A DNA stretch of 64,000 nucleotides from Acidobacteriota bacterium (GCA_012719455.1 JAAYAJ010000022.1:21713-85712); one strand, 5' to 3'. Shown: positions 1 through 64,000, numbered from the stretch's first letter. A program made the numbers and translations. Notes: a model not told the origin generated them from the letters alone.

Positions 1-90
1 CGGGGTCGCCGGGCGCTGACGGCTCCCCGGCCGGAGGGGCATGCTCCCGGGAATGCAATAGCGTATCGGATCGTCTTCGAAAGGGGCGTT

Positions 91-3000
91 ATGAAGCTGC
101 GCGGAATACTCCTCCTCCTTGCGTGCGTATCGGCCTGCGCGACGGCCCATTCCCAGGACCGGCCGGCCGTGGTCGAGGCCTTCAGCCCGGAAGGGTTCGT
201 GAAAAACGTCCGCCAGGTGCGGGTGCGGTTTTCCGAGCCCATGGCCCCCATGGGGGACCCGCGCGACCGGGTCGAACCTTTCGTCATTGAAGCTCCCGTC
301 GCCGGGACGGGGAAGTGGGAGGGTCCGTCGGACTGGGTCTACGACTTCGAAAAGGACCTCCCCGGGGGAGTTCGTGCGACCTTCACGCTCCGGCCGGGGC
401 TCCAGGCTCTCGACGGACGGCCGGCAGGGGGACGAAGGGTCTTCTCGCTGCACACCGGCGGCCCCGCCATCCGGGAGTCGCGGCCCTGGGAGGGGAATTC
501 CGGGATCGACGAGGAACAGGTCTTTGTTTTGAGCCTCGACTGCGTCCCAGACGAGGCCTCCGTTCTCAAATCGGTTCATTTCCGGGTCGCCGGAATCGGG
601 GAGCGGGTGGGGGTACGGGTGCTTGCGGGGGCGGAGCGGGCCAAAGTGCTCGAGGCGGTGCGCAGCCCGCGCGCCACCGCCGACGCTCCGCTCCTCCTGC
701 TCCAAGCCCGGCGGCGCTTTCCCAACGAGGCCAGGGTGGAACTGGTCTGGGGGCGCGGGGTGCGTTCGGCCTCCGGGCTGACGAACGATGCGGACCGGGT
801 CCTGCGGTTTCGGGTGCGCCCGGCATTCCGCGCCAGCGTGGAATGCCGGCGCGTCAACGCCGACGCCCCCTGTATCCCGATGACGCCCCTGCGCCTGGAG
901 TTCACCTCTTACGTGGCCTGGGCCTCGGTCCGGCAGGCGGTGCTCGAGGAGCCGGGGGGGAAGACCCATTCCCCGGTGAGGCAGGAATACGACCGGGGGT
1001 CGGACCATGTCAAGGCGGTCCTTTTCAACGGCCCCTTTCCGGAAAAATCCACCTTGCGCCTCGTCCTCCCTCCGGCGCTCAAGGACGACGCCGGGCGGCC
1101 GCTCGAAAACCAGGGGCGTTTCCCCCTGGAGATCCCCGTGGACGAATATCCCCCGCTGGTCAAGTTCGCGGCCGATTTCGGGATCCTGGAACGAAGCTCC
1201 CCCATTCTCCCCGTCACCGTCCGGAACGTGGAGCCGACGGTGGCCGGATCGCTCCTGGAGGTGAAGGAGGGGAGCATTGACCCCGCGGAGGTGCTCGACC
1301 CGGAGAGGGGGCGCAGGATCATCAACCCGGACCAGGCCCGGGAGGCCGGGGCGATGGAGACCCGGATCCTCCGGATCGCGCCCGACCGCCCGAACCAGAT
1401 CCGGCTCTGGATGAAGAAGCTGTCCGACCGTTCCGGTTACGGGGAGAAGCGGGGCGAACCGCTCCTGCCCGCCGACGGGCCGGCAACGCTCGCCCTCCCC
1501 AGGCTCGAAGGGGCGCGGAGCTTCGAAGTGATGGGCATCCCGCTCGGGAAGCCCGGTTTCTATATCGTCGAAATCCGGAGCGAACTGCTGGGCGCGGCGC
1601 TGCTGGGGCAGCCGCGCCCCATGTATGTTTCCACGGCCGCGCTGGTGACCAACCTGGGTGTTCATTTCAAGTGGGGGGCCGAGTCTTCGCTCGTCTGGGT
1701 GACGGCGCTCGATGATGCCCGGCCGGTCGCGGGCGCCGAAGTGGAAGTGCGCGCTTGCGCCGGCGAGGTACTGTGGCATGGGAAGACCGACGCCGACGGC
1801 GTCGCCCGGCCCACGGGGCTGCCGAAGCGGGAGGAGTTCGAGGACTGCCTGTACGGCCGGCTGGGGAGCGGCCTGATGGTCACCGCGCAGACGGCGGATG
1901 ACCTGTCCTTCGTTTTTTCCAGCTGGGAGGACGGGATAGAGCCATGGCGCTTCAACCTGGGGGGATATTTTTACGGCGACCCGTCGATATCGGCCCACAC
2001 GGTGCTCGACCGGCCCCTCTTCCGGGTGGGGGATACGGTGCACATGAAGCACTTCCTCCGCAGGCAGGTGCTCGAGGGCCTGGCGTTGCCGGGCGAATTC
2101 CCCGCGAAGCTCGAGATCGAGCATCTCGGCAGCGAAAGGAAATACGAGATCGAACTCCGGTGGCGGCCCGACGGAACGGCTGAAAGCGCCTGGACCGTCC
2201 CCTTCGGCGCCAGCCTGGGGACCTATCAGCTCTCCATGCCCTTTCCCCGCGCGGATGTTCGGGGGCGGCGTCTCCATACCGGTACCCTCCGCATCGAGGA
2301 ATTCCGCCTCCCGGTCATGCGGGCGTCCATCCATCCCCCGGCGGAATCCCCCGTGGCCCCGGCGAGCCTCCCCCTCGGGCTGCAGGTTTCCTATCTCTCC
2401 GGGGGCGCCGCTTCCGGGCTCGCGGTCAAATTCCGCCACCAGGTCCAGGATTTCTTCCATCGGGCGCCCGAAGGGTTTGACGACTTCGTCTTCGCCAACG
2501 GCGCCGTCCGCGAGGGGATCACCCGCACCTCGTCCGGCGGTTACGGGGAGAGCGCCGACAGGCTCCCCGTACTGGAGAGCCGGGAGCTCGTGCTCGACAA
2601 AACCGGGAACGCCCGGGTCGACATTCCGGACATCCCGGGCATCGACCGCCCCAGGGCGATTCTCGCCGAACTGGAGTATCCCGATCCCGCCGGAGAGATC
2701 CAGACTGTTTCCCGCCGGATTCCGATCTACCCTTCCCGGTGGCTCGTGGGAGTGCGGCCCGACGGCTGGGTGGGGTCGCGCGGGAAACTGAGGATCGGGG
2801 CGGCCGTCATCGACATCCAGGGGAAGCCGGTCGCCGGCGCGCCCGTGGAGATGGACCTCTTCACCCGGAAATACTACTCCCATCGCAGCCGCCTCGTCGG
2901 GGGCTTCTACGGCTACGAATCGGTGGTCGAGACGAAAAAGGAAGGACCGTTCTGCAGCGGGGTCACCGACGGGCGGGGCATGCTCCTGTGCGAGGCAGCT

Positions 3001-5772
3001 TCCCCTGTCGATGGGAACGTGATCCTCGTGGCCCGCACCCGGGATCCCGAGGGAAACCGGAGTGAAGCCAACCGGGAGGTGTGGGTGGCGGGGAGTGAGG
3101 GGTGGTGGTTCGACGTATCGAAGGACGACCGGATGGACTTGCTCCCGGAAAAGACCCGCTACGAGCCGGGAGAGACCGCCCGTTTCCAGGTGCGCATGCC
3201 GTTTCGGGAGGCGACGGTGCTGGTGGCGGTCGAAAGGGAGGGGGTGTCGGACATCCATGTCCGGAAACTGACCGCGCGGGAGCCGGTGGTGGAGGTGCCG
3301 ATCCTGCCCCACTACGCCCCGAATATCTACGTTTCGGTGCTCGCGGTGCGCGGGCGGAGCGGGGAGACGCAGCCGACGGCGATGGTGGACCTGGGCCGGC
3401 CCGCCTACAAGCTGGGGATCGCCGAAGTCGAGGTCGGCTGGCAGGGGCACGAGCTGAACGTCGAAGTGGAGACACCCGGGGACGTCTACCAGGTCCGGGA
3501 GAAGGTGCCGGCGACCATCCGCGTCCGGCGGGCCGATGACGGCCGCCCGGCAGCCGGCGGGGAGGTGGCGGTGGCGGCCGTGGACGAAGCCCTGCTCGAG
3601 CTCCTGCCCAACGGGAGCTGGGACCTGCTCGGCGCCATGATGGGACGGAGGGCCTACTCGGTCGCAAATTCCACTTCGCAGATGCACGTCGTTGGGAAAC
3701 GCCACTTCGGTTTGAAGGCGGTGCCCACGGGGGGCGGCGGTGGGCGCGAGCTTACGCGCGAGCTCTTCGACACCCTCCTGCTGTGGCGTGGGCGGGTGCC
3801 CCTCGATGCAAACGGGGAAGCCCGTATCGACATCCCGCTCAACGATTCCCTCACCAGCTTCCGCATCGTCGCCGTCGCCCATTCGGGCTCCGGCCGCTTC
3901 GGCAGCGGCTCCCGCTCGGTGCGCTCCACCCAGGACCTGATGGTGATTTCCGGGGTGCCCCCCGTGGTTCGGCAGGGGGACCGCTTCACCGCTTCCTTCA
4001 CGGTACGCAACCATACGGCGTCGCCCATGTCGGTGGAGGCGCGGCTCAGGGCGCCGAAACTGGGGCGGGATCTCCCGGTGCGGCGGCTTGCGCTGCCGGC
4101 GGACGAAGCCGGGGTCGTAAGCTGGGAGGTCGCGGTTCCTTCCGACGGCACAGAGCTGGTTTACCGGGTCGAGGTCGACGCCTCCTCCGGGCAACGGGAC
4201 CGGCTCGAGATCCGGCAGAAGGTCCTGGCCCATCCGCCCGTGAAGCCGTGGCAGGCCGTCCTGTTGCAGCTCGACGGGAAGGAACGGGTCGAGGTGGAGA
4301 GGCCGGCGGGCGCCGTCCCCGGGCGGGGAGGGGTCCAGGTCCAGCTGCACCCCCGGATCGCCGGCGGTCTCCCCGGCGTCCTGGACTACATGAAGAACTA
4401 CCCCTATTCCTGCCTGGAGCAGGAAGCGTCGCGCGCCGTCAGCCTCAGGGACAGGGCGCGCTGGGATTTCATCATGGACCGGCTCCCGGCATACCTGGAC
4501 GGGCGCGGCCTGCTGAAATATTTCCCCTCCACCCAGTGGGGAAACGTGGCCCTGACGGCCTACGTCCTGAGCCTGAGCGACGAGGCCGGCTATGCCGTCC
4601 CGGCGCCCCTGCACGGGCAATTGATCGCGGGGCTGCGCTCGTTTCTCGACGGCGAGATGGCCGGCGCGGACGCCTGGAGCGGGAGGGACCTCGACATCCA
4701 CAAGCTCCTGGCGCTGGAGGCGCTCTCCCGCTATGGAATCCCGGTCGAGGACTGGGTGAAGACCCTCAGGATCGACCCCAATTCCTGGCCCACTTCAGCT
4801 CTCATCGACTGGCGCGACATCCTCCGGCGGCAACCGGGTCTTCCGGACGCGGCCCGGCGCGCGGCCGAGGTCGAGCAGATCCTGGGCGCCCGGCTCGATG
4901 TGCGCGGCACGACGCTCACTTTTTCCACCGAGGCGGGCGATGCGCGCTGGTGGCTGATGACGGACGGGGACTCGAATGCCAACCGCCTGATCCTGTCGGC
5001 GCTCGAATCCCCCTCCTGGCAGGGGGACCTGCCGCGGCTCGTACGCGGTTCGCTCGCGCGCCAGCGGCGCGGAAGGTGGCAGACGACGGTGGCCAACGCC
5101 TGGGGCGTGCTGGCGCTGGAGAAATTCTCCCGGCGCTTCGAGAGCGGGCGGGTGGCGGGTACGAGCAGGGTGCGGCTGGACGCCGGGGAATACGATTGGG
5201 ACTGGACGAAAACGCCCGAAGGGGAGACCAGGCTGCTTCCGTGGCCGGAAGGGAAGGGGAGGGTCGAACTGGAGCACGCGGGGGGCGGAAAGCCGTGGGC
5301 CGTGGTCACTTCCACGGCGGCGATCCCGCTCGAAGCCCCTTTTGACAACGGGTACCGGGTCAGGAAAACCTACCAGCCGGTGGTGCAGAAGGTAAAAGGG
5401 AGCTGGAGCCGCGGCGACATCGTGCGCGTGCGTCTCGAGTGCGAGGCCCAGTCCGACATGGGATGGGTGGTGGTCGAAGATCCGATCCCGGGCGGCGCCG
5501 CCATCCTGGGGCGCGGGCTGGGGGGCGATTCCCGGCTGGCGACCCGGGGAGAAGATCGGAGGGGGTGGGCCTGGCTCGCTTACGAGGAACGGTCCCAGGA
5601 GGCGTTCCGCGCCTATTACGAATATGTCCCGAAGGGGGTGTGGGTGGTGGAGTACACGGTGCGCTTCAACAACCCCGGGTCCTTCAACCTTCCCCCCACG
5701 CGCGTGGAGGCGATCTACGCGCCCGGGATGCTGGGGGAAAGTCCGAACGGGGCGATCACCGTGCTGCCCTGA
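91..5772 (+). CDS. Alpha-2-macroglobulin family lipoprotein (bacterial A2M, ECAM/YfhM-like), 1893 aa
   Basis: N-terminal lipoprotein signal with lipobox LLAC. Thioester motif CLEQ in 'NYPYSCLEQEASRA' (nt 4411-4422). Size and MG-domain-like repetitive beta-rich sequence. Immediately followed by pbpC, the canonical pairing. Confidence 0.85.
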   Translation: MKLRGILLLLACVSACATAHSQDRPAVVEAFSPEGFVKNVRQVRVRFSEPMAPMGDPRDRVEPFVIEAPVAGTGKWEGPSDWVYDFEKDLPGGVRATFTLRPGLQALDGRPAGGRRVFSLHTGGPAIRESRPWEGNSGIDEEQVFVLSLDCVPDEASVLKSVHFRVAGIGERVGVRVLAGAERAKVLEAVRSPRATADAPLLLLQARRRFPNEARVELVWGRGVRSASGLTNDADRVLRFRVRPAFRASVECRRVNADAPCIPMTPLRLEFTSYVAWASVRQAVLEEPGGKTHSPVRQEYDRGSDHVKAVLFNGPFPEKSTLRLVLPPALKDDAGRPLENQGRFPLEIPVDEYPPLVKFAADFGILERSSPILPVTVRNVEPTVAGSLLEVKEGSIDPAEVLDPERGRRIINPDQAREAGAMETRILRIAPDRPNQIRLWMKKLSDRSGYGEKRGEPLLPADGPATLALPRLEGARSFEVMGIPLGKPGFYIVEIRSELLGAALLGQPRPMYVSTAALVTNLGVHFKWGAESSLVWVTALDDARPVAGAEVEVRACAGEVLWHGKTDADGVARPTGLPKREEFEDCLYGRLGSGLMVTAQTADDLSFVFSSWEDGIEPWRFNLGGYFYGDPSISAHTVLDRPLFRVGDTVHMKHFLRRQVLEGLALPGEFPAKLEIEHLGSERKYEIELRWRPDGTAESAWTVPFGASLGTYQLSMPFPRADVRGRRLHTGTLRIEEFRLPVMRASIHPPAESPVAPASLPLGLQVSYLSGGAASGLAVKFRHQVQDFFHRAPEGFDDFVFANGAVREGITRTSSGGYGESADRLPVLESRELVLDKTGNARVDIPDIPGIDRPRAILAELEYPDPAGEIQTVSRRIPIYPSRWLVGVRPDGWVGSRGKLRIGAAVIDIQGKPVAGAPVEMDLFTRKYYSHRSRLVGGFYGYESVVETKKEGPFCSGVTDGRGMLLCEAASPVDGNVILVARTRDPEGNRSEANREVWVAGSEGWWFDVSKDDRMDLLPEKTRYEPGETARFQVRMPFREATVLVAVEREGVSDIHVRKLTAREPVVEVPILPHYAPNIYVSVLAVRGRSGETQPTAMVDLGRPAYKLGIAEVEVGWQGHELNVEVETPGDVYQVREKVPATIRVRRADDGRPAAGGEVAVAAVDEALLELLPNGSWDLLGAMMGRRAYSVANSTSQMHVVGKRHFGLKAVPTGGGGGRELTRELFDTLLLWRGRVPLDANGEARIDIPLNDSLTSFRIVAVAHSGSGRFGSGSRSVRSTQDLMVISGVPPVVRQGDRFTASFTVRNHTASPMSVEARLRAPKLGRDLPVRRLALPADEAGVVSWEVAVPSDGTELVYRVEVDASSGQRDRLEIRQKVLAHPPVKPWQAVLLQLDGKERVEVERPAGAVPGRGGVQVQLHPRIAGGLPGVLDYMKNYPYSCLEQEASRAVSLRDRARWDFIMDRLPAYLDGRGLLKYFPSTQWGNVALTAYVLSLSDEAGYAVPAPLHGQLIAGLRSFLDGEMAGADAWSGRDLDIHKLLALEALSRYGIPVEDWVKTLRIDPNSWPTSALIDWRDILRRQPGLPDAARRAAEVEQILGARLDVRGTTLTFSTEAGDARWWLMTDGDSNANRLILSALESPSWQGDLPRLVRGSLARQRRGRWQTTVANAWGVLALEKFSRRFESGRVAGTSRVRLDAGEYDWDWTKTPEGETRLLPWPEGKGRVELEHAGGGKPWAVVTSTAAIPLEAPFDNGYRVRKTYQPVVQKVKGSWSRGDIVRVRLECEAQSDMGWVVVEDPIPGGAAILGRGLGGDSRLATRGEDRRGWAWLAYEERSQEAFRAYYEYVPKGVWVVEYTVRFNNPGSFNLPPTRVEAIYAPGMLGESPNGAITVLP

Positions 5773-5792
5773 GCCGAAGGAAGGGGACCGGC

Positions 5793-7973
5793 ATGAAGAG
5801 TGTCATCGCGGGCCGCCCCAGGAAGGTTCTGCCTGCCTGCCTGCTCCTCTGCCTGGCGGCTCTGGCTGCCGTTTTGATCGCCCGCGCCTGCCGGGACGTC
5901 GGCCCGGACCTCCCGAGCGCGGAGGAGGTGCGCGCCCGCTACATGTCGAGCGAAGGGGTCCTGCTCGACCGCCACGGCGTGGAGCTCGATCGGGTCCGCC
6001 TCTCCTACGAGGGGCGCCGGGCCGAATGGACCCCTCTCGCGATGATGTCTCCGGCGCTGCTGGAGGCCGTCGTCGAGGCCGAAGACCGCCGTTTTTACGT
6101 GCATGGGGGGGTCGACTGGCGCGCGGTGCTTGCCGCCGCGGCCCGGAGCGCAGGTGCGGGGCCGCGGCGCGGCGCCAGTACCATCACGATGCAGCTGGTC
6201 TCCTTCCTCCTCCCCGGATCGGTCCCCCGGGCGACGGGGCGCACCCTCGGGCAGAAGTTCAAACAGATGCGCCTGGCACGGAAGCTGGAGCGGGAATGGA
6301 AGAAGGGTGAAATCCTCGAGGCGTACCTGAACCTGGTCCCCTTCCGGGGGGAACTGGAAGGGATCACGGCCGCCACGCTGGGAATCTTCGGCAAGGCGCC
6401 CCACGGTGTCGTTCCGGCCGAAGCCGCTATCCTCGCCGCGTTGATCCGCGCGCCGAACGCCCCGGCGGCGAAAGTCGCCGAGCGCGCGGCGGCGCTGGGC
6501 CGCAATCTCGGCTGGGGGCTTTCCGCCGTGGACCTGGAGGGGCGTTGCAGGGAAGCCTTCCGGCAGGCCCATCTCCTTCCGCCCGGGAGTCACTGGGCCC
6601 CCCACGTCGCGCGGCTCCTCTTCGCGGGCCGCGGCGGCGTCGTTCCGGAAACGGGGGGCGGTGCGATCCGCTGCACCCTGGACGGGGCGCTGCAGCGGCG
6701 CGTGAGCGCAGCGCTCGGGCGGCACCTGGCGGAGCTGGCCCCGCGCAACGTCAGGGACGGTGCGGTGCTCGTCGTCGACAACGCGAGCGGCGAAGTCCTG
6801 GCCTATGTCGGCAGCGGGGGGGATTTTTCCAGCGCCCGCCACGTCGACGGCGTCCGTGCTTTCCGACAGGCGGGGTCGTCGCTGAAGCCATTTCTCTACG
6901 CCCTCGCGATCGACCGGCGCCTGATCACGGCGGCCTCCCTGCTCGAGGACTCTCCGCTCGAGATCGCCCAGGCGGGAGGGGGGATGTACCGGCCGGAGAA
7001 TTACGATCGCCGTTTTCACGGGGCGGTCACCGCCCGCATCGCGCTGGCTTCCTCCATCAACATTCCTGCCGTCCGCGTCATCGAACTCACCGGCGTCGAG
7101 CCTTTCCTGGACAAGCTCGAGGGGATGGAGTTCGGCGGTCTGCGCCGGGCGGACTATTACGGCCATTCGCTGGCGCTGGGGTCGGCCGACATCTCGCTCT
7201 GGGACCTGACGAACGCCTACCGCACCCTGGCCGCGGGCGGCGTGTGGACTTCGCTGTGCTTGGAGCCGGGCGGGGGCTGTGCCGGGGGGGCGCGGAGGGT
7301 TTTCGGTGCGCCGGCGGCCTATGTCATCGGCGACATCCTGTCCGACCGGGAGAGCCGCAGCTACGCCTTCGGGCTCGACAGCCCGCTCGCCACCCCTTTC
7401 TGGGCGGCGGTCAAGACCGGCACCAGCAAGGACATGCGCGACAACTGGTGCGTCGGGTACTCGGGCCGCCATACCGTCGGCGTCTGGATGGGGAATTTCA
7501 CCGGCGAACCGATGTGGAACGTCCTGGGGGTCACCGGGGCGGCCCCGCTTTGGGCGGAGATCATGCACCTCCTCTGCCGGGAAGACGCGGACGCTCCCCC
7601 CGAAGCGCCTCCGGGCCTGGTCGCCCGGATGACCGCGCTGCCCGCCCTGGGCATCACGAGGCGGGAATGGTTTCTCGCCGGGACGGAGATGGAGGTTGTG
7701 GAGGCGCCCGCCTTGGGGGGGAAGATCCTCGCGCCGGCCGACGGGGAGATCATCGCCTGGGACCCCGATATCCCGGCCGGCCGGCAGAAGCTCTTTTTCG
7801 AGGCGCAGGCGGCGGAGGGCCTCCACTGGGAACTGGACGGCAAGGCCATGGGGGACGCCGGGAACCTGGTCTTCTGGACCCCGGCCCCGGGCGTGCACAC
7901 GCTCCTGCTGCGCAGCGCCGACGGGGAAACGGTCGACCAGGTCCGGTTCACCGTCCGGGGCGGGCCGGACTGA
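5793..7973 (+). CDS. pbpC: Penicillin-binding protein 1C (transglycosylase + transpeptidase)
   Basis: Internal ATG 21 nt after the A2M stop, with a purine-rich RBS. TM anchor MKSVIAGRPRKVLPACLLLCLAALAAV. GT51 motifs (RFYVHGGVDW, GASTITMQL, RKLEREWKKGEILEAYLN). Transpeptidase motifs SSLKPF (SxxK), SIN, KTGTS. The ORF track's 5439 start is an upstream extension overlapping the A2M gene. Confidence 0.85.
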   Translation: MKSVIAGRPRKVLPACLLLCLAALAAVLIARACRDVGPDLPSAEEVRARYMSSEGVLLDRHGVELDRVRLSYEGRRAEWTPLAMMSPALLEAVVEAEDRRFYVHGGVDWRAVLAAAARSAGAGPRRGASTITMQLVSFLLPGSVPRATGRTLGQKFKQMRLARKLEREWKKGEILEAYLNLVPFRGELEGITAATLGIFGKAPHGVVPAEAAILAALIRAPNAPAAKVAERAAALGRNLGWGLSAVDLEGRCREAFRQAHLLPPGSHWAPHVARLLFAGRGGVVPETGGGAIRCTLDGALQRRVSAALGRHLAELAPRNVRDGAVLVVDNASGEVLAYVGSGGDFSSARHVDGVRAFRQAGSSLKPFLYALAIDRRLITAASLLEDSPLEIAQAGGGMYRPENYDRRFHGAVTARIALASSINIPAVRVIELTGVEPFLDKLEGMEFGGLRRADYYGHSLALGSADISLWDLTNAYRTLAAGGVWTSLCLEPGGGCAGGARRVFGAPAAYVIGDILSDRESRSYAFGLDSPLATPFWAAVKTGTSKDMRDNWCVGYSGRHTVGVWMGNFTGEPMWNVLGVTGAAPLWAEIMHLLCREDADAPPEAPPGLVARMTALPALGITRREWFLAGTEMEVVEAPALGGKILAPADGEIIAWDPDIPAGRQKLFFEAQAAEGLHWELDGKAMGDAGNLVFWTPAPGVHTLLLRSADGETVDQVRFTVRGGPD

Positions 7974-8014
7974 ACCGGCACGCCCCCTTGGAACAAATCA
8001 TCGGCTGGCGGCCG

Positions 8015-8743
8015 CTAACGGCCGCCGAAGACCTTCTGTTGGGCCGTGAGGGTTTTCAACTGCCGGTCTACGACCTTCTGGGCCCGGTTGGCTACATCCG
8101 CCTGGCTCGAAGCCACCTTTTTCTGCATTTCGAGCGTCGCCCGCTCGAGGTCGATCAAGACGTTGGCCGCGCGGGCGGTCTTGGGCCCGCTGACGTTGAT
8201 GTCCGACTGCTCCCCGCGCTTGACCGCCAGCTGCCGCTCCAGGTCGAACGCCTGCTTCATGCGCGAGGCCAGTTCAGCTCGCTTCCGGGCCAGGTCGATT
8301 TCGGCGGCCCGGAGTGATTCCCGCTCCTCGTGCAGGCGCTTGTCGCGCTCCAGGGCCTTCCTTTCCGATTCGAGGAGGAGTACCTCGGACTGGTTTTTGG
8401 CGTTCTTGGCCGCCTTCATTTTGTCCTTGTTGGCCGACAGCATTTGTTTCTTTTCGTCGATCCTCGATTTCGAGGCGGAACGCCCGGCTTGGGCCACCCG
8501 TTCCGCCTCGGTCGCGGCGATTTCAAGCTGGCTGGCCATTTCGATGTCGCGGTCGATCTCGCCCAGGTCCCGGGGCTGAATCAGCATGAGGAATCGGTCC
8601 TGGGCCGGGGAAACCACCACGGGCGTTGTCTCCGCGGATGCGGCTCCGGGCGGCAGCAGCTGTGCGGCGGCCGGCATGGTAAGGGTGGCGGCAAAAGCCA
8701 ATGCCGGAATCAACAGTCGGAGAATACGGTTTGAGGTCTCCAT
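8015..8743 (-). CDS. Secreted coiled-coil protein, unknown function (Skp/OmpH-like character is speculative)
   Basis: Signal peptide (…LIPALAFAATLTMPAAAQ) followed by about 200 aa of K/E/R/Q/A-rich heptad-like sequence. Lies directly downstream of htpX on the same strand. Confidence 0.5.
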   Translation of the reverse strand: METSNRILRLLIPALAFAATLTMPAAAQLLPPGAASAETTPVVVSPAQDRFLMLIQPRDLGEIDRDIEMASQLEIAATEAERVAQAGRSASKSRIDEKKQMLSANKDKMKAAKNAKNQSEVLLLESERKALERDKRLHEERESLRAAEIDLARKRAELASRMKQAFDLERQLAVKRGEQSDINVSGPKTARAANVLIDLERATLEMQKKVASSQADVANRAQKVVDRQLKTLTAQQKVFGGR

Positions 8744-8843
8744 AGAGTGTGCTCCCTGTCTCGAAAAAGGGGACGCATGCCCCCGAATACATTTCTGACC
8801 GGCAAAGGTTACACCTTGCCCCCCAGATCCGTCCAGTCCACCC

Positions 8844-9728
8844 TTAGAGGGTACGCCGGAGGGCTTCGATGCGCTCCTCGAGCGGGGGATGGGTCATGAA
8901 CAGGCGCCGGATTCCGCCGGCCCCTTTTCCCGAAATCCCGAAGGCGGCCATCTGGTCGGGGAGCGCGGCCCGGTCCGAGGAACGCCGGAGCTTCTCCAGG
9001 GCGGCGATCATCGGCTCGCGCCCGCAGATGCGGGCGGACCCGGCGTCGGCCCGGAATTCGCGCCGGCGGCTGAAATAGAAGACGACGATGCTGGCCAGCA
9101 GTCCGAAGACGAGTTGGGCGACTATGGAAGTGATGTAGGCGGCGGGTCCGTGGTCGCGCTCGTTCTTCAGCACCAGGCGGTCGACCAGGTGCCCGATGAC
9201 GCGGGAGGCGGCGATGACGAAGGTGTTGAGGACTCCCTGGATCAGGGCCAGCGTCACCATGTCGCCGTTGGCCACGTGGCTGATCTCGTGACCGAGCACC
9301 GCCTCGACCTCTTCGCGGTTCATCAAGCGGAGCAGGCCCGTGCTCACTGCCACCAGGGCCGAATCACGCTGCATACCTGTGGCGAAGGCGTTCGGCTCGG
9401 GGGAGTCGAAAACGGCCACCTCGGGCATCCCGATGCCCGCCTGCTCCGACTGGCGTCGAACCGTCTCGAACAGCCAGGCCTCGGTTTCGCTGCGGGGGGA
9501 GGTGATGACCCGGGCCCCCATCATGCGCTTGGCGGTCCATTTCGACATGGCCAGCGACACGAACGATCCCCCCATGCCGAACAGGGCGGCGAAGATCAGC
9601 AGGCTCGTCACGTCGATCCCGACCCCCTGTTCATCCAGGATGCGGCCCACTCCGAAGAGGCTCAGCACCACGCCAAGCACCAGGACGACGGCGATGTTGG
9701 TTGCCAGGAACAACATTACTCTCTTCAT
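8844..9728 (-). CDS. htpX: Zinc metalloprotease HtpX (M48 family)
   Basis: HEISH (HExxH) zinc motif. N-terminal and central TM helices. Overall typical HtpX sequence (…[12 protein letters not shown]…, C-terminal [11 protein letters not shown]). Confidence 0.85.
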
Positions 9729-10003
9729 GCGACTCTGCCTCCAATGCGGGATCCGCCCGCCGATCTATTAAAAATACCAGACCCTCCGCTCTTTTTTAAG
9801 ACGCCGGACGGGGTCGGAGGTTCCATTACTATGCCCGCCGCCGCAAGCATCATGGGGCGGAAGCGCCCGCCGCCGGCGTCCACCTTCGACTTCACCCTTT
9901 CGGATGTGCCGGAACAGGGCCCGCTTGGTTGCCCGGCGGCACTTTCCCCTTTCCCGCGCCCGCGAGTCCCGGTATCATCTGACATTTTTCGATCGGCGGG
10001 GAT

Positions 10004-10187
10004 TATGGGTGATTTGCGGTCATTCTTTTTCCGGACGGCGGTCATGTTCTGGGCTCTCCTGGGTCTTTCTGCGGCAGCGCCTGCGCAGGGAACGGAAAAG
10101 ATCGAGGTGCTCGAGAGCGAGGTGGCCGCGCTCCGCCCCGATCCCCGCTACCCGCACGATCCCTTCATCTTTGTGCTTGCCTATTGA
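10004..10187 (+). CDS. Hypothetical small secreted peptide (about 47-61 aa; alternative start at 10046)
   Basis: Short ORF MGDLRSFFFRTAVMFWALLGLSAAAPAQG|TEKIEVLESEVAALRPDPRYPHDPFIFVLAY with a plausible signal peptide. It sits in the 480-nt gap between htpX and the TonB-dependent receptor. No family recognised. Confidence 0.2.
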
Positions 10188-10255
10188 AATTAGGATATAA
10201 ATTGTTATTATCTAGGATTCTGCGTAATAAAAACTGATTTCTAGGAGAGTCAACC
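10185..10255 (+). promoter_or_regulatory. AT-rich promoter/operator island upstream of the TonB-dependent receptor (candidate -35 TTGAAA / TTGTTA elements, TAGGAT direct repeats)
   Basis: About 70 nt at roughly 25% GC in a roughly 70% GC genome. Repeated TAGGAT at 10191-10196 and 10213-10218. The third copy (TAGGAG, 10241-10246) serves as the RBS 7 nt before the ATG. Confidence 0.35.
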
Positions 10256-12652
10256 ATGAGTTTGAAAATGAAGAGAGGTTTCTGCCTGATACTGGCGTGC
10301 CTTCTCGTCCTCGCGGCGGGAACCGCGGTCCAGGCGCAGACCAAGCAGTTTATGACTTGGATGCAGGACCTCAACTATCTCGAAAAGGCAGCCGACGACG
10401 ACCTGGCGCGCGAAACCGAAGGGATCGTACAGATCCGCGCCGGGGTGGAGCTCTGGATCCGGATGCACCCCGGGACGGCGGTGACGCTCGCGGCCGCCCC
10501 GGACCGCCCCTGGGATGCGGCCGCGCTGCGCGGCCAGGTTACGGACCTGAAGCAGGCGGTGAGGGCCATTATCGCCGAAGACCCCGCCCGGCCCTTCCAG
10601 CTCGGTGTCACCTCGGTGAGCGTGACTTCGGAGGCCTCCCCCCTTTCCCCCATCGCCGAGAGTGTCGAACAGAATAAGCTCGAGCAACTGCATCTGACCA
10701 ACGTGGGGACGGCGCTCGATTATATCCCCGGGGTGTCGCTCGATCGGAGCGCCAACCGGAACGAAGCCCAGATCCGGCTGCGCGGGTTCAGCAACCGCGG
10801 GCAGATCCCCCTCTATCTCGACGGCATCCCGATCCAGGTGCCCTACGACGGGACTATCGATTTCAGCCGCTTCCTGACCGGCGACATCTCCGAGATCCAG
10901 GTGGCCAAGGGATACTCCTCACCCCTGATGGGGGCCAACAACCTCGGCGGGTCGATCAACCTGGTGTCCAAGGAGCCGAAGGACAAGCTCGACGGGGAGG
11001 CCATGATCGGAACCGGTTCCGGCGACGCCCTGCTGGCGTCGATGCGTCTCGGGTCCCGCTGGGACAAGTTCTACTTCCAGGGAACGCTCGACTGGAACCA
11101 GAAAGACTACATCCCCCTGTCGGGCGATTTCGCGGCGCCGGCGCCCAACCAGCCCGACTTCAAGCTCAATAATTCCGATTCGCGCGACGCCAAGTACGGC
11201 GGGCGCATCGGCTTCACCCCGCGCGGCGAGGACCAGTACGTCTTCAGCTACATCAACCAGAAGGCGGAGAAGAGTCAGCCGCGCTACAGCGGCTACGGGG
11301 TCAACGCCCGCAATCGCTACTGGAGATGGCCGGAGTGGAACAAGACCAGCTACTACGTCATCACCAACACCGGGATCGGCGACTCGAGTTCCATCAAGCT
11401 GCGTCTCTATTACGACCAGTTCAAGAACGCCTTGGCGAGCTACGACGACGACACCTACTCGACCATGACGAAGAGGTCCGCCTTCTATTCCGTCTATGAC
11501 GACCATGCCGGCGGCGCCTCGGTCGAATTCAACACCCGTCTTGTGCCGCGCAACAACATCAGCGCCTCCTTCTTCTTCAAGGACGACTCGCACAAGTCCT
11601 ACGACCTGGTCCCCTTCCGGACAGCCACCACCCTGGACCGGATCCAGACCTTCTCCTTCGGGTTCCAGGACGTGATTACGTTCACTTCCAAGGTGCAGGC
11701 CATCGTCGGGTTCAACATCGATCACCTGAAGGGGTTGCAGGCGATGGAGCTGACCGACGACGATCTGTCGACCCGGCCCATCATCTGCGAGTCCAACCCG
11801 AACAACGACAGTTTTGCGGGGTGCACCCCCAACGCCTGGCTCTTCAGCCCCCAGGTCTCCCTTTCCTACAGCTTCACCCAGAACGACAAGCTGTTCGCCA
11901 CCTTCTCCGACCGGGGGCGCTTCCCGCTGATGAAGGAGCTCTACACGTCGAGCTTTAGGAAGAGGTTGCCCAACCCCGACCTTGACCCCGAATACAGCCG
12001 CAACTGGAACTTCGGCTGGTCCCACGTCTTCTCTGCGAAAACCATGGGGCAGATCGAATTCTTCCGCAGCGACATGCGCAACGCCATCAACGACGTCTAC
12101 GTCCCCGACCCCGGGAACTTCTGCGAGGAAAGCAGGATTCCGGGCGCCTGCGAGCAGTACGCCAACGTAGCCGAGGAGGACCACTACGGGGTGGAGATGA
12201 GCCTGCGCAGCACCCCCTTCTCGCGCCTGACCCTGGACGGGAGCTACAGCTTCCTCGAGCGCAGCATCGTTGTCAGTCCCGATGTCCAGCTGTTCGACCC
12301 CGATCGCATGATCCTGCCCACCCTTCCCAAGCACAAGGTCATCATCAACGCGGCCCTCACCCTGCCGCGTGACATCCTGCTGCTCGGGACCTGGCGGTTC
12401 GAGGGAGCGCTTCACATGCAGGACCCGAACGACAGCGTCGATCATGACAACAACCCTGCGACGCCGCGGGTCGCTCCCCCCATCTCTTCCACCTCCTTCG
12501 GGACCGTGGATCTTGGTGCGGTGGCGCCCATCTACGGCGGGATGTCGCTCCAGGTCGGGTTGAAGAACCTCTTCGACCGGAACTACTTCTACAACCCGGG
12601 TTACCCGGAAGCCGGCCGGAACTGGTACTTCAACATGCGGTACAAGTTCTGA
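10256..12652 (+). CDS. TonB-dependent outer-membrane receptor
   Basis: Signal peptide. N-terminal plug-like region. About 800 aa beta-rich sequence ending in an aromatic C-terminal residue (…MRYKF). Typical TBDT composition (Y/N/G/D-rich). Confidence 0.85.
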   Translation: MSLKMKRGFCLILACLLVLAAGTAVQAQTKQFMTWMQDLNYLEKAADDDLARETEGIVQIRAGVELWIRMHPGTAVTLAAAPDRPWDAAALRGQVTDLKQAVRAIIAEDPARPFQLGVTSVSVTSEASPLSPIAESVEQNKLEQLHLTNVGTALDYIPGVSLDRSANRNEAQIRLRGFSNRGQIPLYLDGIPIQVPYDGTIDFSRFLTGDISEIQVAKGYSSPLMGANNLGGSINLVSKEPKDKLDGEAMIGTGSGDALLASMRLGSRWDKFYFQGTLDWNQKDYIPLSGDFAAPAPNQPDFKLNNSDSRDAKYGGRIGFTPRGEDQYVFSYINQKAEKSQPRYSGYGVNARNRYWRWPEWNKTSYYVITNTGIGDSSSIKLRLYYDQFKNALASYDDDTYSTMTKRSAFYSVYDDHAGGASVEFNTRLVPRNNISASFFFKDDSHKSYDLVPFRTATTLDRIQTFSFGFQDVITFTSKVQAIVGFNIDHLKGLQAMELTDDDLSTRPIICESNPNNDSFAGCTPNAWLFSPQVSLSYSFTQNDKLFATFSDRGRFPLMKELYTSSFRKRLPNPDLDPEYSRNWNFGWSHVFSAKTMGQIEFFRSDMRNAINDVYVPDPGNFCEESRIPGACEQYANVAEEDHYGVEMSLRSTPFSRLTLDGSYSFLERSIVVSPDVQLFDPDRMILPTLPKHKVIINAALTLPRDILLLGTWRFEGALHMQDPNDSVDHDNNPATPRVAPPISSTSFGTVDLGAVAPIYGGMSLQVGLKNLFDRNYFYNPGYPEAGRNWYFNMRYKF

Positions 12653-12670
12653 TTTTGTGAAGTGACGGAC

Positions 12671-12722
12671 GGCCGCGGGAAGGCACGATCGCCCGGGATC
12701 GTGCCCCCCGCGGCTTTTTTTT
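12671..12722 (+). terminator. Rho-independent terminator after the TonB receptor gene
   Basis: GC-rich hairpin (ggccgcggg…gcacgatcgcccgggatcgtgc…ccccgcggc) followed by a T9 run. Confidence 0.6.
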
Positions 12723-12965
12723 GCCTGCGCCCGACGCCCGGTCCTTGGGTGGTAATGACAAAAATTAACCAAAAATAACTAGCAATCCGATTAGGTCTTA
12801 TGTATCATGGGCCTATCTCTAGCCATTGGAGAGCGAAGGGCCGGCAGAGCGTGGGGCTCTAAGCGACCCCGGCCCTTCGCAGCGTTCTTCCCGTTTTCAT
12901 TCAACCTCAATACGATTCCGGCCGCCCGGGTGGTATAGTTACGTATTCGCAAGGGGAGAGAGCCT

Positions 12966-13283
12966 ATGCTTACGGTGACGACCCCGGCTTTGGAGGGGAA
13001 GAGGATTTTGAAATACCACGGCCTCGTCAGCGGCGAGGCGATCCTGGGAGCCAACATATTCCAGGATCTCTTTGCCGGGATCCGGGATGTCGTCGGCGGC
13101 CGCTCCGCCGCCTACGAGCAGGAACTGCGCAAGGCGAAGGAGATCGCGCTGGAGGAAATGAGAATGTCGGCGGCCGCGCTCGGCGCCAACGCGATCGTGG
13201 GCGTCGACCTGGATTACGAGACGATCGGCAGGGGGACGATGCTGATGGTGAGCGCGAGCGGCACCGCCGTGACCGTGGAATAG
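12966..13283 (+). CDS. YbjQ/UPF0145 family protein (putative heavy-metal-binding domain)
   Basis: 105 aa. Characteristic sequence …[13 protein letters not shown]…[11 protein letters not shown]. Confidence 0.8.
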
Positions 13284-13328
13284 GCGTCCCGGGCCGTCAC
13301 GGCCGGGAAGCTTCCGTCGGAGGTGGGG

Positions 13329-13673
13329 ATGAGAAAGGTACCGGAAAGGTTCCGGGAGTTCGTGCGCCGCTACCCGGAGGCCGCGCGGGCGTACGAGGAT
13401 TTCGCCGCCGCGTGCCGCCGGGCGGGCCCCCTGGGGGAACGGGAGCGCGCACTGGTGCAGTTGGGGATCGCCGCGGGGAGCAACGTGGAGGGATCGGTCA
13501 ATTCCCAGGTGCGCAAGGCCCTCGACCTGGGGTTGTCCCCCGGGGAGATCCGCCACGCCATCCTTCTGGCGACGACCGCGGTCGGTTTCCCCCGGATGAT
13601 GCGGGCCCTGGCTTGGGCCGACGCCATTCTCGGCCCCGGGGAGGCGGAGGGCGGGCTGGAGCCCGGCCGATGA
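13329..13673 (+). CDS. Carboxymuconolactone decarboxylase (CMD/AhpD-like) family protein
   Basis: About 115 aa. CMD-family length and helical pattern. GGAGG RBS 7 nt upstream of the ATG at 13329 (GTG at 13323 is an alternative start). Confidence 0.65.
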   Translation: MRKVPERFREFVRRYPEAARAYEDFAAACRRAGPLGERERALVQLGIAAGSNVEGSVNSQVRKALDLGLSPGEIRHAILLATTAVGFPRMMRALAWADAILGPGEAEGGLEPGR

Positions 13674-13695
13674 AGCTCCCGCCCGGTGACTGTCC

Positions 13696-15399
13696 ATGAA
13701 ATTCCTGATTTCCCAGACTGTTTCCCTGATGCAAGGGGGAAGGGGCAAAAGCGACATCAGGACGCTCGCCCGCTACCTGGGGCTGCTGGCCGCCATCATC
13801 CTCCTCTACAGCGTCCTGTTCCACGGACTCATGCTGCTCGAGGGGCGGCATTATTCCTGGATCACGGGGGTCTACTGGACCCTTACGGTCATGTCGACGC
13901 TGGGATTCGGGGATATCACCTTCACGAGCGACTTGGGGCGCGCCTTTTCCATCGTCGTCCTGGTGAGCGGGATCCTCTCCCTGCTCGTAGTGCTCCCCTT
14001 CTCCTTCATCCACTTCTTCTACGCCCCCTGGCTCGAGGCGCAGAACCGGGCGCGCGCCCCGCGCCAACTCCCCGCCGGGACCCGTGGCCACGTGATCCTG
14101 ACCCATTTCAACAATTCTGCCGCCAACCTGATCGGGCGGCTGCGCCAGCTGGGTGTCCCCGCCGTGGTGCTGGTACCCGATTTCCAGCAGGCGCTCGATC
14201 TGTTCGATCGCGGCTACCAGGTGGTCGTCGGCGAGCTGAACAGCCCCGACACCTACCGTGACCTGCAGGTGCACCAGGCCTCCCTGGTCGTGGTCCTGAA
14301 CGACGACCTGGCCAGCACCAACATCATCTACACCATCCGGGAACGGTGCGAGCACGTGGTGACGGTGGCCAACGCCGACCAGGACGACTCCCTCGACATC
14401 CTGCAACTGGCAGGGAGCACCCATGTCTTCCAGTTCCACAAGGCCCTGGGGAGGGCGATGGCGCGGCGCGTGCTCGGCACCAGCCTCGAGCCCAACGTGA
14501 TCGGGCAGTTCGGCGCGCTCCGGATCGCCGAAGTCCCCGCCGCGGCCACCACCCTCGAGGGACAGACGCTGGCCGAGAGCCGCATCCGCAGCCGGGCGGG
14601 GGTGAACGTGGTCGCCCTCTGGGGGCAGGGGGAACTAAGGTTGCCGACCCCCGATACCCGCATAGAGTCTTCCATGGTCCTCGTCCTGGCGGGGACCGAG
14701 GAGCAGCTCTGCCGGTTCGAGCGGCTGGTACGCCCCGCGGACCGGCCGGACCGGCAGGAGGGGCCGGTGCTCGTTCTCGGCGGCGGACGGGTGGGCCAGG
14801 CGGTGGCCGAGGCACTGGAGGAACGGGGGGTCGACTACCGGATCGTGGAAAAGCGCGGCAACATGCGCCAGGGAAATTCCAAGGTCATCGTGGGGAGCGC
14901 GGCCGACCGCGAAACGCTGGAGGCGGCGGGCATCGGGCACACGCCGTCGATTATCGTGACCACGCACGAGGACGATCTGAACGTCTATCTCACCATCTAC
15001 TGCCGCCGCCTGCGCCCCGACGCCCAGATCATCAGCCGGGCCAGCCTCGATCGGAACGTCCAGACGCTCTATCGTGCCGGGGCCAGCCGGGTGATGTCCT
15101 ACGGGACCATCATCAGCTCGACCATCGTCAACCTCCTCCGCCCCGAAAGCCTGCTCATGCTTTCGGAAAACGTGAGCGTCTTCACCGCCCGCGCGGACAG
15201 GCGCCTGAGGAACCGGTCGCTGCTGCAGCTGTCGATCCGGGAACAGACCGGCTGCAGCATCATCGCCGTCAAGCACGACGGGGGGATGACGGTGAATCCC
15301 GAGCCCAGCGACATAGTGCACGAGGAGGACGAACTGATTCTGGTGGGGGACGAGGAGTCGATGGACCGTTTCGTCTCCTGGAAACCGCAGCGGACCTGA
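13696..15399 (+). CDS. Potassium channel with tandem RCK (TrkA-N/TrkA-C) domains
   Basis: Two TM helices flanking a pore helix with selectivity filter TLGFGD. Rossmann GGGRVGQAVAEAL in the second RCK domain. Confidence 0.8.
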   Translation: MKFLISQTVSLMQGGRGKSDIRTLARYLGLLAAIILLYSVLFHGLMLLEGRHYSWITGVYWTLTVMSTLGFGDITFTSDLGRAFSIVVLVSGILSLLVVLPFSFIHFFYAPWLEAQNRARAPRQLPAGTRGHVILTHFNNSAANLIGRLRQLGVPAVVLVPDFQQALDLFDRGYQVVVGELNSPDTYRDLQVHQASLVVVLNDDLASTNIIYTIRERCEHVVTVANADQDDSLDILQLAGSTHVFQFHKALGRAMARRVLGTSLEPNVIGQFGALRIAEVPAAATTLEGQTLAESRIRSRAGVNVVALWGQGELRLPTPDTRIESSMVLVLAGTEEQLCRFERLVRPADRPDRQEGPVLVLGGGRVGQAVAEALEERGVDYRIVEKRGNMRQGNSKVIVGSAADRETLEAAGIGHTPSIIVTTHEDDLNVYLTIYCRRLRPDAQIISRASLDRNVQTLYRAGASRVMSYGTIISSTIVNLLRPESLLMLSENVSVFTARADRRLRNRSLLQLSIREQTGCSIIAVKHDGGMTVNPEPSDIVHEEDELILVGDEESMDRFVSWKPQRT

Positions 15400-15411
15400 A
15401 AAAGGGAAGGG

Positions 15412-16410
15412 ATGATGGCAGAACGGATCAGGCGCAGCCTGGAGGGGGTCGCGGTCCCGGGCATCGGGAGGGGCATCGTGGCGATGGGACTGGTGCGCGG
15501 CATCGAGATGGATGGGAGCGGGGTGAAGGTCCTGCTGGCTTCGACGGCCCTGATCCCGGGCGCCCAACGCTGGATTGCGGACCGGGTCCGGGAGGCGGTG
15601 GAACAGCTGGATGGGGTCGACAGGGTCGAGGTCGAATACCGGGCGGCGAAGGCGAAGGAGTTGAACCGGATCGGCCGTATCATCGCCGTGATGAGCGGCA
15701 AGGGGGGGGTGGGGAAATCGCTCGTATCGGGACTCCTGGCGGTTGCGCTGAAACGCCGGGGGTACGAGGTGGGGATCCTGGATGCCGACATCACCGGCCC
15801 GAGCATCCCCAGGATGTTCGGCGTCTGTCTCCCTCCCGGGGGGGACGAGAGCGGCATTCTCCCCGTCATGTCCGGATCGGGGATCGAGATCATCTCGATC
15901 AACCTCATGCTGCCGGCCGAGGACACGGCGGTCATGTGGCGCGGGCCCCTGATCGCCAACACCATCAAGCAGTTCGGCGAGGATGTCCTCTGGGGGAGCC
16001 TGGATTACCTGATCGTCGATCTTCCCCCGGGTACCGCCGACGTCCCGCTCACCCTGATGCAGTCCTTTCCGGTCACCGGCGCCGTCGTCGTGTTCACCCC
16101 CCAGGGCCTGGTGGAGATGATCGTGCGCAAGGCGGTCAACATGATGGCGGACATGGAGCAACGCATCCTGGGCGTCGTCGAAAACATGAGCTACATCTAC
16201 ATCCCGGAGATCGACAGAAAGATCGAACTCTTCGGCCCCAGCCGCGCCGAGGAGATCGCGCGCGGGATCGGCGTTCCCCTGCTGGCGCGGATCCCCATCG
16301 ATCCGGCGCTTGCGGCCCTGTGCGACGGGGGCAGGATCGAGGAGTACGACGGGGAGCTCCTGTCGCTGCTGGGGGACCGCCTGATCGGAGAGCTGTCCTT
16401 CGAAGCCTAG
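15412..16410 (+). CDS. apbC: Mrp/ApbC/NBP35-family Fe-S cluster carrier ATPase
   Basis: Deviant Walker A GKGGVGKS. N-terminal DUF59-like domain. Typical ParA/MinD-like fold sequence. Confidence 0.85.
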   Translation: MMAERIRRSLEGVAVPGIGRGIVAMGLVRGIEMDGSGVKVLLASTALIPGAQRWIADRVREAVEQLDGVDRVEVEYRAAKAKELNRIGRIIAVMSGKGGVGKSLVSGLLAVALKRRGYEVGILDADITGPSIPRMFGVCLPPGGDESGILPVMSGSGIEIISINLMLPAEDTAVMWRGPLIANTIKQFGEDVLWGSLDYLIVDLPPGTADVPLTLMQSFPVTGAVVVFTPQGLVEMIVRKAVNMMADMEQRILGVVENMSYIYIPEIDRKIELFGPSRAEEIARGIGVPLLARIPIDPALAALCDGGRIEEYDGELLSLLGDRLIGELSFEA

Positions 16411-17439
16411 TCAGTGCTCGATCGCCAGCAGGGCCGCTCCGACCGCGAGGCCGAAGAGCAGGCTGATCAGCTTGACCACGACGAAGGTTTTGCGCGAATG
16501 GGCCAGCAGCGGCAGCATTCCGTGGCCGTCCTGGACGATGGAGCTTGCCAGCAGCGTGCCGAAGGGCACCAGGCCCTGGGAGAACAGGGTCACGAAGATG
16601 AGGTGGGGGCCCGATTCCGGCACCAGCCCGATCAGGGCCGCAAGCGCCAGAACGATCCAGCGGTTCCCCTGGATCGCATCCCCGATCCGCCAGGAGTGCA
16701 CGATGAGGTTCATCAGGAGGAGGGCTCCGAACGTCCAGAGGAAGATGCGGGGCGCATGCTGGCGAACGACGTGCTTCCAGAGATGCTCCTCCAGAAAATG
16801 CTCGGGTACGGTTGCAACGATGAACAGCCCCACCCCCGAGGTCAGGAGCAGGGTCACCCGGATCCAGTTCCACTCTTCCGGCCCGATCTTTCCGAGGACG
16901 ACCAGGGACAGGAACCCGAGCAGGAGGAAGGAGAGGGTCCCCCGGGCGGGGGAGCATTTCTTCCACTCTGCGAGGAACCGGTCCGCGGAAAACATACTGC
17001 AGAGCTCCTCTTCGTGAAGCTGGAAGTCCTCCTGGCAGGAGAGGAACGTGGTGAGGCGCGGACCCGCCAAGGCATCCGTGAGGAGTCCCGCCGCTATCCC
17101 CAGCAGGAAAAGGGCTCCGTGCACCAGCAGGGCGGCGCGGGGAACCAGGGCGAACATTACGAAGGACTCGTCGCCACAGGTGGCGATCATCGCCGCCACC
17201 AGGCTTCCCATCGTCATGCGCCGGTGGGTGTACATGGCCACGACCGTAAACGCTCCCAGGCACCCGGGTGTGACCCCCAGCAGGGCCGCCAGCACGACCT
17301 GGCCGACCCGGTGCTCCGACAGCCGCTCCTGCCAGGCGCCCCGGCTGACCACGTTGACGTATTCGATGACCAGCATGATGATGGCCACGAATCCCGTGAT
17401 CAGCAGCGCGTGGCTCAATGCCGGGAAAACGTGTTGCAT
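16411..17439 (-). CDS. Polytopic integral membrane protein, unknown function (third gene of the feoAB operon)
   Basis: 342 aa with about 9-10 hydrophobic segments. Start ATG sits 35 nt after the feoB stop. Corresponds to the C-terminal part of the composite 812-aa ORF in the track. Confidence 0.5.
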   Translation of the reverse strand: MQHVFPALSHALLITGFVAIIMLVIEYVNVVSRGAWQERLSEHRVGQVVLAALLGVTPGCLGAFTVVAMYTHRRMTMGSLVAAMIATCGDESFVMFALVPRAALLVHGALFLLGIAAGLLTDALAGPRLTTFLSCQEDFQLHEEELCSMFSADRFLAEWKKCSPARGTLSFLLLGFLSLVVLGKIGPEEWNWIRVTLLLTSGVGLFIVATVPEHFLEEHLWKHVVRQHAPRIFLWTFGALLLMNLIVHSWRIGDAIQGNRWIVLALAALIGLVPESGPHLIFVTLFSQGLVPFGTLLASSIVQDGHGMLPLLAHSRKTFVVVKLISLLFGLAVGAALLAIEH

Positions 17440-17474
17440 TCCGCCCTTTCTTTCCGCCCGTCCCCGGGCTCGGT

Positions 17475-19184
17475 TCAGTCGAACAGGAGATTCAAGATCC
17501 CGCCCGTCACCAGGGTCGCCGCCAGCATGACGCCGGTCGACCTGGCAAGCCCCCGGGGACCGATCTCCTTCAATAACACCGCGAAAGTGGCGATGCAGGG
17601 GAAGAACATCGCCAGCACCACGCTCCCGACCACCAGCTGCCCCGCCGTCATGTCGAGGGGGGCCATCATCCCCAGGGCGACATCCTTCCGTAAAAAGCCC
17701 ACCGCCAGGGCGATGACCGCCTCCCGGGGCAGGCCCAGGACGGTGGTCACCACTGGGGCGCAGAAGTCGGCGACCGCGTCGAAAAGACCGAGGGATTGGA
17801 GGAGGTTGACCACGAGCACCGCCCCCAGCACCAGCGGGACGGCCTCCACGAAGAATCCCCGCACGCGCGTCCAGAGCTTCTGCGCGATCGCGCGCAGGGA
17901 AGGGAGCCGGTAGGGAGGGATCTCGATCAGCAACTCCGGGGTGAAGCCCCGCATCAGGCGGCGCAGGACGAACCCCAGGACCAGCCATACCAGGAGCAGC
18001 GTCGCGTAAACGAGGAGCACGTAGCGCCCTCCCCGCGCGCCGACCAGGCCGAAGATCATGGCCTGGAGCGAGGCGCACGGGATGGCGATGGAAATCAGCG
18101 TGGCCGCGATGAAACGCTCGCGCCGGCTTTCCAGGACCCGGGTGGCCATGATGCCGGGCACGTTGCAGCCGAAGCCGAGCATGGTGGGAATGATGGCGTA
18201 CCCGTGCAGGCCGATCCGGTGCATCAGCGTGTCGACCATCACGGCCAGGCGCGGCAGGTAGCCGGAGTCCTCGAGCAGCCCCAGGGCCAGGTAAAAGGAA
18301 AGGATATAGGGGAAAACCATGGCGATCGGGACGTAGAGCCCGCTGGTGAGTAGGCCAAAGGATTCGACGAAGTTGATCGTCCCCCCGGTGATGTTTCCCA
18401 CCACGAGGTCGTGCAGCAGCCCGCCTCCCCCCAGCATCCGGCTGACGCGGAGGACTAAAGGAGCCCACACCCCTTGAAAAAGCGGGTTCATCACCCGGTC
18501 GATGAGCCCTTCGCTGGCATACCGGACCCCGATGAAGATCCCGGCCAGCACCGCGACGGCGATGAGGCCCCCGGACACCGGGCGGAGACTCGCATCGGCC
18601 AGCCGCTCCTTCCAGGTGTGGTGGCGATGGGAAACCTTCTGCACGCGCCCGACGATGTCCCCAACGGCCATCCAGCGTTCGCTCGTCGTGCGCGCGGGGT
18701 GGCGGGGGGCCGCCGCGCGCGGCAGGGCCTCGACCAGCTGCTTCATCCCCTCGCCGGAGACCGCCACCGTGGGAATGACGGGGACCCGCAGCGCCGCTTC
18801 CAGCTTTTCCAGGTCGATGAGGATCCCGTGGTGCCGGGCATCGTCCCACACGTTGAGCGCCACCACCATCGGAGTGTCGCGCTCCAACAGCTGCAGCGTC
18901 AGGTAAAGATTGCGTTCGAGATTGGTGGCGTCCACCACGTTGATGATCCGGTCCCCCTGCCCGAGCATCTCCAGGGCGACCTTTTCCGCCTCGCAGGTCG
19001 GGTCCAGGGTGTAGGTTCCCGGCACGTCCGTGATCTCGACCTGTTCCGCCCCCAGCTTCATGAAGCCGTTGGTGTAGCTCACGGTGGAGCCGGGATAGTT
19101 CGAGGAGAGGACGTGGACCCCAGTGAGGCGCGAAAACACGACGCTCTTCCCCACGTTCGGGTTGCCCACCAGCAGGATCTTCAT
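17475..19184 (-). CDS. feoB: Ferrous iron transporter FeoB
   Basis: N-terminal G-protein domain MKILLVGNPNVGKS (G1) and DVPG (G3), followed by a large polytopic membrane domain. Start overlaps the feoA stop (ATGA). Confidence 0.85.
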   Translation of the reverse strand: MKILLVGNPNVGKSVVFSRLTGVHVLSSNYPGSTVSYTNGFMKLGAEQVEITDVPGTYTLDPTCEAEKVALEMLGQGDRIINVVDATNLERNLYLTLQLLERDTPMVVALNVWDDARHHGILIDLEKLEAALRVPVIPTVAVSGEGMKQLVEALPRAAAPRHPARTTSERWMAVGDIVGRVQKVSHRHHTWKERLADASLRPVSGGLIAVAVLAGIFIGVRYASEGLIDRVMNPLFQGVWAPLVLRVSRMLGGGGLLHDLVVGNITGGTINFVESFGLLTSGLYVPIAMVFPYILSFYLALGLLEDSGYLPRLAVMVDTLMHRIGLHGYAIIPTMLGFGCNVPGIMATRVLESRRERFIAATLISIAIPCASLQAMIFGLVGARGGRYVLLVYATLLLVWLVLGFVLRRLMRGFTPELLIEIPPYRLPSLRAIAQKLWTRVRGFFVEAVPLVLGAVLVVNLLQSLGLFDAVADFCAPVVTTVLGLPREAVIALAVGFLRKDVALGMMAPLDMTAGQLVVGSVVLAMFFPCIATFAVLLKEIGPRGLARSTGVMLAATLVTGGILNLLFD

Positions 19185-19402
19185 GGGGCGGTCTGTTCCG
19201 TTTTGGCGAAGATGCGGCTGGCCATTCCGAATCCCACGGCGATGGAGCAACCTTCGACCTCGATCACGGTGGGCCCCTTCATGAAGGCGGAGCTCACCTT
19301 CCTGATCTTCCTTCCCGGGCGGATCCCGAGGGCCTCCAGCCGGTCCTGCATCATCTGCTCCCCGTCCACGCGGACCACGACCCCCTGCTGCCCGTCAGCC
19401 AT
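19181..19402 (-). CDS. feoA: Ferrous iron transport protein FeoA
   Basis: 73 aa SH3-like FeoA sequence (MADGQQGVVVRV…GIRPGRKIRKV…IEVEG…IAVG). Translationally coupled to feoB. Confidence 0.75.
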   Translation of the reverse strand: MADGQQGVVVRVDGEQMMQDRLEALGIRPGRKIRKVSSAFMKGPTVIEVEGCSIAVGFGMASRIFAKTEQTAP

Positions 19403-19630
19403 CTCGGCCGCAGTCACCAGATCCCCCTCCTGCATACACCCTCTCCTTTGCCATCCGACTTTGCGCCCCCCGCGCACCGGCCGGCGCCCGCGTCGAGCGC
19501 TTCCACGGCTTGGAGGCAATCCTTCATGCCGGCGCTCCGCCTCCCGGTCATCGCCCCGCCGGATTGTTAGACGGACGAAGCATTTTCTCAGGTAACGGGC
19601 ATGAGTGCAACGGCGCCTTTCGGGGAATCG

Positions 19631-19655
19631 GCGCTCCCGGAATTTCCGGGAGCGC
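19631..19655. promoter_or_regulatory. Perfect 12-1-12 palindrome GCGCTCCCGGAA-T-TTCCGGGAGCGC, 230 nt upstream of feoA
   Basis: Read directly from the sequence. Located between the aminotransferase gene stop and the feoA start. Could be an operator or a terminator-like hairpin for the upstream operon (no T-run). Confidence 0.3.
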
Positions 19656-19742
19656 CGGGGCGGGCGGCAACCGGGCGACAGGGTCCCCGGGAGTTTGGGA
19701 AAGGGCAGGACGATTGTCCCCCCAATCGCCGCGATGCGGAGG

Positions 19743-20891
19743 TCAGCCCCGGAGGATGGCCCGCACCGCGGCGATCGCGGTTTTGACCTCCGCCGCATCC
19801 GTTCCGGCGCCGAGGGACATCCGGACCGTCCCCTCCGGAAAGGTGCCGATGGTACGGTGGGCGGCCGGGGCGCAGTGCAGCCCCACCCTGCAGAGGATGC
19901 CGAATTCGTCGTCGAGCCGGAGCCCGATTTCGGAAGGAGAGAGCCCCGCCGCGGTGAACGATACGACGGCGGTGCATTCCTCCGGGTTTTCCGGGCCGTA
20001 GACGGTGGCCCCCGCGATCTCCCGGATCCCGTCCGCGAGCGCGCGCCCTAGTTCGAGTTCGCGGGCGCGCAGGAGGTCGATGCCCCGGTCGAGGACCCAG
20101 CGGATGCCGGCGCCGAGGCCGGCGATCCCGGGGCCATTGAGGGTGCCGCTCTCGAATTTGTCCGGGAAGTCCTCCGGCTGGACTTCGTGTTCGGAGCGGC
20201 TGCCCGTCCCGCCGCGCACCAGCGGTGTCATCTCCGCGGCGGAGGCCCGGTCCCCCAGGACCAGCCCGCCGGTGCCGGGCGGTCCCTGCAGCCCCTTGTG
20301 CCCGGTGAACGCCAGCAGGTCGATGCCGGCCGACTGCATGTCGATGGGGATCACCCCCGCCGTCTGGGCGGCGTCCACCAGCAGGAGCGCGCCCGCCCTG
20401 TGCACGGCGCGGGCGACGTCGGAGACCGGCAGGATCGTGCCCGTCACGTTGCTCGCGTGCGTCATCACGACCAGGCGGGTCGAGGGGCCGATCTCGGCGG
20501 CGACGGCCCCGGGGTCCAGGGTCCCGTTGCGGGCGCAGGGGACCACGGCCAGGCGCACTCCTCTTCCCTCGAGGTGGCGCAAAGGGCGCATGACCGCGTT
20601 ATGTTCCATGCCGGTGGCCACCACGTGGTCCCCGGGCTTGAGGAGCCCCGAGAGGGCGAGGTTGATCGCCTGGGTGGCGTTCGGGGTGAAGATCACCCGC
20701 AGCGGGTCGGGAGCGTTGAAAAGTGCGGCGACCGTCTCGCGCGTGTCGTAGACGATGCGGCCGGCTGCGAGCGACAGCCTGTGCCCGGAACGGCCGGGAT
20801 TCCCCCCGGCCCGCTCCAGGAAGTCAGCCATGGCCCGGAGCACCTCGGGCGGCTTGGGCCACGAGGTCGCGGCGTGATCCAGGTAGATCAT
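19743..20891 (-). CDS. NifS/CsdA-like class V aminotransferase (cysteine desulfurase family)
   Basis: 382 aa. PLP-lysine context FTGHKGLQGPPGTGGL. Typical N-terminus IYLDHAAT. Confidence 0.8.
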   Translation of the reverse strand: MIYLDHAATSWPKPPEVLRAMADFLERAGGNPGRSGHRLSLAAGRIVYDTRETVAALFNAPDPLRVIFTPNATQAINLALSGLLKPGDHVVATGMEHNAVMRPLRHLEGRGVRLAVVPCARNGTLDPGAVAAEIGPSTRLVVMTHASNVTGTILPVSDVARAVHRAGALLLVDAAQTAGVIPIDMQSAGIDLLAFTGHKGLQGPPGTGGLVLGDRASAAEMTPLVRGGTGSRSEHEVQPEDFPDKFESGTLNGPGIAGLGAGIRWVLDRGIDLLRARELELGRALADGIREIAGATVYGPENPEECTAVVSFTAAGLSPSEIGLRLDDEFGILCRVGLHCAPAAHRTIGTFPEGTVRMSLGAGTDAAEVKTAIAAVRAILRG

Positions 20892-20952
20892 AGCTTGTCC
20901 CTGCCCACCTACTTAATAACAACGAAAACGTCCGCGCGCAAACATTACCGCC

Positions 20953-22323
20953 TCATTCGGCGAATGTGAAGGGGGTTCCCCGGGCGGGGACTCTTCCGGC
21001 GGAGGCCTTTCTGCGGTCCGCGATGCGGCGCTTTGCCGTTCCCGTCGTGAAGAAAGGAACGTTTCCACGGACAATCTCGAGATCCAACCGGTTGCGGCGG
21101 ATCAGCCGGTCCAGGGGCTCGATGGTGCGCACCCGGGCCGCCCAGCGCGCGGTATCGGCCGGTTCCCGGACGGGATGGACGGTCAGGCGCAGCAGGTCGC
21201 GCTCCGCCCCGGTTTCCAGTTCTGCGGAAAAGGCCGACACGCCGGGATCGCCGAGCAAGGCATCGTCCAGGTCGGCCATGGACAGGGACTGCCCGTCCTC
21301 GAGCTTCACTGCCTCGTGCATGCGGCCCCGGACGCGGTCGAGCCTTTTCGAGGAGGACCCGCAGGGACACGGTCCGGGAAGGATCCGCGCAAGGTCGCCG
21401 GTCCGGTACCGGATCAGGGGCATGGCACGGTGCGTCAGGGTGGAAAAAACCACCTCGCCGAATTCTCCATCCTTGACGGGGGCCCCGGTGCCGGGGTCGA
21501 CGATTTCGAAGAGGAGATCGGGCTCCCGCATGTGGTAGCCGGCACGGGCCCGGCACTCGACGGCGCCCCCCAGGCCCATCTCGGTCATGCCATAGTGGCC
21601 GTACACCCGGCAATGCCACGACGCTTCCAACGCGGATATGATCGCCGGTGCGACATAATCCGCGCTCAGCAGCACGCTCTTCAGCCGGACCGGCTTGGCG
21701 GGCACGCGCGATCGGGCGTATCTCGACAGCGCCAGGAGCTGGCAGGGAATCCCCACCACGCAGGAGGCCCGCGACCGGAAGAGCGTCTCCAGCGCCTGCC
21801 CGCATTCGGAGATCGGGCCGAAGATAGTGGCATCGGCGCCGAGCTTTGCGAGCGCCCTCCGGAGGAGGTCCCCGACGCTCCCCTCGGCGGCTCCCGGCAT
21901 GAAGACAACCACGCGATCCGTGCGGTCCGTGAAGGTCGACAATCCGTGATGGAAGAAGTCGACGGTCAGTTCCTGGTCCGCGGCGGTAAAGGCGATCCTC
22001 TTGGGTGGGGCGGTGGTGCCGGAGGTGGAGAGGGTGACGATCCGCTCCACCTCCCTCGGAGAAACGCAGAGGAGGTCGGCAAACCCGGCGGCGAGGTCGC
22101 CGGGGTAGGTGAAGGGGAGGCGCGCCACATCGGCGAGACTCCGGATGGAAGAGGGGTCGAGATGCGCGAGGCGGGCGCGGTAAAAGCGGCTATGCGTCCG
22201 CGCGTAACCCACCGTTTCCCTGATTCGCTCGAGCTGGTACCGCTCGGGCCCGGCTCCCGGAGGCATTCCGGATGCGTGCATCCGGCGGGCCATCCAGTCA
22301 TCGAGCGGCGTTACCTCCATCAT
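20953..22323 (-). CDS. Phenylacetate-CoA ligase (PaaK) / coenzyme F390 synthetase-like adenylate-forming enzyme
   Basis: 456 aa. AMP-binding core TSGTTAPPKR. PaaK-family length and C-terminal domain. Confidence 0.75.
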   Translation of the reverse strand: MMEVTPLDDWMARRMHASGMPPGAGPERYQLERIRETVGYARTHSRFYRARLAHLDPSSIRSLADVARLPFTYPGDLAAGFADLLCVSPREVERIVTLSTSGTTAPPKRIAFTAADQELTVDFFHHGLSTFTDRTDRVVVFMPGAAEGSVGDLLRRALAKLGADATIFGPISECGQALETLFRSRASCVVGIPCQLLALSRYARSRVPAKPVRLKSVLLSADYVAPAIISALEASWHCRVYGHYGMTEMGLGGAVECRARAGYHMREPDLLFEIVDPGTGAPVKDGEFGEVVFSTLTHRAMPLIRYRTGDLARILPGPCPCGSSSKRLDRVRGRMHEAVKLEDGQSLSMADLDDALLGDPGVSAFSAELETGAERDLLRLTVHPVREPADTARWAARVRTIEPLDRLIRRNRLDLEIVRGNVPFFTTGTAKRRIADRRKASAGRVPARGTPFTFAE

Positions 22324-22725
22324 TCACAGTTCGTGACCGAAGCCGGCCAGGAGTTCCCGGCATTTTCCCAGGGTCTCCGCCATCATCGCGAGGCAGCGTT
22401 CGTTCCGGCCCGGGGGGGTGTCGCCGAGAATATCCCGGCATTCGATCCCGCCGTAGGTGGGTTCGTAGGTCGACCGGAACCAAGACACCAGCGCCGGGAT
22501 CATCGAGGCCGCCGCGGCGTTTTTGTCGACCAGGGAGAGGAGGCAGGCGGCCCCCGTCAGGATGCCGCAGCAGAGGCCCGCATGGAGGCCGCCGCATAGC
22601 CCGGCGACGGCGTCGAGCAGGGCCTCGTTTTCCTCCTCCCCGGCATCCAGGCCCGCCTTGACCATGATCTGGCTGCAGCAGTATCCCCGGCCGGCCAGTG
22701 CGAAAACCTTGTCGCTGTCTTCCAT
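22324..22725 (-). CDS. C_GCAxxG_C_C family Cys-rich putative redox protein
   Basis: 133 aa with clustered cysteines (GYCCSQ…GLCGG…GLCCG…AACL…IECRD…ERC). Stop abuts the downstream ligase start. Confidence 0.6.
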   Translation of the reverse strand: MEDSDKVFALAGRGYCCSQIMVKAGLDAGEEENEALLDAVAGLCGGLHAGLCCGILTGAACLLSLVDKNAAAASMIPALVSWFRSTYEPTYGGIECRDILGDTPPGRNERCLAMMAETLGKCRELLAGFGHEL

Positions 22726-22733
22726 CGGTCCCT

Positions 22734-22940
22734 TCACTTGTCTTCCAGTTGCTGTTCCGTTTCCGCCATCTTCCCCTCGGCCATTTCCCGGGAGACAAAG
22801 ACCTTGCCGCAACCTGGGCAGGCTTCCACCTCGTGGGCTAGGGTAAGGCCCATGTAGGTGAAAATCGTTTTTTTCGCCACCAGCTCCCGGTCGCACCGGG
22901 CGCATCTCCAGATTTTCCTTCCTTCCCCCATCTCCTTCAT
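22734..22940 (-). CDS. Zinc-ribbon miniprotein (CxxC…CxxC), unknown function
   Basis: 68 aa with CARCDREL…CPGCGKVF. Overlaps the stop of the upstream flavo-FeS gene, suggesting translational coupling. Confidence 0.45.
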   Translation of the reverse strand: MKEMGEGRKIWRCARCDRELVAKKTIFTYMGLTLAHEVEACPGCGKVFVSREMAEGKMAETEQQLEDK

Positions 22941-25183
22941 TCCTCCCGGCCGAAACGCATCCGGTGGCTGTACGCATCGAGGATTTCATAGGCGCCTGCA
23001 CCCGAGCCGCGGTATTCGACCCAGTAGGTGATCACCTCCTTGACCATGCTGCACAAGGAGGCGCCGGTCTCCGGGTCGAGAAACTTGTCCCCGGCGGACT
23101 CCGCGCGCCAGATTGCTTCCTTGATATCATTCCCCGATATGAGCTTCCGGTCCAGGTTGCGCCGGAGCGCCTCGTCGATGACCAGGGTCAGGGCGTCCCA
23201 CTCCCGTGCTTCGGGCTCGAAATCGGCGCCTGTCATCTTTTTCATCAGCTCCTTCTTGACCGCCAGGATGTTGGCCCGCTTTTCGTCGAGGCCCGGGACG
23301 GGGTCCCGGGCCGGCAGGTCGAAGGCCAGGTCCAGGATATGGGCGCACTCCTTCCCCTGGGAGGCGAAAACCTCCCTGCAGTTGGCGCAGTAGACGACAT
23401 AGGGCCTCGGGTCGGCTTCCGTGCGGTTTTGGACGATTTCCCCGTACAGCCCGGGGTTGGCCAGGTAGATATGTCCCCCATGGCCGCAGCAGCGGTTCTT
23501 TTCCCCGGGTTCGACACACACGGTGCCCGACCGGGAGACGAGGGCGCGCACGGCCGCTTCCATCCGGTCCCCGCCCCGCGCGGCGCAGGGATCGAAGACG
23601 GCGGCTTCGGGCCATCGGCGTACGGGGCGCACCTCTTCCGCATCGGCCAGCAGCTCGTAGAGCGAGACGGTCCGGATTTCGGGAAGAAACCCGGCCAGGA
23701 CGGTCCGGCAGGTGGCGCAGGCGCACACGAGCACCGGCCGCCCCATTCCGGCCCAGGTCCGCCGGATCCCCTCGATGTTGGCGCGCAGGCGTTCCTCGTC
23801 CCCGGCCCAGTAGGCGGGGGCGCCGCAACACCCAAGCATCACCCCCGCATCATGGCGCGCGGCCAGGAAATCCCACGAACGGAGCACGTGCCCGGGGTTC
23901 GAAGCCCCCAGCTGGCAGCCGGGGTAAAAGGCGTAGGCGCATGCCTCCTGTCCCGCGGGCGGGGAGGAGAAGGCTCCTTCGGAAACGGCGAAATCCATTT
24001 CGCGCAGCCAGAAATCGTGCAGAGCCGCCGGATGTACTCCCGCGCTTAGGCGCACGCGGCGCGACAGTTGCATGAGCGGCCCGATGTCCACCCCCACGGG
24101 GCAAACGCCGCCGCAATAACCGCAGACGTTGCAGGAGTAGACCTGGCGGGTGATGGTGTGGCTGGAAAAGGGGGCGTTGACATGGGTGTCGGTGTAGACC
24201 TCCACCGCGATCTTGTGCGGGTCCTTGCGGAAGAGCCGGAGCATCTCGCACGCTTCCATGCAGATGTTGCAGTCGCACTGCATGCAGCGCGCGGCCTCCG
24301 CCCGGGCCTCCTCCCCGCTGTAGCCCGAGGGGTCGGCCGGCCGGACGGCCGGGGCGGGCGGCACCCCCTCGTGGGGCAGGATGTGCCCGCGGTACTCCCG
24401 GGGAAAGCGGCCGAAGGTGGCGGCCGCCTTGCCGGTCTGGAGAAAGACTTCGATCGACAGCGACGCCTCCCTGCCGGCGGCGAGCGCCTCCATCACGGAG
24501 GATCCGCACAGCTCCCCCCCGAGAAACACCCGCGGTTGTTCCGTAGAGTAAAGTTGGTCGTCCCAGGAAGCCTCGAGCCCGAAAGCGTTCCCCCCGGCGC
24601 CCGTGGCAATGTAAACCGCGTCGAATTCCGACAGCTGCGCGAGGTCGGAAACCACCGTCCCGAAGCGAAATTCCACCTCGAGCGCTGAAAACTGCAGTCC
24701 GATATCCTCGTCGAATTCCGTGAAACGCGGGTGCTCCAGGAGCCGGCCGCCCCACCCCTTTTCCCTTTCAAGGACGGTGACTCCGAATCTTTTCTGGGCG
24801 AGGGCTAAGGCGCATGAGAGGCCCGAGGGGCCGGCCCCCACGACGGCGACCCGCTCCTTCTTCGGGGGGATGACGTAGCGTTCGGGCTTGCGTTCCTTCA
24901 CGTTCCGGAGGCAGGCGACTTCCAGTTCCCGGATTTCGAGGGCCTCGTCCCCGAGAAGAGTGCGCTGGCACGCCGACCGGCACGGCTGGTCGCAGAGGGC
25001 GCTGACGACGACGGGAAAGATGACGGCGTCGCGCAGCACCCGGTAAGCGGCCGGCCACCTGCCCCGGGCCACCCTGTCCAGGAAGGACCGGATGTCCATC
25101 CTGAACGGGCAGGCGAAGGAGCAGGTGGCCGGTTCCCCGCGGAAACACCGGTCAGTGTGTTGTCGGGCGTCCTCGGGCTTCAT
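22937..25183 (-). CDS. Multidomain flavo-iron-sulfur oxidoreductase: GltD/HdrA-like FAD-NAD(P) domain + 2x[4Fe-4S] ferredoxin + two HdrD-type CCG domains
   Basis: GxGxxG motif VAVVGAGPSGLSCALA. Ferredoxin motifs CMQCDCNICMEAC and CNVCGYCGGVCP. Two Cys-rich CCG-like regions (…GCQLG…GCCGAP… and …CAARGG…CCGHGG…). Confidence 0.8.
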   Translation of the reverse strand: MKPEDARQHTDRCFRGEPATCSFACPFRMDIRSFLDRVARGRWPAAYRVLRDAVIFPVVVSALCDQPCRSACQRTLLGDEALEIRELEVACLRNVKERKPERYVIPPKKERVAVVGAGPSGLSCALALAQKRFGVTVLEREKGWGGRLLEHPRFTEFDEDIGLQFSALEVEFRFGTVVSDLAQLSEFDAVYIATGAGGNAFGLEASWDDQLYSTEQPRVFLGGELCGSSVMEALAAGREASLSIEVFLQTGKAAATFGRFPREYRGHILPHEGVPPAPAVRPADPSGYSGEEARAEAARCMQCDCNICMEACEMLRLFRKDPHKIAVEVYTDTHVNAPFSSHTITRQVYSCNVCGYCGGVCPVGVDIGPLMQLSRRVRLSAGVHPAALHDFWLREMDFAVSEGAFSSPPAGQEACAYAFYPGCQLGASNPGHVLRSWDFLAARHDAGVMLGCCGAPAYWAGDEERLRANIEGIRRTWAGMGRPVLVCACATCRTVLAGFLPEIRTVSLYELLADAEEVRPVRRWPEAAVFDPCAARGGDRMEAAVRALVSRSGTVCVEPGEKNRCCGHGGHIYLANPGLYGEIVQNRTEADPRPYVVYCANCREVFASQGKECAHILDLAFDLPARDPVPGLDEKRANILAVKKELMKKMTGADFEPEAREWDALTLVIDEALRRNLDRKLISGNDIKEAIWRAESAGDKFLDPETGASLCSMVKEVITYWVEYRGSGAGAYEILDAYSHRMRFGREE

Positions 25184-25197
25184 GGTGCAGCCGCCTT

Positions 25198-28029
25198 CTA
25201 CAAGGGGTTGGCGCGGATATCCTCCAGTTCATCCTCGAAGTCGGAGCCGAGGAAGTACTTCGGCGGGATCGGGTCCTCCCCCCGCTGCCTGGCCTCCCAG
25301 CCCGCCTTGACCTTGTCGGGGGTGGCGGGGAGGGAGTAGATGCGGACGCCGCAGGCGTTGCGGATGGCGTTGATGACGGCCATGTGGTTGCTGCTCTGGA
25401 AGACCTCGGAGCACCCACAGGATCCGTACGGCCCGGCCGGCCGCGGCGTTTCCATGAAGATGAGGTTGAAGTCGTCGGGGATCATGTCGATGGTGGGGAT
25501 GCCGCACCCAACCATGCTGCCGTGCTTGTCCTGGGCGTCGTAATCCTCGCTGAGGGCGAAGCCGATGCTGTGCGAGAGCCCTCCGTAGCCCTGCCCCTCG
25601 ACCGCCAGCCGGTTGCCGATGGCGCCGACGTCGGTGACGCAGGTGAATTTCAGTACCTGTGTCTTGCCGGTCTTGACGTCGACCTCGACCTGGGCGAGGT
25701 TGAGCCCGTACATATAGGTGGGGTTCTTTTCCCCTTCGCCGGTGTTGGGGTCGAGCCCCGGGGGGAGGCCGATGTTGAACTGGTCGTAGTGCCCGACATA
25801 TTTCGTCGGGATCCCTTCCGCCTTCATCTCCTCGTAGGTGCGCCAGGAGCCGTCCGGTTTGCGCATCGCATCCATCAGCTTGCCGGCGGCGTCGATGGTG
25901 GCGTTGCCCGCCATGTAGTGCGAGCGGCTGGCGGCGGCCAGTCCCGTGTCGGGGCAGGTCTTGCTGTCGTTCATGACCAACCGCACCTGGGCGGCGGTGA
26001 TTCCCAGCGGCTCGAGCGCTTTCACCGTGTGGGTCAGGGTGCCGATGTCCCCTCCCTGCCCCATGTCTTCCCAGGTGTTCCAGTGCGTGATCGTGCCGTC
26101 CGGGTTGAGTTCGAGGGCCACCTCGGCCGAATCGAACATGCCGATGGTGATGAGGAAGCCGCCCATGCTCAGCCCGACCCCCACGTGCCGGCCCTCGGCC
26201 CGCGCGGCTTCGGCTTCAGCCTTGTAGCTGTCGTAGAGCGGCTTGATCTTCTCGAGCATGGCGGGATAGACGTAGTCGTGGTAGGGGCGGCTGTTGACGG
26301 TGAGGTCCCCGGGCCGCGCCGCGTTCCTGTAGCGGAACTCCCAGGGGTCGATCCCGGCCTTTTCCGCCAGCATATCGATGAGGGCCTCGGTGGTGGTGTA
26401 AACCTGCGGTGAACCGAAGCCGCGGTAGGCGGTGTTGAAGGCGTGGTTGGACGAGCCGCCGCGGGCCAGGGCCTTGAAGTTGGGGATGTTGTAGCCGTGG
26501 AAGCCGACCGAGACCAGGTTGTTGAAGATGTTGCCGGCGACGACGGCGTAGGCGCCGTGGTCGAGGGCGATGTCGTACTCGGCCGCCGTGATCTTCCCCT
26601 GCTTGTCGCAGGCGATGCGGCCGTTGGCGAAGGTGGCCGACCGTTTGCCCGTCATGTGGTTGAATTCGTCGTAGCTCAGCGTCAGGGTGCAGGGGATGCC
26701 CAGGTTCTGCACCGCGGTGGCGACCAGGGCGAAGGTGTTCGAACTGGTGGAGTAGCCGAAGGAGCCGCCGACGTGATTGAGCACCATCCGGAGCTTTTCC
26801 ATGGGGATGCCGCAGGCCATGGAGACCACTTCCCGGGATTCGGTGATCGACTGGGATTTGCACTGGATCGTCAGCATGCCGTCGACGCCCCAGTATCCCT
26901 GAACGACGTCGGGCTCGATGGGCAGGTGCGGCTCGTGCTGCGAATGGAAACTTCCCTCGGCGACGAAGGCGGCCTCCTCGAACACTTCGGCTGTGTCTCT
27001 CCCCTTGAAGACCGGCTGCAACATGTAGAAGTTGGGCAGGCTCTCGTGGAGCTGGATGGCGTTGGGCATCGCCGCCTCGGGAAAGGTCATGTAGGCGGGG
27101 AGGATTTCCAGGTTCTGCTTCACCTTTTTGGCCGCTGCGCGGGCGTGCTCCTCGGTGTCGGCCGCCACCAGGGCTACCACGTCGCCGCGCCGGCTGATCT
27201 TGGTGCCGGCGATGACGGGGAAGTCGGTCACCCCTTTCCCTTTCTGGCGCGGGATCACGGCGGGGGAGGCCATGTTGTTGGTTCCCTTGACATCCTCGGC
27301 TTTCATGATCTTGAACACTCCGGGCATCTTCTCGGCCTCTTCCGTGTCGATGCTCAGGATCTTCGCGTGGGGGACCGTGGAAATCACCACCGCCAGGTGG
27401 GCGGTCCCTTCGGGCATCTTCAGCTTGATATCGTCGCCGTAATCGGCCAGGCCCGTCACCTTCACCAGGGCGGTCGGCCGGGGGCGGGCGGACCCGTAGA
27501 TATCCTTCTCTTCCGCGTCGGAGTAGGTGATGTCCTCCATGGAGCCCTCGCCCCGCACCACCGGGGCGGCGGCCATGACGGCATCGACGAGGGGCTTGTA
27601 CCCGGTGCAGCGGCAGACGTTGCGGTGTTTGCGGAACCACTCGCGCACCTCCTCCCGGGTCGGGGAGGGGTTTTCCGAGAGCAATCCGTGGGCCGAAACG
27701 ATGAAACCGGGGGAGCAGAAGCCGCACTGCACGCCGCCGTATGTGATCCACGCCTGCTGCAACGGGTGCAGGTGCTGCGGGGTGCCGATCCCCTCGATAG
27801 TGAGGATTTCGCTCCCCTCAGGCACGTTCTTCATCTTCCGGGTGCAGGAGCGGATGACCTTGCCGCCCAGGAGCACGGAACAGGCGCCGCACTGGCCGGT
27901 GCCGCACCCGATCTTGGTGCCCGTGAGCCCCATGCGGCGGATGACCGCGGCGAGATTGTCTTTTTCGGGATCGCAAACCACGGCTCTTTCCACGCCGTTG
28001 ATCATCAGGGTCATTCGCGTCAGTTTCAT
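25198..28029 (-). CDS. Molybdenum aldehyde oxidoreductase (xanthine-oxidase family, MOP-like single polypeptide with N-terminal 2x[2Fe-2S], no FAD domain)
   Basis: 943 aa from MKLTRMTLMINGV. Plant-type ferredoxin motif CGTGQCGACSV plus second cluster motif QCGFCSPGF…CRCTGY. Large Moco-binding domains. The ORF track's 78-aa N-terminal extension was rejected. Confidence 0.85.
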   Translation of the reverse strand: MKLTRMTLMINGVERAVVCDPEKDNLAAVIRRMGLTGTKIGCGTGQCGACSVLLGGKVIRSCTRKMKNVPEGSEILTIEGIGTPQHLHPLQQAWITYGGVQCGFCSPGFIVSAHGLLSENPSPTREEVREWFRKHRNVCRCTGYKPLVDAVMAAAPVVRGEGSMEDITYSDAEEKDIYGSARPRPTALVKVTGLADYGDDIKLKMPEGTAHLAVVISTVPHAKILSIDTEEAEKMPGVFKIMKAEDVKGTNNMASPAVIPRQKGKGVTDFPVIAGTKISRRGDVVALVAADTEEHARAAAKKVKQNLEILPAYMTFPEAAMPNAIQLHESLPNFYMLQPVFKGRDTAEVFEEAAFVAEGSFHSQHEPHLPIEPDVVQGYWGVDGMLTIQCKSQSITESREVVSMACGIPMEKLRMVLNHVGGSFGYSTSSNTFALVATAVQNLGIPCTLTLSYDEFNHMTGKRSATFANGRIACDKQGKITAAEYDIALDHGAYAVVAGNIFNNLVSVGFHGYNIPNFKALARGGSSNHAFNTAYRGFGSPQVYTTTEALIDMLAEKAGIDPWEFRYRNAARPGDLTVNSRPYHDYVYPAMLEKIKPLYDSYKAEAEAARAEGRHVGVGLSMGGFLITIGMFDSAEVALELNPDGTITHWNTWEDMGQGGDIGTLTHTVKALEPLGITAAQVRLVMNDSKTCPDTGLAAASRSHYMAGNATIDAAGKLMDAMRKPDGSWRTYEEMKAEGIPTKYVGHYDQFNIGLPPGLDPNTGEGEKNPTYMYGLNLAQVEVDVKTGKTQVLKFTCVTDVGAIGNRLAVEGQGYGGLSHSIGFALSEDYDAQDKHGSMVGCGIPTIDMIPDDFNLIFMETPRPAGPYGSCGCSEVFQSSNHMAVINAIRNACGVRIYSLPATPDKVKAGWEARQRGEDPIPPKYFLGSDFEDELEDIRANPL

Positions 28030-28251
28030 GGCTTCATCCTCGTTGTTGTCAATGGAAGGGTAAATTCTTATTTGTGGCCGGCGGCACACTTGCGCATTTC
28101 TCCGGCACAACAAACTCCCCAATTGTACCCCAACAGCGAAAAAAAATGACAAGAAATCACGTAAGTGCACAAATGGATGGAGTCGGGTGCAGCGCCGCGC
28201 GCGGAATCGGGGCGGGCAGGCGCCGGGGGATGCTCCGAATGTGGGAGGAAT

Positions 28252-28328
28252 TGGTCGGGGCACCCAGATTTGAACTGGGGACCTCCTGCGCCCAAGGCAG
28301 GCGCGCTACCAGGCTACGCTATGCCCCG
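28252..28328 (-). tRNA. tRNA-Pro (anticodon UGG)
   Basis: The reverse complement folds as a canonical cloverleaf. Acceptor CGGGGCA/TGCCCCG. U8A9. Anticodon stem CCTGC/GCAGG with loop CUUGGGC (U33, anticodon UGG, G37). T-arm CCCAG-TTCAAAT-CTGGG. Discriminator A. Encoded CCA. Confidence 0.8.
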
Positions 28329-28376
28329 ACCTTGCGGCAAACAATCATTTTAGCGCAGTTCGCCCCGGTCCGCCAG

Positions 28377-29006
28377 TCAACAATTGCGGGCCGCGCGGGA
28401 GGGCGTGATGAGGGCGGCGAGGGTGTCGCTGGCAAGCAGGGCGCGGACGGCGCGGGCGCGGTGGCTGTGCCGGTTCTTCTCCGCTTCGTCCAGCTCGGCG
28501 AAGGTCTTGCCGAGCGCGGGGAAGAAAAAAACGGGGTCGTAACCGAAGCCCCGGGTTCCGCGGGCCTCGTCGATGATGATGCCTGAACAGGCGCCTTCGA
28601 CCTCGATCCGGGGTGACCCGGCATGGGACAGGGCCAGGGCGCACACGAAGCGCGCGCTGCGCGGGGCGCCGGGGAGTTGCCCCAGTTCCCTCAGCAGTTT
28701 GCGGACACGGTCGGAATCGCCGGCTTCCGGACCGGCGTAACGGGCGGAATGGATCCCCGGGCGGCCGCCCAGCGCGTCAACGACCAGGCCGGAATCATCG
28801 GCCAGGACGGGGAGCGGCAGCAGGCGGGAATAGCCTACGGACTTCAGGCGCGCGTTTTCCGCGAAGGTCTCCCCGTTCTCCTCGATCTCTTCGGTGACCC
28901 CCAGGTCGCCTAGGCTCAGGACCCGGCACCCGAGCGGTTCGAGGAGCGCCTGGAACTCACGCAGTTTTCCCGGGTTCCGGGTCGCCAGGACGAGGGCGGG
29001 CGTCAT
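28377..29006 (-). CDS. rdgB: dITP/XTP pyrophosphatase (Ham1/RdgB)
   Basis: 209 aa. Typical RdgB sequence (…[11 protein letters not shown]…FGYDPVF…). 4-nt overlap with rph. Confidence 0.85.
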
Positions 29007-29758
29007 TGGGGCGGCCGGGGGAAGAGGTGTTCGAGCTCGCCCCGGGCTTCCAGGATCGACCGCTGGATTTCGATCAGCCGCCGGATCCCCACTTGTCCCA
29101 GCTGTTTCATCTCCTGGAGCTGCTCCTCGCCGAAGGCGCCCTTTTCGCCCGTCCCCTGGATCTCCACGTAGCGCCCCGCGCCGGTCATGACCAGGTTCAT
29201 GTCGACTTCGGCCCGGGAGTCCTCCCGGTAATCGAGGTCCAGGCAGGCGGCCCCGTTGATCATGCCGACGCTCGTGGCCGCCACGCAGTCCAGGAGCGGG
29301 GAGACCGGGAGCAGCTTCTTGTCCATCAGCTTGACGATGGCGGAGCAGAGGGCCAGGAACCCGCCGGTGATGGAGGCGGTCCGGGTCCCGCCGTCGGCCT
29401 GGATAACGTCGCAGTCGATCAGGAAGGTCCGGGTCCCCAGCAGCGACGGGTTGACGATCGAGCGGAGCGAGCGCCCGATGAGGCGCTGGATCTCGACCGT
29501 GCGGCCGGTCTGTTTGCCGCGGGCGGCCTCGCGGGCCGAGCGGCTGTGGGTGGCGGCCGGGAGCATGCCATATTCGGCCGTGATCCACCCCTGGTTCGTG
29601 TGATTGAGGAAGGGGGGGACCTTGTCCTCCACGCTGCAGGTGCACAGCACCCGGGTGTCCCCCACTGAAATCAGCACCGAGCCCTTGGCGTGCTTGGTGT
29701 AATCCATCTCGATGCGCACCTCGCGCATCGTGTCCTGGCTGCGGCCGCTTGGTCTCAT
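29003..29758 (-). CDS. rph: Ribonuclease PH
   Basis: 251 aa. Highly conserved RNase PH sequence (…[15 protein letters not shown]…TAEYGMLP…[18 protein letters not shown]…). Confidence 0.9.
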
Positions 29759-29878
29759 GACGCTCCCCCGTGCCGGTATCAACCTACATGATACCAGCGG
29801 GGCGGGGGGAATGGAACCGGCCGATCGCCCGCGCGATGGCGATTGCATTTGCGCCGCGATTCTCCTAGCATTGCATCG

Positions 29879-30601
29879 ATGCGAACCAGTTTTTTCGGCG
29901 GGCCCGTGACGCGCACGGTCAAGGCCATCATTATTGCAAATGTCGCGGTCTACCTGCTCCAGGTCGTGTCCCACCAACTGGGGAGCAACCGGCTGGACCT
30001 CTTCCTGGGGCTGGTTCCCCGCGACGTCACGCACGATTTCCATGTCTGGCGGTTCGCGACCTACATGTTCCTGCACGGGGGGGTGTTCCACCTCTTCTTC
30101 AACATGTTGACCCTCTTCATGTTCGGCAACGACCTGGAGCGGTACTGGGGCACCCGGCGCTTCCTCAACTATTACATGGTCACGGGTGTCGGGGCCGGGA
30201 TCTGCTCCTGGCTGGTCGATCCGAATTCCTCCGCCATAATCATTGGGGCTTCCGGCGCCGTTTACGGTCTGCTCCTCGCCTACGGGGTTACCTACCCCGA
30301 CCGTGTTGTCTACCTGAACTTCCTGCTCCCCATCAAGGTCAAGTGGCTCGTGCTTATCATGGGGGCCATGGCCTTCCTCTCCTCCGTCAGTGGCGGCGAA
30401 CCGGGCGTGGCCAACATCGCCCACCTGAGCGGCATGGTGATCGGCTACCTGGTCCTGAAGGGGAGGAGCTGGCGGGACAAGTACCGTGTTTTCAACGAGC
30501 GGCGGCGGCGGGAGCAGCTCAAGCGCCAGTTCGAGGTCTACTACGGCGACGTCAGGCGCAAGATCGACCGGGAAAACAAGAAGGGGCCCACCATCCACTG
30601 A
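29879..30601 (+). CDS. Rhomboid family intramembrane serine protease
   Basis: Six or seven TM helices. Catalytic GASGAVYG serine motif. Downstream His in AHLSGM. An upstream in-frame ATG at 29843 is possible. Confidence 0.8.
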
Positions 30602-30623
30602 CATCCCGTCGCCGGGCGCCGGC

Positions 30624-32819
30624 TCAGAACCCGGGGCCGAAAGAGATGTGGAAGTTCAGCCTCCCCCCCTCCCCCCATCCGACCTGGAGGTGGAGCGGCC
30701 CGACCATGGTGTCGGCCGCCAGCCCGACCCCGACCCCGTTGAAATAGCGGAAATCGTAGGGGGGCGAGGTTCGCTCACCGAGAAAAGCGCCGTTGTACGC
30801 AGCGGTCAGGTAGCCGCGTTTGACCAGGTTGAGGGGGCGGGCGAAGACCTCGCGCCGGTAGCCGACCCTCGCGATGGCCATCTGGCGCATCCGGAACTCG
30901 TCTCGGCGGAGCCCGAGCAACTGCCGTGAAGCCAGGTCCGCGAACGAATGCCCGCCGACGAAAAAGAGGTTGTAGAAGGGGACCTCCCCGTCGACATAGG
31001 CGCCGGCGGCCATGAACTGAAAGGTGGTACCGGGCCAGGGGGTCAGGTAATGGCGGTATTCGGCCTGCCACCGGGAATAGTCATGGTCTCCCCCCAGTTT
31101 CCGCTCCTCGAGGTCCGTCCCCAGTTCCATCCTCGCCCCGCTGCGGGGGAATTCGGCGTTATCGAGCGAATCCCAACGAAGCCGGAAGCGCAGCCCGGCG
31201 TGCCGGGAGGCGCCCTCCAACCGGTAAGGTTCGGAGCCGCCGGTGATGCGCACCCGCTCGAAGCGGTAGCCGCCGGACAACTCCAGCTGGCGGTGCAGCA
31301 GGGCGCCGATAATCAGCTGGCCCCCCTCCCGCTTGTCGGTGAACTTGTCAAAGCGCTCCTCCTGGCGGATGTCCATCCGCTCCAGCCGGCTGACTTCGAC
31401 CCGCGGCTCCACGAAGAGAAAGGGGAGGGAGGGGGGGACAATGCGCAGCGAGGCGAAGTGGTTTTCAAGCCCCCCGAACTGGGTCGAAACCGTCAGCTTG
31501 GAGGAGGTGTGGAAGAGTTGGCGCGCGGTGTACTCCACCAGCGCCACGAATTGGTAGTCGTTGTCGTAGCGGAGGCTGGCCCCCAGGGTATTCAGGAGCG
31601 CTTCCCGGACCACGAAGGTGAGATGATAGCGGCCTTCGTCGAGCGGGGTGAGGTTGTAGGACACGCTCTCGAAAAACCGGGTCGCGTACAGCCGGCTGAC
31701 CTCCGCGCCGATGGCCGTCGGGTCCGCCCTGTGCCCCGCCAGGATCCGCATCCCCGCCTGGAGCTGGGAGGCGGGAATTCGCACCAGTCCCTCGAAAGAG
31801 ATGGAGTCGATGACGGGCGGGGCGGAGGGGGGAGCCTGCACCCGCGCCCGCGGCAGGGCTTCCCGGGTCAGCTCTTTCAGTTCCTCCATGCGCGCCCGGG
31901 CCGCTTCCTCCCCCCGGCGGATGATTTCGGGGATCTTGACGTAATCGTTGCTGGAGTATCCTTCCAGGTCGGGTTTAAGGAGCAGGGAGGCGAGCCGCTG
32001 GTTTGCCCGGACGTTATCCTCCATCTGCAGGCTGATCGACTGGTCGATGACGTTGAGGAAGGTCCGGAGGTCCTGCGCGTCCAGGAGCGGAGAAGTGACG
32101 TCCACGGCGATGATGATGTCCGCGCCCATGGCTTGAGCGATGTCGGTGGGGAGGTTGTTCGTCAGGCCCCCGTCGGCCAGGAGCATCCCTTCGTGTTCGA
32201 GCGGGGTGAAAAGGAGCGGAACCGCCATCGATGCCCGCAGCGCCTGCGTCATCGAGCCCTGCCGGAACACGTAGGGCTTGCCGTCGAGGAGGTTCGTGGC
32301 CACGGCCCGGAAGCGGACACGGAGCCGGTCGAAGTCGTACCCCGCTTCGAGCATCTGGCGGGTGGTCAGGATATCCAGTGATTCCGTCAAGGGCTGCCCC
32401 CCCCACATCCCGCTCGGGAGTTCGGGGTTCCAGCCCCGGAAGGAGACCTGGCCCTGGTAGCGCGTGTCGCTCCGTTCGATCAGGGGAGTGAGGCGGCGCT
32501 GCGGCGCGTCGGTAAAAAGGCTGTTCCAGTCCTGGCTTCCCAGAAACCGCTCGATCTCGTCCGGGCTGTGTCCCGCGGCGTACAGCCCCCCGACCAGGGC
32601 GCCCATGCTCGTGGCGGCGATGCACTCGACGGGGACCCCGGCCTGTTCGAGCGCCCTCAGGACCCCGATGTGGGCGGCGCCGCGGGCTCCCCCGCCGCTG
32701 AGCACCAGCCCCACCCGGGGAGGAGGTTCCTGCGCCTCGAGGCGCGCCGGCGCGCCGACGGCGGACAGGAGAAGCAGGAGAAGGAAGAGGCTCAGGATGT
32801 GCGGGGCACGGTGGTTCAT
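30624..32819 (-). CDS. Patatin-like phospholipase fused to POTRA + Omp85-type beta-barrel (PlpD-like type Vd secretion protein)
   Basis: Signal peptide. Patatin motifs GGGARG and GTSMG (GxSxG) and the DGG catalytic Asp block. C-terminal about 300 aa beta-barrel ending in F. Confidence 0.8.
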
Positions 32820-33011
32820 GATGCTCTGCACAGTGTACCATTGCCGGCGCGGAATCCGGATCCCTATTTGGTCCTCTTCCCGCAGCGGGGGAACCGGTAA
32901 CACTTCGGCGCCGGCTGCGTATCCATTCGCAGCAAAATCATCGTCAAGGGGGAAGCAGGCGGGTGCGCCTGCCTGCCGGCAAGGGAACCAGTCATGACAA
33001 AGGAGCCAGCC

Positions 33012-33704
33012 ATGACGAAATCAGCATTCACAACCGCAGTTTGCTGTGCCCTCCTGGCCATCGGCCTGACCCTCCCCATTCCGGGAGCGGGCGCGGAGGG
33101 GACGGCGGCGCTCGATGCCCGGGTACGGGAGACCCTCGCGGGCCACAACCGGTCCTGGGAAGGGATGAACGTTCCCGAGGTGGACGGCCGGGCGCTTTAC
33201 GAGCTTGTCGTCCGGAACAACTACAAGTACGCGCTGGAGATCGGGACCTCGAACGGGTACTCCGGGCTCTGGATCGCCTGGGCCTTGTCAAAAACGGGAG
33301 GAAAACTGATCACCCTTGAAATCGACCCGGGGCGCCACCGGGAGGCGCGCGGGTATTTCGCGGCGGCGGGCCTGGACCGCTATGTCGACGCGAGGCTGGG
33401 GGATGCGCACGAAATGGTGCCCGCGCTCGCGGGCCCCTTCGATTTCGTGTTTTGCGATGCCGACAAGGAGTGGTACGTGAAGTATCTCGAGGCCGTCCTG
33501 CCCAAACTGACGGTGGGGGGGATGTTCGTGGCTCACAACGTTTCGGAATACCCGGCGCGCGGGGGCCGTTTCGGGAGAGGAAGACGGGGCGGCGGTGCCG
33601 CCGGCGATTTTCTGGAGTTCGCCCGCGGGCTGCCGAACCTGGAAACCTCCATCCTGGATATTCCAGGCTCGGCGGGCCTGAGCGTCAGCCGCAAAAAACC
33701 ATAA
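33012..33704 (+). CDS. Class I SAM-dependent O-methyltransferase (family 3, CCoAOMT-like) with N-terminal signal/anchor
   Basis: SAM motif I LEIGTSNGYSGLWIA. Acidic motif FVFCDADK. Hydrophobic N-terminus AFTTAVCCALLAIGLTLPIPGAGA. AAGGAG RBS 7 nt before the 33012 ATG (32994 is an alternative start). Confidence 0.7.
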   Translation: MTKSAFTTAVCCALLAIGLTLPIPGAGAEGTAALDARVRETLAGHNRSWEGMNVPEVDGRALYELVVRNNYKYALEIGTSNGYSGLWIAWALSKTGGKLITLEIDPGRHREARGYFAAAGLDRYVDARLGDAHEMVPALAGPFDFVFCDADKEWYVKYLEAVLPKLTVGGMFVAHNVSEYPARGGRFGRGRRGGGAAGDFLEFARGLPNLETSILDIPGSAGLSVSRKKP

Positions 33705-33722
33705 GGGGCCGTCCGGTCGCGC

Positions 33723-34877
33723 TCATTCCGCCCGGCGGCGGCGGAAGGCGGGCTCGTCGAGGTTGTCCTTGAGCGATTCCAGCTGGTAGTCGATCGTCTT
33801 GCTCGCCTCGGACGACGTCAGCGGGATGACGTTCCCCCCACCCCGGGCGTACTCGCCCATCCCCCTGGGCCGCTCATCCGCGCCCTGGTTGAAGCCGGTC
33901 GCAATGACGGTGATCTTGATGCGGTCTTCCATCTCTTCATCGTACACCGCGCCGAAGATCGTGTCCTCGGCCCCCGCTACATCTTCGATGATCTGCGCGG
34001 CCGCGGCCACCTCGTGCAGTCGGAGGCTCGCGCGCGTCGCCGTGATGTTGATGAGCATCCCGCGGGCGCCGCGGATCGAGGTCTCCTCGAGCAGGGGACT
34101 CGAAATCGCCCGCTGGGCGGCCTCGACGGCGCGGTTTTCTCCCTCTGCCACCCCGGTTCCCATCAGGGCCATTCCCTTGCCGGACATGATGGTGCGGACG
34201 TCGGCGAAATCGACGTTGACGATGCCGGGCATGGTGATGATGTCCGAAATCCCCTGGACCGCCTGGCAGAGCACGTCGTCGGCGTAGCGGAAGGAGTCCT
34301 CGAGCAGGGCGTCGGCTCCCATGGCGCAAAGCAGTCGTTCGTTGGGGATGGTGATCAGGGTGTCGACCACTTCCTTCAGTTCGTTGATCCCCTCCTCGGC
34401 GTGGAGGAGGCGTTTCTTCCCCTCGAAGTTGAAGGGCTTGGTGACCACGCCTACCGTCAGCGCCCCCAGCTCGGTGGCCAGGCTGGCGATGATGGGTGCG
34501 GCGCCTGTCCCGGTCCCGCCCCCCATTCCGGCGGTGACGAAAACCATGTCAGCCCCGTCGAGGAGTTCGATGATCCGCTCGGTGTCCTCGAGTGCCGCCT
34601 GGCGCCCCCTCTCGGGGATGGCGCCGCAACCCAGGCCATTGGTCAGCTTGGTGCCGATCTGCAGCTTTATGGATGCGTGCGAGTTGCGGAGGGCCTGGAT
34701 GTCGGTGTTGGCGGCGATGAATTCAACGCCGCCGATTTTCGCCTGGATCATGCGGTTGACGGCGTTGCCGCCCGCTCCGCCGATGCCGATGACCTTGATC
34801 TTGGCCGGCGGCTGCCGGTCCTCGTCGAACCTGAATTGCAAAGGTTCTTCCTCAAAACGTAATTTCTCAGATTGCAT
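33723..34877 (-). CDS. ftsZ: Cell division GTPase FtsZ
   Basis: Tubulin signature [10 protein letters not shown]. Typical N-terminus [16 protein letters not shown]. Confidence 0.9.
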
Positions 34878-34892
34878 CGACTCCCTCCTATC

Positions 34893-36119
34893 CTAGTTCC
34901 CGGCCCATGACAGAATTCGGTTGAACAACCAGGGGGTGCTTCCCGCCTTCCCCGGTTTTTTTCTTAAAACCCCGGCCTCTTCCGCCCCAAAGAGGGCCAG
35001 GCCCACCGCCGTCGAGTAGACGGGGTGGGACAGTTCCTCGGTCAGCCCCCGCAGGCCCAGCGGGAGCCCCTGGCGCACCGGCATGCCCAGAATTTCCTCG
35101 GAGAGCTCCACCATGCCGTCGAGCATGCTCCCTCCCCCGGTGACGACCACTCCCGCGATGAGACTGTCGCTCGTGATCCCTTTCCTGAGCTGGTCGGCGA
35201 CCAGTTCCAGGATTTCGACCGCGCGGTCCCGCAGGATGCCGCAGATCACCTTTCTCGGCACGTTACGGGCGGCGCGGGTCCCCATCCCGGGGACCAGCAC
35301 GAACTCTTCCGCCGCGATCCTTTCGGTGAGGACCGTTCCGGCTTCCTTCTTGATGCGCTCGGAGTCTTCGAGCGGCGTCTGCAACCCGATCGCCAGGTCC
35401 CTGGTGAAGTGGGCGCCCCCCACCGGCAGGACCTTGGTGAAGTGGACCGCGTCGCCGAGGAAGACGGCGATGTCGGTGGTGCCCCCCCCGATATCGATGA
35501 TGGCGGTTCCCAGGTCCTTTTCGTCCCGGGTCAGGACGGCCTGGGCGCTCGCCAGCGGCTGCGCCACCACCTTTTTTACCCTCATCTGCGCGCGGTTGAC
35601 CGCGTTGATCAGGTTCTGGTTGAGCGTGCTCTGGCACGTCACGACGTGGATGTTGACGTCGAGCTGCGACCCGAACAGTCCGACGGGGTTCTTGATCCCC
35701 CCCCGGTCGTCCAGGACAAATTCCTGCGGCAGGACGTGGATGACCTCGCGGTCGGGCGAAATCGGCACCGATTGCGCGGCGGCGATGACCTGCGCCATCG
35801 CTTCCGCCGTAACCTCGTGGCGGTTCCCCTCGATGGCGATGGCGCCCCGGGAATTGAAGCTCTGGAAATGGTCCCCGGTGGCTCCCACGATCACCCAGTC
35901 CACCGAAAGCTCCGACTTCATTTCCGCCTCGTCGGCCGCCCTGCGGATCGATGACGCCGCCGCGTCGAGATCGATGACCACGCCCTTGTGCAGCCCCGCG
36001 CTGTCGGCGTACCCCGTGCTGATCAACTCCAGGCCCCCGTCCCGGTGGGTCCGGGCGATCATCATGCAGATCTTGGTGGTCCCGACATCCAGTCCACAAA
36101 CGATGCGATCTTTTTTCAC
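34893..36119 (-). CDS. ftsA: Cell division protein FtsA
   Basis: Actin-fold ATPase (GLDVGTTKI…DIGGGTTDIAVF…). Position between ftsQ and ftsZ. Confidence 0.9.
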   Translation of the reverse strand: MKKDRIVCGLDVGTTKICMMIARTHRDGGLELISTGYADSAGLHKGVVIDLDAAASSIRRAADEAEMKSELSVDWVIVGATGDHFQSFNSRGAIAIEGNRHEVTAEAMAQVIAAAQSVPISPDREVIHVLPQEFVLDDRGGIKNPVGLFGSQLDVNIHVVTCQSTLNQNLINAVNRAQMRVKKVVAQPLASAQAVLTRDEKDLGTAIIDIGGGTTDIAVFLGDAVHFTKVLPVGGAHFTRDLAIGLQTPLEDSERIKKEAGTVLTERIAAEEFVLVPGMGTRAARNVPRKVICGILRDRAVEILELVADQLRKGITSDSLIAGVVVTGGGSMLDGMVELSEEILGMPVRQGLPLGLRGLTEELSHPVYSTAVGLALFGAEEAGVLRKKPGKAGSTPWLFNRILSWAGN

Positions 36120-37057
36120 GGGTTCCCCTGTCTCCGGTCTTCAAGTTTCGCCGTCTGGTTTTTCGACGGATCCGTCTGCCGCAGCCGGTAGACGATCTGA
36201 CTGTCGAAGCGGAGGTCGATGCGCTCGATTTCCGTGTACTGGTCCTTCAGCTTGCGGTACTCGGCGGGGTTGTTGACGAATTTAGTGAAGCGCTTCAGGT
36301 AGTCCTTCTCGCCGAGGACCACTTCGGCCGTATCGTTCACCAGCACGACCTTCAGGTTGTCGCGGTCCGCGATGTCCACCTCCGAGATGATCCGGGTGTA
36401 ACGGGGGGACCCCGAGGCGATCTCCGCGAGCATCTCCAGGCCCCGGGTGATACGCGCGCTGTTCTCCTCCTGGTACATCTGGTAGGTCTCCGCGTCTTCC
36501 CCCATGACGCCCCTGAAAACCGGGACGTCCAGCTTTCCGAACCTCGGTTCGTAGCGACCGAGCAGGACGCCCTCGGCGTCGGTGACCATCAGTGCGCCGT
36601 TCATTTCCAGGATGACGGCCGGAACGCGCTCCCGGACGTAAAGGACAAGGTCCGAGGGGAGAACCCGGAGGACCTCCACTTCGTGCGCCCAGGTTTCCTG
36701 CATGAGGCGCCCCCGGACTGCGCCGAGGTCGAGCTTCAGGATGTTCGCCGGGAACTCCCGGAGGACGATGGCCTCCAGCCGGGCGGGGTCGAGTTCGCGG
36801 CAGCCATGGACCCGGACCCGCCGCAGGTTGAAAACTTCGGCGCCCGTAGCGTAGATGTAGCCCGAGACCAGGGCCGCGACCAACAGGAGCAGGGCTCCCG
36901 CCCTGCCCGCCGCCCTGAGCAGGGCGGCGAACCGGCGTCCCGTCATGGGGCTCTGGCCCATGTTCCGGGGATTCTTTTTCCGGGACCGCGCCCTGTCCGG
37001 GGGCGGAACGATCCGGGTGGCGCGCGCTTCCCGCGGCCGGTTGGTTCTGATCTCCAT
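36116..37057 (-). CDS. ftsQ: Cell division protein FtsQ/DivIB (POTRA)
   Basis: Basic cytoplasmic N-terminus, single TM helix, then POTRA-like periplasmic domain. 4-nt overlap with ftsA. Exact start uncertain. Confidence 0.7.
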   Translation of the reverse strand: MEIRTNRPREARATRIVPPPDRARSRKKNPRNMGQSPMTGRRFAALLRAAGRAGALLLLVAALVSGYIYATGAEVFNLRRVRVHGCRELDPARLEAIVLREFPANILKLDLGAVRGRLMQETWAHEVEVLRVLPSDLVLYVRERVPAVILEMNGALMVTDAEGVLLGRYEPRFGKLDVPVFRGVMGEDAETYQMYQEENSARITRGLEMLAEIASGSPRYTRIISEVDIADRDNLKVVLVNDTAEVVLGEKDYLKRFTKFVNNPAEYRKLKDQYTEIERIDLRFDSQIVYRLRQTDPSKNQTAKLEDRRQGNP

Positions 37058-37097
37058 GGTCCTCGATGCCCGTCGGGGCGTTGCCGCCCCGGGGCTG

Positions 37098-38459
37098 CTA
37101 TGACTTAAGAAATTCCTCTCCCAGTTTCCAGACGTCCCCGGCGCCCAGTGTCAAAAGTATATCCCCATCCCGGAGCCTTTGCCCGAGAAGTTTCAGCGCG
37201 CTGTCCGCGTCCGGCGCATGAACCGCGTCCGGGTGGCCGAACTTCCTGATCCCCTCGACCAGCCTCCCGGCGTCCACTCCCGCGATCGGGTCTTCGCCCG
37301 CGGCGTAGATAGGGAGCACGATGAGCGCGTCGGCGTGGCGGAAGGCGTGGGCGAACTCCTCCATGAGCGCCTGCGTCCGTGAATAACGGTGGGGCTGGAA
37401 GAGGGCGACGATGCGGCGGTTGCATGCCTGGCGCGCGGCGTGCAGGGTGGCCACGATCTCCGTCGGGTGGTGCGCGTAGTCGTCCACCACCAGGATGTCT
37501 CCCTTCTTCCCCCGGATTTGGAACCGGCGGTCGGCGTTCTGAAAGGAGGCGAGGGCTCGCGCCGCCTTTTCAAAGGGGATCTCCATCTCCAGGGCCGTCG
37601 CCACCGCCGCCAGTGCGTTCAGGATCGCGTGCGCGCCCGGGATCTGCAGCTTCAGGATGCCGAGCGGCCGGCCGTGGCGATGCACCCGGCACTCGGATCC
37701 GAAACCGTGGAATTCGATGCCGGAGGCGACGATGTCGGCCTGGCTGCCGGTGCCGTAGGTGACCGTCCGCCGTCCGATCCTCGGGAGGATCGCCTGTACG
37801 TTCGGGTCGTCGAGACAGAGGATGACGGACCCGTAGAAGGGGACCTTGTTCGCGAAGGCCACGAAGGTGGCCTGGATTTCGTCCAGGTCGGCGTAGTGGT
37901 CGAGGTGCTCCCGGTCGATGTTGGTGATCACGGCGATGGTGGGGTTCAGCTTGAGGAAGGAGCCGTCGCTTTCGTCCGCCTCGGCCACCAGAAAATCCCC
38001 TTTCCCCAGCTTGGCGTTGCTCCCGAAGGCGTTCAGCCTGCCGCCGATGACGGCGGTGGGATCCAGTCCCCCGGCCACCAGCACGGTGGCGATCATGGAG
38101 GTCGTGGAGGTCTTGCCGTGGGCCCCGGCGACGGCGATGCCGTATTTCAGCCGCATCAACTCGGCCAGCATCTCCGCCCGGGGGATGACCGGGATCTGCA
38201 GCCGCCGGGCTTCGACCGCCTCTACGTTGTCCGGCCGGACGGCCGAAGAGGTCACCACCACGTGGGCCCCCGCCACGTTTTCCGGCCTGTGCCCGAGGTA
38301 AATCCGCCCCCCGAGCGCCGCCAGCCGGTCCAGCGCCGGGCTCGGCTTCAGGTCCGAGCCCGAAACCTGGTAGCCGAGGTTGAGGAGCAGCTCGGCGATG
38401 CCGCTCATGCCGATGCCGCCGATTCCCACGAAATGGAGTTTCTGGATCTTCCTGAACAT
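37098..38459 (-). CDS. murC: UDP-N-acetylmuramate--L-alanine ligase
   Basis: [16 protein letters not shown]-terminal motif. Mur ligase P-loop [11 protein letters not shown]. 453 aa from [10 protein letters not shown]. The 146-aa upstream extension in the track was rejected. Confidence 0.9.
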
Positions 38460-38461
38460 GG

Positions 38462-39571
38462 TTATCCGGGCGCCTCCGCCAACTTGTTCTGGTAGGAAAG
38501 GTTGAGCAACACGCCCGTGGCCAGCATGTTCAGCCACAGCGAACTCCCCCCCTGGCTCATGAACGGCAGCGCGATCCCCTTGGTCGGCATCAGCGCCAGT
38601 ACCATGGAAATGTTGATGAGCGCCTGCAGGGCGACCATGAGGGTGATGCCCAGGGCGAGGTAGAACCCGAAACGGTCCCGGGCCCGCAGGGCGATGCGCA
38701 CCCCGCGGAGGAAATAGATCAGGAAGGCGACCACCACCAGGGTCGTGCCGATGATGCCCAACTCCTCCCCGATTACGGCGAAGAGGAAATCGCTGCTCGC
38801 CTCCGGGAGGTAGAAGAGCTTCTGCCTGCTGGCGCCCAGGCCCAGCCCGGTCACCCCCCCGCTGCCGACGGCGATCAGGGACTGGGTGATCTGCCACCCC
38901 GTTCCCATAGGGTCCTCGAACGGGTTCCGGAAAGCCTGGATCCGGTCCCAGCGGTAGGGGACTTTGACCACGAAAAAGTAGAAAGCGGGGATGGCCAGGG
39001 CCGCGGCGCCGAGGAAATAGCGCCAGGAGAGCCCCGCGACGAACAGGAGCACCGTGACGATCAGGCAGAGGCAGAGGGCCTGCCCGAGGTCGGGCTCGAC
39101 GGCGATCAGGACGGCGAAGAATCCGACGGCCAACCCGAGCGGAAGCAGTCGGCGGGAGAACCGGTTGATCTCCCCCTCGTACCGGTGGAGGAACCAGGCG
39201 ACGAACATGAGCACGGCGAGCTTGGCGAATTCCGAGGGCTGAAAGCCAAAGCTCCCGAAGTGGAGCCAGCGGTGAGCCCCGTTAATGGCGGGCTGGGTCA
39301 GGACGAAGAGCAGGAGGACCACGCAGAGGGACAGGAAGGGGATCAGGACCCTGGGGTTCTGCCAGCGGCGGTAGTCGATCTTCATCACGCCGTACATCAG
39401 CACCAGGCCTATCGCAGCGAAGGCCAGCTGGCGCAGGAAGAAGTAGGACGACATGCCGTGTTCGGACGCGGCCTTGACCGAGGACGCGCTGTATACCATC
39501 ACCAGGCCGAAGATGGCCAGGAACCCGGCGGTGAAGAAGAGAATCTTGTCGCTGCTCGGTTTATAAGCCAT
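38462..39571 (-). CDS. ftsW: Peptidoglycan glycosyltransferase FtsW (SEDS family)
   Basis: About 370 aa from [13 protein letters not shown]. Ten TM segments. SEDS-typical motifs. Confidence 0.85.
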
Positions 39572-40982
39572 GGGATCGATCCTCGGGGGGGGCGAGGCGC
39601 GGCCCCGTTCCCCCGTCCGGCCGCGTGTCGCGGACCGCTGCCTTGAACGCGCGCCCGCGCTCTTCGTAATTACGGAACATGTCGAAACTGGCACAGGCGG
39701 GGGCCAGCAGGACGATATCGCCGGGCGCGGCCGCGTCCCGGCACACCGACACCGCTTCCGCCATCGACCCGGCGACGGAAACGTCGGTTGCGTCCTCCAG
39801 GGCCCGGCGGAGCTTGTCCGCCGCCTCGCCGATCACCACGAGCCGCCTGACCCGTTCCCGGACGAGGGGGCGCAGGGCGCGGAAATCGCCCTCCTTGTCC
39901 CTCCCCCCGGCGATCAGGAGGATGTTGCCCGGGAAAGACTCCAGGGCCTTCGCGGTCGCGTCCACGTTGGTGGCCTTGGAATCGTTGTAGTACCGCACCC
40001 CTTCCAGTTCCGCGACGAACTCGATCCGGTGTTCCACTCCCCGAAACGAGCGGACGCCGGCTTCGAGGGCGTCGGCCGGGACCCCGGCCAGGATCGCCAG
40101 GACGCAGGCCGCGAGCACGTTTTCCAGGTTGTGCCCTCCCACGAGGCCGACGGCCCCGACGGGGAAGAGGTCCCTTTCCCCATCGTCGTCGCGGTAGACG
40201 ACGCGCCCGGCGCGCACGAAGACCCCGTGCGGGAGGGTGCGCCGGCGGCTGAACAGCACCGGGAGGGAGGGTACCCCGGTCGCCATGGCGGCGGTCCGGG
40301 GGTCGTCGGCATTCAATACGGCGTAATCCCCGGCCTCCTGGTTGAGGAACAGGCGTCGTTTGGCGGCGACGTAGTCCCCGAACCCGGCATACCGGTCCAG
40401 GTGGTCGGGCGTGAGGTTCAGGATCGCCCCGGCCGCGGGACGGAAGGTGTCGATCGCCTCCAGTTGGAAACTGGAAAGCTCCACGGCGTATAGGGTTTCG
40501 GGGGTGTCCTCGTCGACGAAGCCGACCAGGGGGGCGCCGATATTGCCGGCGGCGTGGCAGCGGCGGCCGGCCCCGATTGCCAGGTGAGCCACCAGGGCCG
40601 TCGTCGTCGTCTTGCCGTTCGAGCCCGTGATCCCGAGGATCTTCCCCCGGAGGTGGCGGTACGCCAGTTCGATTTCGGCGATGACGGGGATCCCGGCGGC
40701 CCGGCTGGCGGCGAAGAGCGGGAGAGACAGGGGGATGCCCGGGCTGACCACGACCAAGTCGGAGCGGCGGAAGCTCTCCTCCCGGTGCCCCCCGAGTTCC
40801 AGCGCCAGGGCGCTGGAGCGGGCGGCGAACTCCTCGAGCCCGCTGACGGCCGGTTCCAGGCGTTCCCTCGGTTGGGAATCGGTGAGGGTCACGCGGGCGC
40901 CGCGCGCCAGCAGGAAGCGTGCCGCGGCCACGCCGCTCCTCCCCGCCCCGGCTACCAGGATCGATTTCCCGCGATAGTTCAT
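39561..40982 (-). CDS. murD: UDP-N-acetylmuramoylalanine--D-glutamate ligase
   Basis: N-terminal Rossmann LVAGAGRSGVAAARFL. Mur ligase P-loop GSNGKTTTT. 473 aa from MNYRGKS. Confidence 0.85.
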   Translation of the reverse strand: MNYRGKSILVAGAGRSGVAAARFLLARGARVTLTDSQPRERLEPAVSGLEEFAARSSALALELGGHREESFRRSDLVVVSPGIPLSLPLFAASRAAGIPVIAEIELAYRHLRGKILGITGSNGKTTTTALVAHLAIGAGRRCHAAGNIGAPLVGFVDEDTPETLYAVELSSFQLEAIDTFRPAAGAILNLTPDHLDRYAGFGDYVAAKRRLFLNQEAGDYAVLNADDPRTAAMATGVPSLPVLFSRRRTLPHGVFVRAGRVVYRDDDGERDLFPVGAVGLVGGHNLENVLAACVLAILAGVPADALEAGVRSFRGVEHRIEFVAELEGVRYYNDSKATNVDATAKALESFPGNILLIAGGRDKEGDFRALRPLVRERVRRLVVIGEAADKLRRALEDATDVSVAGSMAEAVSVCRDAAAPGDIVLLAPACASFDMFRNYEERGRAFKAAVRDTRPDGGTGPRLAPPEDRSHGL

Positions 40983-42403
40983 CCGTTCTTCTCCATGCTG
41001 AGGCCCTGGGACAGCGGGAAACGGGAACGCAGGTTCCCGACGATCTTTTCCATGTGCACCCCGCGCGAGCCCTTGATCAGCACCAGGTCTCCCGGGCGCA
41101 CGCATTCGGCGACGAAGCCGGCGGCCGTTTCGGCGTCTGTGAAGAAGCGCGACCCTGTCAGCCCGGACTCCACCCCCCCGCGGACGATCTCGGCCGCGTC
41201 CCCCCCGACTCCGATGACCAGGTCCACCCCGCGGCGCGCGGCGAAGATGCCGCATTCGAAATGGAGCCCCGCCGACTCTTTTCCCAGTTCCCGCATTTCC
41301 CCCGCGACCAGGATCCGGCGCGAAAAACAGGGTATTTCCGCCAGGGTGTCAATCATGCCCATGAGCGCCCCGGGGTTGGAATTGTAGGAGTCGTCGATCA
41401 CCGCGAACCCGGCGGCGAAGCGGAGGATCCCCCCCCGCATCTCCGCCGGCCGGAGTTCGCGGAGCCCCGCGACGAGGGTTTCCGGTTCCATCCCCCAGCG
41501 GCGGCCGAGCGCCACCCCGGGAAGGGCGTCGAGGACGAAGTGGGCGCCGGCAAACGGGAGCTCGACCGGTCCGCGGTAGCCGGGACAGGTGAGGGTGAAG
41601 CGGGTGGCTTCCGGGCCGAGGACTTGGATTTCCTCCGCGCGCACCTCCGCGGCGGGGGAGAGTCCAAAGGAGATCGTGTCGCCGCGGTAGCGGGCGGCGA
41701 TGTCGGCCACGCGCTTGTCGTCGGCGTTGTAGACCAGCAGCCCGTCGGGAGGGAGTCCTTCGGCCAGTTCCGCCTTCGCCCGGGCGATGGCGTCCACCGA
41801 ATCGAAAAACTCGAGGTGGACGGGGGCCACGTTGGTCAGGATGCCGACATCGGGCCGGGCGATACGGCACATCTCGGCGATCTCCCCGGATGCGCTCATC
41901 CCCATTTCGAAAACGCCCAGGCGGTGTCCCGGTTCCAGCCCCGTGAGCGCCAGCGGGAGCCCGTACAGGTTGTTGAAATTCCCGGGGGCCTGGTGCACCG
42001 GGAAAGCACGGGAGAGCAGTCCGGCCGCGAACCGCCGCGTCGTGGTCTTGCCCATGCTCCCGGTCACGGCCACGAGCGTGCCCGGCCAGCCCGCCCGCAC
42101 CGCTCCGGCCAGCGCCTTCAGCGCGCCGTGGGTGTCGTCGACCTCGATGAGCACGCATTCGGGGGGGAAGGGGCCGGGGTGCCGGTAGCCGCGCTCCGCC
42201 ACCACCCCCCGAGCGCCCGCCGAGAGCGCGGCGGCGATGAACCGGTGCCCGTCCAGGCGGGGTCCCCGGATGGCGAAGAAAAGGTCGCCCGGGAGGAGCG
42301 TCCGGCTGTCGATGGAAACTCCGGTGAGGAGCGTCGCGCCGGCGCCGCAGACCAGGGTCCCCCCGGTGCCCGCCTGTACCTCGGCCGCCGAAAGCCTGGT
42401 CAT
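40979..42403 (-). CDS. murF: UDP-MurNAc-pentapeptide synthetase (D-Ala-D-Ala adding enzyme)
   Basis: P-loop GSMGKTTT. MurF-typical N-terminal domain. Start MTRLSAAEV. 4-nt overlap with murD; no mraY in between. Confidence 0.8.
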   Translation of the reverse strand: MTRLSAAEVQAGTGGTLVCGAGATLLTGVSIDSRTLLPGDLFFAIRGPRLDGHRFIAAALSAGARGVVAERGYRHPGPFPPECVLIEVDDTHGALKALAGAVRAGWPGTLVAVTGSMGKTTTRRFAAGLLSRAFPVHQAPGNFNNLYGLPLALTGLEPGHRLGVFEMGMSASGEIAEMCRIARPDVGILTNVAPVHLEFFDSVDAIARAKAELAEGLPPDGLLVYNADDKRVADIAARYRGDTISFGLSPAAEVRAEEIQVLGPEATRFTLTCPGYRGPVELPFAGAHFVLDALPGVALGRRWGMEPETLVAGLRELRPAEMRGGILRFAAGFAVIDDSYNSNPGALMGMIDTLAEIPCFSRRILVAGEMRELGKESAGLHFECGIFAARRGVDLVIGVGGDAAEIVRGGVESGLTGSRFFTDAETAAGFVAECVRPGDLVLIKGSRGVHMEKIVGNLRSRFPLSQGLSMEKNG

Positions 42404-43890
42404 GACGCCTCCTCCCCGTGCCCGGCGCCGGCGCGACGGCGCAGGCACTCGAGCGCCACTTCCCGGTCGTCGAAGGGGAAGGTCCGGGTCCCGATGACCT
42501 GGTAGTCCTCGTGCCCCTTTCCGGCGATCACCACGATGTCCCCCGTTTCGGCCATGTCGACGGCGGCGGCGATCGCGCTGCGGCGGTCGGGGATGACCGT
42601 GTAGGGGGCGGGTCCTTTCTTCAGGCCCGGCTCGATTTCCCTCAGGATGTCGTCAGGGTTTTCTTCCCTCGGGTTGTCGCTGGTGGCGATCACGTGATCG
42701 CTCCATTTGGCGGCGATGGCGCCCATGATGGGACGCTTCTCCCGGTCCCGGTTGCCGCCGCAGCCGAAGACGGTGATCAGCTTCCGGCGGGGGAGCTGTC
42801 CTGCGGTGCGCAGGACGTTTTCGAGCGAGTCGGGAGAATGGGCGTAATCGACGAGCACCAGGAAGTCCTGCCCCCCCTCGACCCTCTGCATCCGCCCCGG
42901 GACCCCCGCGAGGGCGCGGATGCCGGCGCCGATTTCGTCGAGGCCGAGGCCGAGGCTGAGCCCGGCGCCGGTGGCGGCCATGATGTTGTAGGCATTGTGA
43001 CGCCCGATCAGGGGGGATTCGATCCGCGCTTCCCCCGCCGGCGTCGCCAGGTGCAGGAGGGTGCCCTCAAAGCCGCTCCGGAAGTCGAGGACATGGATGT
43101 CAGCCGCGGCGTCGAAGCCGAAGGTGGTGACGTCCGCGGCGGCCTCGGCTCGCAGCCGCCGGCCCCAGGTGTCATCGATGTTGATGACGGCGGTTTGCAG
43201 CCGGTTGCGGTTGCCGGGGGTGAAGAGGATCCTCTTCGCCTGGTAGTAGGCCTCCATCGTTTCGTGGTAATCGAGGTGGTCGCGGGTCAGGTTCATGAAC
43301 ACGCCCACCGGGAAGTGGGCGCCGTAAACCCGTTTCATCGCCAGGGCGTGGGAGGAGACCTCGAGGGTCCCGTGCGTGCACCCCAGGTCGGCCGCCCGGC
43401 GGAAAAAGCGCTGCAGGTCGGGGGCTTCCGGGGTGGTGTGCCGCGACGGGAAGTCGCGCGCGCCGATCTTCATCCCGATCGTTCCCACCAGGCAGGAGCG
43501 CAGCCCCGCGCCGGTGAAGATGGAATGCAGGAGATAGGTGCAGGTGGTCTTCCCCTTGGTCCCGGTGATCGCCGCGATTTTCAGCCCGGCCGAGGGGTCG
43601 CCGTAAAAGACGCGGGACACGTCCGCCAGGAAGGCGCGCGCGTTCTCGACCCCGACGCACTCCACCCCGGCGAGGGGGATGGGGGGGCCTTCGGAGGCTA
43701 CGGCGACGGCGCCGCGCTCGACGGCCTGGCCGATGAAGCGCGCCCCGTTCTCCTTTTTCCCCGGGATGGCGACGAACAGGTCCCCCTCCCGCACGAGGCG
43801 CGAGTCGTAGGCGATCCCCCCGATTCGGGTGTCGGCGCCACCGCCGTAGAGGATGCCGGGAATCTGTCGGAGAGCTTCCTTCAACAGCAT
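42400..43890 (-). CDS. murE: UDP-MurNAc-tripeptide synthetase (meso-DAP adding)
   Basis: P-loop GTKGKTT. C-terminal DNPR motif. 496 aa from MLLKEAL. Confidence 0.85.
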   Translation of the reverse strand: MLLKEALRQIPGILYGGGADTRIGGIAYDSRLVREGDLFVAIPGKKENGARFIGQAVERGAVAVASEGPPIPLAGVECVGVENARAFLADVSRVFYGDPSAGLKIAAITGTKGKTTCTYLLHSIFTGAGLRSCLVGTIGMKIGARDFPSRHTTPEAPDLQRFFRRAADLGCTHGTLEVSSHALAMKRVYGAHFPVGVFMNLTRDHLDYHETMEAYYQAKRILFTPGNRNRLQTAVINIDDTWGRRLRAEAAADVTTFGFDAAADIHVLDFRSGFEGTLLHLATPAGEARIESPLIGRHNAYNIMAATGAGLSLGLGLDEIGAGIRALAGVPGRMQRVEGGQDFLVLVDYAHSPDSLENVLRTAGQLPRRKLITVFGCGGNRDREKRPIMGAIAAKWSDHVIATSDNPREENPDDILREIEPGLKKGPAPYTVIPDRRSAIAAAVDMAETGDIVVIAGKGHEDYQVIGTRTFPFDDREVALECLRRRAGAGHGEEAS

Positions 43891-43903
43891 GGTTTTGTTC
43901 GCC

Positions 43904-45997
43904 TCAGGGCCGGCTGTCCGGCATTCGGGTGTCGGCGCGTTCGGCCGCGTATTGCGCCTCCGCGGCCGCCAGCGCTTTTTCGAGATTCGCCTGGACAAAG
44001 GTCACCGAACAAGTTTCCCCGCGGAAAATCCTGGTCCCGGGCGGAGGGGACTGAAAGACGGCTACTCCGGCCCCGCTTGCCTCGAGGTGGATCCCGATGT
44101 CGATGCATCGGTTGAGCACTTCACGCTTGGACTGTCCCCGGAAATCGGGCAGGGGGGCGGAATCCCCGCCGACGTGGACCGTGAGGACTCCGGGCTGTTC
44201 GGGCCCGGCCGGCCGGCGCCCGGAGAAGGACCCCAGGGGGCGCACCGGGGTGGCGTTGGGCAGGTAATCCTGGGTGCTTGCGGCCATCGGCTGCAGCTTC
44301 GGCAGCGGCAGGTTGGGGTCGGGGGGGAGCCGGAGCTGCATCAGGACCTCCTGGGTCACCCGCTTGAAAATGGGGGCGGAAACTTCGCCGCCGTAGTATC
44401 CCCGGGAGGGCTCGTCGAGCTGCACCAGCACGGTGATGCGCGGCTGCGGCAGCGGGGCGAAGCCGATGAAGGAAGCGACGTACTGGGAGGGGGAGTAGCG
44501 CCCGTTGACGATCTTCTGGGCAGTTCCCGTCTTGCCGGCCGCCCGGTACCCTTCGAGCGCCGCCCGTTTTCCCGTTCCCCGGACCACGACCCCTTCGAAG
44601 GCGTGGGTCACCGCCTCCGCCGTTCTCGGACTCATGATGCGCTCCCGTTCCGGCGCGACCACCCTGACGAGATCGCCGTTTTCGTCGATCACGCGGTCCA
44701 CGACCGAGGGGCGGACGCGGAAACCCCCGTTGGCGATGGCGTTGATGGCGTTCAGGATCTGCAACGAGGTGACCCCCACCTCCTGCCCGAAGGAGATCGC
44801 CCCGATCGACAACCCCGACCACTGGTGCCAGTCGCGCACGAGCCCGACGATTTCCCCCGGCAGGTCCACGCCGGTCCTGGAGCCGAAACCGAAGGTGCGG
44901 AGCGCCTCGTACAGCCGCTGCTCCCCCAGCCGGAGGCCCAGCTTGGCCACCCCCACGTTGGAGGAGAACTCGAGGACCTGGCTGAAGCTCAGCAGCCCGT
45001 AGCCCTTGTGGTCGCGGAACAGGTGGCCGCCGATGTTGATCGATCCCATCTGGCAGTCGATCTTCTCCTCCGGGTGCGTCAGCCCGGCTTCCAGGGCGGC
45101 CGTCGCCACGACCACCTTGAAGGTGGACCCCGGTTCGAAGAGGTCCGAGACCGCGCGGTTGCGCCAGTAATCGGCCTCGTACTCGTTGTATTTGTTGCTG
45201 TTGAACTGGGGGTGGTTGGACAGGGCGAGGATCCTTCCCGTCTCCGACTCCATCACGATGATGGTCCCGGCCTTGGCCCCCGTCGCCTCGATTCCGGCCG
45301 CCAGCTCCCGGTCGGCGATGTACTGGATCGATTTGTCGATGCTGAGCACGAGGCTCTTTCCCTGGACGGGGGGTTTGTCGACATGGACCCTGAAGGAGCG
45401 GCGGCGGGCGTCGACGTCGAAGGAGTAGATCCCCTCCGAACCCTTGAGTTCGCCGTCGTACTGGAGTTCCAGCCCCGCGCCCCCGTCCCCGTTCATGTTG
45501 ACGAACCCAAGGGTATGACACGCCAAGTCCCGGTTGGGGTACACGCGCATGCTTTCGTCCACGAAATAGACGCCGTCGAGGTCAAGGGCTTCGATGCGGG
45601 CCTCCACCTTTGGGTCGATCCTGCGCTTGAGGATCGCGAAGCTGCGGTGGGCGGGGTCGGAGAGCCGGCGGGTGAGTTTCCCCGGGTCGAGCCCTAGAAT
45701 CGACGCCAGCTCCCGGGCGGTCCCGGGGATGTCCTTCATCCGGCGCGGTTCAGCCACGGCGGTGCTCACGGTCACGCTGGTGGCGAGTTCGGCCATATGG
45801 CTGTCGTAGATGACGCCGCGCGGCGCGTGGATGGAGCGCCGCACCTGCTGCCTTTCAGAGGCCAGGCGCCGGTAGGTAGGGTGTTCGAAAACCTGCAGCT
45901 GCACCAGCCGCAACAGGATGAGAAGGCTCCAGAAGGAGATCCCCAGGATCACCAGGGCGGTTCTCGTATTCTTGGAGCTGCGGCCGCTGTTGGACAT
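43904..45997 (-). CDS. ftsI: Division-specific transpeptidase FtsI (class B PBP) with C-terminal PASTA domain
   Basis: TM anchor. SxxK (…TFKV…), SxN and KTGT transpeptidase motifs. C-terminal about 65 aa PASTA-like segment (…LTVHVGGDSAPLPDFRGQSKREVLN…GTRIFRGETCSVTF). Confidence 0.85.
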   Translation of the reverse strand: MSNSGRSSKNTRTALVILGISFWSLLILLRLVQLQVFEHPTYRRLASERQQVRRSIHAPRGVIYDSHMAELATSVTVSTAVAEPRRMKDIPGTARELASILGLDPGKLTRRLSDPAHRSFAILKRRIDPKVEARIEALDLDGVYFVDESMRVYPNRDLACHTLGFVNMNGDGGAGLELQYDGELKGSEGIYSFDVDARRRSFRVHVDKPPVQGKSLVLSIDKSIQYIADRELAAGIEATGAKAGTIIVMESETGRILALSNHPQFNSNKYNEYEADYWRNRAVSDLFEPGSTFKVVVATAALEAGLTHPEEKIDCQMGSINIGGHLFRDHKGYGLLSFSQVLEFSSNVGVAKLGLRLGEQRLYEALRTFGFGSRTGVDLPGEIVGLVRDWHQWSGLSIGAISFGQEVGVTSLQILNAINAIANGGFRVRPSVVDRVIDENGDLVRVVAPERERIMSPRTAEAVTHAFEGVVVRGTGKRAALEGYRAAGKTGTAQKIVNGRYSPSQYVASFIGFAPLPQPRITVLVQLDEPSRGYYGGEVSAPIFKRVTQEVLMQLRLPPDPNLPLPKLQPMAASTQDYLPNATPVRPLGSFSGRRPAGPEQPGVLTVHVGGDSAPLPDFRGQSKREVLNRCIDIGIHLEASGAGVAVFQSPPPGTRIFRGETCSVTFVQANLEKALAAAEAQYAAERADTRMPDSRP

Positions 45998-46103
45998 AAC
46001 GGTTCATGACGGACGAGAGTGGATCGACGACGCCGCGCGCGCGGGTTCTCCCGTCAATCGGCGCTCATCGATCGTCGGTCCTCTTTTCTGTGGCGCTTCG
46101 GTT

Positions 46104-46547
46104 TCAGTTGCTACGGTTACGACCCGAGCCGGTTCTCGGGGGCAGCTTCCTCCCCACCCCCTTCCCGGCATCGGCCAGGGCCAGGGCATAAGTCCCCGGC
46201 TCGGCGCTCCGGGCGGGCGGCAGGATGACCTGGTTCGGCCGCAGCGGCGCCATGCGGAGCTCGTTGCGGGCCAGGATGTCGATCCGTTCCGGGTTGCGGA
46301 GGGTCTCCTCCTCGAGGATCAGCCGCTTCTCGAGGCGCGCGAGCGCCTCCTCGCGGGAGAACAGGCTCTGGCTTTCATAGCCGATGCTGACGATCCGGCC
46401 GCGGACATAGGAAGAGAAAAGGAAGGCCGCGGCGATCAGGGCCAGGGAGGCGATGGTGCCGAGCAGTTCCGAGAGCATGCGGGCATCGATCCCGCGCCGG
46501 ATCCCGTAATTACGTGTTTCTATGCTGGCTGCCCAGTCTGTCATCAT
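46104..46547 (-). CDS. ftsL: Cell division protein FtsL (putative)
   Basis: Small bitopic protein (TM helix LLGTIASLALIAAAFLF plus coiled-coil segment) between rsmH and ftsI. ATGA overlap with the rsmH stop. Start uncertain. Confidence 0.55.
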   Translation of the reverse strand: MMTDWAASIETRNYGIRRGIDARMLSELLGTIASLALIAAAFLFSSYVRGRIVSIGYESQSLFSREEALARLEKRLILEEETLRNPERIDILARNELRMAPLRPNQVILPPARSAEPGTYALALADAGKGVGRKLPPRTGSGRNRSN

Positions 46548-47560
46548 GATCTCCAGGTCTCCTGTTCGGGGCGCACGCTGCCGTTCCCTGCCTCCGGGCC
46601 GGTCGCTTCCGTTCGTTCCAGTGCCCTCAGCCGCGCGCTGCGGGCCCTGGGGTTGGCTTGCACTTCATCCTCCCCCGGCGCCAGGGGGCGCGGGGTGAGG
46701 ATGCGGCCCCGAGCCTTCCGGGGGCAGGTGCACAGTTCCGGCGCGGCGTCGCAGACGCATTGTCCCGCCAGCCGGCGGAACGTCCGCTTGACGATGCGGT
46801 CTTCCAGGGAGTGGAAGGAGATGACCACGATCCTCCCCGCCGGTTTCAGGAAGTCGAAGGCTTCCATGAGCAGCTCTTCCAGTCCTTCCAGCTCTTCGTT
46901 GACGGCGATCCGCAGCGCCTGGAATGTCCGGGTAGCGGGGTGGATGCTCTGGTGCCCGCGGACCCTGAAGGCGCGGCTGACAACGGCTGCCAGCTGAAGG
47001 CAGCGGGTGATCGGGGCCCGGGCGCGTTCCCGGACGATGGCGGCCGCGATGCGGCGCGAATACCGCTCCTCGCCGTAGCGATAGATGAGATCGGCCAGTT
47101 CCGTCTCCGGCAGGTTGTTGACCAGGTCGGCCGCCGTCCACTGCTGGCTCCGGTCCATGCGCATGTCGAGCAGCTCGTCGGACTGGAAGCTGAATCCGCG
47201 TTCCGCGGCGAGCAGCTGGTAGGAATTCACCCCCAGGTCGAGCAGGATGCCGTCCACGGGCGGCAGCGCCAGGTTGTTCAGGATCAGCGGCAGGTTCTTG
47301 TAGTTGTCGTGAATCAGCCGCAGGCCCGGGCCGCAGGGGGCCAGCCGCAGTGCGGCCTTGTCGAGCGATTCCTTGTCCCGATCGATGCCGATCAGCCGCC
47401 CCCCGGGGCGGATCCGTTCCATGATCCCCAGGGAATGTCCGCCGAGGCCCACCGTGGCGTCTACGTATACGCCGCCGGGCTCGCACCGGAGCAGGTCAAA
47501 GACCTCCCGCTGCATGACCGGAAGGTGTTCGATTTCCGTGTGTCCGCCGTGAGGTGTCAT
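46544..47560 (-). CDS. rsmH: 16S rRNA (cytosine1402-N4)-methyltransferase RsmH (MraW)
   Basis: HLPVM…VYVDATVGLGGHS SAM motif. Conserved C-terminal domain. Second gene of the dcw cluster. Confidence 0.85.
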   Translation of the reverse strand: MTPHGGHTEIEHLPVMQREVFDLLRCEPGGVYVDATVGLGGHSLGIMERIRPGGRLIGIDRDKESLDKAALRLAPCGPGLRLIHDNYKNLPLILNNLALPPVDGILLDLGVNSYQLLAAERGFSFQSDELLDMRMDRSQQWTAADLVNNLPETELADLIYRYGEERYSRRIAAAIVRERARAPITRCLQLAAVVSRAFRVRGHQSIHPATRTFQALRIAVNEELEGLEELLMEAFDFLKPAGRIVVISFHSLEDRIVKRTFRRLAGQCVCDAAPELCTCPRKARGRILTPRPLAPGEDEVQANPRARSARLRALERTEATGPEAGNGSVRPEQETWRS

Positions 47561-47606
47561 GCTGTTCCGGGCCGTTACGATCACTGTTTTACCATTCCTC
47601 TTTCCG

Positions 47607-48047
47607 CTAGAAGCCCTGTTCCGCCAACTTCTCGCGTTCCTCCAGGGTGAGCGGATTCTCCTTGAGGCTCTTGCGGAACACTTCGTCGTTCCAGACCTCG
47701 AGGTGGTCCATCTTCCCGATCACGATGACGTCGCCCGAAATCGCGGCATCCTCGCGCAGCGATTGCGGGATCAGGATGCGCCCCTGGGGATCCATCTGCG
47801 TCACCAGGCCGTAGTAGCTGGTGAACCGCTCAAGCTTCAGCTTCGCCGGATCCATCCGCGGCGGCTCCTGGAACTTCCTGGCGATCCGTTCCCAGACCGG
47901 AATCGGGTAGATTTGGGCGCACCGGCCGTCGTCGCTGGTTACGTAATAGGTGTCGTCTTCGGTTTCAGGCAGGTCGCGACGGAACTTCGCGGGCAATCTC
48001 AGGCGCGATTTCTCGTCGATCTTCGCCGAATACCTACCCCAAAGCAT
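47607..48047 (-). CDS. mraZ: Transcriptional regulator MraZ
   Basis: 146 aa. Duplicated MraZ domain (…KIDEKSRLRLP… / …DPQGRILIPQSLR…). Confidence 0.9.
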   Translation of the reverse strand: MLWGRYSAKIDEKSRLRLPAKFRRDLPETEDDTYYVTSDDGRCAQIYPIPVWERIARKFQEPPRMDPAKLKLERFTSYYGLVTQMDPQGRILIPQSLREDAAISGDVIVIGKMDHLEVWNDEVFRKSLKENPLTLEEREKLAEQGF

Positions 48048-48120
48048 ATGGAATCCGCCCCTGCATCAGACGCACACATGAGTTATCATCAGCTGAAAAC
48101 GTTGTTGTGTGGCCCTAATT

Positions 48121-48150
48121 GACCACTATGAACCACTATCGACCACTTTC
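48121..48150 (-). promoter_or_regulatory. Putative MraZ operator: three direct GTGGT repeats with 5-nt spacers (GTGGTcgataGTGGTtcataGTGGT on the minus strand)
   Basis: Plus strand gACCACtatgaACCACtatcgACCACtttc, about 75 nt upstream of the mraZ start. Architecture matches the known MraZ-box (three GTGG[G/T] repeats, 10-bp periodicity). Confidence 0.5.
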
Positions 48151-48331
48151 GCTTTGAACATAAGCCCGAGGCTCATGGGGTGTCAAGGGAATTGTGGTGA
48201 TACATATGATCTTTATTGATTTTTTCTTTTTCGGCGGTTTTTTGCGGGGGATGGGCGAAATGCCTCCGGATCTCGCCTGGTGGAACGGATCCTGTGGTAC
48301 TATGCGAGGTCTTTGATTCGGGGGCGGAAAC

Positions 48332-49441
48332 ATGAAAGTGGGAATTGTCGGGTTGCCGCAGGTGGGGAAAACCACGATCTTCAAGCTGTTGACCCGGGGC
48401 CGGGTGGATACCTCTTCCTGGGGGGGCGGACGCGAGGCGCATATCGGCATCGCCGAGGTGGCCGACCCGCGCCTGGACCGGCTGGCCGCGATCGTGAAGC
48501 CGAAGAAGACCACCTATGCCACCATCGAATACGTGGATCTCCCGGGCCTGGCCCGCGGGGAAGGGAAGGCGGCGCTCGAGGGGCGGAGCAAGGAGATGGC
48601 TTCCTATCTCGCCAGCCTGAAAAACGTGGAGGCGCTGCTGCACGTGGTGAGGGCGTTTGAGGATCCCAGCCTGCCGCACATTGAAGGATCCGTGGATCCT
48701 GTTCGGGACATTGGGGTTTTCGAACTGGAGCTGATATTCGCCGACCTGGCCGTCATCGACAAGCGGCTGGAGCGGCTGGAAAAGGACCTGAAAAAGGGGC
48801 GGTCGCGGGAACTGGAGATGGAACAGGAAATCCTGCTGCGTTTCAAAGCGGCGCTGGAGTCGGAGCAGCCGCTGCGCGAACTGGAGCTCACCCCCGAGGA
48901 GGAGAGGCGGGTTCGCGGCTTCACCTTTCTTTCGGCGAAGCCGATCCAGCTCGTCATCAACGTGGGCGACCAGGATGCGGCCAAGATCGACCGCGTGGTG
49001 GAGGCGTTTGGTCTCGAGAAGCAGGCGGCCATGCCCAAAGTCGGCATCACCGCCGTGTGCGGCAAGATCGAATCGGAAATCGCCTCCCTCCCCCCGGAGG
49101 ACGCCCGTCTCTTCATGGAGGATTTAGCGCTCCCCGACAATGCCGTGGACCGGATCATCCAGAATTCCTACGAATTGCTGGGGGTGTTCTCCTACTACAC
49201 CGCCGGCGAGCCGGAGGCCCGCGCCTGGACGATCCCGAAGGACACCACCGCGGCCCGGGCGGCGGGGGTCATCCACAGCGACATCGAGAAGGGGTTCATC
49301 AAGGCCGAGGTCGTCTCCTACGACGACATGGTTCGACTTGGTTCCTTCCCGGCGGCGAAGGCCAAGGGGGTCCTGCGCCTGGAGGGGAAGGATTACCGGG
49401 TTCGGGAAGGGGACGTCATTCTTTTCCGGTTCAACGTGTAA
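48332..49441 (+). CDS. ychF: Ribosome-binding ATPase YchF/Ola1
   Basis: G1 GIVGLPQVGKTT. C-terminal TGS domain. 369 aa. Confidence 0.9.
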   Translation: MKVGIVGLPQVGKTTIFKLLTRGRVDTSSWGGGREAHIGIAEVADPRLDRLAAIVKPKKTTYATIEYVDLPGLARGEGKAALEGRSKEMASYLASLKNVEALLHVVRAFEDPSLPHIEGSVDPVRDIGVFELELIFADLAVIDKRLERLEKDLKKGRSRELEMEQEILLRFKAALESEQPLRELELTPEEERRVRGFTFLSAKPIQLVINVGDQDAAKIDRVVEAFGLEKQAAMPKVGITAVCGKIESEIASLPPEDARLFMEDLALPDNAVDRIIQNSYELLGVFSYYTAGEPEARAWTIPKDTTAARAAGVIHSDIEKGFIKAEVVSYDDMVRLGSFPAAKAKGVLRLEGKDYRVREGDVILFRFNV

Positions 49442-49489
49442 TGGCGGTCCTGGCAGGGGCTAAAAGTGTGGGAGGGTGAGCATTTGTTA

Positions 49490-49518
49490 TTGCCTTTTCC
49501 CGCGCTTGCTGGTTAAAT
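49490..49518 (+). promoter_or_regulatory. Sigma-70-type promoter for rplU-rpmA (TTGCCT-17 nt-TTAAAT)
   Basis: -35 TTGCCT at 49490-49495 and -10 TTAAAT at 49513-49518 with a 17-nt spacer. AGGAGGTG RBS at 49534-49541 before the GTG start. Confidence 0.4.
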
Positions 49519-49545
49519 TACTCATTTCGGCCCAGGAGGTGAGAC

Positions 49546-49863
49546 GTGTACGCTGTGATCATGACCGGCGGGAAGCAATACCGCGTATCTGAAGGGGACG
49601 TTGTCGAGGTCGAAAAGCTCGACGCCGAATTGGGCGCACCGGTGGAATTCAAGGATGTACTCCTGGTGCGTACCGATGACCGGACCCTGATCGGTCAGCC
49701 GCTGGTGCCGGGAGCTTCGGTCCAGGGGGTGCTGCAGTCCCAGGGCAAGGCCGGTACCGTGCTGGTGTTCAAGTACAAAAAGAAGAAACAGTACCGCCGG
49801 ACCCGCGGGCACCGCCAGCAGTACTCGAAAGTCCGGATCGACAAGATCAACGTTGCAGGTTAA
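49546..49863 (+). CDS. rplU: 50S ribosomal protein L21 (GTG start)
   Basis: MYAVIMTGGKQYRVSEGD… canonical L21. Confidence 0.9.
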   Translation: MYAVIMTGGKQYRVSEGDVVEVEKLDAELGAPVEFKDVLLVRTDDRTLIGQPLVPGASVQGVLQSQGKAGTVLVFKYKKKKQYRRTRGHRQQYSKVRIDKINVAG

Positions 49864-49875
49864 CTAGAGGACGTC

Positions 49876-50130
49876 ATGGCACATAAAAGGGGAGTCGGAA
49901 GCTCCAGGAACGGGAGAGACAGCCAGTCCAAGCGGCTCGGGGTGAAGCGTTTCGGGGGGCAGGTCGTCAGCGGCGGCACCATCCTGGTGCGGCAGCGGGG
50001 GACCAAGATCAAGCCCGGCGTCAATGTGGGGATCGGCAGCGACGACACGCTGTTCGCCATGAAGTCGGGAGTGGTGAAGTTTCAGGATAAGGGGCGCAGG
50101 GGCCGGTTCGTTCATATCCAGGAGGCCTGA
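49876..50130 (+). CDS. rpmA: 50S ribosomal protein L27
   Basis: [24 protein letters not shown]… canonical L27. Confidence 0.9.
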
Positions 50131-50158
50131 TGCCCAAGGCCGATGTTTCGACCTCGCC

Positions 50159-50188
50159 GGGACCCCTTTAAGGGGTCCTTTTTTTTCG
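50159..50188 (+). terminator. Rho-independent terminator after rpmA
   Basis: GGGACCCCTTtaAAGGGGTCC hairpin followed by a T8 run. Confidence 0.6.
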
Positions 50189-50258
50189 GTGCGCCATCCC
50201 CGGGACCGGGGATGCGCGGGCGGGGTTCGGCCGGCCGTCAGCAGGAGGCGGGGTAACC

Positions 50259-51257
50259 GTGTTCATTGATCGGGCCAGGATCAGGGTCATCGCCGGTGAC
50301 GGGGGGAACGGTTGTCTCGCTTTCCGCCGGGAGAAGTTCATTCCCCGGGGCGGTCCCAGCGGCGGGGACGGGGGGGATGGGGGGAACGTCTTCATCGAGT
50401 GCTCCGACCGGGTGAACACCCTGCTCCATTTCCAGTACAAGCGCGTGTTCAAGGCCCAGCGCGGGCGGCACGGGGAGGGGAGCCAGCGCCGCGGCAGGAA
50501 CGGGGAGGACGTTGTCATCCTGGTGCCGCCGGGGACGCAGGTCTACCGGGAACCGGAGCGCCTGCTGGTGCACGACTTCGCCCGCTGTGGGGAGCGGCTG
50601 CTGGTCGCCTCCGGAGGCCGGGGGGGGAAGGGGAACGCGCGCTTTGCGACCTCCACCAACCAGGCCCCCCGTCGGGCGGACCCGGGGGAGCCGGGGGAGG
50701 AGGCGGAGCTGTTCCTCAACCTCAAGCTCATCGCCGACGTGGGCCTGGTGGGATACCCGAACGCGGGCAAGTCCACCCTGGTGTCGCGCATCAGTTCCGC
50801 CAAGCCCAAGATCGCCGATTACGCCTTCACCACCCTCACCCCTCACCTGGGGGTGGTCCAGCTGGACGATTTTCGCAGCTTCGTGGTCGCCGACATCCCC
50901 GGGCTGATCGAGGGGGCCCACAAGGGGCACGGACTGGGGGACCAATTCCTGAAACACGTGGAGCGGACCCGGGTCCTCGTCCACCTTGTCGACGTTTCGA
51001 ACCCGGATCGCGACCCCGTGGCCGCCTACCATGCCATCGTCAAGGAACTGAAGCTCTTCAACGAGGAGCTGCTGGAGCGCAAGCAGCTGGTGGTGGCGAC
51101 CAAGCTCGACGCGCTGGCCGATGCCCGGGCGCTGGGCAGGCTCAAAGCCATGTGCACCCGCCGCGGACTCCCCTTCCTGAAGATCTCGGCCGTCACCGGG
51201 GAGGGGATCGACGAACTCGTCGGCCTCCTGGACCGCATGCTCCGGGAGGAGGGGTAA
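50259..51257 (+). CDS. obg: GTPase Obg/CgtA (GTG start)
   Basis: Glycine-rich Obg fold ([10 protein letters not shown]…GGRGGKGN). G1 [10 protein letters not shown]3 DIPG. Confidence 0.9.
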
Positions 51258-51324
51258 CGGCGGTCTTGTGCCGTCGCGGCGCAAATTGGTATAAAAAAGA
51301 AGTTTTCCGGGGAAGGGGGCGCGC

Positions 51325-52002
51325 TTGGGGGAGATCCGGATAGGGGTGCTCGGGGGGACGTTCAACCCCGTCCATGTCGGCCATCTCCATATCGCCCGGG
51401 CGGTGCAACGCGCGTTTTCGCTCGCCCGGGTCCATTTTGTCGTAGCCTGCTCTCCTCCCCACAAGCGGTCCGAGGACCTGATCCCCCTCATGCACCGCTA
51501 CGCGATGGTGAGCCTGGCCGTCGCGGGGGAGAACTTGTTCCTCCCCTCGCTGGTGGAACTGGAGCCGAAGCAGAGCGCCTACACCATCGACACCCTCGAC
51601 AAGATGGCCCGTACGGCCGGGAGCGGGAAGCTCTATTTTATTGCCGGCGGGGATTCCCTCATGGAGGTGCGCTCCTGGCACAACAGTCGGAGGCTCCTGG
51701 AGTCCTATAGTTTTATCTTCGTGATACGCCCGGGTACGGGGAGACTCGAGTTTCCCCGGCTACTCCCCCCGGACGCGCTCCGGAGGTTGCGCGATTGGCG
51801 CGGCCTCGGGCCGGTTGCGCTCCGCCGCCGCATCGAAGCCGAACCGGAGGGCGAAAGCGGGATTTACATTGTGGATGTGAAGGCGCCCGACATCTCTTCC
51901 TCCCGCATCCGGGAAATGACGCGCCGGGGGAGCCCCCTCGGCCGGATGGTACCCGCCGGGGTCCGCGATTACATACGCAAGCTCGAGCTCTATGGGGAAT
52001 GA
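51325..52002 (+). CDS. nadD: Nicotinate-nucleotide adenylyltransferase (TTG start as listed in the ORF track)
   Basis: GGTFNPVHVGH (H/T-x-G-H) motif. ISSSRIRE C-terminal motif. Confidence 0.85.
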   Translation: MGEIRIGVLGGTFNPVHVGHLHIARAVQRAFSLARVHFVVACSPPHKRSEDLIPLMHRYAMVSLAVAGENLFLPSLVELEPKQSAYTIDTLDKMARTAGSGKLYFIAGGDSLMEVRSWHNSRRLLESYSFIFVIRPGTGRLEFPRLLPPDALRRLRDWRGLGPVALRRRIEAEPEGESGIYIVDVKAPDISSSRIREMTRRGSPLGRMVPAGVRDYIRKLELYGE

Positions 52003-52496
52003 ATATGGACAATCTCAAGATCGCCCTCAAGGCGGCGGATAACAAAAAGGCGCACGATTGCGTCGCGCTGGATATTTCCGAAATCGCCTCCTTCGCCAGC
52101 CACTTTCTGATCGTTACCGGCGACTCCGTCCGGCAGATCCAGGCCATCTCCGACGAGATTGAAAAGGCGCTGACCGCGGCGGGGCGGCGGCCGGAGCACG
52201 TGGAAGGCTACCGGAACGCGGAATGGATCCTGCTCGATTACGGCGATCTGGTTGTGCATATCTTTTCCCAGACGGCACGGGACTATTACGACCTCGAGCG
52301 GTTGTGGCGTGACGGCCGGCGGCTGGACGTCGAGCGCCTCCTGGCGGATACGGCGGCCAAGGCAGCCAAGGAGGCCAAGGTAGCCAAGGGGGCTAAGACG
52401 GATGCAGCGGCCAGGGGGGGCGGGGGTTCAAAGGCGTCCAGGACCCCGAAGACGCCGAAGACTGCAAAGCGGGGTGAACTTCCGGATCCGCCATGA
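51999..52496 (+). CDS. rsfS: Ribosomal silencing factor RsfS (Iojap) with Lys/Ala-rich C-terminal tail
   Basis: …CVALDISEIASFASHFLIVTGDS…DYGDLVVHIF… Iojap core. Start MNMDNL overlaps the nadD stop. The 51795 start in the track is an in-frame upstream extension. Confidence 0.8.
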   Translation: MNMDNLKIALKAADNKKAHDCVALDISEIASFASHFLIVTGDSVRQIQAISDEIEKALTAAGRRPEHVEGYRNAEWILLDYGDLVVHIFSQTARDYYDLERLWRDGRRLDVERLLADTAAKAAKEAKVAKGAKTDAAARGGGGSKASRTPKTPKTAKRGELPDPP

Positions 52497-52969
52497 AGAT
52501 CAAGATGTTCTGGGTCGGGAAGACAAAGTCTCCCGCGCTGAGGACGCTCCAGGAAGACTACCTCAAGCGGATCCGGCGCTGGGTCTCTTGCGAGACGGTG
52601 GAAATCCGGGACCTCGCCGGAAGTCGGGCGCTTTCTCCCGCGGAACTCGTGGCCGGCGAGGGGGCCGCCATCACCCGGCGCCTGCCGGCGGATGGGCGCG
52701 TCGTCGCCCTGGACGAAAGCGGGGAACAGTTTTCGTCCACCGGGTTTGCGCAGTGGCTGGAATCGGAGCAGAACTCCGGCACCCGTTCGCTCTCCTTCTT
52801 GATCGGTGGCCCCGCGGGGCTCAGCCCCGACCTCGCCTGGCGCGCGGACCGGGTCCTGTCGCTGGGCAGGATGACCTGGACGCATGATATGAGCCGCGTG
52901 CTGCTGCTGGAACAGGTCTACCGGGCGCTCTGCATCCTGCGCCACGTCCCCTACCACCGGGGGGATTGA
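52493..52969 (+). CDS. rlmH: 23S rRNA (pseudouridine1915-N3)-methyltransferase RlmH
   Basis: MKIKMFWVGKTK…SPT-fold. C-terminal …LLLEQVYRALCIL…. Confidence 0.85.
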   Translation: MKIKMFWVGKTKSPALRTLQEDYLKRIRRWVSCETVEIRDLAGSRALSPAELVAGEGAAITRRLPADGRVVALDESGEQFSSTGFAQWLESEQNSGTRSLSFLIGGPAGLSPDLAWRADRVLSLGRMTWTHDMSRVLLLEQVYRALCILRHVPYHRGD

Positions 52970-52996
52970 CGTTTCGAGGCGGCATCGGGGAAAGAC

Positions 52997-53356
52997 GTGA
53001 TGGAAGAGGAGAGACTGGCCCAGTTCCGGCAGATGCTGCTCGCGCGGAGGCGTTCGCTGGGGGAACGGGTTCTGCGCTCAGGGGAATACGGCCGGGAGAC
53101 GGAGCAGAACCTTGCCGACATCGGGGACATGGCCGTGGAATCGTACACCCGCGATTTCATGTTCGGCAAAAGCGCGGACGACCGGCGGGTGCTGCAGCTG
53201 GTTGCGGAGGCGCTTGCGCGCATCGAGGACGGATCCTACGGGACCTGCACCCACTGTGAAAGCGAAATCCAGGCGAAAAGGCTGGAAGCGGTCCCCTGGA
53301 CCCCGCTCTGTATCCAGTGTCAGCAGCTGCAGGAGCAAGGGCTCCTGCAGGAATAG
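52997..53356 (+). CDS. DksA/TraR family C4-type zinc-finger protein
   Basis: CTHCESEI…LCIQC four-Cys finger and preceding coiled-coil region. Confidence 0.7.
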   Translation: MMEEERLAQFRQMLLARRRSLGERVLRSGEYGRETEQNLADIGDMAVESYTRDFMFGKSADDRRVLQLVAEALARIEDGSYGTCTHCESEIQAKRLEAVPWTPLCIQCQQLQEQGLLQE

Positions 53357-53381
53357 GCCACCGCGGTCAAGGGAGGCGGCA

Positions 53382-54164
53382 GTGGAGCCCACGCCCCGTT
53401 TTCTGATCACCCGGGACCTGCCCGACTCCGCCGCCCGGAAACTGCTCGACGGGATCCTCAACTTGGTTTACCCGGATGCGTGCGCCCTCTGCGGCGCCCC
53501 CGTGGCGCGCAGCCGCGAATGCAGCGTGTGTGCCGCATGCTGGGACCTGGTTCTCGGGTTGAAGATCGGTCCCCCGTGCTGTACCTGCTGCGGCCTGCCC
53601 CTGCCCGGTTTCGACTCCGATCCGGCTCCCCTCTGCCTTGATTGCCTCGACCGGCTCCCCCCGTATGCGGGAGCGCGCTCCTGGGGTCATTACGCCGAAT
53701 CGTTGCGGGGGGCGATCCACGCCCTGAAGTTTGCGGGGAGACAGAGAATGGCCGACGGCCTGGCGCCGCTCCTGGCGCAGGCGTTTCTCGAATCGTGGCG
53801 GCGGGAGGATTTCGACGCTATCGCGGCGGTGCCGCTTCATCCCAAGCGCAAGCTGGAACGGGGGTTCAACCAGTCGGAACTCCTGGCCGTCCGCCTTGGG
53901 CGGATCCTCGGCCTCCCCCTCGTCCGCGCCCTGGAGCGCACCAGGCCCACTCCCCCCCAGGTGGGGCTGGGCGACGCCGACCGGTGGGCCAATGTCCGGG
54001 GTGCATTCAGGTGCACCCGGCCCCGGCTGGTACGGGAGAAGCGGATCCTGCTGGTGGATGACGTGATGACGACGGGGGCTACGGTTGGGAGCGCAACCAC
54101 GGCGCTTCTTGCGGCAGGGGCTCGGCGGGTGTCCGTGCTGACTGCGGCGCGCGCCGTTCTCTAG
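53382..54164 (+). CDS. ComF family phosphoribosyltransferase-domain protein
   Basis: N-terminal Cys cluster (CALCG…CSVCAAC…CCTCCG…CLDC). PRTase motif LLVDDVMTTGAT. GTG start with AAGGGAGG RBS. Confidence 0.7.
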   Translation: MEPTPRFLITRDLPDSAARKLLDGILNLVYPDACALCGAPVARSRECSVCAACWDLVLGLKIGPPCCTCCGLPLPGFDSDPAPLCLDCLDRLPPYAGARSWGHYAESLRGAIHALKFAGRQRMADGLAPLLAQAFLESWRREDFDAIAAVPLHPKRKLERGFNQSELLAVRLGRILGLPLVRALERTRPTPPQVGLGDADRWANVRGAFRCTRPRLVREKRILLVDDVMTTGATVGSATTALLAAGARRVSVLTAARAVL

Positions 54165-54166
54165 GG

Positions 54167-54553
54167 CTAGGAGCCGGAAGCTTGTTTTTTGGGGCGGTAT
54201 TTCTTGAGCATCTCTTCGAACCGCTCCTTCTGGGATCCGCGCAGGATGGCCCGGATCTTGTCGTCGGAGTCGTTGCGGATGGCTTCGTACCGGGGCTTGA
54301 ATTCCCTGTTGAGTTCCCAGTAATGGTCCCGGCTTTCCTCGAAAATGGCCTTGAGCGCCTCCTTCTGTTCGGCGTCCAGTTCCAGTTTTTGCGCTATCCC
54401 GTCCATGACCTCCTGGGGCGTCATCGATGTGCCGGTGGAGGTTTTTCCCTGCGGCAGGTGCTCCAGGTAGAGGCAGTGCCCCACCCAACCGGCCACGCCC
54501 CCCATGACAAAGAGCAGGCACCCTAACAACGCGATGCTCAGCCTGGAATTCAT
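54167..54553 (-). CDS. Spy/CpxP/CnrX-like periplasmic protein (LTXXQ-type repeats)
   Basis: N-terminal signal/anchor. Two helical motifs MTPQEV and LDAEQKEAL. About 128 aa. Confidence 0.5.
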   Translation of the reverse strand: MNSRLSIALLGCLLFVMGGVAGWVGHCLYLEHLPQGKTSTGTSMTPQEVMDGIAQKLELDAEQKEALKAIFEESRDHYWELNREFKPRYEAIRNDSDDKIRAILRGSQKERFEEMLKKYRPKKQASGS

Positions 54554-54574
54554 CTCGTCGGGTCCCCCACCTCT

Positions 54575-55039
54575 CTATCGCGAAGCGATGGCGGTCAGCA
54601 CGCTCTCGTAGGTGATGTCCGTCTGTTCGGCCACCAGCATCTGGTGGGACTGCTCATCCGAAACAAACACGTTGTCAAACGCCCGGTACAGCGCCGCCTC
54701 GGGCACACGCATCTGCAGGTAGGCAAACGCCATCAGCAGGACGAGCGTCACGCCGGCCAGGGTCGGGATCATGCGGTGCGCCAGGGTCCGGACCGAAAGC
54801 CAGAGGGCGAACCCCGGGGCTTCCTCCTCGATGCGCGCCCGCAGACCCTGGTAGAACCGGGGGGAAGGGGTGATCGGGGAGGTAGACGCGGCCACCCGCT
54901 GCGGGATCCGGAGCAGATGGTATTGCCGGCTGCAGGATTCGCAGCCGGCCAGGTGCTCTTCCAACCGGGCGTCCTCCGTGCGGGAGAGTTCGGCGTCGAT
55001 CTTGCGCAACAGCAGGTTTTGTGCGGTTTTGCATTTCAT
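54575..55039 (-). CDS. zf-HC2 membrane-spanning anti-sigma factor (putative)
   Basis: N-terminal C…HLAGCESC zinc-finger anti-sigma motif. Single TM helix. Start MKCKTAQNL chosen over the longer track ORF. Confidence 0.5.
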   Translation of the reverse strand: MKCKTAQNLLLRKIDAELSRTEDARLEEHLAGCESCSRQYHLLRIPQRVAASTSPITPSPRFYQGLRARIEEEAPGFALWLSVRTLAHRMIPTLAGVTLVLLMAFAYLQMRVPEAALYRAFDNVFVSDEQSHQMLVAEQTDITYESVLTAIASR

Positions 55040-55184
55040 ACGAGCCTTCGCCTCCTCAAAGAGAACTACGTCGGCGTTCCCGCGATATTTCGGTCTTCTT
55101 TCCCTTTCCAGGCGGCGCCCGCCGTTTGTCCACGGACGAGAGGACGGATCCATCGGAACCTGTCGTAGGATCCAGTTCAACCCG

Positions 55185-56222
55185 CTAGAGGATCAGCATG
55201 CAATCCCCGTAACTGTAAAAGCGGTACTCCCGGGCGATCGCCTCGCGGTAGCAGTCGAGCATTGTCTCCCGGCCGGCGAAGGCGCAGGCCAGCATGAAAA
55301 GGGTGGAGCGGGGGAGATGGAAATTGGTGATCAACGCGTCGAGCATCCTGAACTCGAATCCGGGATAAATGAAGAGGTCGCAGTGTCCCGAAGATGCCTG
55401 CCCCAGGGGGTTCTCCTGCCGGGCCAGGTATTCCAGGCAGCGTGTGGAGGTGGTGCCGACCGCCACCAGGTGGCGTCCCTCCCTCTTGTAGGCGCGGATC
55501 CGGTCGGCGGTGGCGGCGTCGATGCTGTAGTATTCCGGCTCCATCCGGTGCTCTTCCACGATCTCGCTCCGCACCGGCTTGAAAGTTCCGTAACCCACGT
55601 GCAGGAGGAGTTTGCAGACGGGCACCCCCCGGTCGGCCAGGCGCCGGAAAACCTCCGGGGTGAAGTGCAGGCCCGCCGTCGGGGCGGCCACCGACCCGCT
55701 CCGGTCCGCGTACACGGTTTGGTAGCGCAGCCGGTCCCGGGCCAGGTCGGCGCGCCGATCCCTCCGGATATAGGGGGGGAGCGGGGGCTCGCCGATTTGC
55801 TCCAGCGCTTCGCGAACCCCAACGTCCCGGCCAAAGTCGAGCACCCTCCCACCGGAGGCGGCCACCTCCATGACGCGGGCGGAGAGGGGGCCGATTTTCA
55901 GTTCCTGCCCCGGGGGCGCCTTGCGCCCCGGCTTGACCAGCGCCAGCCATTCCCCCGGCCGCACTTCCTCGAGCAGCAGGACCTCGATCTCCTCCGCTTT
56001 GCCGGGGCGTGCGGCCCAATGGCGCGCCGGGAACACCCGGGTGTCGTTGACGACCAGAAAATGCTTGGGGCCCAGGAGGTCGGGGAGATCGCGGAACCGG
56101 AGGTGTTCCCGCCGCCCGCTCTCCCTCCACAGGACCATCATGCGGGACTGGTCCCGCTCGGCGGCGGGGTGCTGGGCGATCAGGCGGTCGGGAAGGGCGA
56201 AGTCGAAATCGTCGATTTTCAT
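55185..56222 (-). CDS. queA: S-adenosylmethionine:tRNA ribosyltransferase-isomerase
   Basis: MKIDDFDFALPDRLIAQHP… canonical QueA. 345 aa. The large N-terminal extension in the track was rejected. Confidence 0.9.
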   Translation of the reverse strand: MKIDDFDFALPDRLIAQHPAAERDQSRMMVLWRESGRREHLRFRDLPDLLGPKHFLVVNDTRVFPARHWAARPGKAEEIEVLLLEEVRPGEWLALVKPGRKAPPGQELKIGPLSARVMEVAASGGRVLDFGRDVGVREALEQIGEPPLPPYIRRDRRADLARDRLRYQTVYADRSGSVAAPTAGLHFTPEVFRRLADRGVPVCKLLLHVGYGTFKPVRSEIVEEHRMEPEYYSIDAATADRIRAYKREGRHLVAVGTTSTRCLEYLARQENPLGQASSGHCDLFIYPGFEFRMLDALITNFHLPRSTLFMLACAFAGRETMLDCYREAIAREYRFYSYGDCMLIL

Positions 56223-56254
56223 AAAAGTGCCGTCAGGCGCGCGCCGCCCCCGCT

Positions 56255-57139
56255 CTATTTCTTGGGGGACATGATGGTGGGGTCGGGGGCGCTGACTCCG
56301 ATCCAGTGGAACTGGGCGGAAAAATTGGCGCCGTAGAGCAGGATCAGGTTCGAGGTGTAGACCCAGGCCAGGAGCAGGATGACGGTACCCATCCGCCCGT
56401 ACACGCGCTGGTAGTCGAAATAGGGGACCACCTTCAAAAAAACCATGCTGCCGATCTCCCAGAGAACGGTCGAGACCAGGGCCCCCGAGAACGCTTCCTT
56501 CCAGAAAACCTTGCAGTGCGGGGTCCATTTGAAGATCAAGGCGAACACCAGGACAGCGATCAACAGCCCCGCCCCCAGCAGGACGAAATACCAGAACCAG
56601 CCCAGGATATAGGACGCCTGTTTCGAAACCGCGATATGGGTCGCCGCCCGGACGCGGGCGGCGCTGATGAAGGCGGTGATGGCGGCTGAAGCTAGTAGGC
56701 TGATCCCCCCCATGGCCATCAGCAGGAAGGTGCGCAGCCGGCTCTCCCAGAAGGTGCGCTGGTTCGGGATGTCCCAGGCGCGGTTGATGGAGCTTTCGAT
56801 GAAGGTGAAAATCCAGGAGGAGGCCCAGATCACCACCACGATGCAACCGATCAGCACGGGGGTGGAGGGGGCGATGATCTCCTCGAGGTTGGAGGTGAGG
56901 AACTGGCGCGACCCGGGGAAGAGGTCGACGATGCTCTGGATGACGAAATTGTGAAGATTGAGCCACCCCAGGAAGGTGTCGGCTAGGGTGATGATCGTCA
57001 GGATGGCGGGAAAGAGGGCCAGCAGGGTGAAATAGGAAATCCCGGCGGCGTCCCGCGGGGCCTCGTGCCGCAGCATCATGCGGCCGACAGCGGCAAACGA
57101 TTTTCCCATCTGCCGGAAATAGTGGATCCTCGATTCCAT
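56255..57139 (-). CDS. YihY/BrkB family membrane protein
   Basis: 294 aa, six TM helices. YihY-typical N-terminus (…AGISYFTLLALFPAIL…). Confidence 0.8.
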   Translation of the reverse strand: MESRIHYFRQMGKSFAAVGRMMLRHEAPRDAAGISYFTLLALFPAILTIITLADTFLGWLNLHNFVIQSIVDLFPGSRQFLTSNLEEIIAPSTPVLIGCIVVVIWASSWIFTFIESSINRAWDIPNQRTFWESRLRTFLLMAMGGISLLASAAITAFISAARVRAATHIAVSKQASYILGWFWYFVLLGAGLLIAVLVFALIFKWTPHCKVFWKEAFSGALVSTVLWEIGSMVFLKVVPYFDYQRVYGRMGTVILLLAWVYTSNLILLYGANFSAQFHWIGVSAPDPTIMSPKK

Positions 57140-57382
57140 GGCAGTGAGTGTATAGCAGCCCGCCGTGGAAGTACAATAGGCGGCTCCCGCGGGCTCAAAA
57201 CGGGATCATGTCCGGCAGCCTCTGGCAGAGATACAGCGCCCGCGCGCTCAAAATCGGCCTCCTCCCTGCCCGCGCCTCCCTCCGTGTGGTACACTGTCAA
57301 TTTTTCCCCGGGGGTGGGGACCGATGTCCGACCACGGCTATTGTGCGGCCCGATCGGGTCCGATTGAGGGATAGGGGGACAG

Positions 57383-57940
57383 ATGCAGGACTTGATAGAG
57401 AAGATGCTGGTGGAACTCGGGGAGGACCCGAACCGCGAAGGGTTGCAGGGGACCCCGCGCCGCATGGAGCAGGCGTTTCGTTTTCTGACCAGCGGCTACG
57501 GCCAGAAGCCGGAGGAAGTGCTCAACAACGCGCTGTTCGCGGTCCAGTACGACGACATGGTGGTGGTGTCGAACATCGATTTTTTCAGCATGTGCGAACA
57601 CCACGTGCTCCCCTTCTTCGGGAAATGCCACGTGGGCTACCTGCCCGACAAGAAAGTCGTCGGTATCAGCAAGATCGCGCGCCTCATCGAGATCTACAGC
57701 CGGCGGCTGCAGGTCCAGGAGCGGCTGACCTCCCAGATCGCCAGGACCATCGAGGAGACGATCAAGCCCCTCGGGGTCGGCGTCATCATCGAGGCGCGGC
57801 ACATGTGCATGATGATGCGGGGGGTGCAGAAACAGAACTCGCGTGCCACCACCAGCTCCATGCGCGGCATCTTCCGCAAGTCGGTGGAGACCCGGATGGA
57901 GTTCCTCAACCTCATCAAGAACGGGCACCGGAACAGTTAG
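57383..57940 (+). CDS. folE: GTP cyclohydrolase I
   Basis: …[21 protein letters not shown]… conserved FolE active-site region. Confidence 0.9.
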
Positions 57941-58252
57941 CACGCCGGCAAGACCGTTCGGATCGGTCAGCGGAGGAGCGTGGGGCGCCCCCGCCGGGTC
58001 TCCCACGCCATCGGGGGGCACATGGGGACATGCTGCAGCGCCCGGGCCGGTTCGCGGACGGGGTGGAAGGAGTAGGCGGCGCAGGATAAAAACGCCGCCT
58101 CGGTCCGGTAGAGCATGAAGGAGTAGAGGAAGAAGGGGCGAGCCGGCGCCGCCCCGATTCCTTTGAGTTCCTACAGCCGCTTCCGCATCGGCCCGATAAC
58201 GGCCGGGCCGTCGATGCCTTCATCACTTGAAAGCATCAGTTTCAGCAGCTTG

Positions 58253-60040
58253 CTAGGGTTTCTGCCCGATCTTCAGCCGGAGTTTTCTGACCTCTTCCCG
58301 CTCCTCCAGTTTGGGGTCGATCTCGAGCGCGCGCCGGAGGGCGACCTCGGCCGCGAGGGTGTCGCCGGTCTCGGCGCTGACGATGGCGAAGTGCAGGTGG
58401 ATTTCGGCGTTGCGCGACTGGCCCCGGACCGCCTCCTCGAGCAGCTCGACCGCCCGGTCGTTCTGCCCCGCGAGGTGGTGGATCCACCCCAGGGTGTCGG
58501 CCATGTTCGGGTTCTGCTTCGACAGGGCGTAGGCCTTTTCGGCCATCGGGAGCGCTTCCTCGAGGTTGTTTTCCCGCACCGCCAGGGCGAAGGCCAGGTT
58601 GTTCAGGACCACGGCGTTGTCCGGGGCGATTTCGAGCAGCCGGCGGTAGAGGGCGATGGCCTTGTCGTGCTCCCCCGCCTCCTCGTACAGGCCGGCAAGG
58701 AGCAGGCGCGGGGCCGCCAGCCGCTCGTCCCTCGCGACCGCCTGTTCGAGCGCCTGGATGGCCCCGGCCCGGTCCCGGCGCAGGACGCGCGCGTCCGCCA
58801 GGATCGTCAGCCGGGTGGTCTCCGGGTGGATCCCCTGGCTCGAGTAGGCCCGGGCGGAGAGGGTCTTGAGCCGCCGGGGGCCGAAATCGGCCGGCATTTC
58901 GGTCTGCGGGTCGATCCCGCGGTCGATGTCCGCGGCGGCCAGGGTGTGGGTGCGGAAGGGGGCCGAGAGCGGGTCCCCTATGATGACGGTCTGCCAGCTC
59001 AGGTAAGGGGTGGCCAGGTAGAACGATTCCACCAGGTTGAAGCCGGAAAGGTAAGCGGGAAAGAGGATGTCGGGCCGGATCGCTCCCTCGAGGTACGGTT
59101 CGGTGACGTGGGCGCCGGCTCCCGTGACGCCGTTGCGGATGAAGTCGGCCGCCAGGGTGGGAGTCCCTTCCGCCTCCGCCAGGCTCCAGGGCTGGTCCGA
59201 TTCAACAAAAGTGCGGCCGTCGGCCCCCGAGAAGGTCCCCGCCAGGGCGCCCGGGGCGAAATCGAAGTCGAGCCGCCGCCGGCGCAGCGCGGGGTCGTTG
59301 GAGCCCCAGGAGTAGTATCCCAGCACCTTCCCGGTGGTGGTCAGCGCCTCGGCGGTTTCCTCGAGCACCACCCGGTCCCCCATCCCCATGGCGGCCAGCC
59401 GGTCGGCCGCCGCCTTGAGCCAGAGGTCCCCCTTCTGATCAGGCGTCCCTTTCGCGTCGAGGAGGATCTTCCCCTCCCGGGAGGGGGCCGAACCGCGGTC
59501 GATCAATCCCTTGATCTCCTCGATGTTGTATCCGTCGAGCCGGCTGACCAGGTAGATGTCCTGCTCGGCGTGCCGGAACTGCCTGGCCTCGCCGATGGGG
59601 GCGTCCCCGAGAAAATAGGGGTTCGGCACCGGCCCCTCGGTCCGGACCTGCTCGCCCGTCAGGCGGCGGTAGAGGAGGGCCAGTTCCGAGTCGACCGCGG
59701 CCGCGGTCCCCGCCTGCCCCGCGCTCCCCTCGATGCGCAGGGGGATTCCCCTGGTGAGCACGATATAGATAATCCGGTCCTGGGCCCCCTGCCGCGTCAG
59801 GTAGGTGGCGATGGGGGTGGCGATCTGCCGGTCGAAATCCTCCCGCGAAATGGTCTCCCCCTCGGTGGTGAGGATGGCGATTACGTTGGTTTTGGCAATG
59901 CCGCGCTTTTGAGCGTAATAGAGGCCGGTTTCGAGGGACACCCGGCTGGCCTGGTTCATGACCACGAGCACGTTGTCGGCCGTCTGGGCGCACAGGGGAG
60001 GGACGCATAACGCGAGCAGGATCAGGATTCGAAGGATCAT
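58253..60040 (-). CDS. Secreted protein with C-terminal TPR repeats, unknown function (resembles conserved hypotheticals found in PEP-CTERM/exosortase EPS loci)
   Basis: Signal peptide MILRILILLALCVPPLCAQ. About 400 aa N-terminal domain of unknown function. C-terminal TPR-like helices (…AIALYRRLLEIAPDNAVVLNNLAFAL…). Confidence 0.55.
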   Translation of the reverse strand: MILRILILLALCVPPLCAQTADNVLVVMNQASRVSLETGLYYAQKRGIAKTNVIAILTTEGETISREDFDRQIATPIATYLTRQGAQDRIIYIVLTRGIPLRIEGSAGQAGTAAAVDSELALLYRRLTGEQVRTEGPVPNPYFLGDAPIGEARQFRHAEQDIYLVSRLDGYNIEEIKGLIDRGSAPSREGKILLDAKGTPDQKGDLWLKAAADRLAAMGMGDRVVLEETAEALTTTGKVLGYYSWGSNDPALRRRRLDFDFAPGALAGTFSGADGRTFVESDQPWSLAEAEGTPTLAADFIRNGVTGAGAHVTEPYLEGAIRPDILFPAYLSGFNLVESFYLATPYLSWQTVIIGDPLSAPFRTHTLAAADIDRGIDPQTEMPADFGPRRLKTLSARAYSSQGIHPETTRLTILADARVLRRDRAGAIQALEQAVARDERLAAPRLLLAGLYEEAGEHDKAIALYRRLLEIAPDNAVVLNNLAFALAVRENNLEEALPMAEKAYALSKQNPNMADTLGWIHHLAGQNDRAVELLEEAVRGQSRNAEIHLHFAIVSAETGDTLAAEVALRRALEIDPKLEEREEVRKLRLKIGQKP

Positions 60041-60111
60041 GAGGTGGATAATAGCACACCCGGCTTTTTCATAATATTGATTCCGCGGATCGGTGACGAT
60101 AGAGTTATCCT

Positions 60112-61095
60112 ATGTACGAGAACTTTTACGGCCTTGCGGAGCCGGCCTTCAACCTGACCCCGGACCCATCCTTTCTCTTCCTCAACAAGCGCAGCAGGGA
60201 AGCGATCGAGCAGATCCTGTACAGCATCGAGCGCCGGGAGGGGTTCGCCGTGGTGGTCGGCGACATCGGCACCGGCAAGACCACCCTCTGCTGGGCCCTG
60301 CTTGAAAGGCTCGCGCGCAAGGAGATCCGCACAGCGCTGATCCAGAACCCGATGCTGTCGGAGATCGAGATCCTGAAGTCGATCCTCCAGGACCTGGGGG
60401 TGCGCCCGGAGGAGACCGACCCGGACCCTGACAACTCCCCGCACCGGATCTTCGACACCGAGTGGATGCGGGGGATGACCAAGAAGCAGCTGCTCGACCG
60501 GCTCAACATGTTCCTGGCCCAGCGGGCCGAAGAGGACGTCTTTACCGTGTTGATCATCGACGAGGCGCAGAACATGTCGCTCGGGCTGCTCGAGCAGATG
60601 CGGCTCCTGTCCAACCTGGAGACGGCGAAGAAGAAACTGTTGCAGATCATCTTCGTGGGGCAGCTGGAACTGGACCGGAAGCTGAAATCCCCCACCCTGC
60701 GCCAGCTCAACCAGCGGATCTCGGTGCGGTTCGAAACCAAGCCGCTTTCGCGGGAGGATACCGAACGCTACGTCAGGCGCCGGATCGCGGTGGCAGGCGG
60801 CGCCCCGCGCCTCCGTTTCGGCTCCGGGACCTTCCGCGCCCTCTGGCGCCACTCCAAGGGTTACCCGCGCATGATCAACCTCATCGCCGACCGGGCGCTG
60901 CTGGGGGGGTACCTGGAGAGGTCGGGCACGATCACCCCGCGCCTGGTGCGCCGCGCCGTTCGGACCCTCCAGGGGGGGGAGAATTCGAGCGGATTCAAGC
61001 CCGGGTGGTTCCGGCGCCTGGTGCCCTACGCGGTCCCGGCCCTCGTGCTGATCGTCGTCGTCTTCTTCATGGTCTACCAGGGGCTCACGCAGTAG
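60112..61095 (+). CDS. ExeA/GspA-like AAA ATPase (EPS / PEP-CTERM-locus-associated subfamily)
   Basis: Walker A GDIGTGKTT. Walker B LIIDEAQ. C-terminal TM helix. Confidence 0.75.
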   Translation: MYENFYGLAEPAFNLTPDPSFLFLNKRSREAIEQILYSIERREGFAVVVGDIGTGKTTLCWALLERLARKEIRTALIQNPMLSEIEILKSILQDLGVRPEETDPDPDNSPHRIFDTEWMRGMTKKQLLDRLNMFLAQRAEEDVFTVLIIDEAQNMSLGLLEQMRLLSNLETAKKKLLQIIFVGQLELDRKLKSPTLRQLNQRISVRFETKPLSREDTERYVRRRIAVAGGAPRLRFGSGTFRALWRHSKGYPRMINLIADRALLGGYLERSGTITPRLVRRAVRTLQGGENSSGFKPGWFRRLVPYAVPALVLIVVVFFMVYQGLTQ

Positions 61096-61099
61096 GCGG

Positions 61100-62167
61100 T
61101 TATTGCCGGGCGACCAGCGCCGCGATCCGCTCCCCGGCCTTGCCGTCCCAGAGCGGCGGCACCGACCCCGATTTCGCCTCTCCCGCGAGGATCTTCCGCG
61201 CCTCGGCTTCGAGCCGCGCCATGTCGCGTCCCACCAGGATATTGCTCCCCACGGTCACAGTGACCGGCCGCTCGGTGTTTTCGCGCACGGTCAGGCAGGG
61301 GACGCCGAGGTAGGTGCTCTCCTCCTGGATCCCCCCTGAATCGGTAATAATAAAGGCCGCGTGCCGCTGCAGCCCCAGGAATTCCAGGTAGCCGGCCGGG
61401 TCTGCCAGGCGCAGCCGGTCCGAGATCTCGAGCCCCGCGATCTGCCCCAGCATCTGGCGCGTGCGGGGGTGGACGGGAAAGACGATGTCGATGTCGGCCG
61501 CTATCCGGTTGAGCGCCCCGATGATGGCGCCGAGCCCCTCCGGGTCGTCCACGTTCGACGGGCGGTGGAGCGTCGCCAGGGCGTAGCTTTTGTCCTCGTA
61601 GGGGGGAGGGACCGCCTGCGGCAGGAGCCGCACCAGGGTGTCGATCATCACGTTGCCGACCAGGTGGATCCGCTCCGGCGCCACCCCCTCCCGCACCAGG
61701 TTCTCGTTGCCGTCCGCCGACGGGGTGAAGAGGAGATCGGCCACCCGGTCGGTCAGGACGCGGTTGACCTCCTCAGGCATCGTCCGGTCGAACGAGCGCA
61801 GCCCCGCCTCGACGTGTCCGACGGAGACCAGGAGCTTGGCGCAAACGAGGGCGGCGGCCACGGTGGAATTGACGTCGCCGTAGACGAGCACCAGGTCGGG
61901 GGCGACGTCGAGAATCACCCGTTCGATCCGCACCATGATCTCGGCCGTCTGTTTCGCGTGGCTCCCCGAGCCGACCTCGAGGTTGAAATCTGGGGCCGGG
62001 ATCCCGAGCTGGCGGAAGAAGACGTCGCTCATGGCGGCGTCGTAATGCTGCCCCGTGTGCACGATCGTCTGCCTAACCCCGCCGCGGCGGGCCAGGGCCG
62101 CCTCGACCGGAGCCACCTTCATGAAATTGGGGCGCGCGCCCACCACGTGAAGTATCTTCATCATCAT
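61100..62167 (-). CDS. wecB: UDP-N-acetylglucosamine 2-epimerase (non-hydrolysing)
   Basis: …KVAPV…HTGQHYD…LVYGD…HVEAGLRS… canonical WecB/MnaA. Confidence 0.9.
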   Translation of the reverse strand: MMMKILHVVGARPNFMKVAPVEAALARRGGVRQTIVHTGQHYDAAMSDVFFRQLGIPAPDFNLEVGSGSHAKQTAEIMVRIERVILDVAPDLVLVYGDVNSTVAAALVCAKLLVSVGHVEAGLRSFDRTMPEEVNRVLTDRVADLLFTPSADGNENLVREGVAPERIHLVGNVMIDTLVRLLPQAVPPPYEDKSYALATLHRPSNVDDPEGLGAIIGALNRIAADIDIVFPVHPRTRQMLGQIAGLEISDRLRLADPAGYLEFLGLQRHAAFIITDSGGIQEESTYLGVPCLTVRENTERPVTVTVGSNILVGRDMARLEAEARKILAGEAKSGSVPPLWDGKAGERIAALVARQ

Positions 62168-62411
62168 CCCATCTCCTTGTCGGCCGTCGACAGGCTTTTC
62201 GGATCGGAAGATAGTTTACGTGAACGATCTTTCGAAGCCAAGGCCGGCGGCGGCCGCAATGGGTTCCAATTTTCATTGCGGGGTTGCTACAATACCCACC
62301 GGTCGGTCCGCCGGGAGGCGGGGTAAAAAATGCATGCGGGGCGCGCTCCTGCCGATATGACCACTGGCAGGGTTACTGCTGAACAGGCACTACTATTGAA
62401 AGGAACCATTC

Positions 62412-63698
62412 ATGAAAATAGCCGTGGTAGGATTGGGATACGTGGGCTTGCCGCTGTCGCTGCAGTTCGCCCGGGCGGGGGTCGAGGTCCTGGGCCTCGA
62501 CGTGGACGGGGCCAAGGTCGAGGACTGTAACGCCGGCAGGAGCTACATCAAGCATATCGAGGCGGCCGACATCGCCGAGGTGGTAAAGGCGGGAACCTTC
62601 AGCGCCTCCACCGATTTCAGCCGGGTGCGGGAAATGGAGGCCGTGATCATCTGCGTGCCGACCCCGCTCAACAAGAACCGCGAGCCCGATATCAGCTACA
62701 TCGTGGGAACGGCGGAGACGATCGCCCCCTACATGACCAAGGGGTGCTTGGTGGTGCTCGAATCGACCACCTACCCCGGGACCACCGACGAGGACCTGCG
62801 GGCGGTCCTGGAGGAAGGGTCCGGGATGAAGGCGGGGGAGGATTTCCACCTGGCCTTCTCTCCCGAGCGCGAGGACCCGGGCAACCCCGACAGCAAGGTG
62901 GAGCTCATTCCCAAAGTGGTGGGGGGCTTTACCCCGAAATGCCTCCAAAAGGCTTCCACCCTGTACGGGAAGGCGATCCGGACCATCGTTCCGGTCTCGA
63001 GCTGCCGTGCGGCGGAGGCGACCAAGCTGTTGGAAAACATCTTCCGCTCGGTCAACATCGCCCTGGTCAACGAGCTGAAGGTGGTCTACGAGGCGATGGG
63101 CATCGACATCTGGGAAGTGATCCGCTCGGCCAAGACCAAGCCCTTCGGCTTCATGGCCTTCTACCCCGGGCCGGGACTGGGCGGGCACTGCATCCCGATC
63201 GACCCCTTCTACCTGACCTGGAAGGCGCGCGAGTACGGCCAGAGCACCCGCTTCATCGAGCTGGCGGGGGAGGTCAACACCTCGATGCCCAACTACGTGG
63301 TGCACAGGGTGGCCGAGGCGCTCAACTCCCGGCGCAAGGCAATCAACGGTTCGAAAATCCTGATCCTGGGGATCGCCTACAAGGCCGACGTGGACGACGA
63401 CCGCGAGAGCCCGAGCTATGTCCTGATGAACCAGCTCAGCGGCCGCGGGGCCGAAATCAGTTACTACGACCCGCACGTCCCGGTCATCCGCCCCTCGCGC
63501 GAGCACTCGCACTGGGCCGGCACCCGCTCGATCGCATGGACCCCCGAGGCGCTCGGCGCCTTCGACGTGGTTCTCATTTCCACCCACCACGCGGCGGTCA
63601 ACTACCGGGACCTGGCGGAATACGCCGACTGCATCGTCGACGCCCGCAACGCCATGGACGGGATCCCCACCCGCCCCGGGCAGGTCTGGAAGGCCTGA
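62412..63698 (+). CDS. wecC: UDP-N-acetyl-D-mannosamine dehydrogenase / nucleotide-sugar dehydrogenase
   Basis: N-terminal Rossmann VVGLGYVGLPLS. Catalytic Cys region GPGLGGHCIPIDP. Confidence 0.85.
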   Translation: MKIAVVGLGYVGLPLSLQFARAGVEVLGLDVDGAKVEDCNAGRSYIKHIEAADIAEVVKAGTFSASTDFSRVREMEAVIICVPTPLNKNREPDISYIVGTAETIAPYMTKGCLVVLESTTYPGTTDEDLRAVLEEGSGMKAGEDFHLAFSPEREDPGNPDSKVELIPKVVGGFTPKCLQKASTLYGKAIRTIVPVSSCRAAEATKLLENIFRSVNIALVNELKVVYEAMGIDIWEVIRSAKTKPFGFMAFYPGPGLGGHCIPIDPFYLTWKAREYGQSTRFIELAGEVNTSMPNYVVHRVAEALNSRRKAINGSKILILGIAYKADVDDDRESPSYVLMNQLSGRGAEISYYDPHVPVIRPSREHSHWAGTRSIAWTPEALGAFDVVLISTHHAAVNYRDLAEYADCIVDARNAMDGIPTRPGQVWKA

Positions 63699-63703
63699 TC
63701 TGT

Positions 63704-63743
63704 TTCCGGAGCCGTCGGCCCGCTGCGGGCCGACGGTTCCGGA
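63704..63743. terminator. Bidirectional hairpin between convergent wecC and a UDP-glucose dehydrogenase gene
   Basis: TTCCGGAGCCGTCGGCCCG…CGGGCCGACGGTTCCGGAA near-perfect inverted repeat (one mismatch). No strong T-run. Confidence 0.45.
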
Positions 63744-63746
63744 AAG

Positions 63747-64000
63747 CTAAAAATGCTTCAGCGCCGGCTTCCCCAGCGGGTAGACGTTAAAGCCGATCCG
63801 GTGAAGCCGGGCGTGGTCGAGCAGGTTCCGCCCGTCGAACAGAAACGCCGGCTTCTCCATCGATTCGTAAATCTTTTCCCAGTCGAGCCCGCGGTACATC
63901 TCCCATTCGGTCATGACGGCCACGGCGTGCGCCCCCCGGGCGGCTTCGTACGGGTCTTCCAGGAAATCCACCCCTTCGAGCCCCGCCAGGTCCACCCGGG
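63747..64000 (-). CDS. UDP-glucose/GDP-mannose dehydrogenase family, C-terminal part (gene continues beyond the window end)
   Basis: C-terminal UDPG_MGDP_dh_C-like sequence (…HAVAVMTEWEMYRGLDWEKI…FDGRNLLD…). Confidence 0.6.
   Translation of the reverse strand, partial: RVDLAGLEGVDFLEDPYEAARGAHAVAVMTEWEMYRGLDWEKIYESMEKPAFLFDGRNLLDHARLHRIGFNVYPLGKPALKHF

Follow-up and report, generated by a model that had tools for sequence, protein, structure and literature searches.

Among the described systems closest to the locus examined here are the molybdenum aldehyde oxidoreductases (AORs) MOP and MOD of Desulfovibrio. In vitro, D. gigas MOP passes electrons to flavodoxin, and its activity does not require a partner protein; MOP is also reported to need no sulfido ligand. 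Five curated NCBIfam families (NF045668, NF045663, NF045645, NF045669, and NF045666), named after D. vulgaris aor (DVU_1559) neighbors, have been built around exactly such a gene neighborhood. In Clostridium ljungdahlii, "CCG domain pair oxidoreductase complex" clusters have been described (Aklujkar et al. 2017; PMC5640608). Cluster #1, for which no ligase is given, was induced 2- to 7-fold on syngas or H2/CO2, with its genes co-regulated; cluster #2, which does contain a ligase, was not induced (PMC5640608). The authors proposed a membrane carrier as the acceptor of the CCG site, by analogy only (PMC5640608). A further related family is that of EF_2568, which has been called a probable selenocysteine lyase and is encoded next to selD.

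Organization of the six-gene locus

We analyzed a 64-kb stretch of DNA from an Acidobacteriota bacterium (the window), in which positions 19743-28029 hold six minus-strand open reading frames between tRNA-Pro and feoAB. The spacings in transcription order are 14, -4, 8, 0, and 61 nt. A preliminary description had drawn six packed minus-strand genes with the same gaps and boundaries, and its coordinates and spacings agree with ours; both boundaries were found by annotation, as tRNA-Pro(tgg) (28252-28328, minus strand) and, downstream of the operon, FeoA (PF04023) and FeoB (TIGR00437). Its "seven-component arrangement" counts six genes. Pfam profiles also recovered the domains that it had named, i.e., an AOR without an FAD domain, CCG, C_GCAxxG_C_C, AMP-binding, and Aminotran_5. 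The operon is thereby confirmed as a real, tightly packed, AOR-centered redox cluster. Third-position GC was 0.83 to 0.91 in the four genes that encode 382 aa or more; the scan had an 80-aa length cutoff and took in these four large genes, with the two miniproteins left out. None of the operon's genes in the window contains an in-frame TGA. The untranslated leader (28030-28251, minus strand), read from tRNA-Pro to the AOR start, contains an AT-rich stretch and a GAGGA ribosome-binding site ahead of the AOR ATG. A promoter is presumed to lie in it, although a consensus promoter scan of the leader gave nothing above background; no Rfam element, Moco riboswitch included, was found there.

Genes 1 to 5 each score above the curated cutoff of their NCBIfam family. 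Gene 1 (25198-28029, minus strand, 943 aa) encodes the MOP-type AOR (NF045668, 1,159 bits; cutoff, 1,100), with the Pfam domains Fer2, Fer2_2, Ald_Xan_dh_C, and MoCoBD_1/2 and no FAD_binding_5 domain. It matches MOD (1DGJ) and MOP (1SIJ/1VLB) over its full length (864/853 bits), the catalytic Glu is aligned with that of MOD/MOP, and an acidic C-terminal tail of about 35 aa is conserved in the 40 homologs listed. Identity within the AOR clade is 65 to 86% across phyla. An assignment to 4-HBCR was rejected (279 bits; cutoff, 995).

Gene 2 (22937-25183, minus strand, 748 aa) encodes a flavo-FeS-CCG protein of the DVU_1558 family (NF045663, 669.5 bits; cutoff, 530). Its Pfam domains and motifs (Fer4_20, an FAD-type Rossmann motif, Fer4_17, and two CCG stretches) give the order GltD/NfnB-like FeS N terminus, FAD Rossmann, HdrC-like dicluster, two CCG motifs, and C-terminal alpha/beta domain; the N terminus had been called HdrA-like and is GltD/NfnB-like instead. 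The cluster cysteines and GxGxxG are all invariant in 62 sequences. In the PDB, residues 3-223 match NfnB/GltD/DPD and residues 349-622 match Mycobacterium smegmatis EtfD (9OJN). Homology to NfnB/GltD ends at about residue 200-223, and the AF2 model (pLDDT, 80) places only about 25 residues between ATGAGG and VFLGG. By alignment and model, the NAD(P)H-binding domain has been lost.

Gene 3 (22734-22940, minus strand, 68 aa) encodes a four-cysteine Zn-ribbon/rubredoxin-like miniprotein (DUF7479, PF24292) of the DVU_1557 family (NF045645, 75.3 bits; cutoff, 60). In the public annotation of a contig 99% identical to the window, the gene starts at the ATG at 22931 and encodes 65 aa, which turns the 4-nt overlap with gene 2 into a 5-nt gap. 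The motifs WxCxxC...CPxCG...LAEGRMAEVEEQLEDK-stop are near-invariant, and 77 Zn-ribbon homologs contain no in-frame TGA. Gene 4 (22324-22725, minus strand, 133 aa) belongs to the DVU_1555 family (Pfam C_GCAxxG_C_C) and has eight invariant cysteines; the protein probably binds Fe-S. Its stop abuts the start of gene 5 (0 nt), and such abutment is kept across phyla. No in-frame TGA occurs in 17 C_GCAxxG_C_C homologs.

Gene 5 (20953-22323, minus strand, 456 aa; Pfam AMP-binding) encodes a DVU_1553-family adenylate-forming ligase (NF045666, 451.4 bits; cutoff, 300) of the PaaK/F390-synthetase superfamily, in the long form with a C-terminal domain. In this ligase the P-loop, YGxTE, and TGD motifs are retained, as is a C-terminal domain resembling that of PaaK; the best PDB match is PaaK (4R1L, 137 bits). 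However, it falls far below the cutoffs of the PaaK equivalogs (TIGR02155, 125.6 versus 646 bits; second equivalog, 147 versus 700) and of F390 synthetase (66.4 versus 459). The concern that it might be a housekeeping PaaK is thereby removed.

Gene 6 (19743-20891, minus strand, 382 aa; Pfam Aminotran_5) encodes a class V PLP enzyme of the EF_2568/TIGR01977 family, i.e., a cysteine desulfurase or selenocysteine lyase (449.1 bits; cutoff, 377). It did not qualify as SclA (NF040779, 390.9 bits; cutoff, 525). The earlier label of a NifS-like enzyme holds, and the literature links this subfamily to molybdenum hydroxylases. No SelD, YqeB/YqeC, or sulfur-carrier gene was found in the 64-kb window.

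Recurrence across genomes

The gene set is already cataloged and occurs in many anaerobes. The preliminary description did not recognize the combination, but the five NCBIfam families and Aklujkar et al. (2017) cover genes 1 to 5. Gene neighborhoods across genomes, which it had proposed as a check, are conserved far beyond chance. The flavoprotein is encoded in 195 species genomes, and the arrangement recurs in 80 fetched loci, with the AOR directly upstream on the same strand in most and the Zn-ribbon gene adjoining the flavoprotein gene in 77. Presence was counted in the 41 loci whose flanks were complete, which represent at least four phyla. The core trio is almost always adjacent (AOR, 39/41; flavo-FeS-CCG protein, 41/41; Zn-ribbon, 41/41). 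The Zn-ribbon also occurs as a C-terminal fusion on the flavoprotein (P0263, P0211, and seven fragments). Synteny of genes 1 to 5 spans Acidobacteriota, Actinomycetota, Bacillota, and Desulfatiglandales. Anatomy, family membership, synteny, and fusions are established.

The ligase is present in 31 of the 41 full loci and the C_GCAxxG_C_C protein in 12. Since the trio stands alone in 7 and the ligase is absent from 10, the accessory genes are not obligatory in cis. Most relatives carry a radical SAM protein (TrsS), a DVU_1556-type methyltransferase, XdhC, and a MocA-like transferase, none of which was found within the 64-kb window. The zinc ribbon found in the pterin-methylating radical SAM family is present in TrsS of these relatives. 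Of the 31 loci with the ligase, 29 also have TrsS or the methyltransferase, and within the 41 full loci XdhC and the MocA-like gene are present only where the ligase is. Methyltransferase-ligase fusions were found (L074 and L076), and several Firmicutes ligases are without the C-terminal domain, e.g., one of 356 aa (L019). The canonical two-step ANL ligase mechanism depends on this domain. Aldehyde-related neighbors in relatives include W-type AFOR homologs, an NAD-dependent aldehyde dehydrogenase, and glycyl-radical dehydratase/lyase-family enzymes.

The six-gene unit as first drawn is not the conserved unit, and gene 6 is a lineage-specific appendage. A class V match occurs in 4 of the 41 full loci, only one of them of the window's type, and only the closest relatives (L020 and L081) have the enzyme together with the system. 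The gene has the same orientation only in these two and L044, and its gap to the ligase gene is 61 nt in the window and about 400 nt in L020. In L044 an EF_2568-family enzyme lies beside a second xanthine oxidase (XO)-family enzyme, as do SufS/SufU-like pairs in L015-L017.

Proposed function and alternatives

On balance we favor, with some reserve, the view that the locus represents a pared-down version of a widespread, cataloged system comprising a three-part aldehyde dehydrogenase, an accessory module, and a recruited sulfur/selenium enzyme. We infer complex formation, the electron path, the acceptor, and the accessory roles. Genes 1 to 3 would form one enzyme, in which the AOR would convert aldehyde to acid at the Mo-pterin; family membership and the aldehyde-related neighbors in relatives point to this substrate class. 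Electrons would leave the AOR via two [2Fe-2S] clusters into the 748-aa partner, passing from the GltD-like FeS clusters to FAD, the HdrC-like dicluster, and the pair of HdrB/HdrD/EtfD-type CCG clusters. The putative acceptor at the CCG site would be a disulfide or a membrane quinone-like carrier, not NAD(P)+. The NAD(P)H coupling suggested earlier is unlikely because the corresponding domain is missing from gene 2. Since D. gigas MOP is active alone, the partner may be dispensable for catalysis. The Zn-ribbon would be a detachable C-terminal module of the flavoprotein.

Genes 4 and 5, translationally coupled, may be the remnant of a larger module to which relatives add TrsS, the methyltransferase, XdhC, and a MocA-like cytidylyltransferase. 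We think that this module serves in cofactor or active-site maturation or in making or processing a small molecule for the enzyme; for the ligase, we base a maturation role on guilt by association. Simple CoA activation of the acid product by the ligase is less likely. Gene 6 would be a sulfur/selenium-mobilizing enzyme recruited in this lineage. It occupies the position that XdhC has in other loci, and a plausible role is to provide Moco or Fe-S assembly with sulfur (or selenium). A role in Moco sulfuration is weakened by the report that MOP needs no sulfido ligand.

A catabolic pathway, in which the AOR makes an (aryl)acid and the PaaK-like ligase its CoA thioester for degradation, with the flavo-FeS protein as electron outlet, would agree with the superfamily, motifs, and C-terminal domain of the ligase, its frequency among the full loci, and the aldehyde-producing and -consuming enzymes near the locus in relatives. 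We nevertheless consider it rather unlikely. The ligase misses both PaaK equivalogs, beta-oxidation, ring-processing, and transporter genes are not conserved around it, and its occurrence follows that of the radical SAM, methyltransferase, XdhC, and MocA genes, not that of catabolic ones. The methyltransferase-ligase fusions and the ligases without a C-terminal domain weaken the aldehyde-to-acyl-CoA pathway further. It is very unlikely that the system runs in reverse, with the ligase activating a carboxylate and the Mo enzyme reducing the carboxylate or CoA ester with electrons delivered via the flavo-FeS protein. C. ljungdahlii cluster #1 was induced under reducing, gas-fed conditions, and XO-family reductases with extra Fe-S clusters exist, as the 4-HBCR match recalls; but the induced cluster is the one without a listed ligase, and the AOR is a full-length MOP homolog far below the 4-HBCR cutoff. 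The acid/aldehyde couple is, moreover, too negative for an FAD/CCG donor without activation.

The contiguity of genes 4, 5, and 6 in the window could also reflect a sulfur/selenium-transfer trio, in which the ligase activates a carboxylate, the class V enzyme gives persulfide or selenide, and the C_GCAxxG_C_C protein relays it, yielding a thio(seleno)carboxylate or a sulfurated or selenated Mo center. The EF_2568 family is tied to selD and selenium-dependent molybdenum hydroxylases, relatives of several of the system's components are selenoproteins by family name (TrsS, MbdU, and C-GCAxxG-C-C), and cysteine desulfurase-like genes recur beside XO-family enzymes. This reading is nonetheless improbable given the restriction of the class V gene to the nearest relatives, its variable distance from the ligase gene, the absence of SelD, YqeB/YqeC, and sulfur-carrier genes from the window, and the absence of in-frame TGA from the window genes and homologs surveyed. 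The thiocarboxylate systems known to us rely on E1-like (MoeB/ThiF) rather than PaaK-like enzymes. That unrelated genes lie together by coincidence is hardly credible for the locus as a whole and is already refuted for genes 1 to 5 by their synteny over four groups, the natural fusions, and the co-regulation in C. ljungdahlii cluster #1. Chance adjacency has some support for gene 6 alone, whose place next to the other genes is not kept outside the closest relatives and which the sole sizeable gap sets apart from the rest.

Comparison with known systems

Through the NCBIfam models (NF045663-NF045669 and NF045645), the window can be compared with D. vulgaris Hildenborough DVU_1551-DVU_1559. Genes 1 to 5 pass the AOR, DVU_1558-type, DVU_1557, DVU_1555, and DVU_1553 cutoffs, whereas the DVU_1556 methyltransferase, XdhC_rel_AOR, and the DVU_1551 NTP transferase are missing. 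The same five-gene order is found in C. ljungdahlii cluster #2 (PMC5640608), likened by annotations: MCD-type AOR, FAD/CCG-pair FeS oxidoreductase, four-cysteine protein, C_GCAxxG_C_C protein, and putative adenylyltransferase. Beyond these five genes, that cluster encodes an XdhC-like chaperone, a MocA+HD transferase, and a CobC-like phosphatase, and a sigma-54 regulator is present; all of these are absent from the window, which carries a class V PLP enzyme instead.

Gene 6 can be set beside XdhC/NifS4, the NifS domain of ABA3/HMCS, and Enterococcus faecalis EF_2568 (SclA), in that it meets the EF_2568 family model and lies next to an XO-family enzyme, at the spot held by XdhC in relatives. 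Unlike EF_2568, it is below the SclA cutoff, the window has no XdhC, SelD, or YqeB/YqeC, and its activity is only predicted. The ligase shares superfamily and overall length with PaaK and coenzyme F390 synthetase, and PaaK structures are its best PDB matches; however, both equivalog cutoffs are missed widely, no paa operon surrounds it, and some DVU_1553-family members have no C-terminal domain or are joined to a methyltransferase. The split-Soret cytochrome c of D. desulfuricans (1H21) has only the Cys-rich scaffold in common with the C_GCAxxG_C_C protein, from which the CxxCH heme motifs are missing. In 1H21 this scaffold holds a non-heme iron center.

The AOR shares both [2Fe-2S] motifs, the Moco domains, and the catalytic Glu with MOP and MOD (D. 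gigas and D. desulfuricans; 1VLB and 1DGJ), which likewise have no FAD domain. It differs in its conserved acidic tail, in some aligned pocket positions, and in being about 35 aa longer than the approximately 97-kDa Desulfovibrio enzymes; moreover, the acceptor of MOP in published work is flavodoxin, not a genomic neighbor's protein. HdrB/HdrD, GlpC, SdhE, and mycobacterial EtfD carry two CxnCCGxmCxxC motifs after a ferredoxin-like dicluster, as gene 2 does, and EtfD (9OJN) is similar to its CCG end in sequence and fold. In contrast to these proteins, gene 2 has no membrane or cytochrome b domain, its CCG part is fused to a GltD/NfnB-like FeS and FAD module, and it is paired with a Mo enzyme, with a disulfide or quinone as the putative acceptor.

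Gene layout and surroundings of the operon

Six open reading frames (ORFs) occupy positions 19743-28029, all on the minus strand, in a window with a G+C content of about 66%. In transcription order, they encode an aldehyde oxidoreductase (AOR; 25198-28029, 943 aa), a flavo-FeS-CCG protein (22937-25183, 748 aa), a four-cysteine Zn-ribbon miniprotein (22734-22940, 68 aa), a C_GCAxxG_C_C protein (22324-22725, 133 aa), an adenylate-forming enzyme, here called the ligase (20953-22323, 456 aa), and a class V PLP enzyme (19743-20891, 382 aa). The intergenic spacings from gene 1 to gene 6 are 14, -4, 8, 0, and 61 nt. The tight packing of six minus-strand genes reported in the preliminary description was confirmed, as were all of the domains named there and the lack of an FAD domain in the AOR (Pfam); the "seven-component" arrangement also mentioned there comprises six genes. 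An independent gene call on a public contig of 99% identity (L081, GCA_046128275.1) gave the same genes, the sole difference being a 65-aa miniprotein start. For the four genes that encode 382 aa or more, third-position GC was 0.83 to 0.91; the scan had an 80-aa length cutoff, which left out the two miniproteins.

The operon is placed between the dcw/RNase PH-RdgB region and feoAB, against tRNA-Pro. The tRNA gene (28252-28328) borders it on one side and FeoA and FeoB are encoded downstream, in agreement with the boundaries originally described. No integrase or composition shift was seen near tRNA-Pro and its flanks. Scans of 19000-28700 for promoter and terminator consensus sequences yielded no more matches than expected from shuffling, and an Rfam scan at gathering and E≤1 thresholds returned tRNA only, with no Moco riboswitch. 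The remaining genes of the window are housekeeping genes (dcw cluster, ribosomal proteins, PBP1C, a TonB receptor, and PEP-CTERM genes). On the plus strand, an ORF of 1893 aa (91-5772), strongly coding by its composition, lies directly upstream of the PBP1C gene (5439-7973), which it overlaps, and had no NCBIfam match at E≤1e-6. Directly downstream of feoB lies the gene for an arsenic-efflux-family permease (16411-17601, minus strand; NF037962, 143 bits), whose long ORF overlaps feoB in a different frame. A feoB frameshift, considered because of these two overlapping long ORFs, was rejected, as the FeoB match extends to the end of the profile and the other ORF encodes the permease as a separate protein.

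Distribution of the system across genomes

For the flavo-FeS-CCG protein, at least 853 homologues were retrieved at E<1e-20, and 195 GTDB species genomes encode it. Eighty loci were fetched from Acidobacteriota, Actinomycetota, Bacillota, and Desulfatiglandales, and in 77 of them its gene is followed by that of the four-Cys protein in the same order and strand as in the window. By tblastn over the 80 loci, the miniprotein was found in 77, the AOR in 67, the ligase in 50, the C_GCAxxG_C_C protein in 17, and the class V enzyme in 7. In at least four phyla, the AOR gene is adjoined by genes for a dedicated FAD/FeS/CCG protein and a four-cysteine module. The median identity was 78% for the AOR, 54% for the flavoprotein, and 49% for the ligase, and AOR identity exceeded that of its pair partner in 53/53 loci. 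The very high identity of the AOR across phyla could reflect past horizontal transfer. Together, the breadth of the dedicated partner and the unusual conservation of the AOR point to a defined multisubunit enzyme.

Loci flanked by 6 kb or more on each side, of which there were 41, were treated as full loci. The Zn-ribbon gene was present in 41/41 of these, the AOR gene in 39/41, the ligase gene in 31/41, and the C_GCAxxG_C_C gene in 12/41. TrsS was present in 27, the methyltransferase in 21, XdhC in 13, the MocA-like transferase in 11, and a DUF5714/MbdU-like protein in 7 of the 41. TrsS and/or the DVU_1556 methyltransferase occurred in 31/41, and the trio of AOR, flavoprotein, and Zn ribbon stood alone in 7/41. 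The commonest complete order was MocA-like, AOR, flavoprotein, Zn-ribbon, TrsS, methyltransferase, C_GCAxxG_C_C, ligase, XdhC, and FAD-dependent protein. TrsS (NF045646) and the DVU_1556 methyltransferase (NF045667) had no match anywhere in the window, nor was there any tblastn match there to XdhC_rel_AOR (NF045664) or the MocA-like DVU_1551 NTP transferase (NF045665). The latter two are optional, given their low frequencies in the full loci. The closest relative was an Acidobacteriota MAG (L020, 86 to 95% identity). A search with the C_GCAxxG_C_C protein returned mostly metagenome proteins, and the named matches were all labelled Acidobacteria.

The class V enzyme scored 449.1 bits against TIGR01977 (cutoff, 377). 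This is the family of E. faecalis EF_2568, a probable selenocysteine lyase encoded beside selD, so named in a study of selenium-dependent molybdenum hydroxylases (Haft & Self 2008, PMC2276186). Neither SelD nor YqeB/YqeC was found among the window ORFs scanned against NCBIfam, a set from which a few dcw-cluster ORFs were left out. A class V gene was present in 4/41 full loci; three of the products were 28 to 34% identical and encoded on the opposite strand, and the fourth (L044) was 43% identical and co-oriented. The NifS-like gene, initially counted as part of the unit, falls outside its conserved portion, since only L020 and L081 have a gene of the same type along with the system. In L044 (17746-21939), a TIGR01977-family gene follows a second XO-family enzyme, and in L015 to L017 (e.g., L016:1661-6252), a SufS-like/SufU-like (NifU_N) pair flanks such an enzyme. 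These second enzymes are MOP-related, about 885 to 915 aa long, and below the NF045668 cutoff; their location beside cysteine-desulfurase-like genes indicates that pairs of a Mo-hydroxylase and an S-mobilizing enzyme recur. From its family assignment and occurrence, gene 6 is read as a putative lineage-specific S/Se donor, and the window's own addition is only a reduced variant of the system with an S/Se-mobilizing enzyme.

The core proteins and the proposed path of electrons

MOP-type aldehyde oxidoreductases are textbook molybdoenzymes. To our knowledge, their physiological redox partner has been missing since the 1990s, with both acceptor and role unsettled. Flavodoxin has served as the acceptor of a MOP-type AOR in vitro. 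The window AOR combines two [2Fe-2S] domains and the Moco-binding domains in one chain, and Pfam found no FAD_binding_5 domain in it. The catalytic Glu is present in a residue-level alignment to 1DGJ (...GCSEVF... against ...GVGEMP...). The MocA-like cytidylyltransferases of related loci would agree, if indirectly, with a molybdopterin cytosine dinucleotide cofactor. At its C terminus (25198-25305), the protein carries an acidic tail of approximately 35 aa, GWEARQRGEDPIPPKYFLGSDFEDELEDIRANPL, which is conserved across phyla in the 943-aa clade but is absent from the crystallized 907-aa MOP and MOD. This tail may be a docking element.

The N terminus of gene 2 resembles the FeS and FAD part of NfnB, GltD, and DPD, with profile matches that stop at residues 197 to 223. 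In its AF2 model (pLDDT 80), residues 111 to 250 form the only Rossmann domain, and no more than about 25 residues stand where NfnB, GltD, and DPD insert the NAD(P)H domain, and NfnB aligns with gene 2 over 225 columns only. A second, NAD(P)H-binding Rossmann domain was thus absent by profile matches, model, and NfnB alignment, which disfavors the coupling to NAD(P)H initially proposed and makes NAD(P)+ unlikely as an acceptor. Pfam assigned Fer4_17 and two CCG stretches, and residues 349 to 622 correspond to the CCG region of M. smegmatis EtfD (9OJN). The dicluster cysteines are all invariant, as are the CCG cysteines (C423, C452/453, C489, C492, C533, C565/566, C599, and C602). As in heterodisulfide reductase-like CCG proteins, two CCG motifs follow a 2x[4Fe-4S] ferredoxin motif. 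Whole-chain Foldseek was dominated by the N-terminal module and gave no assignment for the C-terminal alpha/beta domain (630 to 742). The N-terminal homology, the model, the EtfD match, and the invariant cysteines indicate that the partner would supply the flavin missing from the AOR and has an HdrB/EtfD-type site at its end. A disulfide or a quinone could serve as the acceptor.

Natural fusions join the flavoprotein to the Zn ribbon. A phmmer search of 1.84 billion representatives with the miniprotein recovered complete DVU_1558-type proteins that carry the DVU_1557 module at their C terminus; long matches with many repeated stretches (22 to 26% identity) were left out as presumed unrelated zinc-finger repeats. 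One fusion of 835 aa (P0263) matches NF045663 at 2 to 756 and NF045645 at 778 to 835, and there are also a 944-aa protein (P0211) and seven junction-spanning fragments (P0238, P0191, P0198, P0213, P0170, P0241, and P0166). The linkers vary, and every fusion, like the stand-alone Zn ribbon, ends in LEDK. Within the miniprotein, WxCxxC...CPxCG and the C-terminal LAEGRMAEVEEQLEDK are near-invariant. The fusions, this invariance, and the conservation and tail of the AOR argue for physical association of the core proteins, and the sequence evidence points to the AOR, flavoprotein, and Zn ribbon as probable parts of one enzyme. Selenocysteine read-through in the small proteins was considered and rejected, as no in-frame TGA aligned with a cysteine in 77 Zn-ribbon and 17 C_GCAxxG_C_C homologues.

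Several neighbors of the system in other genomes are related to aldehydes. Homologues of W-type aldehyde:ferredoxin oxidoreductase, an NrfC-like FeS protein, and an NAD-dependent aldehyde dehydrogenase surround it in Acidobacteriota (L001:179-1894 and 17374-21898, L003, and L006), and a glycyl-radical dehydratase/lyase-family enzyme is encoded nearby in Oscillospiraceae (L038:2848-5298, L039, L067, and L075). Several characterized members of the latter family generate aldehydes. These neighbors fit an aldehyde-oxidizing role. Also adjoining the system in Acidobacteriota (L001:15774-16760, L004, L009, and L017) is an excisionase-type HTH fused to the periplasmic-binding-protein-like domain of MoeA-type "molybdopterin biosynthesis protein" models, which may be a molybdate/tungstate-responsive regulator.

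The accessory genes and comparison with known systems

The nearest solved relatives of the ligase are PaaK structures. It scored far below the cutoffs of the PaaK equivalogs (125.6 bits versus 646.3 for TIGR02155 and 147.2 versus 700 for NF041878), and no paa genes were found among the scanned window ORFs or in the related loci. Judged by these profiles, the ligase is not PaaK. The ligase occurs with TrsS or the methyltransferase in 29/31 loci, and no locus without it has an XdhC or MocA-like gene (41 full loci). In L074 (8035-9636) and L076 (5466-7268), one ORF combines a DVU_1556-like SAM methyltransferase domain with a DVU_1553 ligase of the short form, without a C-terminal domain. Several Firmicutes ligases also lack this domain; those of Anaerovoracaceae/Bacillota are 338 to 369 aa long (L019:5589-6659, L021, and L025), and no separate C-domain ORF follows them. 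In ANL enzymes, the canonical ligase mechanism depends on the C-terminal domain. TrsS, which according to a review's table was reportedly named by Haft and Tolstoy in 2025 in mSystems, shares its zinc ribbon with the pterin-methylating radical SAM family, and in all phyla the C_GCAxxG_C_C gene ends directly at the start of the ligase gene. By association, the co-occurrence, fusions, short forms, zinc ribbon, and abutting genes would together favor a module for maturation or small-molecule processing rather than simple activation of the product. The pathways suggested in the preliminary description are hypotheses.

We tentatively propose that MOP-type AORs may have the DVU_1558/DVU_1557 pair as their physiological redox partner, forming with it a Mo/[2Fe-2S]/[4Fe-4S]/FAD/CCG enzyme that would use aldehyde oxidation to reduce a disulfide or a membrane carrier. 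The ligase/C_GCAxxG_C_C module (with TrsS and the methyltransferase elsewhere) might make a tailored pterin cofactor for this enzyme, or else a new small-molecule ligand. The acceptor question is directly testable in the tractable hosts D. vulgaris and C. ljungdahlii, and the accessory module (PaaK-like, split-Soret-like Cys-rich, pterin-methylase-like radical SAM, and methyltransferase proteins) could reveal a new step in Mo-cofactor maturation. A literature search by D. vulgaris locus tags found no functional study of DVU1553-1558, and the gene context of MOP is given in neither the D. gigas genome paper nor the MOP history. The "Aor" of an RB-TnSeq paper was set aside as the tungsten enzyme DVU1179, and the AOR of Phylogenize2 was set aside as PaoABC.

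Genes 1 to 5 were scored against NCBIfam curated cutoffs, and all exceeded them: the AOR with 1159 bits versus 1100 (NF045668, molybdopterin-dependent aldehyde oxidoreductase), the flavo-FeS-CCG protein with 669.5 versus 530 (NF045663, "diclust_near_Sec"), the miniprotein with 75.3 versus 60 (NF045645, DVU_1557 family redox protein), the C_GCAxxG_C_C protein with 119.6 versus 103 (NF045669, DVU_1555 family), and the ligase with 451.4 versus 300 (NF045666, DVU_1553 family AMP-dependent CoA ligase). In D. vulgaris, DVU_1559 is Aor. C. ljungdahlii has two tandem sets of AOR, FAD/CCG-pair oxidoreductase, four-cysteine protein, and C_GCAxxG_C_C protein (Aklujkar et al. 2017, PMC5640608). Cluster #1, which also has a methyltransferase, a radical SAM enzyme, and an XdhC-like chaperone, was upregulated 2- to 7-fold on syngas or H2/CO2, and cluster #2 showed no induction (Table S4, PMC5640608). 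The order of cluster #2 is AOR, FAD/CCG, 4-Cys, C_GCAxxG_C_C, "adenylyltransferase, putative," XdhC-like, MocA+HD, and CobC-like (Table S4, PMC5640608). Like the window, it is without TrsS and the DVU_1556 methyltransferase (Table S4), and its gene order is that of window genes 1 to 5. The arrangement, which had not been recognized in the preliminary description, is therefore a real and conserved cluster already recognized in databases and the literature, and the window locus is a reduced member of this catalogued system.

Follow-up and report, generated by a model that had tools for sequence, protein, structure and literature searches.

A dcw operon without mraY and murG in a lineage of uncultured Acidobacteriota

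Gene content, junctions and promoter of the dcw locus

The window (the whole 64-kb stretch of DNA that was analysed) contains a 12-gene dcw block on the minus strand (33723-48047) in the order mraZ-rsmH-ftsL-ftsI-murE-murF-murD-ftsW-murC-ftsQ-ftsA-ftsZ (Table 1). The retained unit spans 14.3 kb, and from mraZ/rsmH through ftsZ all of the 12 genes are collinear, following the canonical relative order on a single strand. MurE, MurF, MurD, FtsW, MurC, FtsA and FtsZ exceeded NCBIfam equivalog/subfamily cut-offs, and MraZ, RsmH, FtsL, FtsQ and the FtsI domains exceeded Pfam gathering thresholds. FtsQ, FtsL and FtsI scored under their NCBIfam equivalog cut-offs, and the top NCBIfam match of FtsI, also below cut-off, was of the SpoVD/PBP2 type. 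Window ORFs without a Pfam match were a coiled-coil protein (8015-8893) and queA (55185-56200).

Table 1. Features of the dcw locus and its ftsZ-side flank, in window positions.
Feature	Position	Strand	Evidence and remarks
Promoter	48157..48186	-	sigma-70-like, TTGACA-18 nt-TATGTT; upstream of mraZ
Putative MraZ operator	48122..48147	-	three direct AGTGGT repeats, 10-bp period; read from sequence
mraZ	47607..48047	-	Pfam MraZ, E = 3.6e-22, two repeats
rsmH (mraW)	46544..47584	-	Pfam Methyltransf_5, E = 4e-106; start codon uncertain
ftsL	46104..46547	-	Pfam FtsL, 24.0 bits (cut-off 22.9); NCBIfam ftsL_broad below cut-off
ftsI	43904..45997	-	Pfam PBP_dimer + Transpeptidase + PASTA; class B PBP, PASTA at C-terminus
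murE, meso-DAP-adding type	42400..43890	-	NCBIfam NF001126, 551 bits (cut-off 373)
murF	40979..42403	-	TIGR01143, 370 bits (cut-off 288.6)
murD	39561..40982	-	TIGR01087, 445 bits (cut-off 212)
ftsW	38462..39571	-	TIGR02614, 389 bits (cut-off 337.5)
murC	37098..38459	-	TIGR01082, 539 bits (cut-off 335)
ftsQ	36116..37057	-	Pfam POTRA_1 + FtsQ_DivIB_C
ftsA	34893..36119	-	TIGR01174, 398 bits (cut-off 176)
ftsZ	33723..34877	-	TIGR00065, 407 bits (cut-off 295)
O-methyltransferase (OMT)	32994-33704	+	Pfam; downstream of ftsZ
Patatin-POTRA-Omp85 protein	30624-32903	-	Pfam; downstream of ftsZ
OMT + patatin-Omp85 insertion	30624..33704	.	clade-specific; downstream of ftsZ

The canonical cluster of the E. 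coli/Geobacter type has the order mraZ-rsmH-ftsL-ftsI-murE-murF-mraY-murD-ftsW-murG-murC-(murB)-ddl-ftsQ-ftsA-ftsZ. The 12 retained genes keep this order and orientation, with tight or overlapping ORFs as in the canonical type, but mraY, murG, murB and ddl are missing from the window. At the usual mraY slot, murF and murD overlap by 4 nt (ATGA, the murF stop lying on the murD start). At the usual murG slot, the ftsW stop is separated from the murC start by a 2-nt gap, and the 40-nt gap between murC and ftsQ holds neither murB nor ddl. Overlaps of 4 nt for murE/murF, 11 nt for murD/ftsW and 4 nt for ftsQ/ftsA were read from the sequence, and the sole larger gap of the cluster is the 106 nt between ftsL and ftsI.

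The protein lengths (474, 473, 369 and 453 aa) are normal, and therefore the missing genes are not hidden as fusions; hidden or fused copies were ruled out by these lengths together with the Pfam results. No MraY, MurG, MurB or Ddl was found by Pfam scan of the other large ORFs of the window. Consistently, tblastn with Pfam-validated MraY, MurG, MurB and Ddl seeds, some of them from the closest canonical relative, gave no match below E = 0.1, either in the window or across 187 kb of DNA from the clade, and no pseudogene fragments or remnants were seen at E of 0.1 or better. Homologues of the four genes were absent from the 64-kb window and from the 10 kb beyond its right edge. The initial annotation, which had proposed the gene order, junctions too short for any extra gene and no fusion into neighbours, was thus borne out on all three points by the ORF coordinates, family assignments and protein lengths.

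The initial annotation had also raised atypical regulation. When positions 33400-48400 were scanned, the only promoter-like match was the one upstream of mraZ, and L007, L008, L066 and L009 share its CTTGACA and -10 elements. The three AGTGGT repeats are taken to be a predicted MraZ operator; L007, L008, L066 and the canonical relative L009 carry equivalent triple (G/T)TGG(T/G/C) boxes in the corresponding place. Terminator-like sites in the 15 kb scanned were no commoner than in shuffled sequence. A PmraZ-like promoter with three GTGG-type MraZ boxes spaced by 10 bp is also the arrangement of the E. coli/Geobacter cluster. Judged by these motifs, the regulation looks canonical, and the idea of atypical control is unsupported, since relatives with mraY and murG in place have the same promoter and triple boxes.

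Recurrence of the gene order in assemblies and relatives

The identical gene order was found on 23-24 contigs of independent assemblies (JGI, ENA, NCBI and Logan), the ENA contigs coming from both MEGAHIT and SPAdes assemblies. The exact FtsZ protein of the window occurs on 111 contigs, the longest of 2,853,246 bp, which also carries the exact MurD, and at NCBI the proteins from FtsZ to MurF have consecutive accessions (NLT32333-39). Genomes of the clade further include the one with proteins MDI9612496-502 and the 602-kb contig ERZ2647956 NODE_7, and JGI samples with the lineage include 3300049640-44 and 3300009652. Assembly error, raised as a possibility by the initial annotation, would mean that a collapse or mis-join took mraY and murG out of a cluster of canonical type. 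Nothing was found in favour of this, and its probability is negligible, because the same order recurs on contigs of up to 2.85 Mb from several assemblers and projects, the stop and start codons overlap frame-consistently at the junctions, and relatives that are merely 55-75% identical show the same order. This reading is effectively refuted. The arrangement described by the initial annotation is real: a tightly packed operon from which mraY and murG are cleanly gone.

The window's species and L007 (from CAZWXG01), L008 (from JAAYAM01) and L066 (from CAZXSV01), species-level relatives with 55-75% protein identity, form clade W, and all of its members have the same order and equally tight junctions. 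Mean identity among L007, L008 and L066 is 69-73%, versus 60-67% to the sister lineages L009 (from CAZHQK01), L091 (from GCA_020072565.1) and L173. The sister lineages resemble the window in having ychF upstream, rhomboid and RNase PH genes downstream and one operator type, and in lacking murB and ddl, with protein identities of 54-81%. In L009, ychF is likewise divergent from mraZ, and the rhomboid and RNase PH genes form the downstream flank in both L009 and L091. In contrast to clade W, the sister lineages retain mraY between murF and murD and murG between ftsW and murC at the orthologous locus. Their rhomboid gene directly follows ftsZ, and the insertion of OMT and patatin-Omp85 genes, present in L007, L008 and L066, is absent from them. 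This insertion gives clade W a second derived character shared by its members. Another sister lineage, L191, keeps mraY and has only a 42-nt gap between ftsW and murC, so that murG alone is lost.

No acceleration of evolutionary rate is seen in the genes that remain, mean identity to L009 being 63% for clade W and 65% for L091; lipid II is therefore presumably still made. In the synteny comparison with relatives the order was restricted to clade W, in agreement with the earlier suggestion that it is lineage-diagnostic. It is a lineage-specific gene-order variant of uncultured Acidobacteriota and not a new system.

To judge how unusual the arrangement is, dcw loci were surveyed. In 68 of the 73 loci mraY lies directly upstream of murD, which agrees with the earlier view that a cluster seldom loses mraY when the rest of it is intact. 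It is rare for murF and murD to be neighbours, and three of the five loci without mraY at that slot belong to clade W. For murG, 53 of 63 loci have the gene between ftsW and murC. The lack of murB and ddl, which had also been considered noteworthy, is ordinary: both are absent between murC and ftsQ in 21 of 53 loci, so their absence is no bar to dcw membership, and in essentially all Acidobacteriota relatives murC is followed straight by ftsQ or ftsA.

Other erosions of the compact cluster recur in the phylum, with murD missing or murG alone missing. As in the window, partially eroded clusters elsewhere have cleanly lost one or two essential mur genes, and the rest is collinear and tight. Loss of murG only is seen in L191, in L029, L039 and L052 (labelled Methylomirabilota) and in L021 (labelled Verrucomicrobiia), and loss of murD in the soil Acidobacteriota L093, L102, L107 and L142. 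Among the eroded clusters only L080 (murF-murD-ftsW-murC) has the same double loss. It is an unrelated 4.6-kb contig with a GC of 66%, labelled Clostridia, with identities of 40-54% across MurD, FtsW and MurC and 31% for the partial MurF.

Search for mraY and murG outside the operon

When the MraY of L009 was used as query, none of the best 120 clusters fell below 64% identity. As calibrated on other pairs of genes, a vertically inherited MraY of clade W should be about 75-80% identical to the MraY of L009 or L091, and it should therefore fall among these 120 clusters. Membership was looked up for 20 clusters, and no member lies on the 2.85-Mb contig, a fingerprint weakened by the fact that contig data in the cluster listing describe the representative only. 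In 19 further clusters the longest contig of the representative has the same size as that of a MurG match, which suggests that these MraYs lie in a canonical dcw cluster. Genomic context was checked for five clusters, of which four were canonical and one (L191) was without murG only. In total, the MraY of clade W was not recognised among about 28 close clusters checked, of the 68 in the relevant identity range; the other 40 or so are small, and their representatives are mostly on short contigs.

With the MurG of L009, the best 120 matches were all of the L009/L091 type, and the four that were looked up were all canonical. A metagenome contig scan with the MraY of L091, a background survey only, gave identities of at most 67% among the matches listed. 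The presumably relocated mraY and murG of clade W were thus not found in the searches made, which counts against the reading that they lie elsewhere.

These results bear on whether the window could hold a secondary, partial dcw paralogue, with a complete canonical cluster elsewhere in the genome. The chance of this is very slim, and it has no direct support beyond the fact that the genes are missing here. The flanks are orthologous to the regions around the canonical clusters of L009 and L091, the MraZ operator is conserved and the genes evolve at normal rates. Moreover, the MraY of a second cluster would resemble that of L091, and none was placed on the contig of the clade among the clusters checked.

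A fused mraY-murG gene elsewhere could have made both native copies redundant and led to their joint loss. Natural chimeras of MraY and MurG have been reported (PMC10214165), and the two genes are missing together both here and in the unrelated L080. With a concatenated MraY+MurG query, however, no protein that joins PF00953 to PF03033/PF04101 was found among the best 120 matches; these had lengths from about 400 aa upwards, ordinary MraYs of 369-371 aa having dropped out. The loss of murG alone in the intermediate L191 also argues for stepwise loss, and the fusion is considered highly improbable.

It is also conceivable that clade W makes lipid I and lipid II without orthodox, vertically inherited MraY and MurG. 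Enzymes encoded elsewhere, whether xenologous, highly divergent or non-orthologous, would have taken their place; examples would be a substitute for MurG like the one reported from Kitasatospora, or a GT4 paralogue in the role of MraY. Such displacement would account for the clean joint disappearance of both genes from the operon. It is in line with the failure to recognise the clade's MraY among the 120 closest clusters (not all checked) despite an expected identity of about 75-80%, and each close MraY or MurG that was looked up sits in a dcw cluster. An alternative lipid II synthase is on record (PMC8092295). On the other hand, only about 28 of the 68 relevant MraY clusters were checked, cluster representatives can be rare variants, and no candidate replacement was seen. 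Plain relocation of dcw genes, in contrast, is common in the phylum (murB, ddl, murD and murG). We know of no functional substitute for MraY, which counts further against displacement. This explanation is thus regarded as unlikely.

Origin and meaning of the reduced operon

Very probably, the locus is the native, orthologous dcw operon of clade W, which lost mraY and murG on the stem of the clade, and the two genes are presumed to be encoded elsewhere. The ancestral operon would have had the order mraZ-rsmH-ftsL-ftsI-murE-murF-mraY-murD-ftsW-murG-murC-ftsQ-ftsA-ftsZ, already without murB and ddl. From it mraY and murG would have been cleanly removed, probably in steps, of which the loss of murG was probably the first. 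Because the enzymes that use lipid II (FtsW, FtsI and a PBP1-type synthase) are intact, we infer that the cell still needs MraY and MurG activity. The genes are therefore presumed to lie elsewhere in the roughly 2.85-Mb genome, like murB and ddl in most of the phylum; the initial annotation had put this as a necessity.

Co-transcription of the 12 genes from the single PmraZ-like promoter is favoured by the overlaps or 2-40-nt spacing of most neighbours, and the overlaps also favour translational coupling. Transcription would apparently be under the control of the MraZ boxes; both co-transcription and MraZ binding are predicted from the arrangement of genes and motifs.

Fragmented or reduced dcw clusters are known from Chlamydiae and Planctomycetes (PMC8871954, PMC5147048), which likewise have a lineage-specific gene set. 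There ftsA and ftsZ are lost and the cluster is scattered, whereas the window fully keeps its division genes and collinearity.

The adjacency of murF to murD and of ftsW to murC, together with the OMT/patatin-Omp85 insertion, provides a clean and fixed synteny marker for this lineage of uncultured Acidobacteriota, which is represented by more than 100 contigs from JGI, ENA, NCBI and Logan assemblies. The arrangement would gain far greater importance only if the genome turned out to have no orthodox mraY and murG. Together with the intermediate L191, clade W shows that even the part of the dcw cluster that is most stable can be taken apart step by step, the remainder still being an intact unit under predicted MraZ control. 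The genes of the membrane steps, the synthesis of lipid I and lipid II, are here uncoupled from those of the Mur ligases and the divisome, which bears on the idea that assembly of a Mur-MraY-MurG complex constrains dcw gene order (PMC10214165).

Gene content and junctions of the dcw cluster

[quoted passage not shown] FtsZ, FtsA, MurC, MurD, MurE, MurF and FtsW passed the curated NCBIfam cut-offs, and MraZ, RsmH, FtsL, FtsQ and the domains of FtsI passed the Pfam thresholds. In the canonical cluster, mraY lies between murF and murD and murG between ftsW and murC. Reading the DNA directly at the junctions, together with the family assignment, confirmed the gene order, the junctions and the lack of room for mraY, murG, murB and ddl described in the initial annotation. 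MurF (474 aa), MurD (473 aa), FtsW (369 aa) and MurC (453 aa) are of ordinary size, so none of them is a fusion.

Coordinates and junctions of the features
Feature	Position	Strand	Observation
dcw cluster	33723-48047	minus	mraZ-rsmH-ftsL-ftsI-murE-murF-murD-ftsW-murC-ftsQ-ftsA-ftsZ
murE/murF junction			4-nt overlap
murF/murD junction			4-nt overlap, ATGA
murD/ftsW junction			11-nt overlap
ftsW/murC junction			2-nt gap
murC/ftsQ junction			40-nt gap
ftsQ/ftsA junction			4-nt overlap
ftsI	43904-45997		C-terminal PASTA domain, residues 616-662
Promoter-like site	48186-48157	minus	sigma-70-like, TTGACA-18-TATGTT
Promoter-like site and repeats	48122-48186	minus	three AGTGGT direct repeats, 10-bp spacing, after the site
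Post-ftsZ insertion	30624-33704		O-methyltransferase and patatin-POTRA-Omp85 (PlpD-like) gene
PBP1-type synthase	5346-7973
A2M-PbpC pair	1-7973		alpha-2-macroglobulin >1923 aa (cut by window edge), then PBP1C-type transglycosylase/transpeptidase with BiPBP_C domain
Related locus L191 (JGI 3300069203, Ga0619460_00049308)	3501-8116		ftsI-murE-murF-mraY-murD-ftsW, 42-nt gap, murC
Unrelated locus L080 (CAZTNO010000236.1)	1-4661		overlapping murF-murD-ftsW-murC
Locus L178 (ENA ERZ25039515 contig_61342)	4610-7426		murD and ftsW split into several short ORFs, cluster otherwise canonical

The PASTA domain of FtsI scored 24.4 bits (cut-off 23.2), and the best NCBIfam match of the protein is the SpoVD type. 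Such domains occur more typically in Gram-positive PBPs and kinases, which makes this one unusual for a presumed diderm; it scores higher in L091, a sister Acidobacteriota lineage.

The missing genes were also searched for outside the junctions. No Glycos_transf_4/MraY, Glyco_transf_28, MurB_C or Dala_Dala_lig domain was detected by Pfam in any other sizeable ORF of the window. The tblastn search proposed in the initial annotation was run on the window and clade DNA, its seeds (MraY, MurG, MurB and Ddl, validated by Pfam) being drawn from canonical loci. It found none of the four: no match in the window reached E ≤ 1e-5 and, once closest-relative seeds were added, 187 kb of clade DNA had none below E = 0.1. 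Nor were the genes found in the right flank, 10 kb past the window edge.

An assembly artefact was ruled out. The exact FtsZ and MurD of the window occur on 111 contigs (longest 2,853,246 bp), and all of the 23-24 longest, drawn from JGI, ENA (MEGAHIT and SPAdes), NCBI and Logan assemblies, read murE-murF-murD-ftsW-murC-ftsQ-ftsA-ftsZ. The NCBI accession numbers are consecutive from FtsZ to MurF.

A clade with the condensed cluster

A MurD scan with one genome per species gave 80 loci, which were classified by tblastn. Three Acidobacteriota MAGs have the condensed order with equally tight junctions: L007 (93% MurD identity), L008 (65%, GC 56%) and L066 (67%, GC 55%). In contrast, mraY and murG are canonical in the sister lineages L009 (MurD 59% identical to that of the window), L091 and L173 (about 62-63%). 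Nine shared proteins average 69-73% identity within the condensed lineages; against L091, L173 or L009 the figure is 60-67%. The condensed lineages have not accelerated in rate: their identity to L009 is 63%, versus 65% for L091. The flanks are orthologous: ychF is divergent from mraZ in the window as in L009, and downstream come the rhomboid gene and that for RNase PH, again as in L009 and L091. A common insertion separates ftsZ from the rhomboid gene in the window, L007, L008 and L066, and is absent from L091, L173 and L009. The identity grouping, flanks and insertion indicate a monophyletic clade whose native dcw locus is the condensed cluster, and a change that is old and fixed. The order, suspected earlier of being lineage-diagnostic, is indeed confined with the insertion to the clade when compared with L091, L173 and L009.

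The promoter-like site is the only one of its kind in the 15 kb scanned. We take the triple AGTGGT to be a putative MraZ operator, its layout resembling known MraZ operators (E. coli Pmra region). Both elements look canonical and are conserved in L007, L008, L066 and canonical L009; thus the atypical regulation considered in the initial annotation finds no sign here. The gene overlaps suggest translational coupling, and the cluster would be co-transcribed.

Rarity and other eroded dcw clusters

Loss of mraY from the cluster is uncommon, as had been supposed: mraY is directly upstream of murD in 68 of 73 testable loci, the five exceptions being the three members of the clade and two loci with an orphan murD. 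murG follows ftsW in 53/63 loci. The exceptions include L021 (labelled Verrucomicrobiia) and L029, L039 and L052 (labelled Methylomirabilota), whose clusters keep mraY but have no murG, ftsW being followed after 9 nt by murC. A cluster without murB and ddl turned out to be commonplace, because murC directly adjoins ftsQ or ftsA in 21/53 loci, Acidobacteriota relatives included; this agrees with the report that murB and ddlB often lie outside the dcw cluster (PMC8871954).

L191, a related Acidobacteriota lineage about as distant from the clade as L091, keeps mraY and has lost murG. It therefore suggests stepwise loss, as an intermediate between the canonical and condensed clusters. Among the matches listed for soil Acidobacteriota loci fetched through MraY, mraY abuts ftsW with murD gone in 4/60 (L093, L102, L107 and L142, from soil metagenomes; 7-84 nt apart, otherwise collinear), L142 lacking murF as well, and the cluster is split before mraY in 7/65. 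Clean loss of one essential gene or another from a compact dcw cluster thus recurs in this phylum. The window's combination of losses is specific to the clade. L080, a 4.6-kb contig (GC 66%) labelled uncultured Clostridia, also lacks mraY and murG; its lineage is unrelated and its arrangement independent, with 40-54% identity to the window across MurD, FtsW and MurC and 31% for the partial MurF, and no close relative was among the fetched loci. The broken murD and ftsW of L178 are probably indel errors in assembly.

Lipid II supply

The users of lipid II (FtsW, FtsI and the PBP1-type synthase) are intact. The alpha-2-macroglobulin and PBP1C-type genes form a known A2M-PbpC gene pair. For a vertically inherited clade MraY, calibration on other gene pairs predicted about 75-80% identity to the L009 or L091 protein, which would place it within the best 120 MraY clusters. 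Clusters of 72% identity or more whose representative is on a contig of 25 kb or longer were all covered, by one or another of three checks. By membership look-up, 20 clusters had no member on the 2.85-Mb contig carrying the window's FtsZ and MurD; for 19, the representative's longest contig equals in size that of a MurG match; of five examined by genomic context, four were canonical and the fifth (L191) lacked only murG. The clade MraY was not found among the clusters covered, a weak negative, since some 40 small clusters, represented on short contigs, lie beyond the checks. Natural MraY-MurG chimeras have been reported (PMC10214165), and a concatenated query returned none among its best 120 matches. 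Seven of its matches (P0448, P0458, P0459, P0463, P0474, P0483 and P0484; 570-864 aa) carry Mur ligase and MraY domains, and may be MurF-MraY fusions or frameshift read-through gene calls.

It is quite improbable that orthodox MraY and MurG are missing from the clade. Given the intact lipid II users and the normal rates of evolution in the dcw genes that remain, we infer continued production of lipid II, with mraY and murG, or substitutes for them, encoded elsewhere. The initial observation stands, and its interpretation is partly supported. The dcw cluster itself is very well known and the variant of this clade is new: it is real and lineage-diagnostic, its control elements are canonical, and it is one among several forms of erosion in the phylum.
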